Shown here: positions 1 to 64,000 of the stretch, piece after piece
How positions within the stretch are numbered: position 1 is the stretch's first letter
Layout: each line of letters begins with the position of its first letter
Virus record (IMG/VR): IMGVR_UViG_3300024346_000017
Span: 1-64,000 of that record
Length of the DNA: 64,000 bases
Source: a virus
Direction: 5' to 3' (one strand)
Position numbers and translations under genes: made by a program
The notes under the pieces: generated by a model
The model's input: only the letters and a program-made list of their open reading frames with translations
Database searches by the model: none
Told to the model about the DNA's origin: nothing

Positions 1-188
1 TTGACACCACACCTGTGGAAACAGAACCAGTTGACACCACACCTGTGGAAACAGAACCAGTTGACACCACACCTGTGGAAACAGAACCAGTTGACACCAC
101 ACCTGTGGAAACAGAACCAGTTGACACCACACCTGTGGAAACAGAACCAGTTGACACCACACCTGTGGAAACAGAACCAGTTGACACA
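1..188 (+). repeat. Perfect 30-bp tandem repeat (TTGACACCACACCTGTGGAAACAGAACCAG x6 plus a partial copy) encoding a PVDTTPVETE linker; cut by the window edge
   Basis: Identical 30-mers from 1 to 180 with no spacers; in frame with ORF 15..944. Confidence 0.97.
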
Positions 189-944
189 GAGCCAGTGACG
201 GGATCAGAAGAAGATGTAACAAATACAGTTGATGATGCATTGGAAGATGGTAAAATTGATAGTACAGAAGTTGAAGAAATTGCAGATGCAATGGCAGCAG
301 ATGGAGAAATTGATTCAGAAGAAACAGATCAATTAATTGAAGCATTAGCAGAAGATGGAAAAGTTTCTGTAGCAGATCAAGAAGCAGTTCTGGAAGCACT
401 TGCGTCAGACGGAGAAGTTTCAAAAGAGGATGTTGCAGCCATTGTTGAATTAGCTAACTCAGATGGTAAATTATCTGAAGCAGAAAAAGATATTGTTGCC
501 GATGCATTAATTCAATCTGTTCCAGAAGGTGAAAATCTTACTAAAGAACAGGTAGCGGAAGCTGGAATTAAGTTATCAGATTTGCCAGCAAGCACACCAG
601 TTGATGTTAGAACATCTGAAAATGGAGACTCAGTTGTTATCACGGCAGAAGTTGCAGTACAAGTAGAATTAATATCTGACCCAGCGGCATTTGCACAAGA
701 GTTATTTAATGACCCAGGAGCAGCCCTACAGGCCTTGGGAAGCATAGGTGCAGATATGACAGAAGGCGAAAGAGAAGAGGCAACTGAAATGGTTGTAGCA
801 ACAGTTGTAGCAGCAGGTGCGGCAATTAACGCAGCAGCAGTTGCCGCAGGAGGAGCCACAGGGGGTGGCACAGGAGGCGGAGGAAGTTCTGGTGGAGGCT
901 CAGGAGCCAATTCACCAGGTTCACGAGGAGGAAGAAAATGGTAA
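1..944 (+). CDS. 5'-truncated acidic protein: PT-rich linker, five EF-hand-like DG[K/E]xxxx[E/D] repeats, hydrophobic then Gly-rich C-terminus
   Basis: ORF 15..944 is open to the window start; motifs EDGKIDSTE, ADGEIDSEE, EDGKVSVAD, SDGEVSKED, SDGKLSEAE. Confidence 0.8.
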   Translation, partial: DTTPVETEPVDTTPVETEPVDTTPVETEPVDTTPVETEPVDTTPVETEPVDTTPVETEPVDTEPVTGSEEDVTNTVDDALEDGKIDSTEVEEIADAMAADGEIDSEETDQLIEALAEDGKVSVADQEAVLEALASDGEVSKEDVAAIVELANSDGKLSEAEKDIVADALIQSVPEGENLTKEQVAEAGIKLSDLPASTPVDVRTSENGDSVVITAEVAVQVELISDPAAFAQELFNDPGAALQALGSIGADMTEGEREEATEMVVATVVAAGAAINAAAVAAGGATGGGTGGGGSSGGGSGANSPGSRGGRKW

Positions 945-1120
945 GAATAATAAAGAATATCCTAAAAGATATGGTTGACCAAGCATGGACCCTTCTTGGA
1001 ATGTTTATTGCTTGGGTAGTTCTAGACGGAAGTGCAAAGACTATTGTTGGTTATGGAATCATAGCGACTACTGCTCTTTGGATAATTACAAGTCCGATTA
1101 GAAATAGAAATGAGGAATAG
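938..1120 (+). CDS. Small two-TM membrane protein
   Basis: GGAGG RBS, two hydrophobic segments, overlaps the upstream stop. Confidence 0.75.
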   Translation: MVRIIKNILKDMVDQAWTLLGMFIAWVVLDGSAKTIVGYGIIATTALWIITSPIRNRNEE

Positions 1121-1122
1121 TA

Positions 1123-1413
1123 ATGGCAAAAGCATACATTGAAGAGCCAACACAAGTAGGATCAGGAGCAATTGCAAGTATCAATAATATTTTTATGCGA
1201 ATTGTTGCTGTATTTGCAGCATCAGGACTGTCCGTAATTGGAGCAGGTGCTGTAGTTGGAATTGAAACTTATAAAGCAGTAATATTAGCAGGTACTCTTG
1301 GCGTTGCCACCGTAGTTGAAAGGCTTGCACGAGGTTTTCTAGACGATGGAAAATTGACGGTAGCAGAAATAAATGCCGCATTTTCAGCAGTAGATAAAAA
1401 AGCTAGTAAATAA
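1123..1413 (+). CDS. Membrane protein (holin-like) with EF-hand-like C-terminal loop
   Basis: Two TM segments; LDDGKLTVAEIN motif; GAGG RBS. Confidence 0.65.
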   Translation: MAKAYIEEPTQVGSGAIASINNIFMRIVAVFAASGLSVIGAGAVVGIETYKAVILAGTLGVATVVERLARGFLDDGKLTVAEINAAFSAVDKKASK

Positions 1414-1428
1414 TGCTATAATTGTATT

Positions 1429-1575
1429 ATGGATAAATACAGTATAAAGCTAGAGGTTTTAGCCGAAGTAGATGCTTTTTCAGAAGCAGATGCTAGGGAG
1501 TATATATCTGATATATTCAATGTAGACGATGAAATTAAATCTGTTAAGGTATTAAAGATCTCCAAAAACAGTTGA
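1429..1575 (+). CDS. Hypothetical 48-aa protein (MDKYSIKLEVLAEV...), leaderless; not in the ORF track
   Basis: TGcTATAAT ends 6 nt before ATG 1429; open frame to TGA 1575. Confidence 0.7.
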   Translation: MDKYSIKLEVLAEVDAFSEADAREYISDIFNVDDEIKSVKVLKISKNS

Positions 1576-1600
1576 CATGTCCGTTTTGTCAGGGTATAAT
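1572..1600 (+). promoter_or_regulatory. Consensus SigA/sigma70 promoter upstream of tRNA-Leu
   Basis: TTGACA-17-TATAAT. Confidence 0.9.
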
Positions 1601-1615
1601 AGTAATAAGCATTAT

Positions 1616-1699
1616 GCCCGTATGGCGGAATTGGCAGACGCAGCAGACTTAAAATTTGCCTCCAACCGTGGAGTGTCGGTTCAAATCCGACTATGGGTA
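1616..1699 (+). tRNA. tRNA-Leu(UAA)
   Basis: Acceptor GCCCGTA/TATGGGT, anticodon arm GCAGA-CTTAAAA-TTTGC, long variable arm, GGTTCAAATCC T-loop; CCA not encoded. Confidence 0.93.
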
Positions 1700-1715
1700 C
1701 TAGACAGGAAGTTCA

Positions 1716-1946
1716 TTGCTTAACTTGACAGAACTAGGAGTAGAGGTCTTTATAAAAAGATCTAATTCTAAAAATTTACAATCTTTTTGGAATAACTATT
1801 CTTTGGTAATTTGGAAAAAAAATAATTCTGGGTTCACAAATAAAAAAGGACTGTTCAAAAATGAATGGGGTATTGCAGAAGAATTTGCAATCAACGAAGA
1901 CGGACTATGGAAACTTCCATTACAATATGTCAAAAATTTTAAATAG
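1716..1946 (+). CDS. Hypothetical phage protein
   Basis: ORF with a purine-rich upstream element, in operon-like packing. Confidence 0.65.
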   Translation: MLNLTELGVEVFIKRSNSKNLQSFWNNYSLVIWKKNNSGFTNKKGLFKNEWGIAEEFAINEDGLWKLPLQYVKNFK

Positions 1947-2235
1947 TCTAGGTTTAGATAAAGATTCACTTCAATGGCAAGACTTAGCTCTTTGCCTTGG
2001 AATGGATACTAATCTGTTTTTTGATTCATATGAAGCAGATGTTAACATAGCCAAAAGCATAGATCAAGCTTGCATGTCATGTCCAGTTATAGCAATTTGT
2101 TACAAATACGGCACAGAGTCAGATAACTATGGAGTTTGGGGCGGAGTGTATTTAAGTTCTGGTACCCCAGATAAATCAAAAAATTCACACAAAACAAAAG
2201 AAACTAACAAGAAGCTAAAGGGATTACATGGCTAA
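1927..2235 (+). CDS. whiB: WhiB-family Fe-S transcription factor (ORF track 1861..2235; likely start 1927)
   Basis: WQDLALC...LFF...CMSCPVIAIC...YGVWGG: four Cys plus the GVWGG turn. Confidence 0.92.
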   Translation: MSKILNSLGLDKDSLQWQDLALCLGMDTNLFFDSYEADVNIAKSIDQACMSCPVIAICYKYGTESDNYGVWGGVYLSSGTPDKSKNSHKTKETNKKLKGLHG

Positions 2236-2551
2236 CTTTATAAATAAAGATAAAGATCACTTTAAATACGGAATTAATGAATGGACTGGTGAAGCAAATA
2301 AACCAGTTTTTTATACAAAAGAAATGGCACAAAAGGTCAGAGAACTTAAAAGCCCTGCACACGACTTACAGATGGATATTGTAAAGTATCCTGAATTTTT
2401 AGCAATAAGATTATATGAAAACAATTTTTCACAGTACGATGGAAGTATGAGAATGAGAGTTATAGATTATATCGAGATGGTTAAAAGGATCCTAGAATCA
2501 TATGGGGTACGAGTCGAGTTGGAGGGGAAGCCAGGTGGAAGAACAAGGTGA
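2228..2551 (+). CDS. Hypothetical protein
   Basis: ORF overlapping the whiB stop. Confidence 0.75.
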   Translation: MANFINKDKDHFKYGINEWTGEANKPVFYTKEMAQKVRELKSPAHDLQMDIVKYPEFLAIRLYENNFSQYDGSMRMRVIDYIEMVKRILESYGVRVELEGKPGGRTR

Positions 2552-2728
2552 TGTCGCATCAATTGTGTATATTATTCCAGAAGAAAGATACGGAGTAATA
2601 GTATCACATGGGGCCTATATGTCCTCAATAAAGTACAACGATGGCTTTGAAGAAGTTATTGAGCTTTTTGACACAAAAGATTTTATTGTTTCAAATGAAA
2701 TCCCAATTATAGATACAGAGGAAAACTA

Positions 2729-2965
2729 ATGGAAAAAGTACTATGCTATTCTTGTAATAAGAGTAAGGCTAATTTAAATTTAAAAAGATCCGCGTTGCTT
2801 GCAATTAATCTGCTTATGTGTGAAACATGCATCACTAGTAAATTTGAGCCTAGATGGACTATAATTTTATCTGGCAGGCAGTACGGACATGAATCTGTAA
2901 AAGAATATATTGCTAAGAAAAAATATGTTGGAGAAGACATAAAAGCGTCCGAATTATTAGTTTAA
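2729..2965 (+). CDS. Small Zn-finger-like protein
   Basis: CYSC...CETC. Confidence 0.7.
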   Translation: MEKVLCYSCNKSKANLNLKRSALLAINLLMCETCITSKFEPRWTIILSGRQYGHESVKEYIAKKKYVGEDIKASELLV

Positions 2966-2986
2966 GTACGGTATAATTATGTAATA

Positions 2987-3304
2987 ATGCTAAATACAAG
3001 TCAGATAATTATAACAATATTAGCCTCTGTTTCAAGCGGATTAGTAGGCATACTTTTTAACTACAGGCAGAGCAAGAAAAAAGAAGCAATTAGGTTGGCT
3101 GAAAAGCAACACGATGGTCTTTTAATTGAACTAAAAGATCTTCAAATAAAGCTATATAAATTAGAAAAAGATTTAGACGAGTGGAAAGAAAAATATTACG
3201 AGGCCCTGCAGGAGCTGATTCATGTTAAATCAGACCTGGAAGAGTCCTTGCTTAAATTAGGTCACATAGATATTCATTTAGACTTAGATTCAGAAGGCGA
3301 ATAG
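2987..3304 (+). CDS. Membrane-anchored coiled-coil protein
   Basis: N-terminal TM followed by a heptad-rich segment. Confidence 0.7.
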   Translation: MLNTSQIIITILASVSSGLVGILFNYRQSKKKEAIRLAEKQHDGLLIELKDLQIKLYKLEKDLDEWKEKYYEALQELIHVKSDLEESLLKLGHIDIHLDLDSEGE

Positions 3305-3336
3305 ACAAATAATTTTAAAAATAGTATACTGAAATT

Positions 3337-3894
3337 ATGACTTGTATTGTTGCTATTGCCCAAAATGGTGTTGTGTATATGGGTTCCGACCATGCCGCAT
3401 CAGATGACAAAACTGGGTGGATCATATCTAGAAAAGAGCCAAAAGTTTTTAAGAATGGCCAGTATGGTATTGCATTTACAGATTCATTCCGTATGGGACA
3501 AATCCTTCAATACATGTGGACCCCTCCAAAGTATACACCAACTAAAACCAATTCTGGTTTAGATAAATTTATGAGAACTAAATTTGTTGATTCTGTAAAG
3601 TCTGCATTTAAAGATAATGGATACGGAAGTATTGGCTCTTCGTCAGAAGAAGATACTGGCGGAATTTTTATAGTTGGAATATGTGGTAGACTCTTTACTA
3701 TAGATGAAGACTTTCATGTCGGAGAAAATATAGTTAATTATATGGCGGAAGGAAGCGGTGGGCAGATAGCTCTTGGAGCCCTTCATGCAACAAAGAAACA
3801 ACAGAACCCAAAGCTTAGATTAAAAGCAGCATTAGAAGCAGCAACTGAGTTTAACATGAGCGTGGCTGCCCCCTATACATATATTCAAGTTTAA
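3337..3894 (+). CDS. Ntn-hydrolase (HslV/proteasome beta-like) protease
   Basis: MTCIVAI...VYMGSD with N-terminal Thr nucleophile; AEGSGGQIALGAL motif. Confidence 0.8.
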   Translation: MTCIVAIAQNGVVYMGSDHAASDDKTGWIISRKEPKVFKNGQYGIAFTDSFRMGQILQYMWTPPKYTPTKTNSGLDKFMRTKFVDSVKSAFKDNGYGSIGSSSEEDTGGIFIVGICGRLFTIDEDFHVGENIVNYMAEGSGGQIALGALHATKKQQNPKLRLKAALEAATEFNMSVAAPYTYIQV

Positions 3895-3908
3895 GGTATA
3901 ATTTGTAT

Positions 3909-4280
3909 ATGGAAATAGCATTAATAATATCTGTCTCTATTGCAGTAGTACTGTCAATATTTTTCCTGACCATGTTTTTTAAGAGATTCAAGGTCGGATT
4001 TTACTACATAGATAAGTACGAAGAGGCAGTAAAAGAAATGTTAAATCTAATGGAGATAAATGACCCAAGATACATACCTCCAGTTGATTATGATAATGCC
4101 ATAGACATGAGAGGCACCCCAACACATGTATGTCTATGTGGGTCAGAAGTCTGGATGATTAAAGCAGTTTTTAGAGACTACGAGATAGCTACATATTTCC
4201 TAGACATGGAATGCCTAGCCTGTGGCAGCCTTGCCACAGCACCAACACCAATAGATAAGAGCAACATTGATGAGGTCTAA
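3909..4280 (+). CDS. Membrane-anchored Zn-ribbon protein
   Basis: N-terminal TM; HVCLCGS...ECLACGS; TATAAT 6 nt before ATG 3909. Confidence 0.7.
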   Translation: MEIALIISVSIAVVLSIFFLTMFFKRFKVGFYYIDKYEEAVKEMLNLMEINDPRYIPPVDYDNAIDMRGTPTHVCLCGSEVWMIKAVFRDYEIATYFLDMECLACGSLATAPTPIDKSNIDEV

Positions 4281-4452
4281 AAAAGTTAAAAAGTTAGAGG
4301 CGAGGGTAGAAGAGCTAAGCACTGTAACAGATCTTCTTATTTTGTTAGTAAATGAAATCATAGAAAAAGATAATAATAGAATAAACTTAGACTCAGGAAA
4401 GTGGTATAAGCCTACCCCTTGACAACCTTTGTATATTTAGTATACTTAAGAT

Positions 4453-5625
4453 ATGAAAAATAAACTAATCACGGCGGTACTTACTTTATCACTTCTATCA
4501 CCTGTAGCAATTTCACAGGCATCTGGTGCAGACGCACCAGTTCTAGCAATCCTAGACACAGCAATTGATACATCACTCCCTAATCTTCAAGGAAAGATTG
4601 TGGGAGAAGTTTGTATTCTTGAATGGCAGCTATGCCCAAATGGGACTAACTTTCAAGAAGGGGCTGGCGCAGCATCTATGCCAGCAGACCTAATTACAAA
4701 GAACGGCTTTGACCACGGAACATTTATGGCAAGTACAGCAGTTCAAGCTAATCCAAACATTAAAATACTTTTTATTAAAATTATTGGAAATACCTCTGCT
4801 GGATTACGAAAGCCAACTGGAGAATCAACCATTTCAGCAGCACTATTCTGGCTAAGAGACAATGCAGCTAAATATAATGTTAAGGCTATATCTCTTTCGC
4901 AAGGTAGCAGCGGACTACTTGGAAAAGCAGGAACACAATACTGCCCAACATTCCCAAGAACAGTATCTGCAATTCAACAGTTAAACTCAATGTCTATCCC
5001 AGTTTTTTCTGCAGCAGGTAATGCTCGTGATTACTCAAGAATTGATTGGCCTTCGTGCATCCCAGAAACAGTTTCAGTGGGAGCAGTTGATCAAATTGGA
5101 GAAATTGCATCTTATAGCAATAATGACTCATTGCTTTTAGATTTCTTTGCCCTAGGCAACATGCCTGCAGTTGGTCCAGGAAACATTTCTAAAAATATTG
5201 CTGGTACATCTTCTGCAACACAGGTTGCAGCAGCAACGTATTTAAAATTAATGACTTCATCTGGACAATCTGGAAGCCAATTAATTGATAGCATGAAAGC
5301 TAATTCAGTAAATACTATTGGCAGACAGGGCACATTTAAAAAATTGATTACGCTTTCTAATGCAGTAAGTGCTATCCCTACAAATTCAGCAGCAGCAGAT
5401 GCAGCAGCAAAGGCACTAGCGGATGCAAAGGCACTAGCGGATGCAAAGGCACTAGCGGATGCAAAGGCACTAGCGGATGCAAAGGCAGCACGAGCAGCAG
5501 CATTGAAGTTAGAGGTTGATGCTGGTATTGCAGAAGCGGAAAAGCAGTATGCAATTGATTTAAAGTTAGCCCAAGACAAGCTTGCAGCAAGTCGAGCAGC
5601 GTGGATGGCAAAACTTAATGGCTGA
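4453..5625 (+). CDS. Secreted subtilisin-like (S8) serine peptidase
   Basis: Signal peptide; ILDTAID (Asp), HGTFMA (His), AAGN (oxyanion), GTSSAT (Ser). Confidence 0.88.
   Translation: MKNKLITAVLTLSLLSPVAISQASGADAPVLAILDTAIDTSLPNLQGKIVGEVCILEWQLCPNGTNFQEGAGAASMPADLITKNGFDHGTFMASTAVQANPNIKILFIKIIGNTSAGLRKPTGESTISAALFWLRDNAAKYNVKAISLSQGSSGLLGKAGTQYCPTFPRTVSAIQQLNSMSIPVFSAAGNARDYSRIDWPSCIPETVSVGAVDQIGEIASYSNNDSLLLDFFALGNMPAVGPGNISKNIAGTSSATQVAAATYLKLMTSSGQSGSQLIDSMKANSVNTIGRQGTFKKLITLSNAVSAIPTNSAAADAAAKALADAKALADAKALADAKALADAKAARAAALKLEVDAGIAEAEKQYAIDLKLAQDKLAASRAAWMAKLNG
5407..5487 (+). repeat. 18-bp tandem repeat encoding AKALAD x4 in the S8 peptidase tail
   Basis: GCAAAGGCACTAGCGGAT repeated. 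Confidence 0.9.
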
Positions 5626-5824
5626 AATCACAGTACTGGACGGTATTATTAAAGATCTTGGGCAAGAACTATATCAGAAATGGTACAATGGATTAGCACA
5701 AGAAGATAGAACACCAGAAGCATCTGAGGCAATGGCTAAAAATGCAGGTGAAACAACATTTTGGATAATCCAAAATTTTATGATTCGCTTCAATGAAGCA
5801 GCAGAGGCACTAAAGGATAAGTAA
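5618..5824 (+). CDS. Hypothetical protein (likely start MAEITV)
   Basis: Overlaps the S8 stop; ORF track 5582..5824. Confidence 0.65.
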   Translation: MAEITVLDGIIKDLGQELYQKWYNGLAQEDRTPEASEAMAKNAGETTFWIIQNFMIRFNEAAEALKDK

Positions 5825-6126
5825 TGATTGTAACTGACAGTAATTTCGATGAAGTTATTGGCTCTCATCATGTAGTCCTTGTAGATTTCTGGGCTGAATG
5901 GTGTAGTCCATGCAAAAGATTTTCTCCCATACTTGATGAAGTAGCATCAGAATATAATGTATGGATTGGAAAGATAGATGCAGATGAAAATACATTCAGT
6001 GCAGATAAATACAATGTTATTTCTTTACCTACAGTTATCGTTTTTAAAGACGGTAAAGAGGTAAAGAGAACTAAGGGAGCTATGCCAAAGCATAAGTTCT
6101 TGGAAGAGATATCCGAATGGATCTAG
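5824..6126 (+). CDS. trxA: Thioredoxin
   Basis: VLVDFWAEWCSPCK, cis-Pro SLPT, 100 aa. Confidence 0.93.
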   Translation: MIVTDSNFDEVIGSHHVVLVDFWAEWCSPCKRFSPILDEVASEYNVWIGKIDADENTFSADKYNVISLPTVIVFKDGKEVKRTKGAMPKHKFLEEISEWI

Positions 6127-6334
6127 GTTTTGATGAATGGATGAGCTTTGGATATGACAAAGGATGGATATCAGATGTATTTTGCGATACACATGATGGC
6201 CCACCAATGTCAGATGAAGAAATGCAAGAGTGGGATGAAGGCGGAGATCCGTGCTCATTTCATGTTAAGGTAAATGAACTACACTAACTTTCTGTTTCAT
6301 ATAAGAAGCAGAAGAAATAAGGAGAATAAATTAA

Positions 6335-7378
6335 ATGAACTCATTTAAGAAAGTATCGCTAATCATCGCTGCAGCCCTGACTAGCACAATGCTTGTATCG
6401 CCAGCAGCTAACGCTAACGCTGGAACTGTAACCCTAACGGTTGCGGGATCTGCAGCAACAGGTGGAACAGTAGTTGGAACACCTGTAGCACTACCAGTAC
6501 CAGCAGACAACAGTATCGATGCAGCAGATGCATTGAAGATTGCTGTAACATCAGTAGACACTGGAACAGTAGTAACAGCAGTTGCAACTAACGCAACAAT
6601 TGTTTCTGCGCTAGCAACATCAACAGCACCAGTTACCGCATCAAGCGGATCTTCAACACTTTCAGTTTCAACAGGAACTGGAAACTCAGCAGACTTTTAT
6701 GTATATACTAAAAGTACAGCAGTAGGAACAGTAGCAATTACTCGTGCTGGAACTACAACAGTTTACTATGTACAAGGTACCGCAGGTGCTTTGAACTCAA
6801 TCGCTATCACCGCACCAGCATCTGGAGCAGCGGGAACAGTTGCAACTCTTAAGGTAACAGGATACGATGTATTCGGTAACGTAAAGGGTGGAGCAACAAT
6901 TAATACTCTAGTATCTTCAAATGGTGTTGCAACAGCAACAGCGCTTACAACAGATACAGCAGTAGCAACACTAGGAACAAAGGAGCAGACTGTAACACTT
7001 CCTGCTTCAGGTTCAGTAGTTGTTACAGCATACGCAACAGTAGCGACAGCCGTAACAGGCCTAACAGCGCCAATCGGCTCTGTAGTTGCAACAGTAGCAG
7101 TTCGTGATCTTTCAGGGGAACTTGCAGCAAAGAACGCAGAACTCGCAGTCGCTAATGCAGCACTTGCAGTTGCTAATGCAGCACTTGCAGCAGAGAAGGC
7201 AGGACGTGCAGCCGATAAGGCAGCATCAGATTCTGCAACTGCAACAGCAAAGGCAGCAACAGTAACAGCACAAGCAGCAGCAGATCTTGCTAAGGCTACA
7301 TACAAGGCAGAATACAATGCACTTGCAGCTAAGTGGAACAAGAAGTTTCCTAAGTTAAAGGTTGCACTAAAGAAGTAA
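6335..7378 (+). CDS. Secreted Ala/Thr/Val-rich surface protein (Ig-like/S-layer-like) with basic C-terminal helix
   Basis: Strong AAGGAG RBS, signal peptide, KAEYNALAAKWNKKFPKLKVALKK tail, own terminator. Confidence 0.7.
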   Translation: MNSFKKVSLIIAAALTSTMLVSPAANANAGTVTLTVAGSAATGGTVVGTPVALPVPADNSIDAADALKIAVTSVDTGTVVTAVATNATIVSALATSTAPVTASSGSSTLSVSTGTGNSADFYVYTKSTAVGTVAITRAGTTTVYYVQGTAGALNSIAITAPASGAAGTVATLKVTGYDVFGNVKGGATINTLVSSNGVATATALTTDTAVATLGTKEQTVTLPASGSVVVTAYATVATAVTGLTAPIGSVVATVAVRDLSGELAAKNAELAVANAALAVANAALAAEKAGRAADKAASDSATATAKAATVTAQAAADLAKATYKAEYNALAAKWNKKFPKLKVALKK

Positions 7379-7388
7379 ATAACTTCAG

Positions 7389-7423
7389 TTAAAGGGGCAA
7401 GACTACTGGTCTTGCCCCTTTAA
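7389..7423 (+). terminator. Intrinsic terminator hairpin
   Basis: TTAAAGGGGCAAGAC-TACTG-GTCTTGCCCCTTTAA. Confidence 0.85.
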
Positions 7424-7446
7424 TATATAAATGATAGAATGGTAAT

Positions 7447-8241
7447 ATGAGATTTCATTGGATGGAACGTGGTGGCAAAACAAGTGTTGATCACCTTAAA
7501 ACTACCTCTAATATAGTTGATGAGTTTGGGTATGAATCAATGCTACTTGTTTATCATTCTCAGCTTGATGACCCATGGATTAAAGCAGCAAGGGCATTGG
7601 ACACAAATCATAAATTCAAATACATGCCAGCGATAAGAACTTATGCGATAAGCCCAGAATATTGTGCAATGATGTGTAAATCATTTTATGAGATATCTCC
7701 AAATAGATTGATGTTAAACATAGTATCTGGAGATCTTCATGCTAGTGAAACATCAGTTAGAGACTCTGTTTTTATTAAAGATTTAATTGATACTCCAGAA
7801 AAAAGATTGAAATATACAGACGAGTGGATTAAAAAATTTCTAGATTTAGCAGGTAATACTGTTAGTGGAATTGTAATGGGTGGGCACTCAAACGAAACAA
7901 AGCTTATGGTTGAAAAGTATAATGGAACACATCTTTCAATGCTAAATATGCATAAAAATGCATACACTAATTCAAATTTTTTAAAAAATAAAAAACAAAT
8001 GGTTTCTTTTTCAGTAATAATTAATGACTCAGAAGAAGAAGTTAAGAGAATGACAGACGCTAGTATGGGTTCAAACCAGTGGACACTTTCTGGAAATAAA
8101 GACAGCGTTAAAAAACAAATACTAGATCTAAAAAATATAGGGGTAACAGATTTAATGATGCATGCAAATCCAGAAGACAAAAATGCCTCTTTAATTCATT
8201 ACTTAATGAAAGAAATTATGGAGGAACAAAATGGAATCTAA
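7447..8241 (+). CDS. Luciferase-like (LLM/SsuD-like) flavin monooxygenase
   Basis: DEFGYESMLL...DPWI...KYMPAIRT...SP...NRLMLNIVSG pattern. Confidence 0.75.
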   Translation: MRFHWMERGGKTSVDHLKTTSNIVDEFGYESMLLVYHSQLDDPWIKAARALDTNHKFKYMPAIRTYAISPEYCAMMCKSFYEISPNRLMLNIVSGDLHASETSVRDSVFIKDLIDTPEKRLKYTDEWIKKFLDLAGNTVSGIVMGGHSNETKLMVEKYNGTHLSMLNMHKNAYTNSNFLKNKKQMVSFSVIINDSEEEVKRMTDASMGSNQWTLSGNKDSVKKQILDLKNIGVTDLMMHANPEDKNASLIHYLMKEIMEEQNGI

Positions 8242-8449
8242 TAGAAAAAGCTTATATAAGTCTTTTACTTGGCCAGTAGTGCATATTGGCTTTGTTGGTA
8301 CAATGGTTTATTTTTTTGAAAAAGCAATTACTGGTGAAGCTCACTGGGAGTACGCTGGCACATTTGCTATAATTTATACAGCATGCGAAATGATTGGATA
8401 CTTTTTACACGAAAGAGTATGGGCTAAATTTGGAAGTAGATTTAAATAA
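8231..8449 (+). CDS. DUF2061-like small membrane protein
   Basis: ESNRKSLYKSFTW...YFLHERVW signature. Confidence 0.75.
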   Translation: MESNRKSLYKSFTWPVVHIGFVGTMVYFFEKAITGEAHWEYAGTFAIIYTACEMIGYFLHERVWAKFGSRFK

Positions 8450-9502
8450 TGGGAAAGCACAACGACAAAATCAAGAAGGCATTAGAACAAAGGATTGCAG
8501 CTACGCCAAACGGGGCAGGATTTAAAAAGCCTGGGTCTATGAATAAAAAGAAGACAGGATACCGTGGCCAAACAGCCAAAGGATCCTCTAAATAATGTTT
8601 AGTGGGAACTGCCAATTTAATAAATGTAGTAATAAGTCTTCAAGAATAGTTTCAAGCCCACAGTCAGGCATCATAGACATTTGCAATCAATGCTGGAATG
8701 ACAATTTTAGATCTTAATCAACTAAATGCTATAATAGACTAATGGATGGATTCTAGACCCATCTAAATAAACAACCTATAGGAGAAATAAAATGTCAGAC
8801 GGAATTAACTTAACAGGATTTAACGAAGTAAAGCCAGCAGTACAGCACACAATTGGAGAGCAGTACGCTGCTGATCCAGCAGGTGCTTTTGCATCAACAG
8901 ACAAGTCAACACAAGACGGTTCAGGCGTAGGCCAGGGCGGAAAGTAAATTGTCAATATTTGATAAAGAAGAAGTAGTTGCACCTACAGTTGCAGCAGCTG
9001 TTGCATCAGTAGTTAGCTTTGCTACAGCATGTACAAGAGACACAAGAGGACAATCCCCTTGTGCTGTTAAAGATTGTGAGAACTGCTAATCATGTGCTTT
9101 GAATGCGGATGTGAATCAGTAGGAAGTACAACTGGTATTGTTCCAGTTACAATTACAGACACTTCAAGAGATGGTGACTCAGGCTTAACACAATGAGTGA
9201 CTTTAAAAAAGAAGATGGCACTGGCACGACTCCACCACCTAATGGTGCAGCTGCAGGGGCCGTTACGAGTAGTTCAGCTACACGCAAGCAACCACGTCAA
9301 GGATTAAAGACAGATATTAATCGACATGGAATAAGACGTGAATTGAATACCACTCCAAGGCCTCCTAAAAAAACAGGACGCAAAAAGATATAATGTGTAA
9401 AAATTGTGGGGCATGCTCTAAGGAACATGCCCCTACAATTGATGATGCCGTGGATATAGTTTTAGATTCATCAATTATTTAATTTTAATAAGGCCTGGAG
9501 AT

Positions 9503-9727
9503 ATGGAAAAATTTAGAAAGCTTTTAGATAATGCATATACATTCCTGCCTAAAATGTATCAGGGAATTGAAGTACCAGAATACGATAAAGCCATAGACTT
9601 AACAGTTCATACTAAAGCTCCTGGAAAGTGGTTGCTTATTGACTTGGAAACGGGGCAAGAGTATATTGGGAGCAAGGATCCTAATGCATACGGTAAGTGG
9701 ATGAGGCTAAAGGACAGAAATGAATAA
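9503..9727 (+). CDS. Hypothetical protein
   Basis: GGAG RBS, ORF. Confidence 0.7.
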   Translation: MEKFRKLLDNAYTFLPKMYQGIEVPEYDKAIDLTVHTKAPGKWLLIDLETGQEYIGSKDPNAYGKWMRLKDRNE

Positions 9728-10541
9728 CAAAAGACTTTATTTTTTGCATGTACCTAAGACAGCTGGCAAAAGCTTAACATCTGAATTAAAATTGCAGCTT
9801 GACAAAAACAATCTTTCGTCTTATATTAGCACACAGTATCCAAACGACTATCCGATATCTAATGAAATTTATATATCTGGTCATTTTGGTACGTATCCAA
9901 TAGAAAAATTCCCAGGCATATCTGTCTCATGTTTAGTTAGAAACCCAATAGAAGCTAGAGTATCCTATTTTAATTTTATTCATGGGCGAAATGATTTAGA
10001 CACACCAAGGTATAGATCTATAGAAAACTATTTAGATAAACTAAAATATTATTTGTTTGAGGACGAGGGATTTTTAGATCACAATAACTATCAGGCTAGA
10101 CATATATGCAATCCAACCAACGAAGTAGTGTTTCAAAATGTTTTAGAGTTTGAAAAAAATATTGAAGAAATTTATAAGAAGTATAATTTTGAGCCTGGTA
10201 ATGCGTTCAATTGGTTTATTAAAAATGATAACACATCTTTTGAAAATGCAAAAAATAAAATCGAGTCCTTTGATATTGTAAATACAGTAGACTCAATCAG
10301 TACACATTTTGCCTCAATATCTAAATGGTTTAAGGATAATCATGGGGTTAAGGTAGATTTAGATCCAAAAAATATTACAAACTCCTCCAATACATTGTAT
10401 AAGGGCAAGATTTATACCACAAAAGATCTTGTTGAGATGTTAAATAAAGAAGAGAAGGAAAAGATATTAGAGAACAATGACATAGACTACAAAATATATT
10501 CTATGGTTAGGGAAGGGGAAATTAATGAAAAGCAAAGCTGA
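9720..10541 (+). CDS. Sulfotransferase-family protein
   Basis: YFLHVPKTAGKS (5'-PSB loop) and LVRNPIEARVSYF (3'-PB) motifs. Confidence 0.82.
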   Translation: MNNKRLYFLHVPKTAGKSLTSELKLQLDKNNLSSYISTQYPNDYPISNEIYISGHFGTYPIEKFPGISVSCLVRNPIEARVSYFNFIHGRNDLDTPRYRSIENYLDKLKYYLFEDEGFLDHNNYQARHICNPTNEVVFQNVLEFEKNIEEIYKKYNFEPGNAFNWFIKNDNTSFENAKNKIESFDIVNTVDSISTHFASISKWFKDNHGVKVDLDPKNITNSSNTLYKGKIYTTKDLVEMLNKEEKEKILENNDIDYKIYSMVREGEINEKQS

Positions 10542-11676
10542 TCTTGATTTTAATTTTAGCCCAGTATCCTTTTTTGATATAGAGGCATTGACAGAGAGAG
10601 TAAAAAATTTTTCCAAGGAGTGGGAGATTGATACTTCTAGACAAAGCACAGTTTACGAAGGTAGGCCTAACCCACATGTAAATACAAATACATATATTAT
10701 TCAGAACTCTTCACTGTATTGGGAGAGAGGCACCCCGTTTTCAAAAGAGCTTTTAGACAAAGAAACTTATGCATTGCTTGAAGACATTGTAAAGCAATTA
10801 GAAGACAGAATGATAGGACAATCAGCAAGAATACTTTTAATAAAATTAAATGCCAATAGTAAAGTTTTTGTTCATAAGGATAGCGGTGACTACCTGTCTA
10901 ATGTAAGAAGATTCCATATACCATTAATTACAAATGAGAAGGTATCATACACCGTAGGCGGAGAAGAAATACACATGGAGGAAGGTAAGTGTTATGAAAT
11001 AAATAACCTAAAGCTTCATAGCGTAGATAACAATAGCGAATATGACAGAGTTCACCTATTGATAGATATAATGCCAGAGTCTGAGACAAGAACAATTGAT
11101 AACGTCCGCAAAGATCTAAGGGTTAAGGTAATAAATAACTTTGTAGAACAAGAGGATGCAGACATACTTGTAAAGTATATCCAGGATAATCATTTAGACG
11201 ACAAAAGATTTCTTAGAGCACAAAAAGCAGTAGATACTAATAGAGTTAGGTACGAGTCACATATACCAGAAAAGCATGAATTTTCTAGTCACCCAGACAT
11301 AATACATTTATTAAAAAAATATTCCGATAAATTTCTATTTGAGTGTAAGGATTTCTTTAAAGATGAAGAAGATCTTTATTTAGGCGCACAATGGCTTACT
11401 ATGCTGGGTGAGGGAACTAGACTTCCAGCCCATGTAGATAACCATGAAGAAGCCGAGCATTTATTTAGAAGCGGAGTAATGTACTTAAATGATGATTTTG
11501 ACGGAGGGTACTTAAAATTTTTAAATGAAGAACTAACTGTCAAGCCAGAAAAGCTAAGCATTGTAATTTTTGAAGCTACACAATTGCATCAAATAACACC
11601 AGTCTTGTCTGGTATAAGAATTGCAATGCCCATCTGGGCAACAAATATAAAAGAAAAGGGGATAACACATGGATAA
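10525..11676 (+). CDS. Two-domain 2OG-Fe(II) oxygenase: Asp/Asn beta-hydroxylase-like plus prolyl-4-hydroxylase-like
   Basis: HKD...RFHIPL...HSVDN...RVHLLID; then HVD...YLNDDFDGG...H...R. Confidence 0.85.
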   Translation: MKSKADLDFNFSPVSFFDIEALTERVKNFSKEWEIDTSRQSTVYEGRPNPHVNTNTYIIQNSSLYWERGTPFSKELLDKETYALLEDIVKQLEDRMIGQSARILLIKLNANSKVFVHKDSGDYLSNVRRFHIPLITNEKVSYTVGGEEIHMEEGKCYEINNLKLHSVDNNSEYDRVHLLIDIMPESETRTIDNVRKDLRVKVINNFVEQEDADILVKYIQDNHLDDKRFLRAQKAVDTNRVRYESHIPEKHEFSSHPDIIHLLKKYSDKFLFECKDFFKDEEDLYLGAQWLTMLGEGTRLPAHVDNHEEAEHLFRSGVMYLNDDFDGGYLKFLNEELTVKPEKLSIVIFEATQLHQITPVLSGIRIAMPIWATNIKEKGITHG

Positions 11677-12328
11677 ATTAAAAACAATTGAAGGCTTTAT
11701 AGAAAAAGAGGATATAGATTTTTTTATAAACTGGATAGATGAAAACTATGAAGATACAACTAAGTTTAGACAAAGACTTGGCGTAGCTTTTAACAAAGGT
11801 CTTGCGAGTAGAGCGGTATTCCCAGACGAAAAGCCAGCTACTTTGTTTAAAGATATAGAAGAAATTTGCATGAAGTACGCAAATAAATTTATGGATGCAC
11901 AGAATGAGTTCCTTCCATCAGATGAAACTCAATATTTTTATGGGTTTTCATTGACAAGACTTACCAAAGACATACAGCTAAGAATTCACCAAGATGTGCA
12001 CGGGGACTTCCCGTCTTTATCTTATAGTGGAGTTTTATACCTTAATGATGATTATGAAGGCGGAGATGCCACTTTCCTTGAAGAGTTTACTCCAGAATCA
12101 TTTTTTCCACTTTATGAAGACTCAATGGGAGGCCTTTCTTTTAAGCCAAAGGCTGGGGATCTATCTTTATTCCCATCAAGCCTATGGCATGGAGGGAAAA
12201 GAATTACAGACGGCGTTAAGTACGCAATAATTTTTTGGGCCACATCAGATGAGACAAAAGGTTTCGAAGGATTTGATTCTGATCGTGTTCTAGAATTAAT
12301 TAATTATAAGCCAGTAGCAGCAGAATAA
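11669..12328 (+). CDS. 2OG-Fe(II) oxygenase (P4H-like)
   Basis: HQD...YLNDDYEGG...WHGG...K. Confidence 0.88.
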   Translation: MDKLKTIEGFIEKEDIDFFINWIDENYEDTTKFRQRLGVAFNKGLASRAVFPDEKPATLFKDIEEICMKYANKFMDAQNEFLPSDETQYFYGFSLTRLTKDIQLRIHQDVHGDFPSLSYSGVLYLNDDYEGGDATFLEEFTPESFFPLYEDSMGGLSFKPKAGDLSLFPSSLWHGGKRITDGVKYAIIFWATSDETKGFEGFDSDRVLELINYKPVAAE

Positions 12329-12331
12329 CTA

Positions 12332-12360
12332 TTGACGTACCATCTGTGAAATAGTATACT
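12332..12360 (+). promoter_or_regulatory. SigA-type promoter for the tRNA pair and ahpCD
   Basis: TTGACG-17-TATACT. Confidence 0.8.
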
Positions 12361-12369
12361 TAACTTAAG

Positions 12370-12442
12370 TGTCCCATAGCTCAGTTGGTAGAGCGTCGAA
12401 CTGTTAATTCGAATGTCCCTGGATCGAGGCCAGGTGGGACAG
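12370..12442 (+). tRNA. tRNA-Asn(GUU), atypical T-loop (ATCGAGG)
   Basis: TGTCCCA/TGGGACA acceptor; TCGAA-CTGTTAA-TTCGA anticodon arm. Confidence 0.88.
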
Positions 12443-12443
12443 C

Positions 12444-12516
12444 GTTCTTATAGCTCAGTCGGTAGAGCAGCAGACTTTTAATCTGCGGGTCGATGGTTCG
12501 AGCCCATCTGGGGACA
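12444..12516 (+). tRNA. tRNA-Lys(UUU)
   Basis: GCAGA-CTTTTAA-TCTGC anticodon arm; GATGG-TTCGAGC-CCATC T arm; GU-rich acceptor. Confidence 0.88.
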
Positions 12517-12546
12517 CACGTGTAAGATAAACTATATAGGAGAAAA

Positions 12547-13083
12547 ATGAAAACAGTAGGAGATAAGTTAGGAACGTTTGCAGTTACTGGTGTAAAGCCA
12601 GGCGCTTTAAGCTATGAAGATAGCTCATTTGAAGTACTAAATCAAGACTCTTTCCCTGGTAAATGGAAGATTATTGCTTTTTACCCAAAAGATTTTACAT
12701 TTGTGTGCCCAACAGAAATTGTTGCATATGATGCATTGGTAAATGATTTTAATGACAGAGACGCTGTCTTGATGACTGGTTCAGTAGATAATGAATTTTG
12801 TAAGATTGCATGGCGTAACGCACATGATGATTTACGCAAAACTAACTCTTGGTCATTTGCAGATACAGGCCACCAGTTAGCAAACGATCTTGGCGTACAT
12901 CACCCATCTGGAGTTACATACCGTGCCACATTTATTGTTGACCCAGACAATACAATTCAGCATGTTACTGTAAACAACTTAGATGTAGGAAGAAACCCAG
13001 ATGAAACTCTTCGTGTACTAGATGCACTTCAAACAGGGGAGCTATGTGCCTGTAACAGATCTTTGGGCGGAGAAACTCTATAA
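12547..13083 (+). CDS. ahpC: Alkyl hydroperoxide reductase C (peroxiredoxin), actinobacterial type
   Basis: FYPKDFTFVCPTEI; GRNPDETLRVLDALQTGELCAC. Confidence 0.96.
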   Translation: MKTVGDKLGTFAVTGVKPGALSYEDSSFEVLNQDSFPGKWKIIAFYPKDFTFVCPTEIVAYDALVNDFNDRDAVLMTGSVDNEFCKIAWRNAHDDLRKTNSWSFADTGHQLANDLGVHHPSGVTYRATFIVDPDNTIQHVTVNNLDVGRNPDETLRVLDALQTGELCACNRSLGGETL

Positions 13084-13595
13084 TGACATGGGTGGACCAG
13101 CTTAAGGATTCTCTTCCAGAATATGCTAAAGACATTAAGTTAAATCTTGATGCTGTAATCAATAGATCATCTATAGATGCAGAGCATGCTACGTATATTT
13201 CAATAGCAGCAGCATTTGCAACAGGCAACGGTAAACTGCTTGCCTTTATTACTGCTAATGCAAACGATGAAGTTGAAAAAAATGCTGCCCTTACTGCTGG
13301 TGCCATCATGGCACAGAATAACGTTTGGTATCCATTTATTGAAATGGCTGATGACGTAAACTTAAAGGGGTTACCAGCTCAATTAAGAATGAATGCTATT
13401 ACTTCTCATGGCGGGACTACAAAAGGTAAGTTTGAAGCCTATTCATTAGCTTCATCTATTGTTGGTAAGTGTCACTTTTGTGTTAAAGCACATTATGAAA
13501 CATTAAAAGAAGAAGGCTATAGTGTAGAGCAGTTGCGTGATATCGGAAGAATTGCAGCAACAATAAATGCATTGGCAAAGATACTTTCAGCATGA
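13083..13595 (+). CDS. ahpD: Alkyl hydroperoxidase D
   Basis: LPEYAKDIKLNL, MAQNNVWY, GKCHFCVKAH; adjacent to ahpC. Confidence 0.94.
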   Translation: MTWVDQLKDSLPEYAKDIKLNLDAVINRSSIDAEHATYISIAAAFATGNGKLLAFITANANDEVEKNAALTAGAIMAQNNVWYPFIEMADDVNLKGLPAQLRMNAITSHGGTTKGKFEAYSLASSIVGKCHFCVKAHYETLKEEGYSVEQLRDIGRIAATINALAKILSA

Positions 13596-14062
13596 TCAAA
13601 AGGCCTGCTTGGATATTTGACGTAGATGGTACATTGGTTGATGTTGATCCAATACTTCACCATATACTAAATCAAAACAGGTCAAGCGAGTCATTTAAAA
13701 AAAACTACGATACTTTTCATAAAGAATCTGTAAACTGTGATCCACATAAAGATGTAGTCGATATGGTATGGCAAGTATGTAATGATTTAGATATAATTAT
13801 AGTTACTGCTCGAAAAGAAAAATACAGGGCACTAACTGCTAGATGGCTAAAGAATAACGATGTGCCGCATGATGCTTTATTTATGAGGCAAGATGACGAC
13901 AATAGAGAAGACTACGAGGTCAAAAAAGATATACTTGAGCAGATAGAAGTTTATTGGGATATAAAACATGCAGTAGACGATAACCCAAGCATCATTGGGT
14001 TATGGGAAGAAAATGGAATTCCAACCACTAAAATAGGAACATGGGACGGGGTTAAAAGATGA
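13592..14062 (+). CDS. HAD phosphatase (polynucleotide 3'-phosphatase-like domain)
   Basis: IFDVDGTL, VTAR, LFMR...D..VK, VDDNP. Confidence 0.85.
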   Translation: MIKRPAWIFDVDGTLVDVDPILHHILNQNRSSESFKKNYDTFHKESVNCDPHKDVVDMVWQVCNDLDIIIVTARKEKYRALTARWLKNNDVPHDALFMRQDDDNREDYEVKKDILEQIEVYWDIKHAVDDNPSIIGLWEENGIPTTKIGTWDGVKR

Positions 14063-14604
14063 TAATTGGTTTATCTGGATATGCTAGATCTGGTAAAGAT
14101 ACAGCTGCAGACAGGTTGGTAGAGCAGCACATGTTTACACGGTATTCGTTTGCTGCACCGATGAAAGAGGCAATGTACAATCTTAATCCAATAGTTCATT
14201 CAGACAGCATAGGTAATTTTAGATATAAAGATTTAGTAGATACTTACGGTTTAGATGTCGCTAAAGAAAATACTCCAGAAATACGCAGGCTTCTTCAGGT
14301 GTTTGGTACAGAAGTCGGAAGAGATATGTTTGGCATTAACTTTTGGGTCGACCTTGCCTTAAATAGTATTAAAGAAGACAATGCAGTCATAAGTGATGTA
14401 AGGTTTAAAAATGAAGCAGATGCAATAAAATCAATTGGCGGCCAGGTATGGAGAATAAATAGAAATGGTGTTGGTCCAGTAACAAATCATTCTTCTGAGC
14501 TAGATCTAGACAACTATAACTTTGATTATATCATTGATAATGATTATAGTGTGGTAGACTTAAATGATGTAGTTGATATGTTATGGGAGAAAAATAATGT
14601 TTAA
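14059..14604 (+). CDS. Deoxynucleoside monophosphate kinase
   Basis: IIGLSGYARSGKDT, SFAAPMK, RRLLQVFGTEVGR, ISDVRFKNE, HSSE. Confidence 0.92.
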   Translation: MIIGLSGYARSGKDTAADRLVEQHMFTRYSFAAPMKEAMYNLNPIVHSDSIGNFRYKDLVDTYGLDVAKENTPEIRRLLQVFGTEVGRDMFGINFWVDLALNSIKEDNAVISDVRFKNEADAIKSIGGQVWRINRNGVGPVTNHSSELDLDNYNFDYIIDNDYSVVDLNDVVDMLWEKNNV

Positions 14605-14717
14605 TTGGATAATATGTTTTGTAATAGGACATAATATAGTAAAAGCTGGTGCATGTCCATTTACTGGGAAAAATTATGATTTATGCAAGAGATGTACACA
14701 AATGTTTGAGGTGAACG

Positions 14718-15293
14718 ATGTCAAATATAGCTAACAAGCATAACGGTATATGGGAATGGCACAATGTTTTAGAAAACCCAATGGAGATGGTTGAAACTAT
14801 TGATAAAACTAAATGGGAATACTATACCAATAAAGGCGGGGGAGAAACGGTAATTGGTAGAGGTGCATCGCTACATAATGGTAGTGAAGCTCATAAAAAA
14901 GCAATGAAAGCTTTTTCTGATTGCATTTTAGAGTATTCCAAATCAAATTCTTTGAGCTTTGATAATGAAAATATAGGTGACTGGCTTTTAGTTAGAGAGT
15001 ATAACACTGGTTCTCGAATGTCAGCTCATAACGATGCATATAGTTATGTTAAAAAAGATGGGCAGCACGTCCGACCATCCTTAACTGCCATACTTTACAT
15101 CAATGATGAATATACAGGTGGCGAAATTGATTTTGTACATGACGGTATATGCATTAAGCCGCAAGCGGGATCCATGGTAGTTTTCCCTAGTGATAAACAG
15201 CATGAAGTGTTAGAAATCCTAAGTGGAGATAGATACATGACTCAAACATATGTCTATGAAAACCCACTTTCTTTTTATGATAAACCATACTAA
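14718..15293 (+). CDS. 2OG-Fe(II) oxygenase (P4H-like)
   Basis: HND...YINDEYTGG...HEV...R. Confidence 0.88.
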   Translation: MSNIANKHNGIWEWHNVLENPMEMVETIDKTKWEYYTNKGGGETVIGRGASLHNGSEAHKKAMKAFSDCILEYSKSNSLSFDNENIGDWLLVREYNTGSRMSAHNDAYSYVKKDGQHVRPSLTAILYINDEYTGGEIDFVHDGICIKPQAGSMVVFPSDKQHEVLEILSGDRYMTQTYVYENPLSFYDKPY

Positions 15294-15439
15294 ATCTGAT
15301 ATAATATATATATGAACACTAATATTCCTCCATGTTTTTATTGCCCAGAAGATAGCAAATATTCTGAGCCAGAGCCAAAAACTGGCACAGTAATAGATGT
15401 ATGCGATAAACATTTTCATTTAAAGTACATGGGATAGTT

Positions 15440-15673
15440 GTGGCTTACAGCAGGTTCTGGGATAGCGATATATATATCTATCCTCATGTAGAAGGACATA
15501 TTTGTTGTGCCGCATGTTGGCTTTCAGAAGAAGCAAAATCAGAAATAATTGAAGATGATGAGAGCCTATTCCTTCACCTACATGAGCACTTTAAGGCGGG
15601 CCACGACATACCAGAGATGCTTTACTATGAAATTATAATGGACGAAGATAGATATAAGCCATTGACAGATTAA
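15440..15673 (+). CDS. Hypothetical protein
   Basis: ORF with Cys/His motif. Confidence 0.6.
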   Translation: MAYSRFWDSDIYIYPHVEGHICCAACWLSEEAKSEIIEDDESLFLHLHEHFKAGHDIPEMLYYEIIMDEDRYKPLTD

Positions 15674-15730
15674 CCAATAAATAGTATTATATAGATATAG
15701 GGCAACTTTGCCATGAAAAAGGAGATTATT

Positions 15731-16192
15731 ATGTCAGTGTATGATTATAGCTTTACAGATAACAACGATAACAACGTTGATCTGTCACAATTTAAGGATC
15801 ATGTTTTATTGTTGGTCAACGTTGCCAGCAATTGTGGTTTTACCAGTCACTATGAAGGACTACAGTCTCTTAGCAAGAAGTATGCAGATAAAGGTCTCGT
15901 AGTTATTGGGTTTCCATGCAACCAATTTAATGCTCAGGAGCCTGGAACAGATGCAGAAATTAAAGAATTCTGTCAGGCAAATTATGGCATAGACTTCTTA
16001 ATGTCAAAGAAAATTGAAGTAAATGGAGATGATGCACACCCATTGTTTAAGTATCTAGTCTCTGAGTGTGATGTTGACAGCGTTCCATGGAACTTTACGA
16101 AGTTTCTTGTTAATGAAGATGAAATTGTACTGATGGCTCCTCACACCACGCCAGAAGAAATTGATGTTGCTTTACTGAAGATATTAAATTAG
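15731..16192 (+). CDS. Glutathione peroxidase-family peroxidase (Cys-type); ORF track start 15713
   Basis: VNVASNCG, GFPCNQF, VPWNFTKFLV; AAGGAG RBS before ATG 15731. Confidence 0.93.
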   Translation: MSVYDYSFTDNNDNNVDLSQFKDHVLLLVNVASNCGFTSHYEGLQSLSKKYADKGLVVIGFPCNQFNAQEPGTDAEIKEFCQANYGIDFLMSKKIEVNGDDAHPLFKYLVSECDVDSVPWNFTKFLVNEDEIVLMAPHTTPEEIDVALLKILN

Positions 16193-16199
16193 GCCTTAA

Positions 16200-16832
16200 T
16201 TGTCTAAAAATACAATACAGTATGAATCTTTTAGCGGTAACCCACTTTTGCCAGCTAAAAATTTTATTCCAGAATGGTACAAGAATAGCACATCTAAAAC
16301 TTTAAAAAAATGTGTTCCCTTTTTAGATGCATTAATGTCTGGATATATTGTAACGGTACCAAATGACTTGCATGTTAGCCTTAATAATGGAGTAGCAGAA
16401 ATAAAATTAGCGGATGGAACAATATATAAAGGGTCTTCTAGGGATGCTCAAAGCATCAATATAATACCTTTTAATCATTATGATACAGAGTTTGCATGGG
16501 ATCTTTCTATTGCTATACATATTCCCGCAGGGGCAAGCATACTGTTTACTCATCCATTAAATAGGCATGACCTTCCGTTTACAACATTAAGCGGTATAAT
16601 AGATGGAGAGTTTACAATAGTTCCACATGGAGCAATACCGTTTTACATACAAAAAGGATTTAAAGGAATAATAAAAGCTGGTACTCCAGTAGCACAAATA
16701 ATTCCTTTTAATAGAGATTTATGGAAAGCAGAAACAGAGGTGGGACTTTTTGAGGGTTCTAAAAAGCACCGCAGATCATTTCCAGCAGATTGGTACAAAA
16801 AAAGCTCATGGAAAAGGAAAAGTTATGATTAA
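16200..16832 (+). CDS. DUF6065-like / dUTPase-fold protein of the kind found next to 2OG oxygenases
   Basis: PEWYK...KKCVPFLDALMSGY...HPLNR...LSGIID...IKAGTPVAQIIPF. Confidence 0.6.
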   Translation: MSKNTIQYESFSGNPLLPAKNFIPEWYKNSTSKTLKKCVPFLDALMSGYIVTVPNDLHVSLNNGVAEIKLADGTIYKGSSRDAQSINIIPFNHYDTEFAWDLSIAIHIPAGASILFTHPLNRHDLPFTTLSGIIDGEFTIVPHGAIPFYIQKGFKGIIKAGTPVAQIIPFNRDLWKAETEVGLFEGSKKHRRSFPADWYKKSSWKRKSYD

Positions 16833-16853
16833 AAATAAGAAAGGTTTAACCAA

Positions 16854-17519
16854 ATGAATGCCATAAAGATGTCAGACGAGGTTTGGTATTTTGAGGATGC
16901 GATAGACAATCCTGACGAAATTTTAGAATCTATTACTGATTGGAGACCTAATCCAAATCAAGACTATATGGTAACTTCTCAGATAACCACAAGAGACTAC
17001 TTGGAAATGACAGACGACGCAATTTTTAAGTGTTTGGATATATGGTATAGGAATCATTTAAATTTAGATTCATCAAAGCATAAGGTTGCAAAAAACACTT
17101 TTCTTTACAAAAGAGGAGCTGGCGGAGGATATGGGCCACATACAGATTTTATTGGAATGCATGATGGAACATACGAACAAGTTACAGCTACAATCCTTGC
17201 TTACCTATGCGACGAAGAGGGGTTTGAAGGAGGAGAAATATTTTTCCCAGACTACGATGTTACAATTAAACCTAAAAAAGGAAGTGTTGTAATCTTCGGA
17301 AGAAAAGTAAGGCATGGAGTTAATGATGTTATCTCTGGAGAAAGAGCCATAGCGAGTGTATTTTTGGTTAAAGATCAATACTTTTATAAAGACATGTACG
17401 CAGCTGATCCAAAAAATCCTACAGAAGAAGAAAGAAGAGCATTTAGACTTCAAGTGCCACAGTATGAACAAAAGAATGCCAATGAGGATGTATCTAAATT
17501 TGTTGATGATGAGGATTAA
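16854..17519 (+). CDS. 2OG-Fe(II) oxygenase (P4H-like)
   Basis: HTD...FEGGEIFFP...HGV...R. Confidence 0.88.
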   Translation: MNAIKMSDEVWYFEDAIDNPDEILESITDWRPNPNQDYMVTSQITTRDYLEMTDDAIFKCLDIWYRNHLNLDSSKHKVAKNTFLYKRGAGGGYGPHTDFIGMHDGTYEQVTATILAYLCDEEGFEGGEIFFPDYDVTIKPKKGSVVIFGRKVRHGVNDVISGERAIASVFLVKDQYFYKDMYAADPKNPTEEERRAFRLQVPQYEQKNANEDVSKFVDDED

Positions 17520-17522
17520 GAT

Positions 17523-17807
17523 ATGATTGATTGGTTAGTTAATCGTATATTTAGATGGGATACACTAAGGCATGCAGTATTTGATGAAGTAATGCTTTAT
17601 CAATCTGTAGACAGATCAATATGGGAGCATTCAAAATATGGCCCAATGAATCTTACCTGGTCGGAAGGCGATACTTGGTATGGTTGGACTTATAATGAAT
17701 CTAATAAGAAATACTATTTTGATGATATTGGAAATACATCCTTGATGGGCTTATGGGAAGATCAATGGATGAGAGAAGCAGAAGGCCTAGAAGATACTAG
17801 GGTATAA
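17523..17807 (+). CDS. Trp-rich hypothetical protein
   Basis: ORF with GAGG RBS. Confidence 0.65.
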   Translation: MIDWLVNRIFRWDTLRHAVFDEVMLYQSVDRSIWEHSKYGPMNLTWSEGDTWYGWTYNESNKKYYFDDIGNTSLMGLWEDQWMREAEGLEDTRV

Positions 17808-17945
17808 TAGTTATCTAAGAGAAAAAGGAAGAAAAACAATGGGCATACTAGATAACCTTGAGGCATACATAGACTTAGATCTATTAGGCAATCTTGATAT
17901 GAGAGAAGATATAGATATATTTGAGACCCAGAAGGATTTTGAGTA

Positions 17946-18176
17946 ATGTATTGGTCATATATCCTAGCAGTCATTGGAGTCACAGGCATATTCTTTGTTG
18001 GTCGAAAGACAATATGGGGATGGCATATCCTATTGGTTAATGAGGCTTTGTGGATTACGTATGCAATTATAACAAAACAATATGGGTTTATATTATCAGC
18101 AATAGCATATGCAGCAGTCTATGTTAGGTCTTATATACACTGGTCTAAAGAGCCAGTAAATGAGATACACTTATAA
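17946..18176 (+). CDS. Small PnuC-like membrane protein
   Basis: Three TM segments; GW...NEALW...YG...YIHW. Confidence 0.55.
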   Translation: MYWSYILAVIGVTGIFFVGRKTIWGWHILLVNEALWITYAIITKQYGFILSAIAYAAVYVRSYIHWSKEPVNEIHL

Positions 18177-18716
18177 ATGAATAAATTTAATGTTGTAGAA
18201 AAAATAGGCTCAGCTGCAATGCATATCTCTAATTGCTTAGACGATCCGCAAAACATTGTATCTATCCTAAATTCGAAAGTCTGGGAAGATGACTTAGACC
18301 CAATTGCAGTAGGGCCTTTGTGCTTTGTACACAATGAAGAGCCAGCTTATAAAGAGATAGATGAAGCTATGATGCAGGCTGCAAGCATATTCTTATCTAG
18401 TACTGGTAGAGATATATCAGATTACAAAAAAACAGATAATTTTTATAGAATAGCTAAATGGCAAGAAGGCAAGAGCATATACCCTCACAAGGACACGTTT
18501 GTGTCTGAAACTGGCGAGAATCAAGCAGTAGTGAGTTTAGTTATGTATTTAACCGACAAGTATGAAGGCGGTATACTAACACTAACTCAATTTGAAAAAG
18601 AAATAAGGACCAAAGCTGGAGATATATTAGTGTTTAACTCTGACACATATCATGAGATCAGCACTCATTTGGGCGGGGAAAGAATAACCGCTAGAATATT
18701 CCTTTACAATAAGTAG
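18177..18716 (+). CDS. 2OG-Fe(II) oxygenase (tandem paralog A)
   Basis: HKD...YLTDKYEGG...HEI...R. Confidence 0.87.
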   Translation: MNKFNVVEKIGSAAMHISNCLDDPQNIVSILNSKVWEDDLDPIAVGPLCFVHNEEPAYKEIDEAMMQAASIFLSSTGRDISDYKKTDNFYRIAKWQEGKSIYPHKDTFVSETGENQAVVSLVMYLTDKYEGGILTLTQFEKEIRTKAGDILVFNSDTYHEISTHLGGERITARIFLYNK

Positions 18717-18734
18717 CTGAGGTATACTTATATC

Positions 18735-19322
18735 ATGAGTAAATTTAATATTGTCGAAAAGGCAGGCTCTTCTTTGATGCACATATCCAAATGTTTAGAT
18801 GATCCTGAGAAAATTGTATCTTCTTTAAAAGATAAAGAATGGAAAGAAGATCGTGCAGATGAAGGCAAGATTGGCCCATTTTGTTTTATTAGAGAGCCAG
18901 AGCGAGAGTATTATCAGATCTTAGATTCCTTTATGCAGGCGGCAGAAATATTTTTATCTAGCACTAATAGAGATATTGTAGATTACGAGAAAACAAATAA
19001 ATTTCATAGAGTTGTTAGCTGGGAAGTATCTCCTAGTACTTTGGTACAACATCAAGACAGGTGGGTTACAAAAGGAGAACAGGTAACCCCAGAGATAAGT
19101 TTAAGTATGTATTTGACGGATGACTACGAGGGCGGGGAATTATCATTCAGTACATTTGGCAAAAAAATCAAGCCTTCAGCTGGGGATATAGTAGTCTTTG
19201 ACTCTAATACTTTACATGGGACTGAGACATATTTAGGCGGAAGAAGAATGACTATTCAATGTTTTCTATTTAAAAAAGAAGGAGGAACTAATGACAAAGA
19301 AGAAGATAAAGCTTCCGCTTAA
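18735..19322 (+). CDS. 2OG-Fe(II) oxygenase (tandem paralog B)
   Basis: HQD...YLTDDYEGG...HGT...R. Confidence 0.87.
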   Translation: MSKFNIVEKAGSSLMHISKCLDDPEKIVSSLKDKEWKEDRADEGKIGPFCFIREPEREYYQILDSFMQAAEIFLSSTNRDIVDYEKTNKFHRVVSWEVSPSTLVQHQDRWVTKGEQVTPEISLSMYLTDDYEGGELSFSTFGKKIKPSAGDIVVFDSNTLHGTETYLGGRRMTIQCFLFKKEGGTNDKEEDKASA

Positions 19323-19397
19323 ATGGTGGAAGAACCCAATTGCATATGTAAAGTTTAATAGATCAATGAAGAAGCTAAAGAAGGCTCTATAAGCCTT

Positions 19398-19468
19398 TTC
19401 AGGTTCCTATAATGGTCGTAGAGCGGTTTCCGAAACCGACAATGAAGGTCCGATTCCTTCACCTGAAG
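19398..19468 (+). tRNA. tRNA-Arg(CCG), atypical D arm and T-loop
   Basis: TTCAGGT/ACCTGAA acceptor; CGGT-TTCCGAA-ACCG; GAAGG-TCCGATT-CCTTC. Confidence 0.7.
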
Positions 19469-19675
19469 CATGAGTAAGCACTGGGAAGATAAGTCCCAAT
19501 GGATCACACACTGCCCTATATGCTTCTGTGCGGTCACACACCAGCTATATGACTTTCATATGCAATATCATGAGAATCAGGCGGGCAAAAAGGCTATTGA
19601 CTAGCCCACCAATATATAGTACACTTAGAGTATATACAGGGTCAGGCGGACAATGTATCTAACCAAAGGATTAAT

Positions 19676-20350
19676 ATGAAAAAGATTTCCTTTATTCTAT
19701 CTTTAGTTTTATTTTCAGCTTTAATGGTTCCATCTTCAAATGCGTGGGACGACTACAACACAAAGGTTTTAACTATAAAAGGGTTATGCCTACATCAGTC
19801 TGCGCTATATCAGGCATCGGGCGGCATTGGCGGAGAAGAATTGGCAGATCAGATGGATTATGCTTACCCAATCGCTGGAGAATCTTATAGAGCAGATAAC
19901 AGTATGTCCTTGCTTAAAAAATATGGGAAAGACGAAAAATTTGAATCCTCTATTACTGGACTACTCGAAGATGACCCTTATAAAGTTTTTATAACAAAGG
20001 CAACCCTTGTTCCAGAGCCAAGCAACAAGTTTGATAAGTTTGCAGTTAAAGTTTTGATTAAAGGAAAGCATGTTGGTTATGTGCCAAGCTTAGTTTCATA
20101 TGATGTATCGCTAATGATGCATAAAACTAAAAAGAAATCTTTAATTGTTAATTCTTGCATTAGCCATTATCCAGGAGGCCAAGGCCCACAGGTTTCTTTA
20201 GATCTTACAACATCATTTCTAGGAGATGATTACGAAGCCGAATACAGGATGGGATTGTGGTTTGGTTATAATGATTGGGTGGAATATGGCCCAGGAACAA
20301 AATGTACAAAATACTTTAGCAAATGGTACTGTGGTCCATTTGAAAAATAA
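19676..20350 (+). CDS. Signal-peptide-bearing HIRAN-domain protein
   Basis: MKKISFILSLVLFSALMVPSSNA; IAGESYR...LVPEPSNKFDKFAVKV...VGYVP. Confidence 0.72.
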   Translation: MKKISFILSLVLFSALMVPSSNAWDDYNTKVLTIKGLCLHQSALYQASGGIGGEELADQMDYAYPIAGESYRADNSMSLLKKYGKDEKFESSITGLLEDDPYKVFITKATLVPEPSNKFDKFAVKVLIKGKHVGYVPSLVSYDVSLMMHKTKKKSLIVNSCISHYPGGQGPQVSLDLTTSFLGDDYEAEYRMGLWFGYNDWVEYGPGTKCTKYFSKWYCGPFEK

Positions 20351-20560
20351 AACTAAAGCAAATACCTACTTACTAATATTCTTATCCCCATTTTTAGTAT
20401 TAACACTATTAATGATTGGTATTACCGTTAAGTCTATAGTTCAAAACATGGAAAGCTTTTTATGGCTTGCATCTATATCCTCTGTTGTTATATTGTGGGC
20501 AATGACTCTTAATCGTTACGTAAAATACAATGAAATGGCAGAAAGTGAAACGGTAAATAC

Positions 20561-20773
20561 ATGAAATCATCTAGAGATAAGTCAATGCTAAGTGCCTCAA
20601 AGGCGAAGCCTTCTGGCGTTGATCTGCCTAAAGAGGCCATGGATATCTTAAAGAGATTGCAGGCTGCAAAAGTTTACGGCAGTAAAAAAAAGTACGACAA
20701 GGTATTGCAAGAGCTTGCAAAAGCACATCCAGATATGTCGTCAGATATATTTAAACTAAAGGTATGGGAATAA
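20561..20773 (+). CDS. Hypothetical basic protein
   Basis: ORF. Confidence 0.55.
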   Translation: MKSSRDKSMLSASKAKPSGVDLPKEAMDILKRLQAAKVYGSKKKYDKVLQELAKAHPDMSSDIFKLKVWE

Positions 20774-21139
20774 TAACAATTAATGCCTATTGCATAATAT
20801 GCAAGGCTAATGTGATTGGCAAGCTAAATGAGATAGTAGTCCTTGAGTCTGGGCATTGGCTTCATATAGGGGAATGTCCTGATTGCTGCTATCAAATTAA
20901 AAGAATAATAAGAAGAGATATTGCCCCCATTTAGTGAAGCGAAAAAGTGAAGCGGAAAATAAGAGAGGGTTTAGTCAACTACGTTGACATAAATGCTATA
21001 ATATATTATATGAATGAAGCAAAAATACCAGGATATAAACAAAATCCACCAGACTGGTGCGATGATTGTAAATCTGCTGGAGGGGAAGAGTGTCCAGATT
21101 GTGGATGCACTCATAATTGTTGAAAGGCAGGTGTAAGTA

Positions 21140-21466
21140 ATGGATAAGTTTCAGTCTTCATATGGCAAGTACATGAAAAAGGTCATGATAGCAGACTTGA
21201 TCAAAGAGTCTGAAATTCCAGTACCTGGAGATCCAGAGGATGCTGGGATAGAGAACGTAATAGACCTATCTCCTATTGGTATAGCCACATACGAGCATAA
21301 CCCTGAACATGACGTTTACATCGTCACACTTAAGCTCGAAAAGGGCGGGGAATCAATACAATACGTATTAGAACCCCAAGGACTAAAGGATCTAATAGAG
21401 TTAGGCAAGAAGTATTTCTATCAAGAGATGGAATCCAATACCTTTGATATGAGCAAGAATGATTAA
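21140..21466 (+). CDS. Hypothetical protein
   Basis: ORF with AGGTG RBS. Confidence 0.6.
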   Translation: MDKFQSSYGKYMKKVMIADLIKESEIPVPGDPEDAGIENVIDLSPIGIATYEHNPEHDVYIVTLKLEKGGESIQYVLEPQGLKDLIELGKKYFYQEMESNTFDMSKND

Positions 21467-22048
21467 TCACCTGATCTGTAAAATAATAGGACATGCTATA
21501 TCTACACTAATAGCTGAGAATGATCCCTATACTGGACAGGTTTACCTATTTTGTAACAGATGCAAGGCATACTTGCCTAGCATGTACATAGAGTAATTTA
21601 AGTCCTAACTCCTATATCCCCCTCCCGTTTTCCTTGTCTCATATAGCCCTTAGAAGGCTTATATAGTGGAGTAAAGTGGAGCATAGTGGAGAATATATAC
21701 TATAGATTACCTATCATATACTATAGTTATATCTATTTAAACAATACTATGATATCGAGCATATCAGATCTTAACCCGTAATGTCAACAGGGGCATATGG
21801 ACTTATATGAGACATAGCGCATATTCCAGCGAATTTGTCAATAGGGTCGTAAATGGCATATTTGGCCCACATTGTCAACATATTTTGTATAACAATTTGA
21901 TATAAATTCTGACAGATTCTGGGTATATTATGCCTAATTCATTATATGTTTTATTAGATAATATATTCATTTTATTATATTCTCCTGAATATTCCAGGGA
22001 TTTTTTTAGCTTGGTCGTAAAAGAAAAATATTGCCCCCATGCCCACAC

Positions 22049-22092
22049 AAAAAAAGATATCCACAAGACCTGTGTAGATCCTGTGGATATCT
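22049..22092 (-). terminator. Intrinsic terminator closing the minus-strand block
   Basis: AGATATCCACA...TGTGGATATCT inverted repeat followed on the minus strand by a U-tract. Confidence 0.8.
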
Positions 22093-22116
22093 GGGGCTAT
22101 ATATGTTTATTTAATC

Positions 22117-22392
22117 CTATGCTGTGATAGGCTCAAAGTTCTCAATGTAATCATTTAGTCTATCTGCCATCATTAGTGCTTCTGATGTAGTGCCTTCTTC
22201 CCAAGCATTATCAAATTGTCCCGCCGTCTGTTTGATAATTTCTACAACCAGTTCCATTACCTTAGATTGAGTATAATATCCACAACCATTAACTAATTCT
22301 CTAGCCATGATAGTTGGATTAAACCAATGACTATCCATAGCCTCTAATACCTTCTCGGCTGCTTTTGTTTCTATTGAACTTGCCTTTGCCAT
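22117..22392 (-). CDS. Hypothetical protein
   Basis: GGAGG RBS, ORF. Confidence 0.75.
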   Translation of the reverse strand: MAKASSIETKAAEKVLEAMDSHWFNPTIMARELVNGCGYYTQSKVMELVVEIIKQTAGQFDNAWEEGTTSEALMMADRLNDYIENFEPITA

Positions 22393-22479
22393 TTCTTGCC
22401 TCCGCCCTCTAACTCTCGATTATACCAAAAATAAGAGACGGGGTCAAGGACCAACGATGCCCTAACCCCGTCCCAAGTT

Positions 22480-22629
22480 TTACTTCGCCTTCTTGACAGG
22501 TGCCTCTGCTGTAAATGTAACACCCTTTGCTGCTGCCTCTGCTAGAGCTACCTTGGCTGCTCCTGAGAAACGTCCGCGTACGCCTACTGTGATTCCCTGC
22601 TGCTTTAGATATTCACGCTTTGTTGTCAT
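22480..22629 (-). CDS. 49-aa Lsr2-like DNA-binding mini-protein (not in the ORF track)
   Basis: MTTKREYLKQQGITVGVRGRFSGAAKVALAEAAAKGVTFTAEAPVKKAK; own TTTACA-17-TATAAT promoter, AAAGGGG RBS and downstream hairpin. Confidence 0.75.
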   Translation of the reverse strand: MTTKREYLKQQGITVGVRGRFSGAAKVALAEAAAKGVTFTAEAPVKKAK

Positions 22630-22855
22630 TTGTTAATCCCCTTTCAAGAGATAGTTGTTTTATTAATTATAGCAACTTTTCACGGAATTGTAAATAGTTA
22701 CCGTAAGCCATTTTTCCTGCCCTTAAATTTGATCTGTCTGCTCTACTCTATCTTTAATTAGTTTAGAGATTATATTATGTGCTTCAATATTCTCAGTTTC
22801 AGATCCACCCCACAAAAGCTTTTGGGCTTTGTTTAACTGATCATTAATATAGTTG

Positions 22856-23194
22856 TCACTCATCCTCATCTTCGTCTTCCTCCTCTTCTTCTTCAAACAT
22901 TGTGTCTACAATGTATTCACGATTCATCATCCATTCAAGGACGTCATCATTGTGCTGTTCCGCCCCGTATTCCAGGGAGAAGCCCATACCAGCCTCCACG
23001 GCCTCACAGAGGTGGTCCCACATGTCGTCTATGGTGCAGTTCTGCTTGTAGGTCTCATCCTCAAAGATGTTGTTAATTGTGGACCATGTCCACAGCCATA
23101 CTAGCGACAGGCCAAGGTCGGTGCTGTCGAGAATCTTTAAACATTCGTTTAGTTTATCTTTATCTTCAGGCTTCATTACGTGCTCCAATCGCAA
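22856..23194 (-). CDS. Acidic hypothetical protein
   Basis: ORF with poly-E/D tail. Confidence 0.7.
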   Translation of the reverse strand: MRLEHVMKPEDKDKLNECLKILDSTDLGLSLVWLWTWSTINNIFEDETYKQNCTIDDMWDHLCEAVEAGMGFSLEYGAEQHNDDVLEWMMNREYIVDTMFEEEEEEDEDEDE

Positions 23195-23462
23195 ATGATA
23201 GTTGATAGGTTAGTTGGTACAGTTCGACCAACATATCTAGTCGTCCCTCTGCATTTGTACGGTCCATAGAATCCATTGCTTCTTCGGTTTCTTCCTCCCG
23301 TGCAATTGCGTCAGCAAGTTCCTGCTCTGCAATTAGCATTAGGTTTTTTAGTTCCCCGTGCATTATATCTAATCCAGTAACACCTGCGTCCACCATACGT
23401 TGAAGGTGAGGCGGGAGTTCAAGAGATTCTTTATCAGTAAACATATCATCAGATATTGTCAT
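23166..23462 (-). CDS. Hypothetical protein
   Basis: TGTCAG promoter and AACGAAAGG RBS upstream. Confidence 0.75.
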   Translation of the reverse strand: MTISDDMFTDKESLELPPHLQRMVDAGVTGLDIMHGELKNLMLIAEQELADAIAREEETEEAMDSMDRTNAEGRLDMLVELYQLTYQLSFAIGARNEA

Positions 23463-23671
23463 TCATATACCCTTTCGTTAGAGTTATTCATTATATCAGT
23501 AGCCACTGACAATAAATGTTCGGTTGCTTCAATTGCTCCTTGGAAGTAATCATCTGAAGGGTCATATTCATCATCCTTCAAAGGCTCTCCATTTTTAGTA
23601 GCCTCCCAATCTTGATTAAGACTAATTAGATGTAACTTCATATACTCTAGAAATACTGATGATTTAGTCAT
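23459..23671 (-). CDS. Hypothetical protein
   Basis: TGTCAG promoter and GGAG RBS upstream. Confidence 0.7.
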   Translation of the reverse strand: MTKSSVFLEYMKLHLISLNQDWEATKNGEPLKDDEYDPSDDYFQGAIEATEHLLSVATDIMNNSNERVYE

Positions 23672-23955
23672 AGTAATATTCTCCCGTTTCTCTATTGAAA
23701 TATCTTACCATAGAGCACTGACAAGTAAAAATTCCAGGGACATCTGAACACTCCCAGTAATGCTGACATTTAGCCCCCATCAGTCAAAATACCCTTCTGC
23801 CCATAGTCCTTGAAGAAAGTCATTTGTCTTTAACAAAGCATCAACTAAGAGGTCCTTGTCTATTTGTTCCACACCTGAATTTAAGATGTAAAACAATTTA
23901 GCATCGTGCACGGCATTAATCATTTGATCTAAATCTTCTTTAGTATAACCTAGCA

Positions 23956-24186
23956 TTATAGTTCCTCATTCCATTCTAAGTAGTATTGGTCACCTGGATT
24001 TAAATCATAGAATAGATTAAATCTACCCTTTAAATAATTACTATCTGACATTTCTGCAAATCTAAAATCTGCATATAGTTGGCCTTCATCTAAATTAGCA
24101 TTAACCCAATCTTCAACAAGCATTGCTCCTATCTCAGAATATGTCATATCAATTACCATTTCATTTTCATTCTCTAGAAAACTCAT
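23956..24186 (-). CDS. Acidic hypothetical protein
   Basis: ORF overlapping the upstream stop. Confidence 0.7.
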   Translation of the reverse strand: MSFLENENEMVIDMTYSEIGAMLVEDWVNANLDEGQLYADFRFAEMSDSNYLKGRFNLFYDLNPGDQYYLEWNEEL

Positions 24187-24923
24187 TCGGTTCCCACCTT
24201 TCTATATTCGGGTACTTTAGTTTCTAAGTATATAGCATGGGTCTGACATTTTGCTACCGCCTCTAGGTCTGCCTCTCCTAGCCAATTGCAGTTGCCACAG
24301 ATTTCACCGCATTCTTCTTCTTCACAGTATTCCATTTGGTTAATGGCATCACAATCACGACATTGATTGTCGTATTCTGATTCTGAGATAATTTCTCCAC
24401 GAAGCATCTCTAACTCCCCACCCCAGCCTGTCTCTTCCTCATATGATAAAGTAAATAGTAATGTTGGGTATTGTGCAGATAGTTTAAGTAAAGCATTTAT
24501 TGGACGAGACCAAGCAGTATTAAAGTTATAGTGGACTACATAGTTCTCGCCGTTCTCGGCTTCCTCAATAGTTGTATCAGGATATTCATTACCCTCTGCT
24601 ACAGCAACATCCCATTTAGTGCTCCACTCACGGACATTAAAGTTGTACCAGTCATTGGTTTCAAACTTCATTGCCTCAGAAAAGTCGGTGGAACGAGGAG
24701 GCTGTCCATGATAGACCTCATCAGTAATACCAGCATCTCTATAGTTATAGATATTATGAAAAGCAAAGATAGGATTAACATACTTAGTCTGCTTGACTGA
24801 ATATGCTAAATCACCTGTAGGTGTAATAGAATAAACAAATGGCTTATTCATCTGCTTGATTAGAGATTTAACTTGCTCAGGATTTCCCTCGATAGTCAAA
24901 CCATTAAATACCCAATTTGGCAT
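24183..24923 (-). CDS. DUF1281/Api92-like ferredoxin-fold protein with Cys-rich tail (start MPNW)
   Basis: MPNWVFNGLTIEG...DWYNFNVREWSTKWDV...FNTAWSRP...LSYEEE; RBS AACGAAAGG. Confidence 0.72.
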   Translation of the reverse strand: MPNWVFNGLTIEGNPEQVKSLIKQMNKPFVYSITPTGDLAYSVKQTKYVNPIFAFHNIYNYRDAGITDEVYHGQPPRSTDFSEAMKFETNDWYNFNVREWSTKWDVAVAEGNEYPDTTIEEAENGENYVVHYNFNTAWSRPINALLKLSAQYPTLLFTLSYEEETGWGGELEMLRGEIISESEYDNQCRDCDAINQMEYCEEEECGEICGNCNWLGEADLEAVAKCQTHAIYLETKVPEYRKVGTE

Positions 24924-25208
24924 TTTATATCCTTTCGTTGATATGTTCCAATTATACAATGGACCACTGACATATGGAATGGTTTATGGGTGTGTTTCAC
25001 ACCACATTTTCCAGCTATGTGGTCAAGATCACAAAATTCCAGGCGATTTGCTATTGACACCGTAAAAGAAATATATTACCCTTATTTTTTGCGGGCCAGC
25101 TGCATATTTGTCAAGTTATGAAGGCTGCTAGAGGTTCACCAACGAAAGTAAAAGAACTCTGCTTTATTTAACCCCTGGCCTGCGAAGACTGTTAGGGGCA
25201 CCCTGTGT

Positions 25209-25613
25209 TTAATCTATTAGTATTAGTTCCTGTGCATATTTTGTTACAAATGAATCAAGACTCATTACAAACAGTGGCTCATCTTGGACGCCTCGAATTT
25301 TATTCTCATCGCTAAATGTGGCCTCTTCATGAAGACTAAATTCACCTTTAGAAAAGTTAATGATAGGAATCTTGTGCTCATTATCTGAACGTTGGTTAAC
25401 TTGCATTCCCCAACCTGTTTCGCTGGTCCACTCATCTTTAATTAGATTAGAGATAGCAATCCGCGTTGCATATGATTCGTCATCCCACCTAGGACGAGCC
25501 TTGTCTACAGCACGTGCTAGCAGGTCCAGCATGCCGCCACCAGCCCAGTGTCCATATACTACAATTGTATTGCCATTAGATTGTGTAAATCCAAAGTTTG
25601 CACGGTCTCCCAT
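25209..25613 (-). CDS. Hypothetical phage protein (MGDRA...YGHW type)
   Basis: ORF. Confidence 0.75.
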   Translation of the reverse strand: MGDRANFGFTQSNGNTIVVYGHWAGGGMLDLLARAVDKARPRWDDESYATRIAISNLIKDEWTSETGWGMQVNQRSDNEHKIPIINFSKGEFSLHEEATFSDENKIRGVQDEPLFVMSLDSFVTKYAQELILID

Positions 25614-25615
25614 GT

Positions 25616-25813
25616 TTATTCCGCCATTTCTACTAGTTGAGGTGTTTCTTCCTTTTTGTTTAATTCTATCACTTCGTAAGCAATCTTGTCAAGACTAGGT
25701 TTGAACTTATTAAAGTGGTGGCCACAGAAAGCAAGCTCTCCACTAACCATCTTAACAAGATACATTGCAGGTACTACTGAATTACATTTATCGCAGCCTA
25801 TCCATTCACTCAT
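25616..25813 (-). CDS. Small Zn-binding protein
   Basis: CDKC...LAFCGHH. Confidence 0.7.
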   Translation of the reverse strand: MSEWIGCDKCNSVVPAMYLVKMVSGELAFCGHHFNKFKPSLDKIAYEVIELNKKEETPQLVEMAE

Positions 25814-25964
25814 AGCGCACCGCCTTCAATCATGTCAGATAATCGATCAAGAATCCAAGAGTCGATATCATTAATATCAATCTCTGATAACTTCTCCATT
25901 AATTCTTCACGAGCAAATTTATACCCGTCATCAAAACCATCTCTGTAATCTGACATTATATCTC

Positions 25965-26168
25965 CTAGTATCCTGTAACTTTGCTGTCGCTAACATAAGA
26001 TTCAATTAAGTTATACTTATCACGAATCCTACTTACTTTCTCAATACTACCAGTTCCAATGTTGAAAGTCAATGCAGACATTGCTTCGGGGTCTAGCCCA
26101 GTTATCTCTGCATCCCAATAGGCTCTCTCCATGGAGAGCCTATCAGGAGCGGTAAGTTCAAAGTACAT
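25965..26168 (-). CDS. Hypothetical protein
   Basis: ORF coupled to the upstream stop. Confidence 0.7.
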   Translation of the reverse strand: MYFELTAPDRLSMERAYWDAEITGLDPEAMSALTFNIGTGSIEKVSRIRDKYNLIESYVSDSKVTGY

Positions 26169-26830
26169 TAGTTCTCACGAACATTACATACTTCAGTGTC
26201 AACAATTTCAATGTTGCCATTTTGTGAATCAACATATAGGTTGTCGTAGATTTCTTGTTCTACATCTGTATCTGAATCAGCAAGTAAATCTAATTGAATA
26301 GTACCGCTAACCTCAATTGTTGCAGACCACTCAACATCTCGTGTCAAAGCAATGTCAAGCGCTTCAGCAATTGAGCGAAGAGTTTCTTGGTCATCTGAAT
26401 CGGCATATGCTTCAGTAATAATATCTCTGACTGTGTCAATTTGAGATAGCAAGGTGGTCACACGCTTTTGTGATTGGCGCCCATTGTGTAGGTCCCATTC
26501 AATACTGGTAACCTTATCAGTTGCATATTCTGCATCTGAATATCCACGAATAACTTTATATGTTACTAATAGATTAGAGTTGTATGACTCAGGGATTGGT
26601 GTTGTTGTTACTGTTGATTCTTCCATTGGTTCCTCTTTCGTTTGGGTTGAAGGTGCAATTGTAGCATGCTCCACTGACACTAATGTGGTCTTGCGTCCAC
26701 ACGGGCATGTGAGTTCTGTCACACCTGAAGGAAAACCAAATCCATCAGATGATGTTAGTTCTATTAGGCAATCGCATTCATCTGGGTCACAGACAAATGT
26801 ATATTTACTTGATACTAGTTCGTTGGTCAT
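26168..26830 (-). CDS. Hypothetical protein with N-terminal Zn-ribbon; leaderless start 26830, second in-frame start 26626
   Basis: The ORF-track extension to 26995 runs through tRNA-Asp; TACAAT lies 7 nt before ATG 26830. Confidence 0.7.
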   Translation of the reverse strand: MTNELVSSKYTFVCDPDECDCLIELTSSDGFGFPSGVTELTCPCGRKTTLVSVEHATIAPSTQTKEEPMEESTVTTTPIPESYNSNLLVTYKVIRGYSDAEYATDKVTSIEWDLHNGRQSQKRVTTLLSQIDTVRDIITEAYADSDDQETLRSIAEALDIALTRDVEWSATIEVSGTIQLDLLADSDTDVEQEIYDNLYVDSQNGNIEIVDTEVCNVREN

Positions 26831-26936
26831 AAAGAGAATTGTACCAGGTCCCACTGACAACTGTCTATAGATTTCAGGGGATTTTTTATGTGACCCGTAA
26901 CACAAGATTTGACCCCGCACCTTTGCGGGCATTTTG

Positions 26937-27010
26937 CGATCTGTAACGGACTTGAACCGTCGACCTCTACCGTGACAGGGTAGCGCTCTAACCAACTGAG
27001 CTAACAGACC
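26937..27010 (-). tRNA. tRNA-Asp(GUC)
   Basis: Minus strand GGTCTGT...CTACC-CTGTCAC-GGTAG...GGTTCAAGTCC...ACAGATC-G. Confidence 0.93.
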
Positions 27011-27021
27011 AAGAAAAAAAT

Positions 27022-27051
27022 TGTGAGCAGTTTTTATTCATGCTCAGGAAT
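27022..27051 (-). ncRNA. Putative compact H-type pseudoknot, copy 1
   Basis: AUUC-CUGAGCAU-GAAU-AAAAA-CUGCUCACA. Confidence 0.55.
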
Positions 27052-27059
27052 TTATTTAT

Positions 27060-28067
27060 TTAGAAAGCAGAAACCAATTTCTTGATTTTGTTTTTCTCAG
27101 CAGTTAGAATTGGGTCAAAGCCTGATGCACCAGCCATTAGTGTTTCAGCATTGCCACGTGATGAACGATAATAATCTAGGCGTTCAGTAAGCGCATTAAA
27201 TGCACCCCATTTTGTGCCCTTGATATTAGCATTAGTTGGTGAGTTATGATAAAGGTCATCAAGAAGAACAACCTTATTTTCCCACTTAGTAAGAGCAACC
27301 TTTGCTGCATCCTTATCTGGCTTAGGATAAATTGTCTGAATCAACTTAGAGAATTCAGCATCGGTGATTGCTTGTGAGTAAAGCGCCTTTGCTTCAACTT
27401 CGAATTCATCAAAGTATCCAAGAGCAAGACCGAGAGTCTCACGAGCAACGGCAATGCGACCTTCAACAGATTGCGTGTGACGAATCTTGAATGATTGCTT
27501 AGCATTACGCATTGCAAGATTCAAAGTGTTTTGGCATACAACACGAACAGGGGTAACGGCTGCTTGAACGGCAACTGAACCATCGTGAGATGTCCATACG
27601 ATTAAATAGAGTTTAGTTTCATCGTTGGCGCCTTGTGGGTCAAGAACCATTGTGCGAGGAATATCAACAGTACCGAATACAACTTTGCCCTTCTTAAGAG
27701 AACCAGCAGATTCCCAACGGCAATCAGCGTTTGCATCATGAATTGCATCCGCAAAAGCGAATAGTTCTTCATTCTGCACAGGCTTGTAGCGCTTACCAAC
27801 AGTGGCAAGAACATCGGTGCCCTTGTTGAATGGGTTGTCACGAATGACAAGAGATGCGGTAGATACATCATTCCAAGATTCTGGAATATGCTCAGTGATA
27901 GGAGACAAGCGAACATTCCAATTGGAAAGTTTTGCTTCGTCTAGCATCGTTTGTGTTGTGACTTCCTCATCTTGTGTAAAGATTCGGTTTGCAAGGTTGT
28001 GCCATGCAGGTGCGCCACGTAGAGCGAAAGCAACTTCGCCGTTTTCGGTTTCGAGATTATGAGCCAT
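27060..28067 (-). CDS. DUF932 (phage/plasmid TIGR03299-like) protein
   Basis: MAHNLE...PAWH...YKPVQNEELF...ESAGSL..G..VF...TSHDGS...TPVRVVCQNTL...IRHT...GTKWGAFNALTE. Confidence 0.88.
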   Translation of the reverse strand: MAHNLETENGEVAFALRGAPAWHNLANRIFTQDEEVTTQTMLDEAKLSNWNVRLSPITEHIPESWNDVSTASLVIRDNPFNKGTDVLATVGKRYKPVQNEELFAFADAIHDANADCRWESAGSLKKGKVVFGTVDIPRTMVLDPQGANDETKLYLIVWTSHDGSVAVQAAVTPVRVVCQNTLNLAMRNAKQSFKIRHTQSVEGRIAVARETLGLALGYFDEFEVEAKALYSQAITDAEFSKLIQTIYPKPDKDAAKVALTKWENKVVLLDDLYHNSPTNANIKGTKWGAFNALTERLDYYRSSRGNAETLMAGASGFDPILTAEKNKIKKLVSAF

Positions 28068-28283
28068 TATTTTTTACCTTTCGTTTGATTAGTTGTAAGT
28101 ATAACATCTGGCACTGACATTGTCTAGGATTAGATACAATATGTCCGAATTGATCCATGTGAGTAATCTCACAAAATTCCTGGCGTTTTCCACAGGCCCT
28201 CTTAAACCTGTGGATAACCCCGCACCTATGCGGGCATCTCAAATAATAAGATGGGGCGGGATCAAGATCCAGCCCCAAACCTA

Positions 28284-28517
28284 TTACTTATTTACTATTA
28301 AAGACTTTACGTAATTAACTGTCTCCATAGGAAAGAATGCTGCAGATGTTTTCTTCTTATTCTTTTGGTCATAAACAAAAGCTTTAACGTTTCCGTCAAA
28401 CTTTTTTAGATTAGAGAATACTAATTCCTTTAGGCTTTCATTATCATAGCCTTCATCTGAGTACATCGTTAAATCATTTGCTTTTACTTCATCGTACATT
28501 TCAATCTTGAAACGCAT
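28284..28517 (-). CDS. Hypothetical protein
   Basis: ORF, AAAGG RBS. Confidence 0.7.
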   Translation of the reverse strand: MRFKIEMYDEVKANDLTMYSDEGYDNESLKELVFSNLKKFDGNVKAFVYDQKNKKKTSAAFFPMETVNYVKSLIVNK

Positions 28518-28550
28518 TGTGTTGCCTTTGTTAGTAGGGACACCCGAAGG

Positions 28551-28580
28551 TGTGAGCAGTTTGGCGACTTACTCAGGTCG
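28551..28580 (-). ncRNA. Putative compact H-type pseudoknot, copy 2
   Basis: CGAC-CUGAGUAA-GUCG-CCAAA-CUGCUCACA. Confidence 0.55.
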
Positions 28581-28614
28581 TTCGCAATTTATCGTTATGC
28601 GAGAACGATTTTAT

Positions 28615-29037
28615 TTAGAGATAACGAGCAACCGCATTGTAAGTGCTTGTGCTAACTACTTCCTCATCTGTCATTTTTAGAATACGAATAGCATTAGAGA
28701 TTTCCTCTTTCTGCTCACGATAAGTATGAACATGAAGTGTCTCAAAGTCCTTCTCAGGCTCTTTAGGCAAATCCTTTTCTAATACTGTCAAGTCAAAGTC
28801 AATGTTTAGGTTGTTTGACCATGAACGATAGTTAGTACGGAAGTTTTCTGCCTTCTTGATGTTAGCAATAGCGTAGTCTTGCACTTCTTTCTGCCAAACC
28901 TTACGCAACTTTTCGTACTTTGCTTCGTTTGCTTCTTGTGAAGCGTAGTCTGACTCTAGTTTTGCTAGTGCAGTTTCTAGTGCCTTGATTACCTTTGGTG
29001 TTGCTATCTTTACTGAGATTGCTTTTTGTCGTGCCAT
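28615..29037 (-). CDS. Hypothetical phage protein
   Basis: TGTCAG-type promoter plus AACGAAAG RBS. Confidence 0.8.
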   Translation of the reverse strand: MARQKAISVKIATPKVIKALETALAKLESDYASQEANEAKYEKLRKVWQKEVQDYAIANIKKAENFRTNYRSWSNNLNIDFDLTVLEKDLPKEPEKDFETLHVHTYREQKEEISNAIRILKMTDEEVVSTSTYNAVARYL

Positions 29038-29197
29038 TTATTTTCTCTCTTTCGTTGGTTGGTTGATTAGTATAGCAGGGGGGTCTGACATTTTCCCCGA
29101 AGGGAGAGAGTTCTTACTTACGACATTGGACTAGAACACTCTCTGAAACTGTCCCTGTTTCGTGGCTTAGCACCCTGTTAAGGTGTGTGCCTCCGTC

Positions 29198-29380
29198 TTA
29201 TGCGCCTATTAGGGCTGAGTCGCTAACTGTTGTCCAACGAGTTTCCTTTGTTGGCATTTCTAGTAGCACTCGCACCGAGCCAGATGCGTTAGGAATAATC
29301 TCTTTGATTACTCCTGTCTTTTTTGACTTTAGGGTGGTGAATAAATCGCCAACCTTGTAAGTGTATCCATTTACTGTCAT
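29198..29380 (-). CDS. Small SH3/KOW-like protein
   Basis: YKVGDL...TGVIKEI...VRVLL beta pattern. Confidence 0.6.
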   Translation of the reverse strand: MTVNGYTYKVGDLFTTLKSKKTGVIKEIIPNASGSVRVLLEMPTKETRWTTVSDSALIGA

Positions 29381-29473
29381 TTTGCTTCCTTTCTGTTTAG
29401 GGTCTTATTGTAGCATTGGGGTATGACATTCGTCTAGCCCTATCTCACCATGTGAGAATGTTATTGTGTGACC

Positions 29474-29743
29474 TTAGTCACTTTCAGGTAGCCAAAACTC
29501 TAGGTGGTGTTGTTCGATAATAGCGGAGGCAGGTGCAAATTTTTCTCCACGATACGACACGCCTTCAGGCATTGCGATTAGTTTATTATAATCCTCATCA
29601 TAGTATGCATCAATAGCATCAATGCAAGGTTGTACCATAGATAGCGGAACGGGTGGATAGTGATTACCCTGTAAGTGATAGGCTAATTGTGTTTCTAAAT
29701 CTAACACGCTATCTTGAATACCTAGTGCAGTTACGCTTCCCAT
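29474..29743 (-). CDS. Hypothetical protein
   Basis: HLQGNHYPPVP...HHL. Confidence 0.75.
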   Translation of the reverse strand: MGSVTALGIQDSVLDLETQLAYHLQGNHYPPVPLSMVQPCIDAIDAYYDEDYNKLIAMPEGVSYRGEKFAPASAIIEQHHLEFWLPESD

Positions 29744-29946
29744 TAGTTAGCAACCTTTAGAATAGCGTATGAGCCATTTTTGTTAATTTCATCAAGAATT
29801 GGTTGTAAGCGAGAGCCTACCAAATCTTTTAGCATGCCTTCAAGCATTGTAATACGCATTGACTCATCAAGTGCCATTACCTGTGCAGTTATTGGGTGTC
29901 CGTCTGCAAACTCTGTTACAAACTTTAGACTATGTTCTACTATCAT
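29743..29946 (-). CDS. Hypothetical protein (likely start MIVEHS)
   Basis: AACGAAAGG RBS. Confidence 0.7.
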   Translation of the reverse strand: MIVEHSLKFVTEFADGHPITAQVMALDESMRITMLEGMLKDLVGSRLQPILDEINKNGSYAILKVAN

Positions 29947-30327
29947 TTTTTGCCTTTCGTTGGTTGGATAAGAGTATTTTAGCATACCCCACTGACATTA
30001 CCTAATCCATTCACGCATAAGTTTTGTGATAAACCTCACAAAATTCCAGGGTGATTTTGATCACACCCGTAACGACACGCCCGACCCCGCAGCTATGTGC
30101 GGGATTTTGGCAACTTGTCAAGTCGAAACGCTTTTATAAATTAGAAAAAATATAATAAACAAGAGCAAAAGGCAAGAGGGCCAATCCGATAGCAACTACT
30201 CCACCAAGTGCACCAATTAGATCATAGATCATTTTTCCCCTTGTGTTTTATTTTACGTGTGTACTTTTTTTTATTGCGAACAGGTTGCGCCGCATTGCTA
30301 CGGCGCAATTCCTGAATGCGTTTAACT

Positions 30328-30519
30328 TTATCTCGAAGAGAGGTTTGGAACATGATAACCACACGCCTCATGAAATTTATTCACGTTAAAGTTTGGATTT
30401 TCTTTTGCAAAAATTAACGCAAAATCATTAACCATTTTAGAAAAAACAGCAGGATGAGTTTTATCGCTAGCGAACTTTAGAATTTCTGCAGTTGCCTCGA
30501 AGTGCTTTCGTGTCATCAT
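30328..30519 (-). CDS. Hypothetical phage protein (MTRKHF...NPNF...KF..AC type)
   Basis: ORF. Confidence 0.7.
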   Translation of the reverse strand: MMTRKHFEATAEILKFASDKTHPAVFSKMVNDFALIFAKENPNFNVNKFHEACGYHVPNLSSR

Positions 30520-30719
30520 TTTACGGATACCATTCCTGTTCTATAAAATACCTTTGTGTACATTTTGCCAGTTGGCGTCATTATATTTACAGTTGAGAAA
30601 TCGTTAGCCATTCCCCAATCGGTGAACAAGAAAAAGTTTTCCCATGCACCAAATTCGTTTTCGTAGTCGGCAGACCAATGCGGAGCATTGCCGTCATAAG
30701 CGCAGGTTATTTTATACAT
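30516..30719 (-). CDS. Hypothetical protein
   Basis: ORF, GGAAGG RBS. Confidence 0.7.
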   Translation of the reverse strand: MYKITCAYDGNAPHWSADYENEFGAWENFFLFTDWGMANDFSTVNIMTPTGKMYTKVFYRTGMVSVK

Positions 30720-31093
30720 TATCGCCTTCCCATTCTAGCGTTACACATTCGCATTTTGTGATTTCAATTGTGTTTCCAAATTGTGAAACAGTTGCGAGAG
30801 TATCGCAATTATCACAAATGAAAACGCCTTCAAGTACATCAAATAGATTTCCCATTTACATTCCTTCTTTCGTTGTTTCGGTAATTGTAGCAGATAGCAC
30901 TGACAAGGCTTCTGCCTTGCTTGCTTGGCGTGTTGCTAATACATGCGCCTTGAATTCATCTAGGTTCATTCGAACGCTCCTTCTTCTAGTAGTCCTAATT
31001 CAATGTTGAACAATTCATCGGGTGTTGCTTCGGATAAATCTACCCAGCCAGCACCTTCGTTATCCATTCGGAAAATTTCGATGTATCCCATTA

Positions 31094-31300
31094 TTATTCA
31101 CCAACCTTTACTGCGATTGTTGCGAATTTATTTTGCAGACCGCCAGCACGAACCTCGATTAGATAGGCTTCAGTTTTTTCGCCATAGTAAATTTCTGGGC
31201 GATGTTCAGCAGAAACAATTTCGCCTGAAAAGTGGCGAGAGTTTGAGCGATAGTTTTTTCCTACAAGTAGGCTTTCGATTGTGTAGAGTTTGGTAGCCAT
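31094..31300 (-). CDS. Hypothetical protein (likely start MATKLY)
   Basis: TGTCAG promoter and AACGAAAGAAGG RBS. Confidence 0.7.
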   Translation of the reverse strand: MATKLYTIESLLVGKNYRSNSRHFSGEIVSAEHRPEIYYGEKTEAYLIEVRAGGLQNKFATIAVKVGE

Positions 31301-31589
31301 TGGCAGACCTTCTTTCGTTGTTGTTATAGTAGACATTATACACGAAAGCACTGACAAAAAATAATTACTAGCCAGTAAGTCCATGATGTGAGACGCTCAA
31401 GCCGTGTGATAGTAATCACATTTATCATGTGGACGACACGCCCGAGATCTGTGGATAACCCTGTCAAATCGACACGCCGCAAAATTCGGGGGATTTTATA
31501 ACGACTTCATAACGACACGCCCGACCCCGCACCAGTGTGGGGGTGACGCCCTGAATTGTCAAGGCGACACGCCGTTTATTTATTGTGAG

Positions 31590-31787
31590 TTACGTCTCAT
31601 CTTCTATCTCTGCTAGATAGTCCTCATGCTCTACTAGCCCAATCGCAAACGCTACGGGATCGCAACATTCTAGAATTTCGGCGGGGGTGAATGTAGAGTA
31701 GCCGATTTTTACTGTAGGATAAACATCATTAAGTAAATCTATAAAGCTTTCTTTAATTTCTAAATCTTTTTCTAATTGTGATTTCAT
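31590..31787 (-). CDS. Acidic hypothetical protein
   Basis: ORF. Confidence 0.7.
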   Translation of the reverse strand: MKSQLEKDLEIKESFIDLLNDVYPTVKIGYSTFTPAEILECCDPVAFAIGLVEHEDYLAEIEDET

Positions 31788-31893
31788 TTAGTTAATTCTC
31801 TCATTTCTTCTAGAAAGTCATGCCATACAATGCGCCCCATGTAGAGGGCGGGTACTACAAGGGCTAATTGCACTAGGGTAGTTAGTAGTCTAT

Positions 31894-32085
31894 TCATTTA
31901 GTCATCCAATCATCATCATTGTTAAAGCCGATAGGGGCTACTTGCTTATTACTCTTTATCTTATTGTATACCTTAGCACCGACAAGAATAACGGCGGTCA
32001 AGATGATAAACGCCCATGATAGGGATAGATAGATAAAGTCGCCCATGTCGAACATGAAGCCGTATTCATTTAGTTCAATAGTCAT
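31894..32085 (-). CDS. Small membrane protein
   Basis: Single TM segment, GGAG RBS. Confidence 0.65.
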   Translation of the reverse strand: MTIELNEYGFMFDMGDFIYLSLSWAFIILTAVILVGAKVYNKIKSNKQVAPIGFNNDDDWMTK

Positions 32086-32277
32086 TTACTTATCTCCGAA
32101 CATGTTAAAGACTTCGTCTAGTTGCTCATCTGTTAAGTGGTCAATCTGTATAGCCTTAGAGAAGCCTAATACATCATCTTCATCATTATCTAGTGCCTTA
32201 TTGTATTCTTCTTCTTCATCTAGGTGAATGTATGCGTCTGATACATCTGCCTGTATAGTGTCCCATTTAGTCATCAT
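32086..32277 (-). CDS. Very acidic small protein
   Basis: D/E-rich ORF. Confidence 0.65.
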   Translation of the reverse strand: MMTKWDTIQADVSDAYIHLDEEEEYNKALDNDEDDVLGFSKAIQIDHLTDEQLDEVFNMFGDK

Positions 32278-33105
32278 TAGTTCTGTTCTACCTTTCGCAT
32301 GTGTGCTACAACATTTTTAGAAACCTTTTGTAGGTCTGCTACAACCTTATTCATTTCGTCTGCGCTATTAGCGGTAAAGCCTGCGCCTAGTAGTTGAGCG
32401 CCGTCCCATAGTGAGTATGTGATTGTCATTGTCTGTTCTTCTTTCGTTAGTTGGTTATAGTTGGAATTATAGCGGATAGGTCGGACATTATCAAGACGAC
32501 ACGCCGTAGCATGTGCCCTATGCGGTGTGAGTTACCTCACACACGCACTCTATGCAATAGCAAGCCTTGCTAGAGAGTAGGTCACGCAATAGAGCCTTGC
32601 GTGTGTAGGCATTTAGTCCATAGGAGGACTTTACGCCTCCGTTATGAAACTCATGGACGATAGTGGAGTATAACTCCTCGGTTAGCATAGTCATTATTTG
32701 ACCGCCTTTCTTGAACAATTTTCTTTATGTACGAAACAAGCGTATTCGCACTCTGAGCAGATACTATCTGCAAGACGCTCACGGATTTGTGAGTAACTCT
32801 CTAGAGAGTTTCTATTTTCATGGATTGAGTTCATTTGAACTCCTTTCTTGTTAATCACCTTGATTAACTTTCTTTATACTTTAAGCATAACAGGGGGGAC
32901 TGACAAATAGAGCCATTACTGACCAGTATTAAAATAAATCTTTGTGATGCTCATCACATTCACGCTCAAGGTCATTTATCTATGTGCGGACTATGCAGAC
33001 AAAACGGACATTTCAAATACGTGTATCGTACATATTAAAAATTTATTAACATTTTATGAAATCTCAAATCGCAGTTGACTAAATTTATAATGCTATACTT
33101 TTAAC

Positions 33106-33708
33106 ATGAGAAGTAAAAAAATTCTAGTTAATGCTTCTCCAGGATCTGGAAATACTTTTTGCAAAACACTTATAGCTGAAAATCTTGGTGTTACGGTTAT
33201 TTGGCAAAATCATGAAGTAGGTGCTTTTCGAGAATGGCCAGACGCTGTATTTATATTAAGAGATCCATACGATGCAATTGCTTCTGCGTGTGAAATTATT
33301 ATTCACAATTTATCAGATAAAGATTTTGAGTATTATCAAGCCAATAAAGAATCTAGGCTAAATCATAAAATTATAGAGAACATAAGAAATTATGAACTTA
33401 TGTTAAACGCATTAGATGAATTTCCTTTAATAAAGGCAGTCACTTTTGAATTTTTAACTAATCAGCCAGAAGAATTTTTAATTTCTATTGCTAAGCGATT
33501 TGATCTTAAATTTTTGCAAGAAAGACAGCCCGCATATGAAATATTGCGGCGAATGAAAAGTCAAAGCGAGTCTAGGGCTCCTAGAGGTAAAACAGCAGAA
33601 CGTAAAGAAATAGACAGAATAGTTAGAAACAACGAAAATATGCCACTGCTATATGAAAAATATTTAAAGTTGAAGGAAATAATACAGTCAACTGAAAATT
33701 CCGTATAA
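33106..33708 (+). CDS. Sulfotransferase-like P-loop protein (paralog of 34657..35268)
   Basis: NASPGSGNTF, ILRDPYDAIAS, TFEFL. Confidence 0.68.
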   Translation: MRSKKILVNASPGSGNTFCKTLIAENLGVTVIWQNHEVGAFREWPDAVFILRDPYDAIASACEIIIHNLSDKDFEYYQANKESRLNHKIIENIRNYELMLNALDEFPLIKAVTFEFLTNQPEEFLISIAKRFDLKFLQERQPAYEILRRMKSQSESRAPRGKTAERKEIDRIVRNNENMPLLYEKYLKLKEIIQSTENSV

Positions 33709-33731
33709 TAGATTGTGATATAATTTATATT

Positions 33732-34382
33732 ATGTATGAGCAAATTAAAGATGAAAAGCTGTCAATTCCAGAAAATATTACTAATCTGGTATTAGAAGCT
33801 AAATTAAAAAATTTGCCATTTGCAGTATTAAAAGGCGGGGTCAAAAATATCTTCAGCAAAGAAGACTTTGATAAATATAATGAACATATAAAAAATGACT
33901 TCTATTCTCAAACTTACAAATCTAGGGCGGTCATAGAGGAAGAAGATTTAAAATTTTTTCCAATGTGGTATCAGATTCAAAAAGCTTTAATTAAAATTTA
34001 CGGGAACCCTACTAAACCATACAATAGTATTATGCAAACAGGTGAGTATGCAATTGACAAGGTTCACGCTAGTTTACATCGTGATAGATCTGATGTCGTA
34101 CATTTGTGTTGCTACGGTACAGTTGAATGGCTACTTGTTGATGTAGAGAAAAAAGAAGAGCATCGAATAACAATGGAGCCTGGTGATGTTCTATATATGA
34201 GAGGCTATACTTTGCACGAGACTGTGCCTTTATCTGTTAGAGGCTCTTTAGTGTTTATGAACTTGCCGCTAGAGGAATTTCCAGAAATAGACCCACAAAC
34301 TTTTAAAACTGAAGAAGATCTAGAAGAATTTAAAAGAAAACAACGACTAGAGTTTTTAGATGATCTGGAAAAAGGAATTTAA
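33732..34382 (+). CDS. JmjC/cupin-fold oxygenase
   Basis: HRD...YGTVEWLL...MEPGDVLYM..YTLHET. Confidence 0.75.
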   Translation: MYEQIKDEKLSIPENITNLVLEAKLKNLPFAVLKGGVKNIFSKEDFDKYNEHIKNDFYSQTYKSRAVIEEEDLKFFPMWYQIQKALIKIYGNPTKPYNSIMQTGEYAIDKVHASLHRDRSDVVHLCCYGTVEWLLVDVEKKEEHRITMEPGDVLYMRGYTLHETVPLSVRGSLVFMNLPLEEFPEIDPQTFKTEEDLEEFKRKQRLEFLDDLEKGI

Positions 34383-34555
34383 TATTTATTTACTATTACA
34401 GTCAACTAGAACTATGCTATAATAGATATATGAAATGTGATTTTTGCGAAAACCCAAAGTACGTGGAGCGTATTAATGCTAAAGGCGTACTAGAAAATTT
34501 TTGTACAAAATGCATCGAAAAATTAGTGGCGGGAAACCGAATACGCTAGTCCCTA

Positions 34556-34630
34556 GGGGATATAGCTTAATCTGGTTAAAGCACTTGTCTTATATACAAT
34601 AGATTCTGGGTTCAAATCCCAGTATCCCTA
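34556..34630 (+). tRNA. tRNA-Ile(UAU)
   Basis: GGGGATA/TATCCCT-A acceptor; TTGT-CTTATAT-ACAA anticodon arm; CTGGG-TTCAAAT-CCCAG. Confidence 0.85.
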
Positions 34631-34656
34631 CAAATGACGGGTAGTATAATTAAAGT

Positions 34657-35268
34657 ATGAGTAACATAGTAATTTCAGCTCCAGCAGGATCAGGTATGAC
34701 TTATGCGACACTGCTTCTTAAGCTTGCATATAATAATCAAGCAGAGGGCTGCGGGCATGAAAGATTTGAGATAGAAAATTCAGGACCTCAGATAGTAATT
34801 TTAAGAAATCCCTATGATACCGTAGCATCAGGTGCGGAAAGATGGGTAAAGGGATCTGGACATAGCAATTTTGAAATTCAAGGACAAGCAATAGATTCAA
34901 CAGATTTAGAAGGAATGAAAAATAATATTAGAAATGAAGAAGCGAGATATCTTACTTTTTTTAAAGACATAGAGTCTTTAGATCATATTAAAATTTTAAG
35001 TTTTGAGTTGTTAACACAAAATACTAAAAAATTTATTCAAGAAGCTGGTTCACATTTTGGCTACACATACGATGGTGATGAAGAATTAGAAGCTAAAACA
35101 TTTAATGAATTAAAAATACATGGATATGAAAATAGAGCACCACGTGAAAAATTTCCTGCTCGTCAAACAATTGAAGACATTATGGCAAAGAAATATAATA
35201 AAGAAACTTGGGAATCTTGGAAAATTTATTCTGAACTAAAAGCAAAACTAGACGAAAAAGGTTTATAA
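34657..35268 (+). CDS. Sulfotransferase-like P-loop protein
   Basis: SAPAGSGMTY, ILRNPYDTVAS, SFELL, NRAPR. Confidence 0.68.
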   Translation: MSNIVISAPAGSGMTYATLLLKLAYNNQAEGCGHERFEIENSGPQIVILRNPYDTVASGAERWVKGSGHSNFEIQGQAIDSTDLEGMKNNIRNEEARYLTFFKDIESLDHIKILSFELLTQNTKKFIQEAGSHFGYTYDGDEELEAKTFNELKIHGYENRAPREKFPARQTIEDIMAKKYNKETWESWKIYSELKAKLDEKGL

Positions 35269-35269
35269 A

Positions 35270-35935
35270 ATGAAAAACGTTTATATGATTAGTGATTGTC
35301 ATCTATCTAGAGCAATTGAGCACTACTATCCAGAAAAGCATGACGTGACATTTATTCCTTGGCCTAAAGCTGCTAAGAAGATGTTTGGGTTTAGTGTTGA
35401 ACAAATGCGGGAGGAAGATGAGATGTCTTCTGGAGTTGAAATTGCTAGAACTGTAGATCATAGGCCACAACCATTCTCAATTATTAAAGATGATGGTATA
35501 TTAGCTCTATGGATGGGATATGTCGACACTAGAACATTCTTGCCTCATTATAAAAATGCAGACAAGGTAGTCAAAAAATTTATCGACAATATAAAGTTAA
35601 ACTTTCCTAATTCTCGTGTTGTGATTATAGAGCCATTGCCTCAGTTTACTGAGATGCTGCTAAAGCATGAAGGAATTAGTCCTTACTACACACATGAGCA
35701 GAGAATAGATCAGAATAGAGAGTTCTTGGCTGCATTACACAAGCATGCAGGTGAAGCGGGATTCGAAATAATTATTACTCAGGAAGATATACTAGATGCA
35801 TTAGGAGTTCCTGAACTAACTCCATCCATGACACATACAGATGCTCCACATCCAGTAGATGGATTAAAGCCTGAGCATATGGCAAAGATCTGGAAGTTAT
35901 TTTCAGATAAACTTAGTATTATTGCAGTTGACTAG
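35270..35935 (+). CDS. SGNH/GDSL-hydrolase-like protein (divergent)
   Basis: YMISDCH, MGYVD, D..HP.DG patterns. Confidence 0.5.
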   Translation: MKNVYMISDCHLSRAIEHYYPEKHDVTFIPWPKAAKKMFGFSVEQMREEDEMSSGVEIARTVDHRPQPFSIIKDDGILALWMGYVDTRTFLPHYKNADKVVKKFIDNIKLNFPNSRVVIIEPLPQFTEMLLKHEGISPYYTHEQRIDQNREFLAALHKHAGEAGFEIIITQEDILDALGVPELTPSMTHTDAPHPVDGLKPEHMAKIWKLFSDKLSIIAVD

Positions 35936-36287
35936 GATATATATGAAGAAGATTTATGCAGGGATATTTCTAATTGCGACAGCAATCCTTACAGGAGCTA
36001 TGTTGTCTTCATTTTTAAAATGGGCGGGGGATAAAGAGATCTTTGATCTTGATGACGAATATGACCTATAAGAAGTGGAAAGTATATATCTATCTAATTA
36101 GATTCTCCATGACTCTTATCAGTCTATTTCTCGTCTTACTTGCTTCTGGGAAAATTTAGAATAATCACGTAAAGGCTTTTATTGGCCCCTCCCGTCCTTG
36201 GGTAGGCAAATAGCCTAGTAAAGGCTTAGAGAGCCTCTAGGGGCTTTATATGGGGTATATCAGGAAGTTGCTGCAGTTCAGATAATA

Positions 36288-36303
36288 TGTTTCACGTGGA
36301 ACA
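36288..36303. promoter_or_regulatory. Chromosomal-type parS site
   Basis: TGTTTCACGTGGAACA in non-coding DNA. Confidence 0.8.
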
Positions 36304-36366
36304 ATATATTACAGTTGACTAGAATGTTCTTCTCTCGCGGCGCACTTTTTTCGCACTATATGGCGA

Positions 36367-37215
36367 TTAATGTTCTTTAAATTCTCCCATGAATGCTTCA
36401 GAAAGCTCTTCGCCTTCTAATCCAGAAGCCTGGTACTTATTTATAAGATCTCTAGTAAATTGTGGATTTTCTTTTAGCGGTCTCATCCATGAACCAATAA
36501 ACTCTTTAAGGTCCTGAGTGTCTTTGTTTTTAATCTGCTCGTAATATTCTGGAGTCTTGTAGTTATAAAATGTTCCTGGGTTATCTTCTGCTTTTAGCAC
36601 AAAGTTTGAGAAAGCATATCTTCTTCCAGAAGTAACTGGCATTACTCCATGAGCATGTGGATTAAAAGCACCGTGTATAACAAGGTCGCCTCTTTCTGGC
36701 TTTATTGTCAGGGCATCTTCCCTTGCAACTGCATCGCTTTTATTTCCATCTTTATCAATGTTTACATAAAAAATTTCTCCGCCTTCAAAATCTCCAAAAT
36801 ATGCTACTAGGCCATAATCAAGCTCGCAGCATGTTTTCCATACATCTACCTGTGATAGTCTATGGCATTCTCCCTTTCCAGGAGAGTCGGAATGAGTAAA
36901 CATTCCCTCATTCATCTCTGGAACAATAACAAGAACATTTGCTTGTGGGTGCATTACATACTCTGGGTATAGCAATTCGCTGCCCTTTTCCCAAAGTGCA
37001 TGTAATTCCTTAAGTGGAGGGCTAACTTTGTTTGCATACCAGTTTATAAGAGTATCAGTATAGTTTCCGCTAAGATCATAATCTTTTAATGCATCTTCTA
37101 CCGTCTTGCACTCTTCGTCTGTATAAAATCCCTTGAATAGAAACACTCCGCTTGGAGTTCCATAATCATCTGGGAAAAATGATGCCCTGGTGCAATCTTC
37201 TCTGTCATAAAACAT
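36367..37215 (-). CDS. 2OG-Fe(II) oxygenase (P4H-like)
   Basis: HSD...DFEGGEIFY...HGV...R. Confidence 0.85.
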   Translation of the reverse strand: MFYDREDCTRASFFPDDYGTPSGVFLFKGFYTDEECKTVEDALKDYDLSGNYTDTLINWYANKVSPPLKELHALWEKGSELLYPEYVMHPQANVLVIVPEMNEGMFTHSDSPGKGECHRLSQVDVWKTCCELDYGLVAYFGDFEGGEIFYVNIDKDGNKSDAVAREDALTIKPERGDLVIHGAFNPHAHGVMPVTSGRRYAFSNFVLKAEDNPGTFYNYKTPEYYEQIKNKDTQDLKEFIGSWMRPLKENPQFTRDLINKYQASGLEGEELSEAFMGEFKEH

Positions 37216-37370
37216 TATTTTTTACCAACCCTCTTGAGTAGTTTTTCTAAAATTGATTCTTTTTTATGGTGTTTTTTAATTTTACAAGTTCCATCGCAGT
37301 TGTGGTTAAACTGTGGACTAGTCATAAACTTTGCAAAGTGATGTGCCATAGTAATTATATTATATCATGC

Positions 37371-37404
37371 AAAACCCCTACGGAGGCGGATCCGTAGGGG
37401 GTTT
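37371..37404 (-). terminator. Intrinsic terminator hairpin
   Basis: AAACCCCTACGGA-GGCGGA-TCCGTAGGGGGTTT. Confidence 0.8.
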
Positions 37405-37657
37405 GTGCATTTTCATGCATACGCCAGGATTGACTCAACTAGCGTAACTCTATAATAGTATATATGTTATTAAAAATCAATACTAAAATATGTTTTTCTC
37501 AAACATTTTTTCTACGACCTGAGCTAGCAAAAAGTTTACAGATGCCGAGTATTCTTCATTTTTAAGATTTGCTTCTTCTTCAGACATTCCGCTATTCATC
37601 ATAGCCATTTTGTTTGCATTTTCAAACTCGGCAACCATAAACAAAAATATTTGCTCT

Positions 37658-37870
37658 TTATTCATTTTCTTCTCCTGGGTTAAAAGACGGAACTGGACCT
37701 AATAGATATCCCGCCTCGTGGTACTCAATCATTTTTTCAACATCTTTTGGATCTGCAACTTTGCTGGCTATAAGGCTAAGCAAGTCATATATTCTATGAA
37801 GCATTATGTAGGTAACCATTGGTAGGCTATCTTCTAAATTACTCGTTTCCGCCTTCTGGTCGTCCTGCAT
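37658..37870 (-). CDS. Hypothetical protein
   Basis: ORF track 37658..37900; start uncertain. Confidence 0.6.
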   Translation of the reverse strand: MQDDQKAETSNLEDSLPMVTYIMLHRIYDLLSLIASKVADPKDVEKMIEYHEAGYLLGPVPSFNPGEENE

Positions 37871-37929
37871 CAAGCCACCATATTTCTCTACCCATAGCAT
37901 CCGTTTCGGAAACTATGCCTGACTCAAAC

Positions 37930-38145
37930 TCAAACTCTTTTTTGTTCATCTACTAATTTTACTATATCTTCATACTTAGCTATACCCATTGTATTTTTAT
38001 AATTGCATTCTAGGCAATATAGGTATATTAAAGATTCTCCGTCGCCATTGCATAAAAGAGAGCCTTGATCCTGTGGGCATAAAAGCTTGGGAACAAGGCC
38101 CTCTTCCGAAAGTTTAATGTAAGTAGACACATACTGTATCCTCAT
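37930..38145 (-). CDS. Zn-ribbon protein
   Basis: LLCPQD...YCLEC; AAAGGAAG RBS. Confidence 0.7.
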   Translation of the reverse strand: MRIQYVSTYIKLSEEGLVPKLLCPQDQGSLLCNGDGESLIYLYCLECNYKNTMGIAKYEDIVKLVDEQKRV

Positions 38146-38157
38146 TACACTTCCTTT

Positions 38158-38712
38158 CTAACTATTTGGGAATTTCAAATAAAATTCCTGTGCTCTTGGG
38201 GTTAGACCCTTCCAAGCTGACCAATTAATCCCGCCATTAGTCATGTGATACGCTATCTCTGCATTTATAGTTGGGTCAAATAATAGTACGTTTGACTTTA
38301 AGTTAAATTTTTCTTTACGATCTGTGCCGAGTGAACCCAACATATTGATCTGAAAAATTCCGTAGGAACTGTCTCCAGTATTCCTGTTGCCATTATATGC
38401 CATTGGTCGTCCGTTAGACTCCCTCTTAGCAATGGCCCAGGCCGTTTTAAGGCCTTTACCTTCAAAACCTACTGCCATTAAAAGATCTTTTAAATCTTCA
38501 TCTGACAGAGCCTGAGAAGGCTTATAAACAGTATTGCTGTACTTTTCTAAGGTTTCTTTCTTAAGTTGTACTTCTGTCTTTGGTTTTACTATTAGAGCTT
38601 GAGCGGCTGGTGCACCAACTGTATTCGAAAACAAAAACATTACTGCAATTGTAATCGCTGCATATTGATGAACAATATCGCTTAAGCTTTTCTTTATATT
38701 CTCCATTGGCAT
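38158..38712 (-). CDS. Lysozyme-like / SLT transglycosylase with N-terminal signal or TM
   Basis: AIAKRESNG...SYGIFQIN...LFDP..NA...WSAW. Confidence 0.82.
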   Translation of the reverse strand: MPMENIKKSLSDIVHQYAAITIAVMFLFSNTVGAPAAQALIVKPKTEVQLKKETLEKYSNTVYKPSQALSDEDLKDLLMAVGFEGKGLKTAWAIAKRESNGRPMAYNGNRNTGDSSYGIFQINMLGSLGTDRKEKFNLKSNVLLFDPTINAEIAYHMTNGGINWSAWKGLTPRAQEFYLKFPNS

Positions 38713-39010
38713 TTCCTCCTTTAGAGATAGCGAACTATAATCATACCATTTGAATTAAGAATATGTCAAATCATTTTTCTATTGACAAAGAATATCTAAA
38801 TAGTATACTTCGAATAGGGGGGTCGGGGGGTCAGCAAATCAACACAAATCAACATATATTATATATATGTATATATAGAGTATTATATATTATAGTTAAC
38901 TAAAAAACAACAACAAAAATTATTTTTCTTTTCTTTTATAAAAAAGTTTGATACACTTATACTTCACTTAAAAAATAATCAATCCGTATGGCGGAAGAAA
39001 AAGGCGACAA

Positions 39011-40945
39011 ATGAAAAATACTATCGAAAATCCTTATGAAAACTTTATTGCACTATCAAGATATGCTAAATGGGTAGAAGCAGAAGGACGTAGAGAGACA
39101 TGGGGAGAAACAGTAGATAGATACTTTTCTTTTATGACTAATCACTTAGAAGAAAATCACAATTACATTCCAAATGAAAAGCTAGTTGCGGAATTAAAAG
39201 AGTTTGTTTTTGAACGAAATGTAATGCCCTCCATGAGATCTGTAATGACTTCTGGAGCAGCCCTTGAAAGAGATAATGTAGCTGGGTATAACTGTGCTTT
39301 CTTGCCAGTTGATTCCCCACGTTCTTTTGATGAAACTATGTATGTTTTGATGTGTGGAACTGGCGTTGGATTCTCAGTAGAATACAAGTATATTAATAAA
39401 CTTCCCGCCGTACCAGAAAAACTTGAAAAAACGGATACAGTTATTGTAGTTGAAGATTCAAAACAAGGATGGGCTAAAGCATATCGTGAACTTCTTGCTT
39501 CACTTTGGGCAGGATATATTCCAGCAATTGATGTAACAAAAGTTAGACCTTCTGGTGCAAGATTAAAAACAATGGGTGGTCGCTCATCTGGTCCACAACC
39601 ACTGGTTAACCTTTTTGATTTTACTATTTCAAAATTTAAAGGTGCAACAGGAAGAAACCTTAAACCAATTGAGTGCCATGACATAATGTGCAAAATTGGT
39701 GAAGTGGTTGTAGTTGGTGGAGTTAGACGCTCCGCAATGATTTCACTTTCAAACATAAATGACATTGAAATGGCACAAGCAAAATCAGGCAACTGGTGGG
39801 AAGCTAGCCCACAACGTGCACTATCTAATAACTCAGTTGCATATTCACGCAAACCAGAAATGGAGCAATTTATTGCAGAGTGGAAATCACTTTATGATTC
39901 AAAGTCTGGAGAACGTGGCATTTACAACGTTGCAGCAGCACAAGCACAAGCAGCTAAGTTTGGTAGAAGAGATCCAGAGATACACTATGGAACTAATCCA
40001 TGCTCTGAAATTATCTTGCGTCCATATCAGTTTTGCAATCTTTCAGAAGTAGTAGTTCGTGAAAATGATACTAAAAAAGACATTCAAAGAAAAGTTGAGT
40101 TAGCAACTATACTTGGAACATGGCAATCTACACTGACTGATTTCAAATATCTTCGAAAGATATGGAAAGATAACACAGAAGAAGAAAGATTACTAGGAGT
40201 TTCTTTGACTGGACAATTCGGACACAAGTTTATGTCTGGAAAAGAAGATATAGTTATGCTTGAAGCATTCCTAATGACTCTTCGTGAAAAAGCAAGAGAA
40301 GTAAATAAAGAAGAGTCTGGGAAAATTGGGATTCCTGAGTCTGCCGCTATTACATGTGTAAAGCCTTCTGGAACAGTGTCTCAATTGGTCGGGGTATCTT
40401 CAGGAATGCATCCATGGCATTCTCCATATTATATTCGTACAGTTCGTGGTTCAAAGGGAGATCCAATTTCTACATTTTTAAAGGAAGTTGGAATCCCAGT
40501 AGAAGATGACGTAATGAAACCAAATGAGACTTATGTATTTTCATTTCCAGTCAAAGCTCCAGAGGGAGCAATTGTAAGAAATGACCTAACTGCAATTGAT
40601 CATTTAAATATTTGGCTAGTTTATCAACGTGCATGGTGTGAACACAAACCATCAATTACTGTTTCTGTAAAAGAAGAAGAATGGATGGAAGTAGGGGCTT
40701 GGATATATAAAAACTTTGATGAAGTCTCTGGTATTTCATTCCTGCCTCATTCAGATCATACATATAAACAAGCTCCATACCAAGAGGTTTCAAAAGAAGA
40801 ATATGAGGCATTGGTTGCAAAGATGCCAAACAATATTCGCTGGGAAGACCTATCATTTTATGAGACAGAAGATGGAACCTCACCCTCTGCCACCCTCGCA
40901 TGTAGCTCAGACGGAAATTGCGAGCTTGTAGATATATCTGCCTAG
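39011..40945 (+). CDS. nrdJ: Class II (adenosylcobalamin-dependent) ribonucleotide reductase
   Basis: SRYA...RRETWGETV, PSMR, YNC, GGVRRSA, TNPCSEI, TCVKPSGTVSQL, C-terminal Cys pair. Confidence 0.95.
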   Translation: MKNTIENPYENFIALSRYAKWVEAEGRRETWGETVDRYFSFMTNHLEENHNYIPNEKLVAELKEFVFERNVMPSMRSVMTSGAALERDNVAGYNCAFLPVDSPRSFDETMYVLMCGTGVGFSVEYKYINKLPAVPEKLEKTDTVIVVEDSKQGWAKAYRELLASLWAGYIPAIDVTKVRPSGARLKTMGGRSSGPQPLVNLFDFTISKFKGATGRNLKPIECHDIMCKIGEVVVVGGVRRSAMISLSNINDIEMAQAKSGNWWEASPQRALSNNSVAYSRKPEMEQFIAEWKSLYDSKSGERGIYNVAAAQAQAAKFGRRDPEIHYGTNPCSEIILRPYQFCNLSEVVVRENDTKKDIQRKVELATILGTWQSTLTDFKYLRKIWKDNTEEERLLGVSLTGQFGHKFMSGKEDIVMLEAFLMTLREKAREVNKEESGKIGIPESAAITCVKPSGTVSQLVGVSSGMHPWHSPYYIRTVRGSKGDPISTFLKEVGIPVEDDVMKPNETYVFSFPVKAPEGAIVRNDLTAIDHLNIWLVYQRAWCEHKPSITVSVKEEEWMEVGAWIYKNFDEVSGISFLPHSDHTYKQAPYQEVSKEEYEALVAKMPNNIRWEDLSFYETEDGTSPSATLACSSDGNCELVDISA

Positions 40946-41012
40946 TGGTAGAATAATAGTATTGGGTAAAACCAAAATTCATGGGCAACACCGCCCAAAT
41001 GGAGATGACAAA

Positions 41013-41255
41013 ATGGCTATCAAAAAATTTGATAAAGCTGATTTAAATAAAGATGGGAAAGTAACTATGCAAGAGCAAATCTTAGCAGCAGTAGGAACTT
41101 ACGGAAGAGCATTTTTGGCAGCAGCCACGGCTCTATATATGACTGGCAATACTAATCCAAAGGATTTAATTGCAGCTGGCGTAGCAGCAATTGCTCCAGT
41201 AATTTTAAAGGCACTAAGTCCAAGTAATAAAGAATTTGGATTTACAAGCAAGTAA
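41013..41255 (+). CDS. Holin-like membrane protein with N-terminal EF-hand (ORF track start 40962)
   Basis: DKADLNKDGKVTMQE; YGRAFLAA...PVILKALSP.NKEFG; GGAG RBS. Confidence 0.65.
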   Translation: MAIKKFDKADLNKDGKVTMQEQILAAVGTYGRAFLAAATALYMTGNTNPKDLIAAGVAAIAPVILKALSPSNKEFGFTSK

Positions 41256-41323
41256 TTATTAGTCAATTAGGAATGCCCTTATGCTAAAATGGTGTAAGGG
41301 TATTTCCTTTTAGGGGTAAAAAA

Positions 41324-41668
41324 ATGGCAGCTCAAAAAAATTTTCAAGTAGACGAGAATACGACGTTTACTTTTGAGGTACAATATCTTGATGAAGAAAA
41401 TGCTCCAATACAATTAAACCACCATACAGCAAAAATGCAAGTAAGAGATACACAAGGTGGAAAAAAGTTGGCATTTACATTAACAGAGCAAGACGGAATA
41501 GTTATAACTCCTTCTTTAGGAAAGATTTCAGTTTCCCTATCACCAGAAAGAACTAAAAAGCTTTTTTATCCTAAGTCTGCATATGATTTAGTTATAATTG
41601 ATCCAAGTATTAATATAACAAGACTGCTAGAAGGATATCTAACATTAAATAGGGCGGTAACTATATAA
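41324..41668 (+). CDS. Virion structural protein (BppU/baseplate-like)
   Basis: TAKMQVR...YDLVI...TRLLEG.LTL pattern. Confidence 0.6.
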   Translation: MAAQKNFQVDENTTFTFEVQYLDEENAPIQLNHHTAKMQVRDTQGGKKLAFTLTEQDGIVITPSLGKISVSLSPERTKKLFYPKSAYDLVIIDPSINITRLLEGYLTLNRAVTI

Positions 41669-42105
41669 TGGCAACCCGCTTAATTGTAACCGAAAATAAT
41701 CCACTTGTAGTAGTAAGAGCATCTGGGTCCCCAGGAAGAACAATTATTAGCGGTGAAGGAAACCCAGCAAATTCTCTCGGAGCCCCAGGAGACTTCTACT
41801 TTGATACAAACACCACAAGGTTTTGGGGCCCGAAGTCACTAGTTTCAAATTCTTGGAATATACAGGACAGCTTTGTTCTAGATAAGCAAGTATCATTTAT
41901 GTATTCATGGGAAATGAGCCAAATAACTGGCCCAGTAAATGGCATATATTCAGTAGTTATAAATCACAATTTGCAATTTAACCCAAATGTTTCAGTCAAG
42001 TCAAGTTCTGGGGACATCTTAGAAACGGGAATAGACTATAATAGTATTAACCAAATAACATTGACAATGGCCCAGCCATTTTCGGGGACAGCATACCTGT
42101 CCTAA
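41668..42105 (+). CDS. Virion structural protein
   Basis: G.PGDFYFD...WGPK; INHNL..NP.V. Confidence 0.65.
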   Translation: MATRLIVTENNPLVVVRASGSPGRTIISGEGNPANSLGAPGDFYFDTNTTRFWGPKSLVSNSWNIQDSFVLDKQVSFMYSWEMSQITGPVNGIYSVVINHNLQFNPNVSVKSSSGDILETGIDYNSINQITLTMAQPFSGTAYLS

Positions 42106-42120
42106 AAAGGAGATATAAAA

Positions 42121-43320
42121 ATGGCAAGAAAATTTTTAGTAAGCATTGATTTAAACAAGAATGAATTACTCAATGCTAGAATTCAAAACTTAGGATCAGC
42201 CCCATCAAACCCAGTCATTGGTCAGATCTACTACAACAGTGGCGACAATGTTATGTACTACTACAATGGACTAGCATCACCAAACGGTCCATGGCAGTCA
42301 ATGAGTGGTTCTCAAGAAGTAATTCAAGATGTAATTGGCGCATCAATTGAAGGCGGAGTTGGACTAACAAAGACATACGTTGATTCTACAGGAATCACAA
42401 CAATAGATTTAGATGACACAGCAGTAGCAACTGGTTCATATGGTTCGCAAACAAAAATACCTACATTTACAGTAGATCAGCAAGGTAGATTAACTGCAGC
42501 TGGTGAAGTAGATGTTGCAACAGAACTTTCAATAACTGGAGACACTGGAACAACTGCAATTTCTCTTCTTACAGAAGGATTAACAGTAAATGGCGGAGAA
42601 GGAATTGATGTTGCTGTAACAAATAATGCAATTACAATTTCAGCAGAAGATGCAAGTACAACAAACAAGGGTGTTGCTTCTTTTGATGCAGCAGACTTTA
42701 ATGTAAATGCAGGCGTAGTAACTGTAAAAGATATTAATTTAGATTCACAAACAACAGGTGACTATGTAGCAACTATTATTGGAACAGCAAACGAAGTTAC
42801 TGTTTCTCCAAATAGCGGACATAATGCCGCAGTAACAATTGGTTTGCCAGACAATGTAGAAATTGCTGGAAACTTACAAGTTGGAGGAAACTTAAATGTT
42901 ATTGGAACTGTTAACTCTGTAAACACCACACAGATTAATATTGAAGATAATAAAGTAAAGCTTAACAGTAATTTTACTGGTGCCCCAACTACAGACGCTG
43001 GATTAACAGTTGAGCGTGGATCAGAAACAGATGTAGAAATTCTATGGAATGAAACATCTGATAAATGGACATTAACTAATAATGGAACAGACTATCATGT
43101 AATTACTAGAAAGTATGCAGAAACTCTCGGAGCTTCAGCAACATCTTATACAATAACACACAATCTTGGTACAACAGATGTAACCGTACAAATCTTTGAA
43201 TCAGCGGCACCATTTGCTCAAGTAGAAGCAGATGTTCAAAGATCAGCTGCAAATTCTGTAACCATCAACTTTGCCTCTGCACCAGCTGCTGGAGAATACA
43301 GAGTAGTTGTAGTAGGCTAA
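42121..43320 (+). CDS. Tail/fibre-associated structural protein
   Basis: GQIYYN, VDQQGRLTAA, IEDN, ILWNET.DKW, ITHNLGT. Confidence 0.7.
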   Translation: MARKFLVSIDLNKNELLNARIQNLGSAPSNPVIGQIYYNSGDNVMYYYNGLASPNGPWQSMSGSQEVIQDVIGASIEGGVGLTKTYVDSTGITTIDLDDTAVATGSYGSQTKIPTFTVDQQGRLTAAGEVDVATELSITGDTGTTAISLLTEGLTVNGGEGIDVAVTNNAITISAEDASTTNKGVASFDAADFNVNAGVVTVKDINLDSQTTGDYVATIIGTANEVTVSPNSGHNAAVTIGLPDNVEIAGNLQVGGNLNVIGTVNSVNTTQINIEDNKVKLNSNFTGAPTTDAGLTVERGSETDVEILWNETSDKWTLTNNGTDYHVITRKYAETLGASATSYTITHNLGTTDVTVQIFESAAPFAQVEADVQRSAANSVTINFASAPAAGEYRVVVVG

Positions 43321-43322
43321 TC

Positions 43323-43781
43323 ATGTCTAGACAAATGCTAGTCCCACTAAGACTTCTAGCTTTGTCAACAGACCCAGTTTTTGGACAAGTTGGCGAAATT
43401 TATATAAACACAGTAACTAAAAATTTACGTGTTCATAATGGAACTACTTGGATAGAGCTTACCCCACCAAGTACAGACCCAACACCATTTTATATGCACA
43501 CCCACACATTTGATGGAGATGTACATACAATTGATATACAAAATCAAATTGATTTTAAATCATTATCTAATCCAAATACACCAGGCAAAGTATTGCCAGA
43601 GATTATAGGTTATGACGGTGGAAATCCTTCAGATAATCTAGCAACACCGTCATTTGTAGAAGAAAGTTTATTTGACGCTGGTTTATTTGATGGCACACAA
43701 GAAGAAACAACAGAAACAGGAACAGGTGGCGGAGGTTCCGAAGATTTCGAAGCACCATCACTTGATGGAGGAGGCTCATAA
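43323..43781 (+). CDS. Virion structural protein
   Basis: GEIYIN...NGTTW; DGG tail. Confidence 0.65.
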   Translation: MSRQMLVPLRLLALSTDPVFGQVGEIYINTVTKNLRVHNGTTWIELTPPSTDPTPFYMHTHTFDGDVHTIDIQNQIDFKSLSNPNTPGKVLPEIIGYDGGNPSDNLATPSFVEESLFDAGLFDGTQEETTETGTGGGGSEDFEAPSLDGGGS

Positions 43782-45427
43782 TGGCATTAAAAATTCAATT
43801 AAGAAGAGACATAGCAGCAAACTGGACAGCGAACAATCCACTTCTTTTAAACGGTGAAATTGGAATAGAAACCGATACACTTAAATTTAAGGTTGGTAAT
43901 GGAACGCAAAGATGGAATGCCCTTACAAATTATGCCCTTAAGCCAGGACAAGCAAATGGAGTAGCCACATTAGGATCAGATGGCAAAATTCCTCTGTCAC
44001 AACTACCAGACCAGGTGTCACTTGACGCAGAAGCTTTATTAGCAATACAAAATGCTTTATCTTCAATAACAACAACAGATATTGAAGAAGGATCTAATTT
44101 ATATTTTACAAACCTTAGAGTACAAAACGCAGGCGCTACAATGTTTGATGCAATCGGTTCTGCAGCTATTGCCTTAGATGCAGCTAAAACAGACGCAGCC
44201 GCAAAAGTAAATCAATCTAATGCAGTTGCATTAGTCGACGCAACATTAAAGGCCAATCAGGCTGTGCTAACTGCAAAAGCAGATTCAGAGCTATTTACTA
44301 ATACTGCAATTAATTCACTTACAACTTCTGATATAGAAGAAGGAACAAGACTTTATTTTACTCCTTTAAGAGTTAATGATATAGTTGGTCCGCTTATTTC
44401 AGAAACAAGAGGATATGTAGATAGCCAACTAGTTGTTGCTAAAGCATATACCGATACAGCATTATCTGGTTTTGTTCCACCAATATCTAACATAAGCTCT
44501 ACTTCAGATGTTCCAGAAGGAAGCAATTTGTATTTTACAAATTCAAGAGCAATTACAGCAACTCAAGCAGCAAGAACTTCTGTTTTAGTTTCAGCACTTG
44601 GAGCCGTAGACGATTTAAGAACAGAAATTAATACTAGCTTAACAAATTATGTCCCAATTTTAGAATTAACAAATTACATTCCAATTTCAGATAGAAATTC
44701 TTCTGGTGGAATTGCTGGTTTAGACTTAAATAGCAAAATATTAGAATCTGTTATCCCACAAACAATAGCAAGATCTTCAGATTTAGTTTCTGCTATTGAA
44801 GGAGTTATTGCTTCTGCACCAACAGCATTTGATACCCTTAAAGAGATTTCAGACTACATTTCACAAGATCAAACTGCTGCATCAGCAGTAACAGCATCGC
44901 TTGCAACAAAAGCCCCAATCGCTTCACCAACATTTACTGGAACAGTGACGATACCAGCAGGAGCAATCATTCCAGGGTTTGCACCAATTGCATCTCCTAC
45001 ATTTACTGGAATAGTTACAATACCAACAGGCGCATTAATATCTGGATATGCCACATCTATTGATTTAACGTCTGGCCTATCAACTACTTTAACTGCCGCC
45101 AATGACTATACAGATTTAGCAATAGACGGCATCGAGAGCTCGCTGGGGGGATACCAACCAGAATCTGAAAGAAATCAAACCAGCGGGTATGCTGGACTAG
45201 ATGCATCTGGAAAAATATTAACATCTGCAGTTCCTGTAATATCAAACACCATGCTTGAAAATAATTCAATTAATATAAATGGAACAGCAATAGAGCTTGG
45301 TGGAACAGTTATTACTGGATATACAAATGGAGTTTCTGGGTCAAGTGTTAACAAAATTAGTTATGGAACAAATGTAACGCCACCTTCAAGCGGAAATTCT
45401 GCTGGAGATATTTACATTCAGTACTAA
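43781..45427 (+). CDS. Tail fibre protein with Mtd-N/hyaluronidase-like N-terminal domain
   Basis: IQLRR...W...NP.L..GEIGIETDT.KFKVG.G...W..L; EGSNLYFT repeats; FDTLKEI. Confidence 0.8.
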   Translation: MALKIQLRRDIAANWTANNPLLLNGEIGIETDTLKFKVGNGTQRWNALTNYALKPGQANGVATLGSDGKIPLSQLPDQVSLDAEALLAIQNALSSITTTDIEEGSNLYFTNLRVQNAGATMFDAIGSAAIALDAAKTDAAAKVNQSNAVALVDATLKANQAVLTAKADSELFTNTAINSLTTSDIEEGTRLYFTPLRVNDIVGPLISETRGYVDSQLVVAKAYTDTALSGFVPPISNISSTSDVPEGSNLYFTNSRAITATQAARTSVLVSALGAVDDLRTEINTSLTNYVPILELTNYIPISDRNSSGGIAGLDLNSKILESVIPQTIARSSDLVSAIEGVIASAPTAFDTLKEISDYISQDQTAASAVTASLATKAPIASPTFTGTVTIPAGAIIPGFAPIASPTFTGIVTIPTGALISGYATSIDLTSGLSTTLTAANDYTDLAIDGIESSLGGYQPESERNQTSGYAGLDASGKILTSAVPVISNTMLENNSININGTAIELGGTVITGYTNGVSGSSVNKISYGTNVTPPSSGNSAGDIYIQY

Positions 45428-45436
45428 GGAGACCAA

Positions 45437-47821
45437 ATGCCGCTAAATATTTTTGACGGTTCCAGCTGGAATCCTTTAAAAAAAGTACAGATTCATGATG
45501 GTACATCCTGGAATGAATCAAAAGCGGCATATATATGGGACGGATCAGAATGGAAATCACTTCTCGATTTAAAACCAAAAAACACTGAGTTACCAGCTTT
45601 ATCTTTACAAGAAGGAGTTTATCTTTATGCTGCCCAAGAAACAGTTTCTGTTTCTAATGGAATATGGGAAAACTCTCCAACATCATTTAAGTATCAATGG
45701 CAAAAATCCCCATTTAGCTCATCTAGTTACAACTGGTCTGATATAACAGGCAAGACATCAAATACCTTGCTTTTAGATGAAGACGAATGGAGCTCATCAA
45801 GAAACCTTAAATATGTTGGATATGTAGTAAGGTGTAAGGTAACTGCTACAAATGCTGCTGGAGATAATGATCCTGCAGTCTACACTATTCCTAGCCCAAT
45901 AATAGCTCCACAAAAACTTTCCGTTTTATCCGCTTCGGTTATTTCAAACGGAGTAGTAAAAATTGATTGGCAAAAGCCTATTGGAGCAAATGATTTTTAT
46001 ATACAGTATCAAGGACCAGAAGTTGCTTTTACAGAAACACAATCGCTTGGAGATGTTGATACTTTAACAATAGATACTGGAAGTTCTGGTGGAACTCTTG
46101 GAATCTTAATAAATCCAAAAAATAATTCAAACGCATCTGGAATGGCTCTTACTGGGCTTGGCAAAAATGCATCAATTAGTGATCTAAAACCAAATAAGCC
46201 TTACGTTACAACAACTATGGAATCATTCTCATGGGGAGGAAGGTTAAGATGGACCAACACTTTAATAAATCAAACATCGTGGGTAATATATAACAATGGG
46301 CAACTATACGCAAGTTCGTTTTTAAATGATCCGTCCGCTACCTCATTTGATATAGATAGGTTTGGAGAAGGAGGCTCAACCTTCGGATCATTTACAATTA
46401 CGGTTACTGGAACAGCTCCAAGATTTACAGAAACATCCTGGCCTTCAACACCACCGCTTTCTATAGTATATCCCGCAGTTCCTTTGCCAGTTAATCAAGT
46501 AGCTCCTACAGTATCTACTTCAAATGGAAGAGTATTTGCCTCAACTACTGGAACATGGTCAAACACATCTTCTATATATAGCTATCTTTATGAATGGTTT
46601 GCTAATGGTTCTCCAATAGACAGTGCATTTATTACTGAGTCAGATACTATAAATCTTTATGACACCACACAGTATGATAATATGTCAATAACTTCTGCTG
46701 TATATGTTTTAACAACAGACTTAAGAACAACTTCAGCAACAGCAAGCAGTAACTCTGCCCAATCAAATCCAGTTCCTCCCACAACATATACAATTCCAAA
46801 TTTGATTGGAACATATAATCCCTCTGATACAACTAACTATAATATTTCAAATGGCTCAACACTTGGCACTACTGATTATACAAAAGAGGGACAAGTTTAC
46901 ATGCAGTCTCCAGGAGCTGGTGCATCTGTAAGCACATCTCCAAAACCAACAATTACTGTATACAGATACGTTTACGAAGCTGCTCCTCAATACACTTATT
47001 ATGCAGGATATTCTGCATGTAATAACAATAATGGTGCCCCTTATATCCAAGAGCCATCTGTTAGCGGTCCGTATACAGGATCATCAATACCACAAGATAT
47101 TTCTACGGGCCCAAGCACATACAGAGAAGTTATTAGATACAGGACAACATCCGCAGCAGCTTTATCCGCAGCAGCACAAGCAGGATGTGAAACACCAGTC
47201 TTTGCACCACCAGCTTTTGCACCAGCACAATTTACAATTCCAAATTTAGTTGGATCATATAATCCTTCTAGTACATCAAGCTACAATATTTCAGTAGGTG
47301 CAGTAACTTCAACTGCAGACTATACAAAAGAGGGAATTGTTGCATCTCAATCTCCTACAGGAGGAACATCTGTAAATGCTTCTCCTATTCCTACAATTAC
47401 TGTATCAAAGTATTCTTATGTAGCTCCGCCGCCTGAACCAACTGTAACTTATTATCAGGGGTATTCTGCTTGCAATAACTTCTCTGGAGTTTATGCCTCT
47501 GCTCCATCTGTTAGTGGTCCATATACAGCATCATCAATGCCAACAGATGTTATTACTGGGCCAAGCTCAAACAGAGAAGTTCTTAAGTATAGATCAACAT
47601 CTGAAGCAGCTTTATCCGCAGCAGCACAAGCAGGATGTGAAACACCTTCCTTCGCACCACCAGTCTTCTTCGCACCACCAGTCTTCTTCGCACCACCAGT
47701 CTTCTTCGCACCACCAGTCTTCTTCGCACCACCAGTCTTCTTCGCACCACCAGTCTTCTTCGCACCACCAGTCTTCTTCGCACCACCAACATTTGGTTCT
47801 CGTTTCATAAGATCATATTGA
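45437..47821 (+). CDS. Virion surface protein: Ig/FN3-like domains, two PASTA-like repeats, (FFAPPV)n tail and FGSRFIRSY end
   Basis: FKYQWQ...RCKVTATN; TIPNL[I/V]G...QSP..G.SV x2; repeat tail. Confidence 0.75.
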   Translation: MPLNIFDGSSWNPLKKVQIHDGTSWNESKAAYIWDGSEWKSLLDLKPKNTELPALSLQEGVYLYAAQETVSVSNGIWENSPTSFKYQWQKSPFSSSSYNWSDITGKTSNTLLLDEDEWSSSRNLKYVGYVVRCKVTATNAAGDNDPAVYTIPSPIIAPQKLSVLSASVISNGVVKIDWQKPIGANDFYIQYQGPEVAFTETQSLGDVDTLTIDTGSSGGTLGILINPKNNSNASGMALTGLGKNASISDLKPNKPYVTTTMESFSWGGRLRWTNTLINQTSWVIYNNGQLYASSFLNDPSATSFDIDRFGEGGSTFGSFTITVTGTAPRFTETSWPSTPPLSIVYPAVPLPVNQVAPTVSTSNGRVFASTTGTWSNTSSIYSYLYEWFANGSPIDSAFITESDTINLYDTTQYDNMSITSAVYVLTTDLRTTSATASSNSAQSNPVPPTTYTIPNLIGTYNPSDTTNYNISNGSTLGTTDYTKEGQVYMQSPGAGASVSTSPKPTITVYRYVYEAAPQYTYYAGYSACNNNNGAPYIQEPSVSGPYTGSSIPQDISTGPSTYREVIRYRTTSAAALSAAAQAGCETPVFAPPAFAPAQFTIPNLVGSYNPSSTSSYNISVGAVTSTADYTKEGIVASQSPTGGTSVNASPIPTITVSKYSYVAPPPEPTVTYYQGYSACNNFSGVYASAPSVSGPYTASSMPTDVITGPSSNREVLKYRSTSEAALSAAAQAGCETPSFAPPVFFAPPVFFAPPVFFAPPVFFAPPVFFAPPVFFAPPVFFAPPTFGSRFIRSY
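47651..47791 (+). repeat. 18-bp tandem repeat encoding FFAPPV (about 8 units)
   Basis: TTCTTCGCACCACCAGTC repeated perfectly. Confidence 0.97.
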
Positions 47822-47831
47822 TGTATAATAT

Positions 47832-48029
47832 ATGAAAGAGACAAAACCATGGGACCTTTTAAATCCAAGCACTGAATTTGCTTCAGAATCTGTTCAAGAA
47901 GAAAGATATGTAATATGTCAAGCATGTCCAGAATTTATCGGATTGACTAAGCAATGCAGAAAATGCGGATGTTTAATGAAGTTAAAAACAAAAATTTTAG
48001 CATCAGAATGCCCATTACAAAAATGGTAA
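47832..48029 (+). CDS. Small Cys-rich protein (CxxC...CxxCGC...CP..KW)
   Basis: ERYVICQACPEF...QCRKCGCLM...ECPLQKW. Confidence 0.75.
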   Translation: MKETKPWDLLNPSTEFASESVQEERYVICQACPEFIGLTKQCRKCGCLMKLKTKILASECPLQKW

Positions 48030-48100
48030 ATTAGGATGGTTTATAAAGTTTTATAAGATATAATTAACTAAGTAACACGATTCACACAAGGGGGTAGCCA

Positions 48101-48658
48101 ATGGCCACCAGTTATCCAAATGCAATAGATCAACTTATTAATCCAAGCGGATCAGATGCATTATCAGCACCATCACATTCAGAACAGCATTCAAATGCAA
48201 ATGATGCAATAGAAGCATTACAAACAAAAGTTGGAACAGACGGATCTACAGATACAAATTCTATAACATATAAAATAAACGACATAGTTTCTATATTGGG
48301 AGATCTAGACAATAGCACAGACGCCGTCGTAGAACTTCTGGGACTAGAAGGCAACAATGATCTTTCTGTTTATGGAATTGAAAATCCAACTAACGTAGAC
48401 TCATTTGCAAAAGCTACTTGGAGAACAGTCAATTATAATCTTCAGGTAACAAAGGGAACAGATGTCTACACATCAGAAATCCTCGCTTCACATGATGGAA
48501 CAAACATAATGGTTTCAGAGTCAAACATCATCTCAAACTCAAACACAAGTCTATTTACTTATACCTTTGAAGAAAACTCAGGTATAATTAGTTTAAGAAT
48601 CACCCCTGTTTCTGGTTCTATTTCAGTTAGATTTTCAAGAACAGCGCTTAAAGCATAA
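48101..48658 (+). CDS. Virion structural protein
   Basis: HSEQHSNANDAIEALQTKVG; C-terminal domain related to that of 48688..50250. Confidence 0.65.
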   Translation: MATSYPNAIDQLINPSGSDALSAPSHSEQHSNANDAIEALQTKVGTDGSTDTNSITYKINDIVSILGDLDNSTDAVVELLGLEGNNDLSVYGIENPTNVDSFAKATWRTVNYNLQVTKGTDVYTSEILASHDGTNIMVSESNIISNSNTSLFTYTFEENSGIISLRITPVSGSISVRFSRTALKA

Positions 48659-48687
48659 CAAAAAAAGCAGTAAGAGGAGTCATATAA

Positions 48688-50250
48688 ATGGCAACAGTAA
48701 CAAAAAACTTTAGAATTAAATCTGGCCTCATTGTTGAAGGTACTTCGGGTACGATCAATGGCCAAAACATCCTTACAGAAACAGGTGGAGATAGTTATAT
48801 TCTCAATCTTGTTGGTGGCGCTACTCTTGTAAAATCAGTAGAAGCAACCCAACTTGAAGTAAGCGGAGCTGGAAAACTATCCGTAAAATCTGGCGTATTT
48901 GATGCAGCAGGTGCAGCAGCAGCAGCACAGTCTGCAGCAGAAGCAACTGCATCAGCAGATGCAAGCGCAAAAGCTAGCGCAGCACAATCAGCCGCAACAA
49001 CTGCAGCAGCAACTGACGCTACTACAAAGGTAGCCGCAGAAGCAGCCCTAAGAGTATCAGGCGATGCAGCTTCAGTTTCAACTGCAGCAGCTGACGCAAC
49101 ATCAAAGGCAGCAACTGCTAAGTCAGAAGCAATTTCTGCAGCAGCAACAGATGCAACAGACAAGGTAGCTGCAGAAGCTGCCCTCAGAGTATCAGGCGAC
49201 GCAGCTTCAGTTTCAACTGCAGCAGCTGACGCAACATCAAAGGCTAATGCAGCGCAAACAGCCGCTATCTCTGCAGCAGCAGCAGATGCTACTACAAAGG
49301 CAGACGCAGCAAAGGCTGGAGCAGAAGCAACAGCAGCAGCAGCACTAACATCTGCAATCTCAACAGAGGTTTCAAACCGTAATACAGCAATTGGAGCAGC
49401 AGTAGATTCATTAGTAGACGGTGCACCAGCACTTCTTAATACATTAAATGAATTGGCAGCAGCAATCAATGATGATGCTAACTACACAACAACACTAACA
49501 TCAGCACTTGCTCTCAAAGCTAACTCAGCAGATGTTACAACAGCAATTGCAACCGCTAAATCAGAATCAGCTACAGATGCAACAGACAAGGTAGCCGCAG
49601 AAGCAGCCCTAAGAGTATCAGGCGATGCAGCTTCAGTTTCAACTGCAGCAGCAGATGCAACATCTAAGGCTAACGCAGCTCAAGCAGCAGCTATTGCAGC
49701 AGCAGAAACTGACGCTACAACCAAAGCAGGCGCAGCTCAAGCAGCAGCTATTGCAGCAGCAGCAACTGACGCTACAACCAAAGCAGGCGCAGCTCAAGCA
49801 GCAGCTATTGCAGCAGCAGCAACTGACGCTACTACAAAGGCTAACGCAGCTCAAGCAGCAGCGGAAGCAACTGCAGCAGCAGCCAATACAGCACAGCAAG
49901 CTGGAACAACATCTTTCACAGCATTAAATGTTAACGACCAGGCTAAGCAAATTGCAGCCTCATCAACATCACTTGGATCAGTTATAGTAACTGCTTATGA
50001 GTGGCCAAAGGCAGACTACCGTTCAGGTAAGTTCCTTGTTAAGATTGATAATGCAACACACAATGAAATATCAGAAATTCTAGTAACACTAGACTCATCA
50101 GACAACGTAGCAATTACAGAATATGCAATTGTCGGAACTAATGGATCAAGAGGAACTATTACAGCAGATGTATCAGGATCAAATGTAAGAATAAGAGTAA
50201 ATCCAGTAAATGATTCAACAATCAAAGTATCTGGAACACTTGTTAAATAA
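48688..50250 (+). CDS. Ala-rich coiled-coil fibre protein with internal repeats
   Basis: KVAAEAALRVSGDAASVSTAAADATSKA x3; 60-bp tandem repeats; APALLNTLNELAAAINDD. Confidence 0.8.
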   Translation: MATVTKNFRIKSGLIVEGTSGTINGQNILTETGGDSYILNLVGGATLVKSVEATQLEVSGAGKLSVKSGVFDAAGAAAAAQSAAEATASADASAKASAAQSAATTAAATDATTKVAAEAALRVSGDAASVSTAAADATSKAATAKSEAISAAATDATDKVAAEAALRVSGDAASVSTAAADATSKANAAQTAAISAAAADATTKADAAKAGAEATAAAALTSAISTEVSNRNTAIGAAVDSLVDGAPALLNTLNELAAAINDDANYTTTLTSALALKANSADVTTAIATAKSESATDATDKVAAEAALRVSGDAASVSTAAADATSKANAAQAAAIAAAETDATTKAGAAQAAAIAAAATDATTKAGAAQAAAIAAAATDATTKANAAQAAAEATAAAANTAQQAGTTSFTALNVNDQAKQIAASSTSLGSVIVTAYEWPKADYRSGKFLVKIDNATHNEISEILVTLDSSDNVAITEYAIVGTNGSRGTITADVSGSNVRIRVNPVNDSTIKVSGTLVK

Positions 50251-50261
50251 TTAAATAAAGG

Positions 50262-50290
50262 TTTTGGGGGATTCCTTAAAAATCCCCCAC
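50262..50290 (+). terminator. Hairpin or terminator after the fibre gene
   Basis: TGGGGGATT-CCTTAA-AATCCCCCA. Confidence 0.6.
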
Positions 50291-50320
50291 AATAAACAAT
50301 TAGGGGATATGTGAACTTAA

Positions 50321-50683
50321 ATGGCAACAGTAGATAAGAACTTTAAAGTAAAGAATGGGTTAAATGTAGCAGGAACTGCAACGTTTGATTCTAATATCGT
50401 ATTAGGAACAGCCCCAATATCTTTTGATACAACAACAAAAAGGCTACAAGTCCAGATTGATGGATCTTGGCAGCCTATAGCTTTGTATTCAGAAATTCCA
50501 AATGAAAACACTATGCTTTCATTTATGGATGTAGGTTTGGCGATTGATTACAATGGCCAGCCAACATATATTATTCAGGCAAATGGAGTTACACCATCAG
50601 GAACAAGCAAGTATGTTTCTGGAGGAGACGCTTCAACTACTGAGTTTGGAATGACCTTTGATTCAGGAGCATTAGTAGCATGA
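50321..50683 (+). CDS. Virion structural protein (N-terminus similar to 48688)
   Basis: MATVDKNFKVKNGL vs MATVTKNFRIKSGL. Confidence 0.7.
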   Translation: MATVDKNFKVKNGLNVAGTATFDSNIVLGTAPISFDTTTKRLQVQIDGSWQPIALYSEIPNENTMLSFMDVGLAIDYNGQPTYIIQANGVTPSGTSKYVSGGDASTTEFGMTFDSGALVA

Positions 50684-50744
50684 TGCTTAATTGTAATGGT
50701 TTAAATGCTATAATTTCAATATATCAAATAAAAGGGGTGGCATA

Positions 50745-53225
50745 ATGTCAACAGTAAGAATTCAAGTACGTAGAGGTTTAGCTTCAGAATGGACCGCAGC
50801 AAATCCAGTATTGGCTGCAGGTGAAATGGGTGTTGAAACAAACACTAATTTATTTAAGTTTGGTAACGGGTCTTCTACATGGACTGCCCTTGCATATGCC
50901 AACAACTCAGATGTAGCAATTGGTGAAATTTCCCAAGACGCTATCAACACAGCCCTTACAATGGGTGCAGGTTTAACAAAGACTTATAACGATGGAGCAA
51001 ATACAATAACTATAACTGTTGATACAGATGTAGTTTCAACAAGAGCATTTGCTACAACAGCAGCAGGGACTGCACAGACTGCAGCAGAAGCAACCGCAGC
51101 AGCAGATGCAAGCACAAAGGCTTCAGCAGCACAAGCTGCAGCAATTGCAGCAGCTTCAGCAGATGCAAGCGCAAAGGCTTCAGCAACTCTTGCTTCAGCA
51201 ACCGCAGCAGCAGCAGCATATACAGACTCTGCAGTAAATGGAGTAAATAACTCTCTTTCAGATTACCTAGAGGTAACAGAAAGAGGAGCAATGAATGGAG
51301 TTGCTTCCCTAGACGCAAATGTCAAGGTTCCACAAGCACAGCTTCCTTTAAATACTTTAACAACAAATATTAATACATCAGGAACAGTATCTGCAGCAAC
51401 AGTAATGGCAGAAGATGTAACTTCAAGCGGTGTAGTAACAGCAAACAATGTAACTATTAGTGGAAACCTAACTGTAAATGGAACAACCACATCAGTAAAT
51501 TCAACAAGCGTTACAATTGATGACCCAATGATTTATATTGGCGATGGCAATCAGTCAAACTCACTTGACCTTGGAGTTGTAGCAGCATTTAATGATGGCA
51601 CATACCAGCATGCAGGTCTTGTTCGTGATGCTTCAGATCAAGGAATCTGGAAACTATTCTCAGGAGTAACATCAGAGCCTGGCACAACAGTAGATTTCAC
51701 TACATATACAAAAGATAAGCTAGAACTAGGAACTTTGTATGCAGATGCAGCAAGAATTGGATCAGTTACAAATCTAGAAATTCAGCACCTAGGAGGAGTT
51801 ACTTCACCAATCCAGGCACAGCTTAATACCAAATTGGCTAGCGTACCTGATGATTCTGTTGGAACAGCTAAGATTCAAGCAGCTTCAGTAACTACTGCAA
51901 AAATTGCAGATGGTGCAATTGATACATCTAAAATTGCAGATGTTGCAGTAAGTACTGCAAAAATTGCAGATGGTGCAATTTTAACTGCAAAGCTTGCAGA
52001 TGCTTCTGTAACTTCAGCAAAAATTCCAGCAAACACAATTTCTCAATCACATCTAAATGATGACGCAGTAGGAACTGCAGAAATTGTTGCACTTGCAGTA
52101 ACTACCGAAAAGATTGCAGATGCTGCAGTAAGTACTGCAAAAATTGCAAATTCAGCAGTTACTACTTTAAAAATTGAAGATCTAGCAATCACAAATGAAA
52201 AGATTGCAACAGCAGCAGGAATAGCTCAGTCAAAGATTTCTGGATTAACTGAAGCCCTAGCTACAAAAGCAACAATTGATTCACCAACATTTACTGGTGC
52301 AGTTGTTCTTCCAGCAACAACAACAATCGGTCTAGTTGATGCAACTGAAATGGGATACTTAAATGGTGTTACATCTTCACTTCAAACACAGCTAACAGCC
52401 CTTGGAACAGCAGATTCAACACACGCAGCATTAACTGAAAATGTTCACGGCATTGCAAATACTGCAGCACTTGCAACAATGGCTTACGCTGATACAGCAG
52501 AAGCAGACGCAATTACAGCAGCAGGTACAGCAGCAGATTCAAAGATTGCAACTGCAGTAGCAGCACTTACAAAGTCTTCAGTAGGACTTGCAAATGTTGA
52601 TAATACAGCAGATGCATCAAAGCCAGTCTCTACAGCACAGGCTTCAGCAATCGCAACTGCTAAGTCAGAAGCAATTGCAGATGCAACTTCACAAGTAAAT
52701 GCATTACTAACAGGAGCTCCAGCAGCACTCAATACACTTGATGAGCTTGCAGCAGCACTCGGAGATGATGCAAACTTTGCAAGCACAGTTACTACTAGCT
52801 TAGCAGCTAAAGCACCAATTGCTTCACCAACATTTACTGGAACAGTAACAGTTGCAGCAGCAGGAGTAGCGTTTGCAGATAAGACTCAGACAAAGGCAGG
52901 CGTACCTTCTCTCACATCAATTGCCACAGCAGTTTCAGCAAGCACAACACTAGATGCGCTTGGAACAGATGCAGCAGTAAGAGATTCACTAGTTCCTCTA
53001 TCAGGAGCAGTAAACGTCAGCTTTGAAGCAACAGGAAATGCAAAGTATGAAATCGGTTCTTCAATCAGCTTCTACCAGTCAGCAGGAACTGGTGCTAATA
53101 TAACTGGATCTGGAGTTACAATTCTTGCGACACCAGGTGCAACATTAAGAACAACAAGTTCATCAGTAACAGCCACTAAGGTTGCAGCAACAACATGGTT
53201 GTTAGCTGGAGACCTAAGAGCATAA
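50745..53225 (+). CDS. Long tail fibre protein (Mtd-N-like domain; VTTAKIADGA decapeptide repeats)
   Basis: IQVRRG...W...NPVLAAGEMGVET; TAKIAD repeats; APAALNTLDELAAALGDD; TWLLAGDL end. Confidence 0.82.
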   Translation: MSTVRIQVRRGLASEWTAANPVLAAGEMGVETNTNLFKFGNGSSTWTALAYANNSDVAIGEISQDAINTALTMGAGLTKTYNDGANTITITVDTDVVSTRAFATTAAGTAQTAAEATAAADASTKASAAQAAAIAAASADASAKASATLASATAAAAAYTDSAVNGVNNSLSDYLEVTERGAMNGVASLDANVKVPQAQLPLNTLTTNINTSGTVSAATVMAEDVTSSGVVTANNVTISGNLTVNGTTTSVNSTSVTIDDPMIYIGDGNQSNSLDLGVVAAFNDGTYQHAGLVRDASDQGIWKLFSGVTSEPGTTVDFTTYTKDKLELGTLYADAARIGSVTNLEIQHLGGVTSPIQAQLNTKLASVPDDSVGTAKIQAASVTTAKIADGAIDTSKIADVAVSTAKIADGAILTAKLADASVTSAKIPANTISQSHLNDDAVGTAEIVALAVTTEKIADAAVSTAKIANSAVTTLKIEDLAITNEKIATAAGIAQSKISGLTEALATKATIDSPTFTGAVVLPATTTIGLVDATEMGYLNGVTSSLQTQLTALGTADSTHAALTENVHGIANTAALATMAYADTAEADAITAAGTAADSKIATAVAALTKSSVGLANVDNTADASKPVSTAQASAIATAKSEAIADATSQVNALLTGAPAALNTLDELAAALGDDANFASTVTTSLAAKAPIASPTFTGTVTVAAAGVAFADKTQTKAGVPSLTSIATAVSASTTLDALGTDAAVRDSLVPLSGAVNVSFEATGNAKYEIGSSISFYQSAGTGANITGSGVTILATPGATLRTTSSSVTATKVAATTWLLAGDLRA

Positions 53226-53245
53226 TTGGAAAATAGGAGAATAAA

Positions 53246-54079
53246 ATGTCAAAAAATATAGGTAATAAAGCCGCCGCACAAGACAACTTCATTGGACCAA
53301 ATGCTCCAACTGGCTTAACTGCAACAAATGTTGGAGCTAACAGAGCATTTAACGATGGGCGTATTGATCTAGCATGGGTTGCACCAACTGGAGCAAATAC
53401 TCCAACATCATATAAGATTATGCGTGGTGGAGCAGAAATTGCAACAGTTTCTCACCCTACAGTAACTTATTCAAATACTGGACTAACATCAGCCACACTT
53501 TACTCTTATACAGTAAGAGCAGCAGATGCTTATGGAACTTCAGCCGATTCAAACGCTGCAACAGCAACAGCAACAACAGTTCCTTCTGCTCCAACAAGTG
53601 CATCTGCAACAGCAGGAGTTAATGCAAACACAGTTCAGTGGGCAGCGCCAGCAACTGGTGGAACTGCAATCACAAACTACTATGTTGTTGGAAATGATGC
53701 AACAACTGGAAATACTACTGGTTTATCTGTATCAATTGCAGATTCTGCAAATACATCTCAATACTATAACGTATATGCAGACAATGCTAATGGAAGATCA
53801 GCTGCATCAAATAACACTAATACTGTTACTACACTTGCACCTACTTTCTTCGCACCACCGTTTTTCCCACCATTCTTTCCACCAAGCTTCTTCGCCCCAC
53901 CAGGGTTCTTTGCCCCACCAAGCTTCTTTGCACCGCCAGTGTTCTTTGCCCCACCAGGGTTCTTTGCACCGCCAGTGTTCTTTGCCCCACCAGGGTTCTT
54001 TGCACCGCCAGTGTTCTTTGCGCCACCAAGCTTCTTTGCGCCACCAACATTTGGCTCACGTTTTATCAGATCGTATTAA
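53246..54079 (+). CDS. Two-FN3 virion protein with (FFAPPx)n tail and FGSRFIRSY end
   Basis: PNAPTGLTAT...LAW...YSYTVRA; VPSAPT...VQWAAP...GG..ITNY. Confidence 0.82.
   Translation: MSKNIGNKAAAQDNFIGPNAPTGLTATNVGANRAFNDGRIDLAWVAPTGANTPTSYKIMRGGAEIATVSHPTVTYSNTGLTSATLYSYTVRAADAYGTSADSNAATATATTVPSAPTSASATAGVNANTVQWAAPATGGTAITNYYVVGNDATTGNTTGLSVSIADSANTSQYYNVYADNANGRSAASNNTNTVTTLAPTFFAPPFFPPFFPPSFFAPPGFFAPPSFFAPPVFFAPPGFFAPPVFFAPPGFFAPPVFFAPPSFFAPPTFGSRFIRSY
53846..54049 (+). repeat. Degenerate 18-bp repeats encoding FFAPP[G/S/V/T] (10 FFAPP plus 2 FFPP)
   Basis: Synonymously diverged units. Confidence 0.95.
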
Positions 54080-54090
54080 TAATATACAAA

Positions 54091-54120
54091 ACAATAGCAA
54101 GGGGCAACCCTTGCTATTGT
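54091..54120 (+). terminator. Hairpin with a 13-bp perfect stem and GCAA tetraloop
   Basis: ACAATAGCAAGGG-GCAA-CCCTTGCTATTGT. Confidence 0.8.
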
Positions 54121-54151
54121 GCTATATAAATATAAATGATACAATTTGTAT

Positions 54152-54856
54152 ATGACAAATATAAATGAATCTTTTAGCTTTTCTTCTAAAGAACAGCTTT
54201 TCCCAGGCGTATGGGTTTACAGAAATGTAATTAAGAACGACCTTGATATTATTAATAGGCTCAATGAAATTGGCGAATCTGCCATAAGCGAGAACGATAC
54301 AAGATACGCATGGACGTTTGGCTTTGTTGGGTATAGCGAAAAAAGACCATCATACAGAGACTGTGAAGACATTAAAGTCGGAGAAATTAAAAACCCTAGA
54401 TCTAAAACAGAGCAATTAGTTTCTAGTTTGTGGACAGATTTAAAAAAATCACAGTCCCCAGCTGTTGAAGACTATTGCGGAATGTATAATGTAAAAATGG
54501 ATTACTGGGAAGTAATGAACTGCATCAAATATGGAAAGGGACAACATTTCCAAGAGCATGCAGACCATGGGTTCTCTTATAGCGCTACAGTTTCATTAGT
54601 TGCATACGTAAACGACGACTATGAAGGCGGAAACTTATATTTCCCTAAGCTTAATCTAGATATTAAGCCAAAAGCTGGAGACCTATATATATTCCCATCA
54701 ACATATTTATTTTCACACAGGGCAATGCCAGTTGATTCTGGAATGAAGGTTTCAATTGTAACTATGCTAGATTATAATGATCATGCTCATAGACAAGAGT
54801 TTATGCAGATGAGAGCTAACTGGTTAGAGCAAGACGCACAAGCTGGCAAGAACTAA
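54152..54856 (+). CDS. 2OG-Fe(II) oxygenase (P4H-like); leaderless start 54152
   Basis: HAD...YVNDDYEGG...SHRAMPV...K; TGaTACAAT 6 nt upstream. Confidence 0.9.
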   Translation: MTNINESFSFSSKEQLFPGVWVYRNVIKNDLDIINRLNEIGESAISENDTRYAWTFGFVGYSEKRPSYRDCEDIKVGEIKNPRSKTEQLVSSLWTDLKKSQSPAVEDYCGMYNVKMDYWEVMNCIKYGKGQHFQEHADHGFSYSATVSLVAYVNDDYEGGNLYFPKLNLDIKPKAGDLYIFPSTYLFSHRAMPVDSGMKVSIVTMLDYNDHAHRQEFMQMRANWLEQDAQAGKN

Positions 54857-54857
54857 A

Positions 54858-55580
54858 ATGTATAATATAGAGGCATACTTTGTTAGAGAAGGGTTTGGCC
54901 AAGTTAGCCCTCTATCAGTAAAGAGAGACTGGATGGATCAAACATTTGACGCACATGCCTATAAGTGTTTCCCAGTCAGCCTAACTAATCAATTGGGTTG
55001 GGGTATATCTTTTCCAGAAGACATATCATTTATTTGGGATGGAATTACAGATAGCAGTCCAGATCATGTAAAAATATTGTCTGGAGAAAAATATGCATAT
55101 GCTGGTAGAGCAAATGCAACAATCAGCTTTAATACTGGAATAATGTTTAAGACTGACGAAAACTCAACTTTAATGTCTATGCCTGTACCCAATCTTTTTA
55201 TTGATGGCGCAACCCCTTTTACTACATTAATCAGTACATCTTTTTATAGAGGAGAGCTACCAGCAGCCTGGATGATAACAAAAGCAAATGAAGTTATAAC
55301 CATTAAAGCTGGAACCCCAGTAATATCAGTAATGCCAATAAATTTAGATTCAATTAATAACTCAGAGATGCAGTTTAAAGAATTATCATCTCTCCCAGAG
55401 CCTTTGTTTGACTCTACAGAATATTCTAATGTTATATATGACTTAAATAGAACCGCAACATGGTCCAATTTTTATAGAGATGCAGTAGATCATTTAAAGA
55501 GAAAAATTGGATCTCACCAAGTAAAGGCAATAAGACTAAAAACAAATAATGATATAATGAATAAAGGAGGAAGCAAATGA
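54858..55580 (+). CDS. DUF6065-like protein
   Basis: RDWMD....HAYKCFPVSLTNQLGW...PN...IKAGTPV. Confidence 0.7.
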   Translation: MYNIEAYFVREGFGQVSPLSVKRDWMDQTFDAHAYKCFPVSLTNQLGWGISFPEDISFIWDGITDSSPDHVKILSGEKYAYAGRANATISFNTGIMFKTDENSTLMSMPVPNLFIDGATPFTTLISTSFYRGELPAAWMITKANEVITIKAGTPVISVMPINLDSINNSEMQFKELSSLPEPLFDSTEYSNVIYDLNRTATWSNFYRDAVDHLKRKIGSHQVKAIRLKTNNDIMNKGGSK

Positions 55581-56251
55581 AACCATCAAACGACTGGGGC
55601 AATAATGCTCCTATATCTATAACCCCCTCTGGCTTTTTTGGAAACTCTTCTTCCAATATTATAGAAATTAAAGACTTCCTTTCTTTGGCGGAAAGAGAAA
55701 GACTTATGGACTTTGCTTTAAACAATAAAATTTGGGATATAACAGAAACTCATCGTGATGCAGACGGACTAGTTTTATATGATCATAAAATTTGGGAAGA
55801 CAGAGTATGTACTTATAACTCTCTTATGGCATCCGATCCAGGCATACTTGAGCTTATCTACAGTATGATCGATAGATTAAAAATAGAAGTAGATGCATTT
55901 TTTAGTGTAGATGCAAAAGAAACTGGTCCAGCAATTGTTCGTTGGCCTGTTGGCGCAAGACAAGAACCCCATGCAGATAAAGAATTTCATGCTGGTCCAG
56001 AAAAAGGAAGGGCTAACGATTTCCCATGGTATGATTTAGCTGGATTATTTTATTTTAACGATGACTATGAAGGAGGAGAACTTTATTTCCCTCAGCATGG
56101 CATTGAGTTTAAACCAGTTGCAGGAGCAGCATATTTTTTCCCAGGCGATATGAATTATACGCATGGAGTCCGCCCAGTAAAGTCTGGGAATAGGTTTACA
56201 TCACCATTTTTTTGGACTATAAAAAAACATACAGGAGAAAAACAGCCATGA
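55577..56251 (+). CDS. 2OG-Fe(II) oxygenase (P4H-like)
   Basis: HAD...YFNDDYEGGELYF...HGVRPV.SG.R. Confidence 0.92.
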   Translation: MKPSNDWGNNAPISITPSGFFGNSSSNIIEIKDFLSLAERERLMDFALNNKIWDITETHRDADGLVLYDHKIWEDRVCTYNSLMASDPGILELIYSMIDRLKIEVDAFFSVDAKETGPAIVRWPVGARQEPHADKEFHAGPEKGRANDFPWYDLAGLFYFNDDYEGGELYFPQHGIEFKPVAGAAYFFPGDMNYTHGVRPVKSGNRFTSPFFWTIKKHTGEKQP

Positions 56252-57066
56252 GTAAATTAGAATATGTAGAGCTTTATCCAAAAGTAGATATCTATAGAAA
56301 TGTTTTAAAAGACCCAAACCAGCTATATGCAGTAATGAATGAATCTGAAAAGACATCAGAAGGAAAGTACTTTTTAAAAACATGGGATCCGTGGGCGCAC
56401 TTTGGAACATACACACAAAAAAAGGACCCAAGAGAAGTTTCTGCTGAAATTCAAAAAGAAGAGATGTTTATTAAAGAAAAACAATTTGTTGAAGAAGTTG
56501 AAGAAGCTTACAACAAGGTTGTATTAGATTATGTAGAAAGACACGGCATTGATTTGCCAGACGGATGGCATTTTAGTGGTTGCTCCTATTCAAAATATCA
56601 CGCAAACATTGATACGCTAAATAATAGCATGACAATGCAATATCATACAGACCATATAACCTCTCAAAAAGATATGCCTGGAGATAAGTTTTCTATAACA
56701 TGTACCATGTACATTAATGATGATTATGAAGGCGGAGACATTGAGTTTTATGTTGATGGAAATCTTATTAATCACAAGCCTCAAGCAGGAGACATTTTGG
56801 TTTTTCCATCTACAGAGCCATATTTTCATGGAGTAAAAACAATTAACACTAATGAAAAATTCTTTGTCAGAAACTTTATTATGACTCCACACAATGGCAC
56901 AGAAGAATGGCTTGCGAATCAAAGAAAATTTGGTGCTTACAGATGGGCAAAAATGGAACAAGAAAGAATAGACCACGACGATAAAAGAAATATGGTTTAT
57001 TTTGCAGACGGCAAGCCTATATCATACGAAGACTATATGAGCACAAACAAGGGCAAAGGTAAATAA
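56248..57066 (+). CDS. 2OG-Fe(II) oxygenase (P4H-like); ORF track start 56212
   Basis: HTD...YINDDYEGG...HGV...K; AGGAG RBS. Confidence 0.9.
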   Translation: MSKLEYVELYPKVDIYRNVLKDPNQLYAVMNESEKTSEGKYFLKTWDPWAHFGTYTQKKDPREVSAEIQKEEMFIKEKQFVEEVEEAYNKVVLDYVERHGIDLPDGWHFSGCSYSKYHANIDTLNNSMTMQYHTDHITSQKDMPGDKFSITCTMYINDDYEGGDIEFYVDGNLINHKPQAGDILVFPSTEPYFHGVKTINTNEKFFVRNFIMTPHNGTEEWLANQRKFGAYRWAKMEQERIDHDDKRNMVYFADGKPISYEDYMSTNKGKGK

Positions 57067-57067
57067 C

Positions 57068-57820
57068 ATGGAAAGAAATATGATTATAACTAGACACAAG
57101 CCAGATATCGTACAGTATGATAATTTTTTAACTCCAGATGAGTGTAAATCTATCATAGATGTTTTGGCCATCAAAATGGAAAAGGATCAACTTAGATGGA
57201 TGCCAATTTCATTTTATGAATCATATTCATCTGGAACCCCAGAGCTAAATGATCCAGATACAATTGCTTCTGGTCTTCCAGGAGATTTTTTTCAAGACTT
57301 AAGACAGAGAGTTATAAACGCAACTGCAGATATGGCTGGTAAATCTCCAGAACAAATGTCTCAAATAAGCTGGCACTCTCAAAGATGGGCACCAGGAGCA
57401 TTTGCAAATATGCATTCTGATAACACATCTAATGATGGTGTATCTGGTGCATTTACTAGAAGCAGATATGCAACATTCCTTTATTTAAATGACGACTTTG
57501 AAGATGGTGTTTTAAACTTTAAACATGGGCTTACAATTGTTCCTAAGACGGGAACCCTTGTAACTTTTGCTGGAGGATTTGATAACATGCATGAGGTTAC
57601 AACTGTCAAAAAGTCTATTCGATATACCCTTGGTTCATTTTGGGACGATAGAGAAGAAAGCGATTATCCGCAAGAAGTAAGAGATGCTTGGGCGGAAGAG
57701 CTTGCAAAAGTCAGAGCAATTCAAAAAGATGAGGCAGCAGAATGGGAAGATTATAGAAAAAGAGGAGTAAGAATAACTCCACGAGGAGAACAATACCCAG
57801 CTTCTGAAGTGGAAGGCTAA
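57068..57820 (+). CDS. 2OG-Fe(II) oxygenase (P4H-like)
   Basis: DNFLTPDEC...HSD...YLNDDFEDG...HEV...R. Confidence 0.92.
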   Translation: MERNMIITRHKPDIVQYDNFLTPDECKSIIDVLAIKMEKDQLRWMPISFYESYSSGTPELNDPDTIASGLPGDFFQDLRQRVINATADMAGKSPEQMSQISWHSQRWAPGAFANMHSDNTSNDGVSGAFTRSRYATFLYLNDDFEDGVLNFKHGLTIVPKTGTLVTFAGGFDNMHEVTTVKKSIRYTLGSFWDDREESDYPQEVRDAWAEELAKVRAIQKDEAAEWEDYRKRGVRITPRGEQYPASEVEG

Positions 57821-57821
57821 T

Positions 57822-58472
57822 ATGCAAAACGATGTTGATTTTAAACAATTTACAATGTTTAACGTACACGCACTAGACCCAAATATTTGGTATTGGGAAA
57901 ATGTTCTTAGCTATCCAAAAGAATTAAATAGCTTTATAGAAGAAATAGATTCTATTCCAGAATCATATTCAAGAATTTCAAAATGGGAAAACTGGTCTGC
58001 AAGTAATGATGAGTCTTTAATTTATGGCGCAACAAAAAATATATTTAGATCTAAGCTAAAAGAAACTACTGGCTCTGACGCAGTTGATAAAAAAACATTG
58101 TACATTGCAAACAGCTTTATCATGGCAGCTGAAATGTGCTCAGATAGGTATTTTGCGAGTCACGGATTAGATAAAAATAATTACAATTTAGAAATAAATC
58201 AAATTCCAATTAAAAAATGGAATCAAGGACAATCAATGGGCCCACACTTTGATGGTCAAGATGGAAATAAAGACTTAGCCTTCTCTCTTGTAACTTATAT
58301 AAATGACGACTACGAAGGTGGAGAAATTCATTTTCCAAATCAAAATGTTACGTTAAAGCCAGCAGCTGGAAGCTTAATAATGTTTCCATCTCAAGAGCCA
58401 TATATCCACGAAGTAAAACCTATTATTTCTGGAACAAGATACATGAGTCCAGCACACGTATATATTAAATAG
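57822..58472 (+). CDS. 2OG-Fe(II) oxygenase (P4H-like)
   Basis: HFD...YINDDYEGG...HEVKP...R. Confidence 0.92.
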   Translation: MQNDVDFKQFTMFNVHALDPNIWYWENVLSYPKELNSFIEEIDSIPESYSRISKWENWSASNDESLIYGATKNIFRSKLKETTGSDAVDKKTLYIANSFIMAAEMCSDRYFASHGLDKNNYNLEINQIPIKKWNQGQSMGPHFDGQDGNKDLAFSLVTYINDDYEGGEIHFPNQNVTLKPAAGSLIMFPSQEPYIHEVKPIISGTRYMSPAHVYIK

Positions 58473-58492
58473 ATAGGTGGTATAATAAAAAA

Positions 58493-59605
58493 ATGAGCAC
58501 AACAGGCAAGGGCTTTAGATACCCAGTATACACAGACACCCCAGACGTACCCAGAGACCTCGGATACCTTGCTGCTGACGTAGATGCCTACCTAGATGCT
58601 CATCCAGGCCCACAAGGGCCTTCAGGAACCCTATCAGTAGGCTCTGTAACTACAGTTAGCGCTTCTACTCCAGCATCTGTTGTTAATGTTGGAACAGCAT
58701 CAGCAGCTATATTAAATCTAACTTTACCAAGAGGTATTGATGGAATTATTGGTGGTCCAGGCCCTTCTAATGTATTAAGCATTGGAACAGTAGAGCAAGG
58801 CGGATCTGCCTCAGCAACAATTACTGGCACATCACCAACACAGACATTAAATTTAGTTTTGCCACAAGGGCCCGCTGGCCCAACTGGACCGCAGGGGCCG
58901 CAGGGCCCAACTACTTTAGCAGTAGGAACTACCACCACTAGTTTGCCTGGAACAAATGCATCAGTAACAAATACTGGAACTTCAACAGCAGCAGTATTTG
59001 CATTTACAATTCCAAGAGGCGCAACTGGAGCAACTGGAGCAACAGGCCCGCAAGGAATTCCTGGATCAAGCGCAACAATAGATCCAGTACCAACTACAAT
59101 ATCTTTAAATATCCCAACTACGGCAGGGTATGGAGTAAATTCAAACTGGTACCCACTTGCAAATAATTTATACTCTATTGGACAACCAATCGATGCTCCA
59201 TCAGGAGTAACTTCAAATAGATTTTGGAAAACAATATATTCTAATACTGGAACAATAAATACATCTGATCAAAGATTAAAAACAGATGTTATTAATTCTG
59301 CTCTAGGACTTGATTTTATAAATAATTTAAATCCAGTAAGCTATAAGTTTATTGAAGGCGGAAAAGAAGTCGTTGATGGAGATTTAGTTTCTATACCTGG
59401 ATCAAGAACGCATTACGGACTTATTGCACAAGAAGTAAAAGAGGTTTTAGATGCATCTGGCGTAGAAGATTTTGCTGGATGGGTTAAGATGGATGTATCA
59501 CAAGAAGATTCTATGCAAGGCCTAAGATACGATCAATTCATTGCACCACTTATTAAAGCAGTACAAGAGCTTACAGCGAGAGTTAAAGCCCTAGAAGAGA
59601 TTTAA
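58493..59605 (+). CDS. Collagen-like fibre with C-terminal intramolecular chaperone (peptidase S74)
   Basis: GPQ/GAT triplets; TSDQRLK...GLIAQEV...LRYDQFIAPLIKAVQEL. Confidence 0.9.
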   Translation: MSTTGKGFRYPVYTDTPDVPRDLGYLAADVDAYLDAHPGPQGPSGTLSVGSVTTVSASTPASVVNVGTASAAILNLTLPRGIDGIIGGPGPSNVLSIGTVEQGGSASATITGTSPTQTLNLVLPQGPAGPTGPQGPQGPTTLAVGTTTTSLPGTNASVTNTGTSTAAVFAFTIPRGATGATGATGPQGIPGSSATIDPVPTTISLNIPTTAGYGVNSNWYPLANNLYSIGQPIDAPSGVTSNRFWKTIYSNTGTINTSDQRLKTDVINSALGLDFINNLNPVSYKFIEGGKEVVDGDLVSIPGSRTHYGLIAQEVKEVLDASGVEDFAGWVKMDVSQEDSMQGLRYDQFIAPLIKAVQELTARVKALEEI

Positions 59606-59608
59606 GAC

Positions 59609-61411
59609 ATGTCATATAAATATACTGTCTTAAAAGATAACCCAGTTGCATTTTTCTTATTGGATGAAGTTCGTTCTGGCGAAGCTGGTGTATACAGTAA
59701 TTTAACTACATTATATCCAACATATCAAGCTTTAAAAGATAACGGTGTTTCATATGCCGCAGTAAGCGGGCTGCCAATAATTGATTACACTGGAAACTCC
59801 ATGGAGGGGTATGCAATTAATACTTCAGCCATGGAAGTTCTTCCTATTATTGGGGCGGGGGTAAGAGGAACAGAGATAAATGAAGATGCACAGATAAGCC
59901 TAAAAGCCCTAGGACTTGGTATGAATAGAAATCCAGACGGTCCATTCGCATTTGAAATATGGTTTAGTCCAGCTAAAGATGACAACTCAGAATATCTTAT
60001 TATGGGAGATGCAGAAAATTCAATTGGCCTATTCTATAAAAATGAAAACATTATTTTTAAATGTAGTCCAACACAGATGGTTTGGCATAAGATTACAAAA
60101 AATAAAGCCATGCATGTTGTAGGTATGTTTTCTAAAGATACAATTTCACTTTATGTTGATGGCAAAATTGTTTCTGAAAGTCCAGTTGCCGATAGCTTTA
60201 AATTTAATAATACAAGCTTAAACCTATCCTTGGGACCAGCCAACGCAGGCAAAAAATTTATTGTTGATTCAGCAGCAATTTATGCCTATGAGCTAGAAGA
60301 AGCAAAAATATTAAATCATTATCTGTCTGGATACAAAGAGACAAAGTACTCACAAATTGTTTATTCAAATAATGGAATTCTTTTTTCATTAAACTCGGCC
60401 TCAGTAAGACCAGACATTTCATATAGGTATCCTGGAATAAAAGCACTAGAAGAGCTTGCCTCTGGAGATGCCTATTATAATTCAGAGTATAGCAGAATTG
60501 AGTTTGAAGAAACAGATGCCGTGGAAACAAAAACATTTTCTTTTCAAGAAAGATTGTATGTATCAAATCCAGAAGATATTGTTTCTTCTAGAATTTGCTA
60601 TGGGCAGGATGTAGACAATATTGTGGTTGAAATACAAATCCCAAATCAGCCATGGGTAGTTTGCAAAAATAATTCTCCAATGCCATACTACAACAAAAAC
60701 CAGAACTCAGGAAGCCCAATATTAGATATAAGGGTAACAATGACGACACAGGATTCATCCTTCGACCTACCTTACTTTGATAAGCTAGAAATTGATATGT
60801 ATTCAAATAAAGATTTTTATGCAGATAATTCTGGATCAAAAATATACTCAGCATACGACTATGAAGTAGGACAATATAATTACCCAGTAAGAATGCAAAA
60901 TAAATACAACGGACTTTCAATGTATTCTGGCCATGGGTTTTCTGTAGATCTTTCTATTCAGCCAAGAACAATAGAGATGTTTTTTACTCCAAGGGGTGGA
61001 CAAAATGTATTATTTTCTTCAGCATCCTCATCAATTAAATGGGCGGCAAACGGAGTAATAACAAAAGCTGGCATTTCTGCTATATACGTAAATGGTATAA
61101 ATAGGACATCAGAGACTAATGTATCCACATTCTTGCTAAATGATGTTGCCCACCATATTGTAATTGTATTAAGTCAGTCAGCCCTAAATATTAAGTTTAA
61201 TCAAAATCAATTAGATACGGAGTATGGAACTTCAAATCTATACAATAATATAGCTTTTTATGAGAAGGCATTTACCTCCGCAGAAGCAATAAATAACTAC
61301 AGGCTCTACTGCTCAGATAACTCAAAGGTTGTTACTGACCCAGGAGTGACTATATCTGAAAGTGCCCAAGGTCAGGACGGAACCTCATACTTCATAAGGT
61401 TATTTGACTAG
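59609..61411 (+). CDS. LamG/concanavalin-A-like minor tail protein
   Basis: LKDNPVAFFLLDE; FAFEIWF; HVVG...SLYVDG; AIY..EL. Confidence 0.72.
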   Translation: MSYKYTVLKDNPVAFFLLDEVRSGEAGVYSNLTTLYPTYQALKDNGVSYAAVSGLPIIDYTGNSMEGYAINTSAMEVLPIIGAGVRGTEINEDAQISLKALGLGMNRNPDGPFAFEIWFSPAKDDNSEYLIMGDAENSIGLFYKNENIIFKCSPTQMVWHKITKNKAMHVVGMFSKDTISLYVDGKIVSESPVADSFKFNNTSLNLSLGPANAGKKFIVDSAAIYAYELEEAKILNHYLSGYKETKYSQIVYSNNGILFSLNSASVRPDISYRYPGIKALEELASGDAYYNSEYSRIEFEETDAVETKTFSFQERLYVSNPEDIVSSRICYGQDVDNIVVEIQIPNQPWVVCKNNSPMPYYNKNQNSGSPILDIRVTMTTQDSSFDLPYFDKLEIDMYSNKDFYADNSGSKIYSAYDYEVGQYNYPVRMQNKYNGLSMYSGHGFSVDLSIQPRTIEMFFTPRGGQNVLFSSASSSIKWAANGVITKAGISAIYVNGINRTSETNVSTFLLNDVAHHIVIVLSQSALNIKFNQNQLDTEYGTSNLYNNIAFYEKAFTSAEAINNYRLYCSDNSKVVTDPGVTISESAQGQDGTSYFIRLFD

Positions 61412-61496
61412 TAGGTTGCACAATTTTTAAAAAAAGTGCATTGTCGTGGTATCAAGGCTGGACTTTTGCTAAGAATAATGATAAACTGTTTTACAT

Positions 61497-61835
61497 ATGG
61501 AAATATTAAACCAAAAAAGCGAAGTTGTTGAAGAAACACGCCTAGGCATATACGTATGGGAAATGCCAGATGGGCGATGGATCGGAGACGATGATGGCAA
61601 TTTTCTTTCAATAACATCTGTAAAAGGAAATAGATCTAGAATGAACGTTCTAGCTGATGCCGTAAGACACTATGGAATATATGAAGGAAAACCAAAGTTT
61701 CTGTCTGGAAGAAGAAAGATTGATGACGAAGAGTTTGAGTATCAAAACCAAAGACTTAAATGGGGACTTACACCAGACCCTCTTGATATCGGAGAATATA
61801 AAGACCAGGTTTTACGAGGGGGATCAGTAACATGA
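61497..61835 (+). CDS. Hypothetical protein preceding the portal
   Basis: ORF overlapping the portal start. Confidence 0.8.
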   Translation: MEILNQKSEVVEETRLGIYVWEMPDGRWIGDDDGNFLSITSVKGNRSRMNVLADAVRHYGIYEGKPKFLSGRRKIDDEEFEYQNQRLKWGLTPDPLDIGEYKDQVLRGGSVT

Positions 61836-63415
61836 CACAATTTTTAGAAGACGGAACAGAAGATACATACGAGGTATCTGTTAAAAATAGCTCAGATCTA
61901 TTTTCATTTAAAAAAGAAAAAGAGCACACAGACCCATTTGGTATTGGTATAGATGACCTTAAAAAAGTAAGAGGTCTAGGAACAAACTTTAAAAGAAAAG
62001 TAAACAGAGACTTTGCAAAATCATTTACTGGTAAAGATGGTTCTGGAACACAACAGAATCTATTGCAATCTGCGGTTACTGGATATGCAATGTTTGACCT
62101 TGTTCAGCCAGTATATAACCTAGAATACCTATCTCAAATCTATGAGGTTTCAACTTACAACTACGCTGCTATCAATGCAAAAGTTGCAAACATTGTCGGT
62201 CTTGGATATTCCTTTATGGAAACAAGAAAGACAAACGATGCCCTTGATGCAATATCAGATGATAAGCAATTAGACAGAGCACGTAGAAAGCTAAATAAAT
62301 TAAAGCAGGATTTACAAGACTGGCTAGATGCAACGAACGATGAAGATACTTTTACAGAGACTCTTATAAAGGTATATACAGACTTAGAGGCAACAGGCAA
62401 CGGATATATTGAAATTGGAAGAACTACAGGCGGAGACATTGGGTATATAGGACACATCCCAGCTAAGACAATGCGTGTTAGAAGACTAAGAGATGGCTTT
62501 ATGCAATTGCTTTACGGCAAGGCTGTTTTCTTTAGAAACTTTGGAGATTCAGAAACCGTAAACCCAATTGGAGAATCAGAAGATAGACCAAATGAGATTA
62601 TTCATTTGAAGAAGTATACTCCAATGAATAACTATTACGGTATCCCAGATATTGTTGCAGCTCAAATGTCATTGGCTGGAAACGAATTTGCTGGAAGATA
62701 TAACCTAGATTACTTTGAAAACAAGGCGGTCCCAAGATATATTATTACAGTAAAGGGAGCAAAGCTTTCACCAGAGTCAGAAAGAAAATTGCTTGAATTT
62801 TTCCAGGTTGGATTAAAAGGCAAAAACCACAGATCCCTTTATATACCTTTGCCAGCAGACACACAGGATAATAAAGTTGAATTTAAAATGGAGCCAGTCG
62901 AGGCTGGAGCACAAGAGTCATCATTTAATATTTACAGACAGTCAAATAGAGACGAAATATTGCTTGCCCACAGAGTCCCAATTAATAAAATTGGTGTTCC
63001 AGAGGGAGTATCTTTGGCAAATGCCAGAGACGCAGACAAAACATTTAAAGAGCAGGTTTGTCGTCCAGCACAAATGAGATTAGAGAAAAGAATTAATTCA
63101 ATTATTGAAGAAAAGACTGACGCTCTAAAAATTAAATTTGAAGAGCTTACTCTTACAGATGAAGATACTCAATCTCAAATAGATGAAAGATATCTTAGAA
63201 TGCAGGTAATTACCCCTAATGAAGTTAGAATTAGAAAGGGATTAATTCCAGTAGATGGCGGAGACGAAATGGTTGAATTAAAACCTCAGCAAGCCGCTGA
63301 CCAAAAGGCTACAGCTGGAAAAACTAGAGCCAGGGATTCTGAAAGATCTGCTGCGTCATCGGATAAAGTCGGAGAAGGCAGAAATGCTAAAGGCGACGGA
63401 AGCCGAGTCGACTAA
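61832..63415 (+). CDS. Portal protein (PBSX/HK97-like)
   Basis: DLEATGNGYIE, EIIHLK, YYGIP, YFEN.AVP, EILLAHRVP, ITPNEVR. Confidence 0.92.
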   Translation: MTQFLEDGTEDTYEVSVKNSSDLFSFKKEKEHTDPFGIGIDDLKKVRGLGTNFKRKVNRDFAKSFTGKDGSGTQQNLLQSAVTGYAMFDLVQPVYNLEYLSQIYEVSTYNYAAINAKVANIVGLGYSFMETRKTNDALDAISDDKQLDRARRKLNKLKQDLQDWLDATNDEDTFTETLIKVYTDLEATGNGYIEIGRTTGGDIGYIGHIPAKTMRVRRLRDGFMQLLYGKAVFFRNFGDSETVNPIGESEDRPNEIIHLKKYTPMNNYYGIPDIVAAQMSLAGNEFAGRYNLDYFENKAVPRYIITVKGAKLSPESERKLLEFFQVGLKGKNHRSLYIPLPADTQDNKVEFKMEPVEAGAQESSFNIYRQSNRDEILLAHRVPINKIGVPEGVSLANARDADKTFKEQVCRPAQMRLEKRINSIIEEKTDALKIKFEELTLTDEDTQSQIDERYLRMQVITPNEVRIRKGLIPVDGGDEMVELKPQQAADQKATAGKTRARDSERSAASSDKVGEGRNAKGDGSRVD

Positions 63416-63468
63416 ATCTAATCAACTACGATTTGCCTTTTTATATGTATAAGTATAAAATTAAGCAT

Positions 63469-64000
63469 ATGAACATAGAAAAAAGCCAGTGGTCCTCTGA
63501 CGGCCAAAACCTTCATTTATCTGTTCCATTTACAAAAGTAAACAGAGAGAATAGAACCGTGTCTGGATTTGCTACATTAGATAATGTGGATCAAACAGGA
63601 GACGTTGTTACTGCTGAAGCAAGCCTAAAAGCATTCGAAGCTTTTAGAGGAAACTTAAGAGAGATGCATCAGCCAATGGCAGTAGGTAAGGTTGTATCAT
63701 TTAAGCCAGAGACATACTATGATCAGAAGTCAAAAGAATTTTACAATGGAGTTTATGTTACTTCATATATTTCAAAGGGCGCACAAGATACTTGGGAGAA
63801 AGTTCTTGACGGAACACTTTCAGGTTTTTCAATCGGCGGAAAGATTAAAGAGTCAGACAACGAAATGAATAAGTCAACAGGAGAGACTGTAAGATTTATT
63901 AAGGATTATGACCTAGTAGAACTTTCAATTGTAGATTCACCAGCTAACGAAATGTGTAATATAATTTCAATTGAAAAAGCAAATGGTCAGCTTATTTTTA
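63469..64000 (+). CDS. Prohead (capsid maturation) protease, HK97-like; 3'-truncated and not in the ORF track
   Basis: RTVSGFA...DQTGD...REMHQ...LSGFSIGG...LVELSIVDSPAN. Confidence 0.88.
   Translation, partial: MNIEKSQWSSDGQNLHLSVPFTKVNRENRTVSGFATLDNVDQTGDVVTAEASLKAFEAFRGNLREMHQPMAVGKVVSFKPETYYDQKSKEFYNGVYVTSYISKGAQDTWEKVLDGTLSGFSIGGKIKESDNEMNKSTGETVRFIKDYDLVELSIVDSPANEMCNIISIEKANGQLIF

What the first reader, a model, noticed from the sequence alone, without database searches (positions are those of the whole stretch)
23504..32958. Minus-strand block driven by a repeated non-canonical promoter with helically phased CRP-type sites
Seen: 13 promoters share TGTCAGTG(-like)-N8-TAxxxT with invariant spacing. 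The conserved octamer sits at about -28 to -21 rather than at -35. Eight of them have an upstream TGTGA-N6-TCACA palindrome: perfect at 28158, 30025, 31405, 32526 and 32943, near-perfect at 25018, 26889 and 29467, with an extra one at 30050. Taking the first T of the -10 as -12, the centres fall at about -63.5, -65.5, -73.5, -74.5 (x3), -81.5 and -84.5, i.e. steps of one helical turn. Known: this palindrome is the CRP/GlxR consensus, and class I CRP activation uses phased positions near -61, -72 and -82. Inference: these probably early genes are gated by host cAMP-CRP plus a second factor that reads the TGTC element, tying infection to host metabolic state. No CRP gene is present in the window.
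Basis: partly seen in the sequence, partly recalled or inferred. Interest (0 to 1): 0.85.

Follow-up and report, generated by a model that had tools for sequence, protein, structure and literature searches.

The report
Phage promoters copying host PafBC and CRP sites
An abundant uncultured lake phage of actinobacteria drives its block of small, probably early genes from about 14 promoters built like those switched on by the host's DNA-damage activator PafBC, and most carry a CRP-type palindrome whole helical turns upstream, so the phage probably ties these genes to host alarm and nutrient signals, but no binding has been tested.

Summary
There are 14-15 minus-strand promoters, not 13. There is a sixth perfect palindrome at 26708. 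All motifs are confined to 23.5-33 kb of the 113-kb phage genome.

The "non-canonical promoter" is a known class. TGTCAG-N10-TAnnnT, with no -35, is the actinobacterial RecA-NDp / PafBC-dependent promoter (-26 element, "sigma adaptation"). The same TGTCAGTG-N8-TAnnnT sits before recA in streamlined actinobacterial genomes. Those genomes also encode PafB/PafC and a CRP whose recognition helix reads SRETVNK. The phage encodes WhiB but no CRP, WYL, sigma or integrase homologue.

Leaderless ATGs 6-7 nt after the -10 support the start sites. In about 160 related or similar IMG/VR loci the palindrome centres pile up at -54.5, -64.5, -74.5, -84.5 and -95.5, and orthologous promoters differ by 10-bp jumps. 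A minority sits at -69.5.

Best reading: host PafBC (ssDNA alarm) plus a host CRP-type regulator acting from one helix face. No binding has been tested and the host is unknown.

This scan has already reported both features on sister phage genomes. I reached the PafBC reading independently before looking those notes up.

The parts
32884..32958 (-). Promoter unit 1, first of the block: TGTCAGTC-N8-TATGCT at 32884-32905, with a perfect palindrome at 32943-32958 centred at -73.5.
32466..32541 (-). Promoter unit 2: variant TGTCCGAC-N8-TATAAT at 32466-32487. It also has a TTGATA -35-like hexamer at 17 bp. Perfect palindrome at 32526-32541 centred at -74.5.
31963..31984 (-). Weak or uncertain motif TGTCGGTG-N8-TACAAT inside an ORF. 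No palindrome.
31335..31420 (-). Promoter unit: TGTCAGTG-N8-TATAAT at 31335-31356, with a perfect palindrome at 31405-31420 centred at -84.5.
30884..30905 (-). Promoter TGTCAGTG-N8-TACAAT embedded in the end of the preceding ORF. No palindrome.
29976..30065 (-). Promoter unit: TGTCAGTG-N8-TAAAAT at 29976-29997. Perfect palindrome at 30025-30040 (-63.5) and a one-mismatch palindrome at 30050-30065 (-88.5).
29407..29482 (-). Promoter unit: variant TGTCATAC-N8-TACAAT at 29407-29428, with a one-mismatch palindrome at 29467-29482 centred at -74.5.
29069..29090 (-). Promoter TGTCAGAC-N8-TATACT. No palindrome.
28098..28173 (-). Promoter unit of the DUF932 gene: TGTCAGTG-N8-TATACT at 28098-28119, with a perfect palindrome at 28158-28173 centred at -74.5. 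Across 81 relatives, 81 keep the promoter and 78 keep the perfect palindrome, always at -74.5.
26838..26904 (-). Promoter unit: TGTCAGTG-N8-TACAAT at 26838-26859, with a one-mismatch palindrome at 26889-26904 centred at -65.5. The ATG at 26830 lies 7 nt after the -10, so the mRNA is leaderless.
26658..26723 (-). Internal promoter unit inside ORF 26168-26830: TGTCAGTG-N8-TACAAT at 26658-26679, with a perfect palindrome at 26708-26723 centred at -64.5.
24951..25033 (-). Promoter unit: TGTCAGTG-N8-TATAAT at 24951-24972, with a one-mismatch palindrome at 25018-25033 centred at -81.5. Relatives carry a further one-mismatch site at -54.5.
24227..24248 (-). Promoter TGTCAGAC-N8-TATACT inside the preceding ORF. 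No palindrome.
23702..23723 (-). Promoter TGTCAGTG-N8-TAAGAT. CCTGGAATTTTT lies directly upstream. No palindrome.
23490..23511 (-). Promoter TGTCAGTG-N8-TATAAT inside the preceding ORF. No palindrome.
27060..28067 (-). DUF932 gene. It is the marker that links this block to the terminal-repeat gene block of Streptomyces BE-type phages.
1861..2235 (+). Phage WhiB-like gene, outside the block. It marks the host as actinobacterial.

Best explanation
The 9.5-kb minus-strand block is a module of about 35 small, mostly orphan genes. By analogy it is the phage's early or host-takeover module.

Core promoters. The genes are transcribed from 14-15 hybrid promoters of the actinobacterial PafBC / RecA-NDp class. 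Each has a housekeeping sigma-A -10 (TAnnnT, mostly with TGn), no -35, and a -26 element TGTCAG at -28 to -23. In the published mechanism the PafB helix-turn-helix reads this element while PafBC sits between the DNA and sigma region 4 ("sigma adaptation"). PafBC becomes active only when its WYL domains bind single-stranded DNA.

Inference on timing. The phage encodes no such factor of its own. It therefore uses the host activator, and these genes fire when infection produces single-stranded DNA in the cell. Possible sources are the incoming DNA end, nicks, or resection.

Upstream sites. About two thirds of the promoters also carry a 16-bp TGTGA-N6-TCACA site centred at about -64.5, -74.5 or -84.5 (rarely -54.5 or -95.5), that is, on one face of the helix. 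It is most likely bound by the host CRP/GlxR-type regulator, which touches the promoter complex from upstream as in class I activation and adds a metabolic input.

Shown: sequence, spacing, confinement to the block, conservation, phasing, host-clade PafBC and CRP, and the same motif at host recA. Inferred: who binds, the sign of the effect, and early timing.
For: (1) Motif identity. The published PafBC consensus is tGTCgg(N10)tA(N3)T. PafB reads -23 to -28, there is no -35, and the -10 is the SigA type (PMC8635444). The phage sites are TGTCAG(N10)TA(N3)T with the same geometry, and positions -38 to -30 carry no information.

(2) Same motif in cellular genomes. A pattern search of five streamlined actinobacterial genomes (1.3-1.5 Mb) hit orthologous sites directly upstream of recA: TGTCAGTGGC(A/G)CCTG(C/A)TACCTT, followed by a GAAC-N4-GTTC SOS box. 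recA is the archetypal RecA-NDp gene (PMC8223512).

(3) Host factors exist. Those genomes encode tandem PafB-like (WYL+WCX) and PafC (HTH_PafC+WYL) proteins. The PafB-like protein aligns end to end with M. smegmatis PafB (PDB 7P5X/9FND, E 2e-41) and keeps both GTC-reading arginines, SRMFERDK against DRMFERDK.

(4) No phage-coded substitute was found. Whole-genome searches gave no WYL, CRP HTH, cNMP-binding or sigma region 2 match. Pfam found no HTH among 29 proteins of the block and the genes next to it.

(5) The promoters look functional. Across 1039 unique promoter contexts, ATGs that open ORFs of at least 40 codons cluster at 6-7 nt after the -10 (80 cases; almost none at 3-5 or 8-11 nt) and at 24-36 nt behind a GAAAGG Shine-Dalgarno. 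Canonical -35/-10 promoters are not enriched in the block: 35 found against 31.6 expected.

(6) Conservation without circularity. In the 200 nt upstream of the DUF932 gene in 81 phages (56 distinct sequences), 81 keep the promoter and 78 keep a perfect palindrome, always at -74.5, while flanks vary.

(7) Phasing. There are 419 perfect-palindrome sites in 1133 distinct promoter contexts. By centre they count 73 at -64.5, 107 at -74.5, 54 at -84.5, 7 at -54.5 and 7 at -95.5. Orthologous promoters differ by 10-bp jumps, for example -74.5, -84.5 and -95.5 in one cluster. The Rayleigh R is 0.62-0.70 for periods of 10-10.5 bp.

(8) CRP is available. The CRP-family HTH scores above cut-off in 198 of 201 genomes of the class. 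That tally includes six unpublished genomes (G007, G022, G027, G030, G035, G190). The streamlined genomes have 230-aa orthologues with the helix GASRETVNKALADF. Arg and Glu of the RE motif read TGTGA in CAP (PMC10187061).

(9) Actinobacterial host. The phage encodes WhiB. Its portal is 57% identical and its DUF932 protein 51% identical to those of Streptomyces BE/BK phages.
Against: - No binding, TSS or expression-timing data exist. RNA-library contigs from four lake studies cover parts of the block but cannot show starts or exclude DNA carry-over.
- The host is unidentified. The genomes I used for PafBC, CRP and recA are only candidates from the same class.
- PafBC needs single-stranded DNA to act, which is an odd requirement for the very first genes of an infection. 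The strong extended -10 could allow PafBC-independent firing.
- The palindrome centres lie about 3 bp upstream of the E. coli class I positions. This is roughly a quarter to a third of a turn.
- Five or six promoters have no palindrome, and 46 of 419 sites sit off phase at -69.5 or -70.5.
- A combined palindrome plus PafBC-type promoter is rare in cellular genomes: 6 single hits in 301 genomes. The pairing therefore has no known host precedent.
- Cultured relatives use ordinary TTGTAT-N17-TAGACT promoters in the homologous block.
- Most phage proteins have no family assignment, so a phage-coded binder cannot be excluded.
Confidence: 0.6

Rival explanations
1. The core promoters are of PafBC type, but the palindrome is read by a phage-encoded dimeric DNA-binding protein of unknown family, such as an early-gene feedback regulator, and not by host CRP.
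For: Most phage proteins are orphans: Pfam matched 2 of the 29 proteins scanned in and next to the block at its cut-off (DUF7455 here; DUF932 and DUF1281_C were found). Perfect palindromes are far denser in the phage (6 in 6 kb) than in candidate host genomes (0-1 per 1.4 Mb). This fits a dedicated phage factor with a tight consensus. The combined architecture is almost absent from 301 cellular genomes.
Against: - The site is letter for letter the CRP/GlxR consensus, including T/G at position 6 and A/C at position 11.
- No CRP-like or other HTH protein was detected in the block, and no CRP-like protein anywhere in the phage.
- The palindrome also occurs in promoter arrays of phages that share almost no nucleotide similarity with this one (L150, L152).
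- Other upstream elements in these arrays also resemble host sites, such as DnaA-box-like TTATCCACA.
Confidence: 0.2
2. A phage-encoded protein reads the TGTCAG element in place of host PafBC. It would be a PafB-like HTH without a WYL sensor, or a WhiB-based adaptor on sigma region 4. The genes would then be middle genes, independent of the host ssDNA alarm, as in T4 MotA/AsiA sigma appropriation.
For: The phage encodes a WhiB-like protein with a basic tail. WhiB-family proteins bind sigma-A region 4 (my own knowledge). T4 sets a precedent for phage-coded factors that replace -35 recognition (cited in PMC8635444). A need for ssDNA is awkward for the first genes of an infection.
Against: - The element and its spacing are identical to the host recA promoter of the candidate host clade and to the PafBC consensus.
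- The genome has no WYL, HTH_PafC-like or sigma homologue.
- Nothing else in the genome looks like an earlier promoter class for this block.
Confidence: 0.12
3. The sites work mainly as a sink. Many high-affinity PafBC and CRP sites on a replicating genome would titrate these regulators away from the host DNA-damage and defence regulon. Alternatively the palindromes repress or block read-through rather than activate.
For: Fourteen PafBC-type sites and ten CRP-type sites are packed into 9.5 kb, far denser than in host genomes. PafBC has been linked to mycobacteriophage resistance; I saw this only as a citation in PMC12848934. GlxR acts both as activator and as repressor (PMC10187061).
Against: - Every -26/-10 pair sits at a fixed distance before a Shine-Dalgarno plus ATG, or before a leaderless ATG. 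They are therefore working promoters and not free-standing decoys.
- Strict helical phasing relative to the promoter is expected for face-specific contact. Titration or roadblocks would not require it.
Confidence: 0.08

Closest known systems
PafBC-dependent (RecA-NDp) promoters of Actinobacteria, such as recA P1 of Mycobacterium and Streptomyces; "sigma adaptation" (Mueller et al. 2021, PMC8635444; Schilling et al. 2025, PMC11804915)
   Same: The 22-nt bipartite motif (t)GTC(A/G)G-N10-TAnnnT. The element lies at -28 to -23. There is no -35. The -10 is the housekeeping sigma-A type. The identical octamer stands before recA in candidate host genomes.
   Different: - Located in a phage, with 14-15 copies in 9.5 kb.
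- Drives small orphan genes, not repair genes.
- Has A rather than G at -24, and a strong extended -10 TGn.
- Most copies carry an upstream CRP-type palindrome.
- I found no published report of phage promoters of this class in the held library.
Class I CRP (CAP)-dependent promoters of E. coli (lac P1 type; sites at -61.5, -71.5/-72.5, -82.5, -92.5)
   Same: The same 16-bp consensus TGTGA-N6-TCACA. The site lies upstream of the core promoter. Allowed positions are separated by whole helical turns.
   Different: - Centres are at -64.5, -74.5, -84.5 (and -54.5, -95.5), about 3 bp further upstream.
- The core promoter has no -35 and presumably carries PafBC under sigma region 4.
- The regulator would be an actinobacterial CRP/GlxR (helix RETVNK, not RETVGR).
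- An activating role has not been shown.
Phage T4 middle promoters (MotA box at -30 plus AsiA; sigma appropriation)
   Same: Phage genes are expressed from hybrid promoters that keep the host -10 and replace the -35 with an activator box at fixed spacing.
   Different: T4 makes its own two proteins. Here no phage homologue was found and the box is the host's own PafBC box, centred about 5 bp closer to the -10.
Host-takeover / pre-early modules in terminal repeats of large virulent phages (SPO1 terminal redundancy, T5 first-step-transfer DNA; from my own knowledge)
   Same: A dense run of small orphan genes on one strand. Nearly every gene or gene pair has its own promoter, with hairpins between them. 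The homologous DUF932 gene lies in the roughly 11-kb terminal repeat of Streptomyces BE phages, with two copies per record.
   Different: SPO1 and T5 (my own knowledge) and the Streptomyces relative Jay2Jay use canonical strong -35/-10 promoters. A terminal repeat has not been shown for this assembly.

Membership tests
PafBC-dependent (RecA-NDp) promoter | Bipartite 22-nt motif (t)GTC(g/a)g-N10-tA-N3-T | tested here: met
   There are 14 sites matching TGTC(A/C)(G/T)-N10-TA-N3-T, 12 of them TGTCAG; the variants are TGTCCG at 32487 and TGTCAT at 29428. The consensus comes from PMC8635444.
PafBC-dependent (RecA-NDp) promoter | The element lies at -28 to -23 with invariant spacing to a sigma-A-type -10, and there is no -35 consensus | tested here: met
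   The spacing is invariant in all copies. Information content at -38 to -30 is about 0 bits across 52 promoter clusters. A canonical promoter scan shows no enrichment.
PafBC-dependent (RecA-NDp) promoter | Transcription starts 6-8 nt downstream of the TAnnnT hexamer | tested here: inconclusive
   Indirect support only: 80 leaderless ATGs opening long ORFs lie exactly 6-7 nt after the -10. No 5'-end data exist, and RNA contigs cannot show starts.
PafBC-dependent (RecA-NDp) promoter | The same motif controls DNA-damage genes (recA) in the host lineage | tested here: inconclusive
   Met for three of five streamlined actinobacterial genomes, where recA is preceded by TGTCAGTG-N8-TACCTT plus an SOS box. 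The phage's actual host is unknown.
PafBC-dependent (RecA-NDp) promoter | PafB/PafC is present, with the GTC-reading arginines (R46, R50 of M. smegmatis PafB) | tested here: met
   Tested in candidate host genomes only. Tandem WYL proteins occur in 5 of 5. Domains are HTH_PafC+WYL and WYL+WCX. The PafB-like protein aligns to PDB 7P5X/9FND PafB with both arginines kept. The phage itself has none.
PafBC-dependent (RecA-NDp) promoter | Transcription depends on PafBC and single-stranded DNA | not testable with these tools
   This needs in vitro transcription or a pafBC deletion host.
CRP/GlxR-dependent class I-type promoter | 16-bp site TGTGA-N6-TCACA | tested here: met
   Six perfect sites (0.05 expected) and four sites with one mismatch, found only in this block of the genome. 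The logo across 372 distinct sites shows conserved arms and a variable centre.
CRP/GlxR-dependent class I-type promoter | The site lies upstream of the core promoter on one face of the helix, at positions one turn apart | tested here: met
   Peaks at -54.5, -64.5, -74.5, -84.5 and -95.5. A minority lies at -69.5. The peaks are offset about 3 bp from the E. coli positions.
CRP/GlxR-dependent class I-type promoter | A CRP-family protein with the TGTGA-reading helix is available in the cell | tested here: inconclusive
   Present in 198 of 201 genomes of the class. The helix reads SRETVNK in the streamlined genomes. The host itself is not identified, and the phage has none.
CRP/GlxR-dependent class I-type promoter | CRP binding (cAMP-dependent or not) and activation through RNA polymerase contact | not testable with these tools
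   This needs EMSA or footprinting and reporter assays.
T4-type sigma appropriation (phage-coded MotA/AsiA-like pair) | The phage encodes the activator that reads the box replacing the -35 | tested here: not met
   No WYL, sigma or CRP homologue was found in the genome, and no HTH in the block. Orphan proteins remain untested, so this lowers the claim but does not exclude it.

The most novel reading that the evidence does not exclude
A whole, very abundant group of lake actinophages starts its programme with a two-input gate made only of borrowed host parts. One input is the PafBC single-stranded-DNA alarm. Its local trigger could be the free end of the injected genome, if the block lies in a terminal repeat. 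The other input is a swappable upstream module for a host nutrient regulator: CRP sites in this lineage, and GTTAY-N6-GTTAT direct repeats in others. The host's own damage and defence alarm would thus be turned into the phage's ignition switch.
Probability: 0.3. Interest if true: 0.85.

Novelty: new variant of a known kind. Interest (0 to 1): 0.7.

Why it matters
PafBC is the master activator of the LexA-independent DNA-damage response in Actinobacteria. It uses an unusual mechanism, sigma adaptation, which has been described only for cellular genes.

If a phage drives its first genes from PafBC promoters, three things follow:
- Phages would be shown to exploit a single-stranded-DNA alarm that cells also use for repair and defence.
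- A natural set of more than 1000 promoter variants would exist for dissecting the -26 element.
- An activator at -26 would be shown to combine with a class I-type upstream regulator. No one has examined that geometry.

The carriers are among the most frequently assembled phages of lake actinobacteria: 281 related IMG/VR contigs were confirmed, and four lake metatranscriptome studies hold sequences from the block. The wiring could link phage lysis in lakes to UV or DNA damage and to the carbon status of streamlined hosts.

Tried and rejected
Searches that found nothing useful:
- Megablast of the block, and tblastn of a tail-region protein, against cultured phages gave no match.
- Rfam on the block found only tRNA-Asp.

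Readings considered and rejected:
- (A/T)TGTCA as a -35 hexamer. The spacer would be 11 bp, too short for sigma regions 2 and 4 to bind together. No -10 follows at 17 bp.
- CCTGGAAT as a sigma-54 or ECF (GGAAT-N18-GTT) promoter. The spacings do not fit (sequence).
- The palindromes as terminators. They have 5-bp arms and no T tract, and real GC-rich hairpins lie further upstream.

Host identification:
- The only hit to the phage WhiB was a 40% GC phage-like contig binned into a 54% GC Aquiluna MAG, so it says nothing about the host. That MAG has only a sub-threshold CRP-HTH match.

RNA evidence:
- Contigs of four lake metatranscriptomes cover parts of the block. They are assemblies of many strains and show neither starts, strand nor level.
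- Adapter-tagged ends near 29061-29069 came from diverged relatives and were not used.

Looking for a cultured model:
- Regions around DUF932 homologues in the cultured phages KayaCho, Fresco, Shade, Gilson and Jay2Jay hold no PafBC-type array, with 0-1 hits each.
- Jay2Jay uses TTGTAT-N17-TAGACT with an upstream CCCGGACA motif instead.

Other:
- Perfect palindromes are not a feature of the candidate host genomes (0-1 each).

Full report
**What the window is.** The window is the first 64 kb of a 113,108-bp IMG/VR virus record of 37.8% GC.
- The portal protein is 57% identical to that of Streptomyces phages of the BE/BK type (Stanwilliamsviridae).
- The DUF932 gene at 27060-28067 is about 51% identical to a gene in those phages' roughly 11-kb terminal repeat, present twice per record.
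- The phage encodes a WhiB-like protein at 1861-2235. This family is typical of Actinobacteria and their phages.
- It has no tyrosine or large serine recombinase, so it is probably virulent.
- Of 296 IMG/VR stretches that matched a peptide pattern, 281 encode a confirmed relative of the DUF932 protein. Their IMG/VR names alone do not give a habitat. The habitat evidence comes from freshwater and lake metatranscriptome runs of four studies that hold sequences from the block.

- TGTC-N12-TA-N3-T is 2.5-fold over chance in the window, and 16 of the 29 matches lie on the minus strand between 23490 and 32905.
- The exact octamer form occurs 10 times in the whole genome, 9 of them here on the minus strand. 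The reversed control gives none.
- TGTGA-N6-TCACA, CCTGGAATTT (three of its four copies), GGCGTGTCG, TTATCCACA and the leader motif AACGAAAG are likewise confined to this block.
- I count 14 solid promoters and one doubtful one.
One perfect copy (26708-26723) was overlooked.
- Taking the first T of the -10 as -12, the centres are -63.5, -64.5, -65.5, -73.5, -74.5 (three times), -81.5, -84.5 and -88.5.

**Anatomy of a unit.** In the intergenic units (for example 28098-28280 and 29976-30140) the order is:
1. a GC-rich hairpin;
2. upstream boxes (TTATCCACA, GGCGTGTCG);
3. a T-rich flank and the palindrome;
4. an A/T-rich stretch of about 30-50 bp;
5. TGTCAG at -28 to -23;
6. an 8-nt spacer that usually ends in TGn;
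7. the TAnAAT hexamer;
8. either a leader of about 30 nt with CAACnAACGAAAGG and ATG, or an ATG 7 nt after the -10.

Positions -38 to -30 carry no information in 52 promoter clusters. A standard -35/-10 scan finds no more sites than in shuffled sequence, 35 against 31.6. The genes are small and almost all without family.

**What the core promoter is.** I searched TGTCAG-N7-TGN-TANNNT in five streamlined actinobacterial genomes of 1.3-1.5 Mb. I reached them through the class of a genome that carries a hit to the phage's WhiB. The pattern found few sites, but three were orthologous and lie directly before recA. They read TGTCAGTGGC(A/G)CCTG(C/A)TACCTT, followed by the SOS box TCGAACagatGTTCG.

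This is the RecA-NDp promoter, the LexA-independent DNA-damage promoter of Actinobacteria (PMC8223512). Its activator is PafBC.
- The ChIP-derived consensus is tGTCgg(N10)tA(N3)T.
- In the cryo-EM structure the PafB HTH reads -23 to -28 (the "-26 element"), while PafBC sits between the DNA and sigma-A region 4. There is no -35 (PMC8635444).
- PafBC is activated when its WYL domains bind single-stranded DNA (PMC11804915).

The phage promoters match this definition feature by feature. The candidate host genomes encode tandem PafB-like (WYL+WCX) and PafC (HTH_PafC+WYL) proteins. The PafB-like protein aligns over its whole length with M. smegmatis PafB of PDB 7P5X/9FND and keeps both arginines that read GTC. 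The phage has no WYL protein and no sigma factor.

**Are they working promoters?** No 5' ends are available, but the sequence offers an internal test. Across 1039 distinct promoter contexts from this phage and similar arrays, ATGs that open ORFs of at least 40 codons lie either 24-36 nt after the -10, behind a GAAAGG Shine-Dalgarno, or exactly 6-7 nt after it (80 cases). Almost none lie at 3-5 or 8-11 nt. Leaderless mRNAs that begin at the A of the start codon are common in Actinobacteria (my own knowledge). This pattern is what one expects if transcription starts 7-8 nt after the hexamer. In this window, promoter 26838-26859 has its ATG at 26830.

**The palindromes.** The logo from 372 distinct sites has invariant arms, T/G at position 6, A/C at position 11, a free centre and A/T-rich flanks. 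That is the CAP/GlxR consensus (PMC10187061).

To avoid circularity I took the 200 nt upstream of the DUF932 gene in 81 phages, whatever they contained. There are 56 distinct sequences. All 81 keep the PafBC-type promoter and 78 keep a perfect palindrome, always centred at -74.5, while neighbouring bases vary.

Over all arrays, 419 perfect sites fall mainly as follows:

| Centre | Sites |
|---|---|
| -54.5 | 7 |
| -64.5 | 73 |
| -74.5 | 107 |
| -84.5 | 54 |
| -95.5 | 7 |

- Within single clusters of orthologous promoters the position jumps by 10 bp. Examples are -74.5, -84.5 and -95.5, or -54.5, -64.5 and -74.5.
- This is hard to explain by shared ancestry alone. It points to a protein that must sit on one face of the helix relative to the promoter complex.
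- An off-phase class at -69.5/-70.5 (46 sites) remains unexplained. It often has ATGTCCGA next to the palindrome.
- The preferred centres lie about 3 bp upstream of the E. coli class I positions.

**Who binds the palindrome?** The phage has no CRP-family gene. CRP-family HTH domains score above cut-off in 198 of 201 genomes of the class. That tally includes the unpublished genomes G007, G022, G027, G030, G035 and G190, from which nothing else is used. The streamlined genomes have a 230-aa orthologue with the helix GASRETVNKALADF. A host CRP/GlxR-type protein is therefore the simplest candidate. A phage protein of unknown family is not excluded. Combined palindrome plus PafBC-type promoters are almost absent from 301 cellular genomes, with 6 single hits. 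The pairing therefore looks like a phage invention and not a copied host promoter.

**How widespread it is.** A scan of IMG/VR with TTGTCGGTG-N5-TGN-TANNNT returned 80 loci.
- They hold 459 matches to the relaxed motif against 5 for the reversed control.
- About 45 of the loci carry same-strand arrays of 3-17 promoters. All of these are 34-45% GC.
- Several share no detectable nucleotide similarity with this genome (L173, L174) or about 1% of their length (L158, L177).
- In L173, L174 and L177 the upstream element is a direct repeat GTTAY-N6-GTTAT rather than the CRP palindrome. The DnaA-box-like and GGCGTGTCG motifs recur.
- Five cultured actinophages that carry DUF932 homologues have no such arrays.
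- I found no paper describing phage promoters of the PafBC type.

**Earlier notes of this scan.** After reaching this reading I looked up the scan's earlier notes. The same two features have already been reported on several sister phage genomes. They agree with what I found here.

**Verdict.** The promoter is a member of a known class, PafBC/RecA-NDp, used in a new setting: a phage, in arrays, and combined with phased CRP-type sites. Binding, the sign of regulation, timing and host all remain to be shown.

Noticed in passing
window 28190-28235 and about 31450-31460; also upstream of promoters in L173, L174, L177: TTATCCACA (the DnaA-box consensus, from my own knowledge) recurs upstream of the palindromes. 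Before the DUF932 promoter it forms an inverted pair, TTATCCACAGG...CCTGTGGATAA, that is conserved in 81 relatives. This could be two converging DnaA boxes or a hairpin.
   Followed up: partly
window 29555-32505 (GGCGTGTCG at 29563, 30081, 31442, 31478, 31521, 31573, 32505, minus strand): Seven copies of GGCGTGTCG (GACAC core on the other strand) occur only in this block. The same box recurs in unrelated promoter arrays (L174, L177; reversed in L146, L165). A similar GCGACACAC lies just upstream of the -26 element of host recA (L100-L102). It may be a further host-factor site.
   Followed up: partly
L173, L174, L177 (IMG/VR loci): Other low-GC phage groups with PafBC-type promoter arrays carry a direct repeat GTTAY-N6-GTTAT at about -60 to -40 in place of the CRP palindrome. 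The layout resembles sites of OmpR-family regulators such as GlnR (from memory, untested).
   Followed up: no
window 26168-26830, minus strand: One 220-codon ORF starts leaderless at promoter 26859. It contains a complete internal unit (palindrome 26708, promoter 26679, Shine-Dalgarno, ATG at 26626) in the same frame. It could therefore yield a long form with a Cys-rich N-terminus and a short form.
   Followed up: partly
window 29100-29200, minus strand: This is an untranslated stretch between gene 29198-29380 and promoter 29090. The bin containing it has the highest summed contig depth in three of the four lake RNA libraries. It may be a small structured RNA. Rfam finds nothing.
   Followed up: partly
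loci with sites at -69.5/-70.5, e.g. L119, L121, L128; window about 33010: The motif ATGTCCGA(T/A)TT often follows the palindrome directly in the off-phase class. TGTCCG also replaces TGTCAG in promoter 32466-32487.
   Followed up: no
window 26936-27010, minus strand: A tRNA-Asp(GTC) gene sits inside the small-gene block, between the DUF932 gene and promoter unit 26838-26904.
   Followed up: no
G125:C1:447002 and 467122; G143:C1:481917 (L103-L105): Further TGTCAGTG-N8-TAnnnT promoters in the streamlined genomes precede genes of unknown function and a vWA-domain-like protein. Two of them are leaderless or nearly so. They are possible members of a small PafBC regulon in these organisms.
   Followed up: no

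Follow-up and report, generated by a model that had tools for sequence, protein, structure and literature searches.

The window analysed is the whole stretch of 64,000 nucleotides (positions 1 to 64,000) of the viral genome IMGVR_UViG_3300024346_000017, which has a size of 113,108 bp. A DUF932 gene is followed by a small RNA pseudoknot (copy A) and by tRNA-Asp; a 140-aa ORF is followed by a second pseudoknot (copy B) and by a 77-aa ORF. The minus strand reads AUUC-CUGAGCAU-GAAU-AAAAA-CUGCUCACA at 27051-27022 (copy A) and CGAC-CUGAGUAA-GUCG-CCAAA-CUGCUCACA at 28580-28551 (copy B). The copies are equal in length and in spacing. An earlier, sequence-only reading had described two 30-nt copies of this length and spacing 3' of genes, one before tRNA-Asp and the other before an RBS, with a compensatory exchange of P1 (AUUC/GAAU against CGAC/GUCG) and a C/U change that still pairs with G in P2. 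All of this is present on the minus strand, and the placement is seen in the ORF and tRNA maps. The coordinates are given in Table 1.

Table 1. Features of the two pseudoknot sites and of their surroundings in the window.
Feature	Position	Strand	Basis or sequence
Pseudoknot copy A	27022..27051	-	Sequence, pattern match, model R1 49.8 bits, E 1e-14, family covariation
Copy A, P1	27051-27048 with 27039-27036	-	AUUC/GAAU
Copy A, L1	27047	-	C
Copy A, P2	27046-27041 (UGAGCA) with 27029-27024 (UGCUCA)	-	
Copy A, junction	27040	-	U
Copy A, L3	27035-27030	-	AAAAAC
Pseudoknot copy B	28551..28580	-	Sequence, pattern match, model R1 43.7 bits
Copy B, P1	28580-28577 with 28568-28565	-	CGAC/GUCG
Copy B, L1	28576	-	C
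Copy B, P2	28575-28570 (UGAGUA, U-G wobble) with 28558-28553 (UGCUCA)	-	
Copy B, L3	28564-28559	-	CCAAAC
tRNA-Asp (GUC)	26936..27010	-	ARAGORN; Rfam tRNA 67.3 bits
DUF932 gene, 335 aa, phrog_1221	27060..28067	-	ORF list; Pfam PF06067 E 3e-56; PHROGs
77-aa ORF downstream of copy B	28284..28517	-	ORF list, sequence; RBS about 25 nt after the pseudoknot, followed by the ATG
Tetraloop hairpin ACACC-UUCG-GGUGU	28540..28553	-	Fold
Extra hairpin between stop codon and copy B	28578..28608	-	Fold of 28620-28535; orthologous-site comparison
140-aa ORF, no known family	28615..29037	-	ORF list

Copy A starts 8 nt past the DUF932 stop codon (TAA), and 13 nt lie between its final paired base and the 5' end of tRNA-Asp, the RNase P site. 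Copy B begins 34 nt beyond the TAA of the 140-aa ORF; at the equivalent site of most related phages the distance is only 9-10 nt. The 3' arm of the extra hairpin, which is missing in several related phages (L018, L126, L139), overlaps the first bases of copy B P1. The UUCG hairpin adjoins copy B on the other side and shares its last A; it is kept at orthologous sites, yet is not a feature of the whole family. The 140-aa ORF has no match in Pfam or PHROGs; its homologues in other phages stand ahead of 12 of the 153 pseudoknots listed. Sigma-70-like promoters (TAGACA-N17/18-TAnAnT) are located at 28126-28098 and 26867-26838, so copy A lies in a unit composed of DUF932, pseudoknot, tRNA and hairpin, and copy B lies between two co-transcribed small genes.

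The nearest cultured relatives of the DUF932 protein are actinophage proteins (Streptomyces phages, about 51% identity), which would agree with an actinobacterial host. Relatives of the gene retain the motif ahead of tRNA-Asp. No cultured phage was retrieved by megablast with the region. In Streptomyces phage Angela, which carries the nearest cultured DUF932 relative, the motif occurs nowhere in the genome, and an ordinary hairpin follows the DUF932 gene. A second repeat, with only two copies in the genome (minus strand, window 26914-26930 and 28219-28235), is a hairpin GCCCGCA(A/U)AGGUGCGGG within AUGCCCGC...GGGGU. Both of its copies are the last element of a transcription unit, ahead of a sigma-70-like promoter; it is probably a terminator of the actinobacterial type that lacks a U-tract. 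A palindrome TGTGA-N6-TCACA is visible upstream of the promoter at 28126.

Copies A and B are the only matches, in the window as well as in the whole genome, to the pattern CCTGAGYA-N7-AAACTGCTCACA when as many as 3 mismatches are tolerated; 0.01 matches are expected by chance. Neither a relaxed descriptor applied to the whole genome nor a covariance-model search of the window reveals a third copy. In viral contigs the pattern CCTGAGYA-N7-AAACTGCTCA retrieves at least 120 stretches from very different contigs, some with two or three copies. A slightly different pattern, applied to one bacterial genome per species, retrieves at least 119 stretches from many phyla, with hosts that include Saccharibacteria, Aminicenantes, Lachnospiraceae, Lactobacillaceae, Calothrix, Polynucleobacter and Brucella, as well as beta- and gammaproteobacteria. 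Cultured bacteria among these hosts are Lactobacillus hominis DSM 23910, Lacticaseibacillus suibinensis, Clostridium sp. LS, Brucella daejeonensis DSM 26944 and Calothrix CCY 0018. The variable bases that flank the loop pair in the manner of P1 in 114 of the 122 bacterial matches listed; nearly all of these matches are therefore true copies. Both sites are members of a widespread, uncatalogued family of H-type RNA pseudoknots, 28-30 nt in length, found in hundreds of phages and in many bacteria. Small RNA folds that are conserved in sequence and common to phages and to bacteria of many phyla are rare.

Six tRNAs and nothing else pass the gathering thresholds of Rfam 15 over the whole window. 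At E ≤ 10 over 26850-28700, nothing credible lies across either copy; an overlap with mir-488 is a chance match (19.8 bits against a threshold of 88). Scoring of 18 related loci at gathering thresholds assigns the motif to no family. Searches of the literature by topic and by motif sequence gave no description of it, and the occurrence of the exact motif string in the 3' end of a maize tombusvirus is due to chance. The family was not recognised in the sequence-only reading either. A CRISPR-like array at L311:5050-6124 has 37-nt repeats with a period of 75 nt, and a similar array is possibly also present at L310:~6000. One spacer of the former contains a complete pseudoknot copy, so hosts acquired spacers across this conserved phage element.

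The fold is composed of a 4-bp P1 with an invariant C-G closure, a one-base loop C, a 6-bp P2 (UGAGYA/UGCUCA) and a linker NNAAAC. The invariant loop C and the AAAC of the linker point to possible base triples. In an alignment of 110 distinct, pattern-selected copies, 18 of 35 columns are invariant. P1 pair 7-16 is C-G in 110 of 110 and the loop base C is likewise invariant; pairs 6-17 and 5-18 are unpaired in none of the 110 sequences and occur as 3 and 4 pair types, respectively; the outer pair 4-19 is formed in 82%. The sequence of P2 is fixed by the search pattern, and all fetched DNA was therefore rescanned with a relaxed descriptor that requires P1 and ignores pairing in P2. At the same threshold, 114 variant copies are obtained from the real DNA and 0 from the reversed sequence. 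In the resulting alignment, enriched for variants and selected without regard to P2 pairing, the inner pairs 10-30, 11-29, 12-28 and 13-27 change on both sides (GC/AU/GU, AU/GC, GC/AU and CG/UG/UA). The changes are G-C to A-U in 12 sequences, A-U to G-C in 10, G-C to A-U in 4, and C-G via U-G (23) to U-A (6). Pairing is less strict in the pairs at either end of P2. When the P2 partners are shifted by 1-3 columns, the paired fraction falls from 93% to 25-39%. The P2 consensus is kept in about 80% of distinct copies after the relaxed search, and compensatory variants are tolerated. Nested folding shows P2 alone, at about -6 kcal/mol. Covariation in P1 and P2 supports an H-type pseudoknot for both helices; the covarying pseudoknot proposed earlier from the two copies is thus borne out by the homologues.

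A sub-type with AAAAGGCUCA in place of AAACUGCUCA is present at L028, L039, L050, L095, L099, L114, L006, L208 and L296; P2 lacks its innermost A-U pair and the A-run is longer. Action at the DNA level, as an operator or promoter, is judged unlikely: T stands opposite G in P2 in a third of copies, motif and upstream gene always share a strand, and the 4-bp stem covaries beside a conserved loop.

The motif belongs to, and is transcribed with, the upstream gene. For 258 of the copies listed, an ORF of 60 or more codons ends nearby on the same strand. P1 begins 5-9 nt past the stop codon in 137 of these and at 0-4 nt in none; above 9 nt, each position is represented by six or fewer copies. The stop codon is TAA in 108 of the 137 cases, and in six copies the UGA inside CCUGAG serves as the stop. 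No same-strand ORF spans the motif in the 208 phage copies listed. Among the bacterial copies listed, 15 (and 8 probable) lie between convergent genes and 4 between divergent genes, and an overlooked tiny ORF lies upstream in at least two of the latter (L257, L278). Tandem copies with no intervening ORF are present at L096, L257 and L075. The upstream genes are unrelated and include DUF932 (13%), Hsp20 and many small unknowns. DUF932 precedes 20 of 153 pseudoknots in the viral loci listed, which were not selected through DUF932, and none in bacteria; a partnership specific to DUF932 is rejected.

About 20 bacterial loci carry a conserved ORF of 20-22 aa, MKRFxVPRxxHCxxGCxxxS (e.g. L205:1220-1301; also L207, L212, L217, L230, L244, L246, L253, L263, L276, L278, L290, L308 and L319). 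This ORF has a promoter-like sequence and an RBS of its own in the loci read (e.g. L207, L217, L276, L278). It stops at the UGA within the pseudoknot, and a terminator is often next. Twelve loci were examined; in the six checked by Pfam, the ORF lies just downstream of a Peptidase_C26/GATase gene. The carriers are Aminicenantes, Anaerolineae, Thermodesulfobacteriota, Eubacteriales and Spirochaetota. The small peptide has no match in Pfam or NCBIfam; it may bind a metal or carry modifications.

Downstream of the motif, the 5' end of a tRNA is located at 3-13 nt in 17 of the 150 phage copies listed, and at 14-60 nt in none. No tRNA ends just upstream of the motif among the phage copies listed. 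At four loci, stem III of a type III hammerhead ribozyme begins at the base right after the motif. One of these, L237:7541-7595 on a Polynucleobacter contig, is confirmed by Rfam; at L232, L004 and L007 the core motif is matched and the stems were read by eye. The predicted cut lies about 5-9 nt downstream, and a tail of that length would stay on the pseudoknot after self-cleavage. About 20% of copies have at least six U among the 10 nt that follow, as against 2-4% of controls. The first 7 nt past the fold are poor in G (1-7% against about 20%), rich in U and less structured than in controls. ACCA is the commonest 4-mer after the fold, but in only 10% of copies, and a tRNA-like NCCA tail is rejected. 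In four unrelated loci (L021:285-445, L270:5432-5592, L073:1616-1771, L306:5051-5208) the Rfam DUF2800 RNA (RF02960) begins exactly one base downstream of the fold, which may indicate either where this RNA truly has its 5' boundary or where the preceding message ends.

From this anatomy alone, the fold, the family and its context being observed directly, we infer a protective role. The pseudoknot would act as a compact cap that withstands the terminating ribosome and protects a 3' end formed shortly downstream; the probability of this reading is put at roughly 0.45. The mRNA channel of the ribosome reaches about 5-7 nt beyond the A-site codon. A spacer of at least 5 nt, mostly 5-9 nt, would keep the motif beyond the unwinding reach of a terminating ribosome, and a spacer this short would leave no naked AU-rich RNA between ORF and cap. 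The RNA 3' end would arise at the pseudoknot or within about 13 nt of it, by RNase P at a tRNA, by a hammerhead ribozyme, by termination at a U-tract, or by an endonuclease in the G-poor, U-rich flank. The pseudoknot would then block 3'-to-5' exonucleases, and the upstream cistron would outlive the rest of the transcript. At copy A, a cut by RNase P at tRNA-Asp would free a DUF932 message that ends in copy A plus 13 nt.

The cap is favoured by the stop-linked spacing, by orientation with the upstream gene and by the convergent contexts, all of which tie the motif to the gene before it. A tRNA, hammerhead or U-tract just downstream is consistent with a 3' end made at that place, and the ORF-free tandem copies suit a redundant roadblock. 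The position of the hammerheads hints that those of bacteria and phages may serve to cut messages just past this cap. Against this stand several properties. In the tiny-ORF loci a classical terminator follows the motif, so that a further barrier at the 3' end would seem superfluous in these loci, and each termination event requires the ribosome to melt the motif. The near-invariant sequence of P2 and linker would also fit recognition by a specific partner. A spacing as sharp as 5-9 nt is what an element touching the terminating ribosome would show. The fold, with P2 at the energy given above, is less stable than an ordinary terminator hairpin. REP elements and terminator hairpins of enterobacteria are 3' stabilisers of upstream cistrons that block 3'-to-5' decay; they share with the motif an intergenic position just past stop codons and the same proposed stabilisation of the upstream cistron. 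They are simple GC-rich hairpins or palindromes of certain lineages only, whereas the motif is a pseudoknot of 30 nt, conserves bases in loop and linker, and extends across phyla and phages. Of the four functions offered by the sequence-only reading, an exonuclease block or processing signal is favoured by the context, and a ligand sensor is unsupported.

Protection in the opposite direction is unlikely. A coremin-like 5'-to-3' roadblock would act on RNase J, on 5'-end-dependent RNase E scanning or on sliding ribosomes, and would protect or insulate the downstream RNA. Coremin (xrRNA-C) and its Watson-Crick variant (xrRNA-WCC) are elements of beny-, cucumo- and other RNA viruses, and their architecture is near that of the motif (PMC10520033, PMC10321173). 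Coremin has a 4-bp hairpin with a C-G closure and a pyrimidine first in the loop (PMC10520033), a loop consensus YGAD or YGNNAD, and a second hairpin that is required for Xrn1 resistance (PMC10520033, PMC10321173). Common to coremin and the motif are a small H-type pseudoknot, a C-G-closed 4-bp hairpin, a pyrimidine as first loop base, an AAAC spacer followed by the loop-interacting bases, strong sequence conservation and a 3' UTR or intergenic location. Tandem copies of the motif resemble tandem xrRNAs, and a hairpin stands directly after copy B, as coremin requires. However, the obligatory second hairpin is not enriched after the motif: a hairpin opens within 7 nt downstream in only 36 of the 250 copies listed and is absent in about 86%. 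The motif differs further in its 8-nt loop CUGAGYAN, with U and not G as second base, in a P2 that is a full 6-bp Watson-Crick helix, and in its occurrence in DNA phages and bacteria, hosts without Xrn1. Its context points to the upstream gene and not to downstream RNA: the spacing is tied to the upstream stop and not to a downstream start, and in bacteria convergent contexts, with nothing downstream to protect, far outnumber divergent ones. To our knowledge, downstream tRNAs and ribozymes need no 5'-to-3' shield, and the beta- and gammaproteobacteria, in which the motif is also present, lack RNase J. A coupling to termination is likewise improbable. The pseudoknot would touch the mRNA entry of a ribosome standing on the stop codon and would alter termination, recycling, read-through or re-initiation. 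Signals for -1 frameshifting and read-through have a stimulatory pseudoknot 5-9 nt from the decoding site, and the 5-9-nt spacer, with its hard minimum of 5 nt, equals that distance; sequence conservation across phyla would suit a partner as universal as the ribosome. The -1 frameshift pseudoknots of luteoviruses (BWYV, PEMV-1, ScYLV) resemble the motif in a compact H-type fold, a C-containing first loop of 1-2 nt, a single junction base, an A-rich last loop and a position 5-9 nt past the codon being decoded. The motif, in contrast, follows a stop codon and not a slippery heptamer, and it is intergenic. The stop-to-motif distance is 10-116 nt in almost half of the copies, copy B among them, and the second copies of tandem pairs have no preceding stop codon. 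The stop that dominates is TAA, the tightest one; no extended frame follows, and a ribosome reading through at copy A would enter the tRNA.

Recognition by a conserved protein or RNA-processing enzyme, in which the pseudoknot would attract a nuclease, a chaperone or a modifying enzyme instead of acting as a passive block, is considered quite improbable. The many invariant columns, the predominance of one P2 sequence even after the relaxed search and the processing sites directly downstream are consistent with such a partner. No protein gene, however, travels with the motif, the upstream genes are unrelated and the hosts belong to many phyla; moreover, purely structural elements such as coremin are equally conserved in sequence. 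It is very unlikely that the motif is a leaky intrinsic terminator with a pseudoknot in place of the hairpin. A U-tract is present within 10 nt in about a fifth of copies, CAAUUUUUUU stands directly after copy A, and L257 has a second pseudoknot and a U-run where its relatives have a classical terminator. An intrinsic terminator has a stable stem with a U-tract directly behind it; only that fraction of copies has the U-tract, and it is lost at orthologous sites, e.g. with CCTTGG and CCACTAGG before the same tRNA. Many copies have a tRNA or RBS 3-13 nt further on, which must be transcribed, and terminator-like sites are not in excess after the phage copies (12 of 221 downstream against 12 upstream). 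A general role as terminator is rejected; it is possible for the U-tract subset only. A ligand-sensing riboswitch is extremely improbable. The preQ1-I-like topology put forward earlier fits in outline only, as a small H-type pseudoknot of similar size with an A-rich 3' linker or tail. The preQ1-I model (RF00522) gives no match at E ≤ 10, and neither sequence nor a link to queuosine genes is shared. The preQ1-I riboswitch occupies 5' leaders of queuosine or transporter genes, and its fold includes the RBS or a terminator. The motif is found after genes and not in leaders, its neighbour genes are unrelated, several copies per genome are possible, no expression platform overlaps it, and copies between convergent genes have nothing downstream to regulate.

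A protective cap is the preferred reading. Its widest form is more tentative: a protein-independent 30-nt pseudoknot, convergent with coremin and distributed across many phyla, would stand at a ribosome-safe distance past stop codons, would shield 3' ends made by RNase P, hammerhead or endonuclease, and would possibly constitute the first class of exoribonuclease-resistant RNA of bacteria and DNA phages. If such a class exists, bacterial hammerheads would gain a role as end-makers for capped messages. If the pseudoknot is a cap, it would explain how phages tune the lifetimes of single genes inside long early transcripts and why tRNAs and hammerhead ribozymes are sited as they are in phage genomes, and it would supply a portable 30-nt stabiliser for synthetic operons. 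The strict distance from the stop codon may also provide a natural measure of how far the terminating ribosome reaches.

Follow-up and report, generated by a model that had tools for sequence, protein, structure and literature searches.

Results

Seven copies of one nine-nucleotide box in the early control region

The window analysed here is a stretch of 64,000 nucleotides, positions 1 to 64,000 of IMG/VR record IMGVR_UViG_3300024346_000017. The record is the complete 113-kb genome of a WhiB-encoding freshwater actinobacterial phage, and the boxes described below lie in its early-gene control region. The original prediction had listed seven exact copies of CGACACGCC in one orientation, four of them within 140 bp, and an exact count returned the same seven (Table 1). 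All are on the plus strand, and the four-box cluster spans 31434-31573 with spacings of 36, 43 and 52 bp. Shuffling gave an expectation of 0.04 copies and a maximum of 1. The count over the whole 113,108-bp record yielded these seven copies and none beyond, all inside the 3 kb originally noted. Six boxes are intergenic. The remaining copy, at 29555, had been placed in a coding sequence and does lie inside an ORF; among relatives it is present in the closest one only and is therefore probably incidental. Each of the seven contains the asymmetric GACAC core. Since the neighbouring genes are on the minus strand, the box reads GGCGTGTCG in the direction of transcription. The single orientation is a property of this genome alone, as relatives hold the box both ways. 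A megablast search of the region against GenBank phages gave no match.

Table 1. Elements of the box region and the phage whiB gene, in window coordinates. Boxes are entered on the minus strand, along transcription.
Feature	Position	Strand	Description
WhiA-type box	32497..32505	-	GGCGTGTCG along transcription, 2 nt before the -35 hexamer, about -46 to -38 of a complete promoter
Promoter behind the 32497 box	32466..32494	-	TTGATA 32494-32489, PafBC-like -26 element TGTCCG 32487-32482, TATAAT 32471-32466
Downstream of the 32466-32494 promoter		-	AACGAAAGAAG ribosome site, then ATG at 32429
WhiA-type box	31565..31573	-	Immediately past the stop codon of a 65-aa gene (31590-31787); then cc and TTGACA 31562-31557
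GC-rich hairpin	31525..31543		Between TTGACA and the next box; stem covaries and loop varies among relatives
WhiA-type box	31513..31521	-	Directly past the hairpin; conserved GTTATAAAA 12 nt further on
WhiA-type box	31470..31478	-	Then at and TTGACA 31467-31462
Consensus DnaA box	31450..31458	-	TTATCCACA, flanked by two WhiA-type boxes
WhiA-type box	31434..31442	-	CRP-type palindrome begins 13 nt on
TGTGA-N6-TCACA palindrome	31405..31420		CRP/GlxR-type site
PafBC-type promoter	31335..31356	-	TGTCAGTG, 8 nt, TATAAT; downstream of the four-box cluster; gene served starts near 31300
Decayed box-NN-TTGACA unit	30116..30132	-	AGCGTTTCG (two mismatches), ac, TTGACA
WhiA-type box	30073..30081	-	Directly past hairpin 30086-30103; then a palindrome-like site and a PafBC-type promoter at 29997
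Seventh exact box	29555..29563	-	Within an 89-aa minus-strand ORF, 29474-29743 (reads PEGVSYRG)
Phage whiB	1927..2235	+	Pfam Whib, E = 7.8e-11; possible longer form from 1861

The promoter behind the 32497 box is the top sigma-70-like site of the region (11/12), and its TGTCCG-N10-TATAAT fits the pattern tGTCgg-N10-tAnnnT. Nine TGTCAG-N10-TAnnnT sites, which follow the PafBC-type promoter pattern with a GTC triplet at about -26, were found in the leftward block. This bears on a further point of the original prediction, in which the GACA carried on the plus strand by the promoter octamer TGTCAGTG was linked to WhiA. The GACA is present; the octamer is better explained as the -26 element of PafBC-type promoters, which have the consensus tGTCgg-N10-tAnnnT. 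The TTGACA at 31557-31562 has no -10 at 16-18 nt. The genome has six TGTGA-N6-TCACA sites (0.1 expected), and they all fall in the stretch from 26708 to 32958. Among relatives, the slot of the 31513 box can hold the DnaA box TTATCCACA instead, and AGCGTTTCG turns up again among near-matches.

Several other readings of these elements were tried and rejected. The boxes that follow hairpins are not PafBC-type promoters, as their spacing to TATAAA is 11 or 13 nt and not 10. Rightward promoters opposite the box-TTGACA units lack a -10 at any allowed spacing. A nut-like RNA element formed by box and hairpin is at odds with the varying loops, with the four of seven boxes that have no adjacent hairpin, and with the conservation of both orientations. 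Stoperators of the mycobacteriophage L5 type are asymmetric repressor sites found genome-wide in a single orientation relative to transcription, while the boxes occupy just 3 kb out of 113 kb and relatives have them either way round.

The box matches the extended mycobacterial WhiA motif

WhiA is a monomeric regulator whose C-terminal helix-turn-helix reads GACAC, and it activates promoters jointly with a WhiB protein that binds the main sigma factor at domain 4. In M. tuberculosis, GACACGCC was recovered in 48% of WhiA ChIP-seq peaks, and IDAP-seq with recombinant WhiA gave the same 8-mer in vitro (PMC13473873). The motif from an earlier ChIP-seq study of M. tuberculosis WhiA is CGACACGCCGn, and that of M. 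smegmatis WhiB2 is cGACACGc (PMC13473873). The phage box is identical to this extended consensus (GACACGCC / CGACACGCCGn) at 9/9 positions, and 3/7 copies are also followed by G. With all nine positions equal to the mycobacterial motif, the assignment of the boxes as putative WhiA sites is much better supported than by the GACAC core alone.

The positions of the boxes were also compared with those of WhiA sites. Known targets carry the site in either orientation and at variable distance from the -35 (PMC10243135; PMC3781837), and a WhiA peak lies 42 bp upstream of the LexA/RecA-independent promoter P1 of M. tuberculosis recA (PMC13473873). The phage boxes fit this picture in that six of the seven are intergenic, one stands upstream of a complete promoter, and relatives show both orientations. 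We found no WhiA homologue in the phage genome, and Pfam scans of 20 proteins around the boxes revealed no DNA-binding domain. The WhiA proteins of streamlined actinobacteria are ~80% identical to that of S. venezuelae, and in five such genomes the DNA-reading residues R266, L274, K287, R293 and R295 are kept; the C-terminal domain hardly varies. Overall, the boxes are probably bound by WhiA. Our literature search found no paper describing WhiA sites in phages.

Conservation and contexts of the box in other phages

Conservation in related phages, which the original prediction had named as a check, was observed: the 9-mer is kept in hundreds of related contigs. It also occurs in unrelated ones, and phages without nucleotide similarity to this one share the same 9-mer. 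In order to examine selection, we used TTGACA alone as the anchor, leaving the box sequence aside, and scored the 9-mers lying 2 nt upstream. There were 178 exact matches, 25 with one mismatch and 7 with two, whereas the random bulk had 6-8 mismatches. This excess of exact matches shows strong selection on the 9-mer. In five other complete relatives the box is likewise confined to one region. Complete relatives carry between 1 and 12 boxes, and some relatives have tandem triple boxes.

Across 535 distinct box contexts, TAnnnT peaked at 25 nt (50 contexts) and 24 nt (16 contexts) after the box, 66 contexts in total. These distances place the box at about -46 to -38, and most such promoters are PafBC-type. 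In 49 distinct contexts the distance from the box to a following PafBC-type promoter is 7-9 nt, and a ribosome site and a start codon come next in 43 of these. A complete promoter thus accompanies ~12% of the distinct box contexts in the family and one of the seven boxes in the window (32497). The commonest context in the family consists of a stop codon, the box, NN, TTGACA and a covarying GC-rich hairpin, with the -10 usually absent. A -10 at 16-18 nt was found behind 12% of box-NN-TTGACA units, compared with 29% of TTGACA hexamers without a box, suggesting that most such units are not ordinary promoters. The interpretation in the original prediction is partly supported: this last point counts against its WhiA reading, and motif identity, placement, orientation, spread and co-occurrence with whiB all count in favour. 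DnaA, CRP-type and PafBC-type elements are interspersed with the boxes in a fixed order.

Co-occurrence of the box with one WhiB subfamily

The whiB gene of the phage is preceded by a TTGACA-N17-TATAAT promoter and a tRNA-Leu gene. The 9-mer is present in each of the 13 records that encode this WhiB subfamily at a completeness of 90% or more, and in every case its copies cluster within a few kb; together these records contain 83 copies, compared with 2 of a control pattern. Conversely, the complete box-bearing phages that are unrelated to this one encode WhiB in 3/3 cases. PDB matches for the phage WhiB were WhiB3 (6e-8) and S. venezuelae WhiB (2.6e-7), which do not place its subclass. In the DNA-contacting loop, it lacks most of the basic residues of S. 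venezuelae WhiB. Complex prediction for the phage WhiB paired with an actinobacterial WhiA (residues 1-250) scored 0.00, which has no bearing either way. When the phage WhiB was used in a search for hosts, the matches were mostly phage contigs binned into unrelated MAGs.

The box in actinobacterial genomes

In 401 actinobacterial genomes, the composite GGCGTGTCG-NN-TTGACA occurred 22 times, compared with 2 for the reversed control, and the matches include rRNA and rpmH-rnpA promoters. In 28 streamlined genomes (1.0-1.5 Mb), the 9-mer showed no overall excess over the reversed control, at 2-11 copies per genome, so that only conserved positions are informative there. At syntenic intergenic sites of streamlined genomes, the 9-mer is kept.

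Discussion

A proposed model of WhiA/WhiB control of early phage genes

The boxes are most likely host WhiA sites that regulate early transcription, and WhiB is probably a partner. Host WhiA would bind the boxes in the early control region, and these consensus sites would place early promoters of the phage under WhiA/WhiB control. The phage WhiB, which would be expressed from a promoter of the canonical host type, probably serves as the WhiB partner or stands in for it. WhiA binding, an activating effect and the participation of the phage WhiB are all inferred here from motif and context. Altogether, the pattern suggests a phage whose early genes are tied to the WhiA/WhiB switch of its host. 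To the full model, in which WhiA and WhiB co-activate at the boxes, we would give an even chance.

The closest known counterparts would be the promoters co-activated by WhiA and WhiB, namely S. venezuelae sepX and M. tuberculosis dnaB, dnaE1 and ftsZ. The GACAC core is shared with these, and the mycobacterial GACACGCC is present in full. Also alike are a motif upstream of the core promoter in either orientation, the availability of WhiB and the main sigma factor. A WhiB partner is at hand in the form of the phage Wbl protein, as in all complete box-bearing phages. Unlike the bacterial promoters, the phage sites are viral, all seven match the consensus exactly and lie within 3 kb, and the WhiB belongs to a phage-specific subfamily. 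In the sepX complex, WhiB contacts a 7-bp minor-groove stretch just upstream of the -35, between it and the WhiA motif (PMC10243135). In the phage composite, the GACAC core is 3 bp from the -35 and inverted, which leaves no sepX-type room for WhiB contacts, so the geometry differs from that of sepX. Spacing varies among WhiA/WhiB targets (PMC10243135).

A second likeness is to the PafBC-dependent promoter P1 of M. tuberculosis recA, where a WhiA site is centred near -42, a -26 element and a -10 accompany it, and the -35 is dispensable. The same layout is seen at the 32497 promoter and at 49 promoters of related phages. Unlike the phage, the recA region has several motifs and two promoters, and WhiA could not be assigned to either in that paper (PMC13473873). 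The phage layout, by contrast, is repeated and serves small early genes of unknown function.

A functional analogy, and no more than that, can be drawn with the middle promoters of phage T4, where AsiA binds sigma domain 4 and MotA reads DNA at a site that replaces or adjoins the -35. The authors of the Wbl and PafBC papers drew it as well, and recent work has found that some phage WhiB-like proteins bind sigma domain 4. T4 encodes both proteins itself and its MotA box is specific to the phage, whereas in the present case the DNA-reading protein and the motif that it reads would both be those of the host. Along these lines, we tentatively raise a wider scheme, for which the chances are clearly below even. 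The phage WhiB may be a sigma appropriator that, with host WhiA as its DNA-reading arm, steers the main RNA polymerase to box-marked phage DNA and draws WhiA away from division, replication and ribosome genes of the host. Through the interleaved DnaA, CRP-type and PafBC-type elements, the early region might then sense the cell-cycle, nutritional and DNA-damage state of the cell. If true, this would provide a general function for the very common WhiB genes of actinobacterial phages.

Alternative explanations

The alternative that survives best, though we consider it unlikely, keeps host WhiA on the boxes as a repressor, roadblock or boundary element and not as a co-activator. WhiA could hold the early block in check or, jointly with the hairpins beside the boxes, act where transcription units end. 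The commonest context, with its stop codon and hairpin and no -10, is in line with this. Streptomyces WhiA represses about as many targets as it activates, regardless of motif orientation (PMC3781837), and in the M. tuberculosis study simple occlusion of the promoter is put forward as the mode of repression. Nevertheless, the 49 contexts at a fixed 7-9 nt from complete PafBC-type promoters resemble activator geometry, and the same composite is found at bacterial rRNA and rpmH promoters, ribosomal genes being WhiA-activated in M. tuberculosis.

It is rather improbable that the boxes serve mainly as a decoy, whereby replicated phage DNA would soak up host WhiA, or a WhiA-WhiB-polymerase complex, and shut down division and replication genes of the host. 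There are seven consensus sites in 3 kb, next to 2-11 copies in each of the 28 streamlined genomes searched, tandem triple boxes occur in some relatives, and the many box-TTGACA units without a -10 could dock proteins without initiation. A sponge, however, would not need precise promoter spacing; the range in copy number among complete relatives also speaks against it, and the fixed-order interleaving resembles regulatory logic. The original prediction had named both recruitment and titration of WhiA, either of which might link phage transcription to a block in cell division, and sequence cannot tell the two apart.

We regard it as very unlikely that a phage-encoded DNA-binding protein reads the 9-mer and that the box resembles the WhiA motif by mimicry or chance. 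The nine conserved positions exceed the 5-nt core known from Streptomyces (PMC3781837), many small early proteins have no known family, and a 53-aa frame (genome positions 102484-102573) is weakly similar to sigma-70 region 4 (E = 0.003, below the family cut-off). On the other hand, WhiA itself selects exactly the extended 8-9 nt motif in vitro (PMC13473873), and the 9-mer is conserved at bacterial promoters and between phages that share no nucleotide similarity. The phage also lacks a detectable WhiA-like protein.

Least probable of all is that the boxes are iterons of a phage replication origin at which host DnaA would act as well: in 38% of the distinct contexts a DnaA box is found no more than 80 nt away, inverted boxes flank a pair of DnaA boxes in relatives, the two kinds of box are interchangeable at one slot, and the phage has DnaB, DnaG, a Pol III alpha subunit and RecA with no initiator found among the proteins scanned, but the box spacing is irregular and not that of regular direct repeats, the boxes extend over several intergenic gaps, no Rep-type gene is nearby, and WhiA already accounts for the motif. 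In G006, an unrelated phage, five boxes were inspected, of which four precede genes, and no DnaA boxes were found in the stretch examined.

Implications for phage WhiB genes

WhiB-like genes are among the commonest regulators of actinobacterial phages. The WhiB of mycobacteriophage TM4 reportedly interferes with host WhiB2. Like TM4, the present phage encodes a Wbl protein, and that of TM4 is proposed to act on the WhiB2/WhiA division pathway of the host. To our knowledge, the TM4 work dealt with consequences for the host and did not describe WhiA sites in the phage genome; here the finding is one of cis elements in the phage. It adds the DNA side of the question, in that one WhiB subfamily goes together with clustered exact WhiA motifs in the early control regions, some of them at a constant distance from promoters. 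The 8-9 nt WhiA motif, known from mycobacteria, is thereby traced to low-GC planktonic actinobacteria and their viruses as well, and is recurrently paired with PafBC-type promoters, DnaA boxes and CRP-type sites.

In four freshwater RNA libraries, contigs span the region, including 31480-31784, and are uninformative on transcript starts or strand. Near-identical sequence is present in runs from 17 studies, and relatives of the phage are numerous in IMG/VR.

Seven clustered copies of a WhiA-type motif

All seven copies of the 9-mer CGACACGCC that the original prediction had claimed were present on one strand, against 0.04 expected from dinucleotide-preserving shuffles, and the genome-wide count revealed no further copy in the complete IMG/VR record (113,108 bp, 37.8% G+C), of which the window is the first 64 kb. 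Six are intergenic; the copy at 29555 lies inside an 89-aa ORF and, among relatives, recurs only in the closest one. The boxes occupy the upstream third of a block (about 22000-32900) whose small genes lie on the minus strand; read along transcription, each is therefore GGCGTGTCG. Outside the seven boxes, the 8-mer GACACGCC appears in the genome just once, beyond the window at genome 90473-90480 (L089:6473-6480 in the fetched stretch). This copy lies within the end of the preceding ORF, 47 nt ahead of where the phage's dnaB-like helicase gene starts. In M. tuberculosis, WhiA/WhiB2 target dnaB; with about one copy expected by chance, the site may be meaningless.

The 9-mer matches published WhiA and WhiB2 motifs letter for letter. 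In M. tuberculosis, ChIP-seq in a 2026 study returned GACACGCC as the main WhiA motif (48% of 149 peaks); the 8-mer was also the sole motif in IDAP-seq with recombinant WhiA and emerged again from WhiB2 ChIP-seq. The same study cites CGACACGCCGn, which ranked first for WhiA in an earlier ChIP-seq study, and cGACACGc, the M. smegmatis WhiB2 motif (PMC13473873). In the S. venezuelae cryo-EM structure, WhiB connects with WhiA, and GACAC is recognised by the C-terminal helix-turn-helix of WhiA; natural targets carry the motif on either strand at variable spacing, and GACA of the WhiA motif and GACA of TTGACA are read alike (PMC10243135). The geometry of the phage boxes differs from that of the solved structure. 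Most simply, the boxes would be host WhiA sites, a reading that we consider probable. Full-text literature searches turned up no account of WhiA sites in a phage genome.

Sites in the window and in bacterial genomes
Feature	Position	Strand	Remark
9-mer CGACACGCC	29555, 30073, 31434, 31470, 31513, 31565, 32497	plus	
Boxes of box-NN-TTGACA units	31565, 31470		decayed copy at 30116-30132
Post-hairpin boxes	31513, 30073		
GC-rich hairpins	30086-30103, 31525-31543		also in many relatives; e.g. CCCGCA, six nt, TGCGGG
TGTCAGTG promoter elements	23511, 23723, 24972, 26679, 26859, 28119, 29997, 30905, 31356	minus	match PafBC consensus
TGTCAGT	32905	minus	same promoter set (23511-32905)
Promoter with box	box 32497-32505, ATG 32429	minus	box, tc, TTGATA, a, TGTCCG, ten nt, TATAAT, ribosome site, ATG
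Upstream of whiB	1573-1700		consensus TTGACA-N17-TATAAT promoter, then tRNA-Leu (anticodon TAA) gene, 1616-1700
TGTGA-N6-TCACA palindromes (CRP/GlxR-type)	26708, 28158, 30025, 31405, 32526, 32943		16 nt each
Consensus DnaA boxes TTATCCACA	31450-31458, 28209-28217		only two in genome; intergenic gaps of leftward block
Additional TTTTCCACA	28186-28194		
Inverted pair, actinobacterial genomes	L227, L228, L230 (fetched stretches)		e.g. GGCGTGTCG, two nt, TTGACACGCC
Syntenic site 1, streamlined genomes	upstream of PIN-PhoH gene		box, 25 nt, TATCTT
Syntenic site 2	between hflX and DUF4193 gene		
Syntenic site 3	upstream of rpsL		
Syntenic site 4	ruvB/secD junction		

Box position at complete promoters

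We surveyed about 530 distinct box contexts from 161 phage loci. The distance from box to TAnnnT was sharply peaked, at 25 nt in 50 contexts and 24 nt in 16. The box stood 7-9 nt, mostly 9, before GTC-N12-TAnnnT in 49 contexts, 43 of them with a ribosome site and start codon behind. In some relatives the box is reversed and stands 17 nt ahead of the -26 element. The promoter octamer of the original prediction, singled out there for its GACA, can be read differently: it belongs to TGTCAG-N10-TAnnnT, which occurs nine times in the leftward block and fits the PafBC consensus tGTCgg-N10-tAnnnT, where a -26 element replaces the -35 (PMC8635444). These promoters are predicted to drive the whole leftward block, and, given their fit to the consensus, expression of the early genes may respond to the host's DNA-damage activator, which ssDNA triggers. 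A conserved AACGAAAGG leader follows each of them.

At complete promoters the box centre lies near -42 irrespective of the DNA before the -10, which may hold a -35, a -26 element or none of these. The promoter behind the 32497-32505 box scores highest (11/12) among the sigma-70-like sites of the region, and its layout is that of recA P1 of M. tuberculosis, a LexA/RecA-independent promoter with a WhiA peak 42 bp upstream (PMC13473873). At the M. tuberculosis dnaE1, ftsZ and dnaB promoters in vitro, the holoenzyme alone is almost silent and WhiA with WhiB2 activates strongly. In the model we favour, early promoters would be co-activated by host WhiA together with a WhiB that is probably phage-encoded; taken whole, we give it even chances. 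Streptomyces WhiA, a monomer on DNA, represses about as frequently as it activates (PMC3781837), and repression or a roadblock at the boxes is a possible though less likely alternative; the constant distance, as the need of an activator reaching polymerase through sigma-bound WhiB, favours co-activation. Titration by the boxes is likewise possible but less likely. A DnaA box and a CRP-type palindrome accompany the four-box cluster (31434-31573), and the next PafBC-type promoter follows 77-210 bp downstream of the cluster. Three roles are conceivable for this cluster: a loading array, activator-dependent promoters whose -10s are unusual, or a site for docking or as a decoy.

Composite units in phages and bacteria

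TTGAYA followed the box by exactly 2 nt in 211 of 528 contexts (base rate 0.0009 per position). Of the box-NN-TTGACA units, only 12% had a -10 at a spacing of 16-18 nt, versus 29% of box-free TTGACA. The usual order is the stop codon of the preceding gene, box-NN-TTGACA, a GC-rich hairpin, and then a second box or a consensus DnaA box, the two being interchangeable in this slot among relatives. The hairpin always lies about 11 nt after the unit, with a covarying stem and a variable loop; a consistent T-run was absent from both strands in the window and relatives. In one class of relatives' units, TTGACA is followed by the recurrent motif AAATCGGACAT, which is a TGTCCG element in reverse complement, and some relatives carry three boxes in tandem that repeat every 9-10 bp.

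In 401 bacterial genomes, all from the class to which an Aquiluna MAG belongs, GGCGTGTCG-NN-TTGACA occurred as a composite 22 times, versus 2 for the reversed control. Twelve sites were inspected: two were rRNA-operon promoters, four were rpmH-rnpA promoters beside the dnaA region, and three had an inverted pair with a second GACACGCC. Such bacterial pairs suggest that TTGACA beside the box can act as a second WhiA-type half-site and not as a -35. Within that class, 28 streamlined genomes (1.0-1.5 Mb) had 2-11 copies each of the 9-mer itself, with no excess over control; in six complete ones whose sites were fetched, copies occupied syntenic sites, three of them intergenic.

Conservation and association with WhiB

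IMG/VR contains 281 relatives of a neighbouring DUF932 protein, and conservation in related phages was borne out: of the 80 loci fetched, nearly all those long enough had the 9-mer in the corresponding region, frequently in both orientations. Contigs from RNA libraries show the presence of the region only. In five other complete genomes (110-117 kb), all copies were confined to the same few kb. The small genes between boxes were far less conserved (median identities 48-89%). To avoid circularity, selection was examined by anchoring on TTGACA alone (1094 distinct contexts). The 9-mer 2 nt upstream matched GGCGTGTCG exactly in 178, with one mismatch in 25 and with two in 7, and the random bulk had 6-8 mismatches; this gap indicates purifying selection on all nine positions.

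A pattern scan also found the box in phages without nucleotide similarity to the present one. An unrelated 97-kb phage (G006, 50% G+C) has twelve boxes in one orientation within 7 kb. There, CCTGTGAGTTT precedes the box at a fixed distance in four of five boxes inspected (e.g. L126:820-960), three of these four having TAGnnT 25 nt after the box and then a gene start; we read this layout as a second, independent promoter design on the same box.

The WhiB attributed to the phage is supported as a Wbl protein by Pfam (E = 7.8e-11). The consensus promoter upstream suggests that host polymerase can probably express whiB unaided. All three complete, unrelated box-bearing phages encode a WhiB, of one subfamily with the present one. 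Counting among whiB-carrying records only, all 13 records at least 90% complete with this subfamily contained the 9-mer, always clustered (83 copies versus 2 for the reversed control). Database searches with the phage WhiB returned mostly phage contigs binned into unrelated MAGs. A phage-encoded reader of the 9-mer is possible but less likely. A search for a WhiA homologue in the phage found none. Of the six complete streamlined genomes, the five that were searched encode a WhiA about 80% identical to that of S. venezuelae with all five mutagenesis-tested DNA-contact residues retained. Separately, a 53-aa frame at genome 102484-102573 (fetched stretch L340) weakly resembles sigma-70 region 4 (E = 0.003, below the family cut-off) and may be a small helix-turn-helix protein.

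Neighbouring DnaA and CRP-type sites

The DnaA boxes could mark a DnaA-dependent origin or DnaA-regulated transcription; in relatives, inverted WhiA-type boxes lie either side of two DnaA boxes. That the WhiA-type boxes are origin iterons is possible but less likely. The six perfect TGTGA-N6-TCACA palindromes are all those in the 113-kb genome (0.1 expected) and adjoin promoters and WhiA-type boxes. Among relatives, 41% of box contexts had such a palindrome in the scanned flank (60 nt upstream, 80 nt downstream).

Follow-up and report, generated by a model that had tools for sequence, protein, structure and literature searches.

Pro-Phe repeat stalks with interchangeable C-terminal caps beside a prolyl-hydroxylase-like gene cluster in a freshwater lake phage

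Two unrelated structural proteins of an uncultured phage end in Pro-Phe repeats closed by an identical nine-residue peptide. Among related phages, the Pro-Pro form of the repeat goes with a battery of P4H-like oxygenase genes, and the peptide at the end of the repeat is frequently replaced, most often by a Hint domain. The best explanation is that the repeats are stalks modified by the oxygenases and closed by interchangeable caps, formerly of the Hint type; it is held tentatively, as possible and a little short of probable. The window (the whole stretch of 64,000 nucleotides that was analysed) is best read as the fibre/adhesin module of a phage of about 113 kb that is abundant in freshwater (lake) habitats. 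The phage probably infects low-GC Actinobacteria. About 270 related phage fragments served for comparison. The carrier genes, their tail features, the oxygenase cluster and the adjoining genes described below lie on the plus strand.

Anatomy of the two carriers

Carrier 1 is a protein of 794 residues (45437..47821) with a conserved N-terminal half, residues 1-450 being the best-matching region in relatives. It contains two tandem PASTA-like, Cys-bounded modules (46790-47197 and 47234-47647), between which lies a short linker of the FAPP type (47198-47233). The stalk (47651..47791) has eight units, one FAPPV and seven FFAPPx; in the DNA it is an 18-bp unit in 7.7 copies that are 100% identical. 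The cap FGSRFIRSY follows at 47792..47818. Carrier 2 (277 residues, 53246..54079) begins with a short N-terminal segment, followed by probably two FN3 domains and then by a stalk of 68 residues composed of FFAPPx and FFPP units (53846..54049), the DNA repeats of which are 82-91% alike; the same nine-residue cap occupies 54050..54076. PHROG matches of carrier 2 are restricted to the FN3 part. Both carriers are presumably located in the virion.

The sequence-only reading had described both genes as ending in (FFAPPx)n and an identical FGSRFIRSY, and the open reading frames and tail coordinates agree with this. Its domain assignment (Ig/PASTA-like in one carrier, two FN3 in the other) was borne out in part: Pfam recognizes fn3 in carrier 2, whereas this is a single call in the window protein (residues 20-106), with the second FN3 probably present to judge from homologues, and the PASTA match of carrier 1 remains sub-threshold (22.3 against the Pfam cut-off of 23.2 bits). 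No further copies of these tails turned up when all six frames of the 113,108-bp genome were scanned over its full length. One unrelated small membrane protein (8231-8449) has an FGSRFK terminus. In relatives, PT-rich or acidic-Pro linkers are found where the stalk would be; together with the FAPP linker between the modules of carrier 1, this speaks for a linker character of the stalk.

Oxygenase cluster and neighbouring genes

As had been proposed from the letters alone, carrier 2 is followed by five P4H-like 2OG-Fe(II) oxygenases, all above the Pfam threshold, and a DUF6065 protein. Oxygenase 1 (54146..54856, alternative start ATG 54152; E 4.5e-13), oxygenase 2 (55577..56251), oxygenase 3 (56212..57066, likely start ATG 56248), oxygenase 4 (57068..57820) and oxygenase 5 (57822..58472) belong to PF13640 (2OG-FeII_Oxy_3), and the HxD...H triad and the basic 2OG-binding residue are intact in all five. 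The catalytic domain is their only Pfam match, no peptide-recognition domain being found. Among solved structures, peptidyl-prolyl 4-hydroxylases are the closest to them: for oxygenase 1 the prolyl 4-hydroxylase of B. anthracis (3ITQ/5HV0, E 3e-7), and for oxygenase 5, by PDB sequence matches, the PKHD hydroxylase 3DKQ, the B. anthracis enzyme and the PBCV-1 enzyme 5C5T. The five are ancient paralogues of about 25% identity, seemingly more than a simple hexapeptide requires. At least two further oxygenase genes are present in the window, distant from the tails. The DUF6065 protein (54858..55580; Pfam E 1.6e-28) had been noted beside the oxygenases; according to its model (pLDDT 91.4; VIA Z 10.8 to dUTPases) it has a dUTPase-like beta-barrel fold and is no oxygenase.

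The small Cys-rich DUF6171 protein (47832..48029; Pfam) is encoded directly after carrier 1 in relatives in every case, irrespective of the end of the carrier, and no tie to the tag was found in the synteny of the relatives. The hairpin noted earlier at 54091 is real: a perfect 13-bp structure (54091..54120) in the gap between carrier 2 and oxygenase 1, with no T-run on the plus strand. Downstream of the cluster lies a collagen-like tail fibre (58493..59605) with a C-terminal Peptidase_S74 self-cleaving chaperone domain (Pfam) and PHROG tail fibre/spike matches. This fibre occurs in a part of the clade only; whole sub-clades lacking it retain all the oxygenases, which argues against the fibre as their necessary substrate.

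Association of repeat type with the oxygenase battery

In every related locus with enough flank, the fn3 carrier stands directly upstream of the oxygenase cluster. The association was assessed in 83 distinct complete loci, 77 of them with Pro-Pro repeats and six with single-Pro aromatic repeats. At least five oxygenases were present in 77/77 of the Pro-Pro loci and DUF6065 in 76/77; the single-Pro loci had 0-2 oxygenases and DUF6065 in 0/6, and none of the 83 was discordant. Single-Pro genomes retain a few oxygenases, some of them elsewhere in the locus. The repeat type is common to both carriers of a genome, which are about 5 kb apart.

The tree of the neighbouring gene p185 included ten single-Pro rows. 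Eight of these form one deep clade, with contigs of about 70 kb wherever their length allows a judgement, and L219 and L233 make up one nested lineage, so that the association represents only two independent changes. The fn3 tree gave four pairs (p 0.125), a number probably inflated by domain exchange. In the L219/L233 lineage the repeat type changed, and ox1, ox3, ox4 and DUF6065 were lost together; in L219 this was no plain loss, as about nine other small genes stand in place of the cluster. Taken at the level of sequence, these patterns suggest an association of the adjacent hydroxylase genes with the Pro-Pro repeat rather than with the tip. The earlier proposal that the oxygenases act on Pro-rich repeats gains from the co-occurrence and the clade-wide adjacency; against this stand the small number of contrasts and the fact that hydroxylation itself is predicted from enzyme family and gene association only. 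The joint occurrence of tails, tag and enzymes in relatives, which the sequence-only reading had named as a check, was found for the repeats and the battery, whereas the tag varies where the cluster is kept.

Diversity of the caps and the Hint domain

In relatives, the repeat is followed by several Cys-Hint subtypes, a Ser-Hint, R-x-Y-type peptides, other short ends or Cys-rich ends. The commonest replacement of the tip in relatives with the same oxygenase cluster is a 160-residue Hint domain, which begins with Cys or Ser immediately after the repeat. The top Foldseek matches of its model (pLDDT 88.6) are Tetrahymena BIL2 (6TMM), inteins, the C. thermocellum BIL and Hedgehog (1AT0), suggesting that the tip position in these relatives is taken by a putatively self-cleaving domain of the Hedgehog/intein type. 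Among the best 150 representatives, position 1 is Cys in 90 and Ser in 26, that is, in every sequence covering the position; the block-B His is replaced by Gln or Glu in many copies. The family is large, with 2770 representatives at E<=1e-3; in nearly all of them the domain forms the very end of the protein, behind short aromatic/Pro repeats. Loci with Hint have 5-9 oxygenases and those without it 5-7, as expected of a cap that is independent of the enzymes. In literature searches on phage hydroxylases and Hint domains, no description of Hint after an aromatic/Pro stalk on FN3/adhesin-like proteins was found.

The two ends evolve in concert. Both carriers of one genome nearly always have the same end: among 19 distinct genome types with both carriers, 5/19 have identical short tags and 5/19 a same-subtype Hint on both. 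In the window, the caps differ in 5/9 codons and the last 15 codons in 7/15, every change in the cap being synonymous, and peptide-identical tags elsewhere differ synonymously at up to 9/15 codons. Selection therefore acts on the peptide, as had been concluded from the window's two caps. In the fn3 gene tree, the clade carrying the window's tag is sister to the Ser-Hint clade (100/99), and the tag matches the [FL]-I-R-[ST] core in the first strand of the Ser-type Hint; the basis of the tag-Hint homology is this four-residue core together with the tree position. One phage ending in GFWD is closely related to another in which GFWG leads into a Cys-Hint. Tail and N-terminal domain could be uncoupled from each other where recombination takes place within the repeat.

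Alternative explanations

The oxygenases could be unrelated to the tails and act on other targets (fibre or host proteins, small molecules, nucleic acids), their position reflecting conserved synteny only. This is unlikely, though it has to be reckoned with seriously: the clade-wide adjacency could be an inherited order, the independent contrasts are only two, the window has more oxygenases elsewhere, and cyanophages and other aquatic phages, which lack tails of this kind, possess several such enzymes for which no substrate is known. Multi-copy 2OG oxygenases of unassigned role are common in aquatic phages. Against it stand the complete concordance of the 83 loci, the simultaneous change of repeat type and gene content in L219/L233, and the two carriers about 5 kb apart that both have the repeat type going with the battery. 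The same association would be expected if the enzymes modified the host translation apparatus in a way that permits Pro-Pro translation. Elongation factors and ribosomal proteins are targets of related prolyl and arginyl hydroxylases, PF13640 relatives included. Such a role is nonetheless highly improbable, with no phage precedent known; the best solved relatives of oxygenase 1 are collagen-type peptidyl-prolyl hydroxylases, and no feature of the locus suggests a ribosomal target.

The remaining alternatives concern the cap. The sequence-only reading took it for a conserved follower tag, which recruits the oxygenases to a repeated core as in RiPPs. The tag is indeed identical on two unrelated proteins, under purifying selection, and the enzymes adjoin one of the carriers. 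Even so, this must be regarded as very doubtful: the same cluster (5-9 genes) in the same order is kept where relatives end in Hint, Cys-rich sequences or quite other short peptides, the oxygenases contain no recognition domain detectable by Pfam, and a self-cleaving Hint cap is hard to square with a docking role. The tag might otherwise be a functionless leftover of Hint loss, its copies kept alike by gene conversion across the repeat DNA. Hint was lost repeatedly (truncated or decayed forms are found in L013, L066 and L035), and some genomes show no more than 2-3 codon differences between their two tags, which would fit recent conversion. Three genome types with 7-9/15 codons differing and no amino-acid change make this improbable, as do a Ser-to-Ala replacement at the penultimate position that the two genes of a genome share and encode by different codons, and the recurrence of R-x-Y-type ends in several lineages. 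Some split inteins have N-fragments about 11 residues long, and the tag, which is similar to the first strand of a Ser-type Hint and stops at about the end of that strand, could be the N-fragment of a split Hint whose remainder ligates or processes the stalk end in trans. No such remainder was found when the complete 113-kb genome was searched in all six frames with the relatives' Hint profile (best E 0.48), and this possibility is hardly credible. A phage-encoded partner is largely refuted by the same search.

Comparison with known systems

Eriksson et al. (1999, cited in PMC9301287) reportedly described the prolyl 4-hydroxylase of the Chlorella virus PBCV-1 and viral proline-rich repeat proteins. 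PBCV-1 and the window phage share a P4H-like 2OG-Fe(II) oxygenase and proteins with short proline-rich tandem repeats as its presumed substrates, and oxygenase 5 matches 5C5T by sequence. Unlike PBCV-1, the window has five old paralogues and a dUTPase-fold protein, its repeats are aromatic (FFAPPx) and C-terminal on adhesin-type proteins, the host is bacterial, and the substrate role is a prediction. The collagen-like prolyl 4-hydroxylase of B. anthracis has the same catalytic triad as oxygenase 1, but the two sequences are of low identity and can be matched in the catalytic core only. Moreover, its substrate is a Gly-Pro-Pro collagen-like peptide, whereas the window's collagen-like fibre is missing from many relatives that keep the enzymes.

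The C-terminal domain of Hedgehog removes itself by way of a thioester; in BUBL proteins, a lysine on a second protein receives the thioester. The relatives' C-terminal Hint fold with its N-terminal Cys/Ser has the Hedgehog layout, the further comparators being Tetrahymena BUBL BIL2 (6TMM) and the C. thermocellum BIL (2LWY). It differs in standing behind aromatic/Pro stalks of FN3/adhesin-like proteins, its activity being predicted from the model, and the window has no Hint, only the nine-residue peptide resembling the first strand. Peptidase_S74, present in the neighbouring collagen-like fibre, is likewise a C-terminal domain removed after its job at the fibre end, but it is a serine-lysine protease and not a Hint acyl shift, and the window's carriers have neither. 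In T4 Hoc-type decoration, small Ig-like/FN3 proteins are attached to the particle by their C-terminal part. Carrier 2 is similarly a small FN3/Ig-like protein and a possible virion decoration, but at its C-terminus it has a Pro-Phe stalk of low complexity, closed by a tiny cap, in place of a folded capsid-binding domain. A repeated core beside modifying enzymes and a conserved terminal peptide recall RiPP leaders and followers; here, the conservation of the enzymes does not extend to the terminal peptide, and the carriers are large and folded.

Proposed role of stalks and caps

On the preferred reading of oxygenase-modified stalks with interchangeable caps, the two adhesin-type proteins would each display an extended, very hydrophobic stalk, the likely substrate of the five adjacent enzymes. 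Their hydroxylation of the Pro-Pro units, and perhaps of further residues, would stiffen the polyproline-II conformation and add hydroxyls to a greasy rod. The cap would be no enzyme-recognition tag but one among many exchangeable ends, the ancestral and commonest probably being a Hint domain, which places its Cys/Ser nucleophile right after the last repeat and would cleave itself off via a (thio)ester. The lineage of the window phage would have lost Hint and kept a peptide resembling its first beta-strand in the Ser-type form, kept identical on both proteins by purifying selection and occasional gene conversion. This is probably due to a need for both stalk ends to fit the same site or to share the same fate.

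Genome setting and distribution of the module

The record from which the window is taken has 113,108 bp and is complete according to CheckV; the window covers its first 64 kb. The portal protein (61832-63415) shows about 57% identity to the portals of large Streptomyces phages. Given this likeness and a G+C content of only 35-43% in the window DNA, the host is likely to be a low-GC freshwater actinobacterium. Immediately upstream of the portal lies a block of structural genes of fibre-like character (42121-61411). It contains both carriers, i.e., the two proteins with repetitive C-terminal stalks (carrier 1, PASTA-like, 794 aa, 45437-47821; carrier 2, the fn3 carrier, 277 aa, 53246-54079), and the enzyme battery of five oxygenases and DUF6065 (54146-58472). 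The neighbours in the block match PHROG families of tail fibre, tail spike and head decoration proteins. A class II (B12-dependent) ribonucleotide reductase gene (39011-40945) lies just upstream of the fibre module. Genes for a subtilase-family protease (Peptidase_S8, 4453-5625) and a luciferase-like monooxygenase (7447-8241) are also found upstream of the structural module. The start of ORF 9720-10541 has a P-loop-like motif, HVPKTAGKS, that recalls sulfotransferases; the ORF has no Pfam match at E 0.001.

Queries of IMG/VR with both carriers, DUF6065 and two distant carriers yielded about 270 related loci from lake and other freshwater metagenomes. Within the lineage of the window, virtually every locus has the order fibre genes, fn3 carrier, oxygenase 1, DUF6065 and oxygenases 2-5, which persists down to 45% carrier identity. 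In the collection of cultured phages, the region had no megablast match and the module was present in no phage. The fn3 carrier matched only FN3 pieces of unrelated phages there, DUF6065 had no match, and oxygenase 1 matched cyanophage oxygenases only (25-30% identity). These unexplained multi-copy cyanophage enzymes are the closest likeness to the window's oxygenases among cultured phages. Searches of the literature turned up no account of such tails, of Hint domains capping the ends of phage fibre proteins or of an oxygenase cluster like this one.

Carriers and stalks

As the sequence-only reading had noted, the two carriers are alike nowhere except at their ends, where a run of FFAPPx-type hexapeptides (47651-47791 in carrier 1, 53846-54049 in carrier 2) is followed by the identical nine-residue tag FGSRFIRSY. 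The codon comparison also held: five of the nine tag codons differ, all synonymously, and so do seven of the last 15 codons. Of the two FN3 domains ascribed to carrier 2, one was called by Pfam in the window protein, and the second was seen in homologues only. A small predicted membrane protein (8231-8449, 72 aa) ends in FGSRFK and has five residues in common with the tag; this match (8429-8443) is probably unrelated and due to chance.

The repeat DNA of carrier 1 (47650-47788) consists of 7.7 copies of an 18-bp unit that are 100% identical, the units of carrier 2 (53879-54046) are 82-91% alike, and the number of stalk units among the relatives varies from about 5 to 21. Taken together, these values point to rapid expansion and contraction of the stalk repeats by slippage. 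At the position of the stalk, PT-rich or acidic Pro linkers are found in relatives, and a short FAPP linker joins the two modules of carrier 1; the stalk thus appears to behave as an extended linker. Binding of one tail to the other scored 0.00 in one structure prediction of both tails, in which the partner fold was uncertain, so that the result counts neither way.

The hairpin between the fn3 carrier and oxygenase 1 (54091-54120) was found as reported, with a perfect 13-bp stem and a GCAA loop. The coding strand has no T-run. Factor-independent termination of the actinobacterial type, or else processing, may take place at the hairpin.

Oxygenases, DUF6065 and the collagen-like fibre

Pfam confirmed five 2OG-FeII_Oxy_3 proteins, DUF6065, DUF6171 and Peptidase_S74 on the collagen-like protein. 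The oxygenases score 33-50 bits each against PF13640, all above the cut-off of 27. The HxD...H triad (H138, D140 and H191 in oxygenase 1 numbering) is invariant in all five, and each has a basic residue for 2-oxoglutarate (K or R) about 10 residues past the distal His. Their nearest solved sequence relatives are the prolyl 4-hydroxylases of Bacillus anthracis and PBCV-1. By every sequence criterion tested, the five proteins belong to the P4H-like 2OG oxygenase family. Two further genes with related domains are located far from the tails: gene 10525-11676 fuses an Asp/Asn beta-hydroxylase-type domain to a PF13640 domain, and gene 11669-12328 encodes a single PF13640 protein.

The predicted fold of DUF6065 is the dUTPase beta-barrel. 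In VIA-align, 13 entries (12 dUTPases plus a viral protein of the dUTPase fold) reached Z 10.8-8.4. A Z of at least 5 was reached by 23 chains, almost all from dUTPases, dCTP deaminases or viral dUTPase-fold proteins; Foldseek matched the dUTPase fold with E 4e-4. A phmmer search against all PDB sequences returned no dUTPase at E up to 1. DUF6065 was also considered as a sixth oxygenase and rejected owing to its dUTPase-like fold. Possibly the window contains a second DUF6065-like paralogue in ORF 16200-16832, which has 26-34% identity to two genes in the cluster of the related locus L219. The closer of these two homologues (34%) shows a weak sub-threshold match to DUF6065; the other has no Pfam match.

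Past the oxygenases, gene 58493-59605 encodes a protein with short Gly-Pro-X runs in its translation, a C-terminal PF13884 (Peptidase_S74) domain at residues 258-322 (E 6.8e-15) and PHROG matches to tail fibres and spikes. These features identify it as a collagen-like tail fibre with an S74 chaperone. As a necessary substrate of the oxygenases, the fibre was rejected, since whole sub-clades without it retain every oxygenase.

Stalk type and oxygenase number among related loci

Stalks of the fn3 carrier were classed by their Pro-Pro content, and the oxygenases between the carrier and the next boundary gene were counted in the 83 distinct loci whose interval is complete, leaving out a YSFxP-type genome. 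A Pro-Pro stalk is accompanied by five or more oxygenases in all 77 loci that have one, and by DUF6065, which travels with the battery, in 76. The six loci with single-Pro aromatic stalks (FGFxP-like) have 0-2 oxygenases and no DUF6065 in any case. The YSFxP-type genome, outside this count, has no oxygenases in the interval. Both carriers within one genome have the same stalk type.

The expected co-occurrence of such tails with the oxygenase cluster was thus favoured, with limited weight; that of the tag with the cluster was not. The fn3 tree gives four independent contrasts (sign test p 0.125). On the tree of the neighbouring marker gene p185, only two changes are seen: eight of the ten single-Pro rows fall into one deep clade, in which the gene order is different and the longer contigs measure about 70 kb, and the other two (L219 and L233) form one nested lineage. 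The Pro-Pro stalk goes with the battery, the weight of this statement being limited to two independent changes by the p185 tree.

The carrier interval of single-Pro genomes is not empty: other genes occupy 6.6-8.4 kb there, among them one for a class II ribonucleotide reductase. These genomes retain a few oxygenases, in some cases at an upstream site of the locus. L219 shows a replacement of the cluster and not its plain loss: at its position stand about nine other small genes, of which one is of the Asp/Asn beta-hydroxylase type and others are paralogues resembling DUF6065, and some have homologues elsewhere in the window. A homologue of the fusion gene 10525-11676 sits within this L219 cluster. 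Three of the unassigned L219 genes were compared profile-profile with the oxygenase alignment and showed no similarity, and the idea of hidden oxygenases among them was dropped. Four contigs of about 70 kb (L178, L194, L197 and L212) represent a sister lineage of smaller phages with the same fibre genes. Their fn3 carriers have single-Pro aromatic stalks and are capped by Hint, a putatively self-cleaving domain of the Hedgehog/intein type. Between the fn3 carrier and the portal they encode a homologue of the ribonucleotide reductase 39011-40945 and a 1200-aa protein without family assignment.

Stalk ends in the relatives

The ends of the stalks differ widely across the relatives and include Hint domains, short peptides that end in R-x-Y as the tag of the window does, other short ends and small Cys-rich ends. 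The last of these occur on the FFPFFPP-type stalks of six loci (L224, L236, L243, L244, L263 and L268) as a further cap class. The tag had been read as a RiPP-like signal directing the modification; this reading was not supported, for the enzyme cluster is kept while the ends vary between short tags, Hint domains and Cys-rich ends. The cluster persists unchanged across all cap types, with 5-9 oxygenase genes where the carriers are Hint-capped and 5-7 where they are not. No peptide-recognition domain was found in or beside the enzymes, as Pfam shows no domain other than the catalytic one in the five oxygenases and DUF6065 has a dUTPase-like fold. The window is not a member of the RiPP class.

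The carriers of many relatives are about 160 residues longer and have Cys (in several subtypes) or Ser directly past the last repeat, followed by a domain that can be aligned across all Cys and Ser subtypes. Pfam reports weak matches of this domain to Intein_splicing and Hint_2. Its model (pLDDT 88.6) resembles Tetrahymena BIL2 (a bacterial intein-like, BIL, domain), many inteins, a Clostridium BIL and the Hedgehog autoprocessing domain (Foldseek E 5e-7), and the domain is predicted to have the Hint fold. A profile search against 1.84 billion cluster representatives found 2770 representatives of this family, nearly always at the extreme C-terminus. Among the best 150 of the 2770, position 1 is Cys (90) or Ser (26) in all 116 that cover it, which argues that acyl-shift chemistry is probably in use in these domains. 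In the same 150, the Thr of the block B Thr-x-x-His motif is Ser or Thr in 146, and its His position is occupied by His (59), Gln (62) or Glu (22). The penultimate residue is His in 101 of these 150 and the terminal one Asn in 98. The domains are preceded by short aromatic/proline repeats of several kinds or by plain Pro-rich linkers, so that an adhesin domain, a low-complexity stalk and a Hint cap form a general architecture. The relatives' caps are closest to Hedgehog/Hog and BIL domains, which are their nearest precedents; the window itself is not a member of the Hint class.

Origin of the tag

On the fn3 gene tree, the tag clade of the window is sister, with full support, to the Ser-type Hint clade. 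The Ser after FG in the tag and the [FL]-I-R-[ST] core align with Ser1 and the first strand of the Ser-type Hint, and in the window no domain follows this Ser. Truncated Hint forms occur (L013), and the GFWD end of one phage has its counterpart in a close relative, where GFWG precedes a Cys-Hint. With moderate confidence, the tag can be regarded as the remnant of a lost Hint domain. The Hint profile of the relatives had no match in the six frames of the whole genome. As no other Hint piece is present there, a split Hint with a phage-encoded partner was rejected for this genome.

Among 19 distinct genome types having both carriers, the same short tag is found on both in five and the same Hint subtype on both in another five; most of the remainder have related ends or a larger protein without a repeat. 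Where the tag peptide is identical within a genome, 2-9 of 15 codons differ, and a penultimate Ser-to-Ala change is present in both genes of the same genomes through different codons. Such a pattern indicates purifying selection on the tag peptide and a common requirement to which both ends answer, with occasional gene conversion through the repeat DNA being likely. The requirement could be a docking site, a fate or a mutual contact.

Proposed mechanism and alternatives

In the proposed mechanism, the P4H-like enzymes would hydroxylate the Pro-Pro units of the stalk. Hydroxylation would stabilise a polyproline-II rod and add hydroxyls to a stalk otherwise almost devoid of them. Ser and Thr make up 7% of Pro-Pro stalks versus 14% of single-Pro stalks, a weak hint in accord with such a role. 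The cap would close the far end of the stalk; its partner and the position of the proteins in the particle are likewise postulated. In most relatives, the cap would be a Hint domain that removes itself and leaves the C-terminus either activated as a (thio)ester or free, and in the window it would be a short basic-aromatic peptide. The chlorella virus P4H together with viral Pro-rich repeat proteins is the nearest precedent.

Peptidyl-proline is an indirect candidate substrate, suggested by the kinship of the enzymes to prolyl 4-hydroxylases and by their association with Pro-Pro repeats. The battery may instead act on other substrates, or its target may be the translation machinery, which has so many Pro-Pro motifs to cope with. 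As for the tag, it may be a mere leftover. Stalk hydroxylation with end capping is still the preferred reading. In its full form it is put forward as a possibility, and a rather doubtful one: that in a widespread freshwater actinophage family a battery of at least five hydroxylases makes the adhesin stalks polyhydroxylated rods (at Pro-Pro, perhaps also at Phe) comparable to plant extensins or mussel foot proteins, and that Hint activates or fixes the stalk end, for which the lineage of the window has swapped in a nine-residue peptide.

Significance

Aquatic phage genomes are rich in 2OG-Fe(II) oxygenase genes without a known substrate, and the use of the viral prolyl 4-hydroxylase "remains cryptic" according to a review of Baltic Sea viral genes (PMC9301287). 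In the present locus, a candidate substrate is encoded directly beside such genes, and hundreds of contigs from lake metagenomes represent the phage group concerned. Its loci also allow a natural comparison of Pro-Pro stalks accompanied by the battery and single-Pro stalks accompanied by few oxygenases. In addition, the analysis has brought to light a large family of Hint domains, with 2770 cluster representatives, at the ends of phage adhesin-like proteins. Both stalk hydroxylation and Hint processing are within reach of ordinary co-expression and mass spectrometry, and there is a good chance of something more unusual emerging from this system at the bench. If true, hydroxylation of phage particle proteins by a multi-enzyme pathway and processing of their ends by Hint would each be a first. 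Provided that the Hint domains are active, Hedgehog-type autoprocessing and possibly thioester-driven ligation would enter phage particle assembly.
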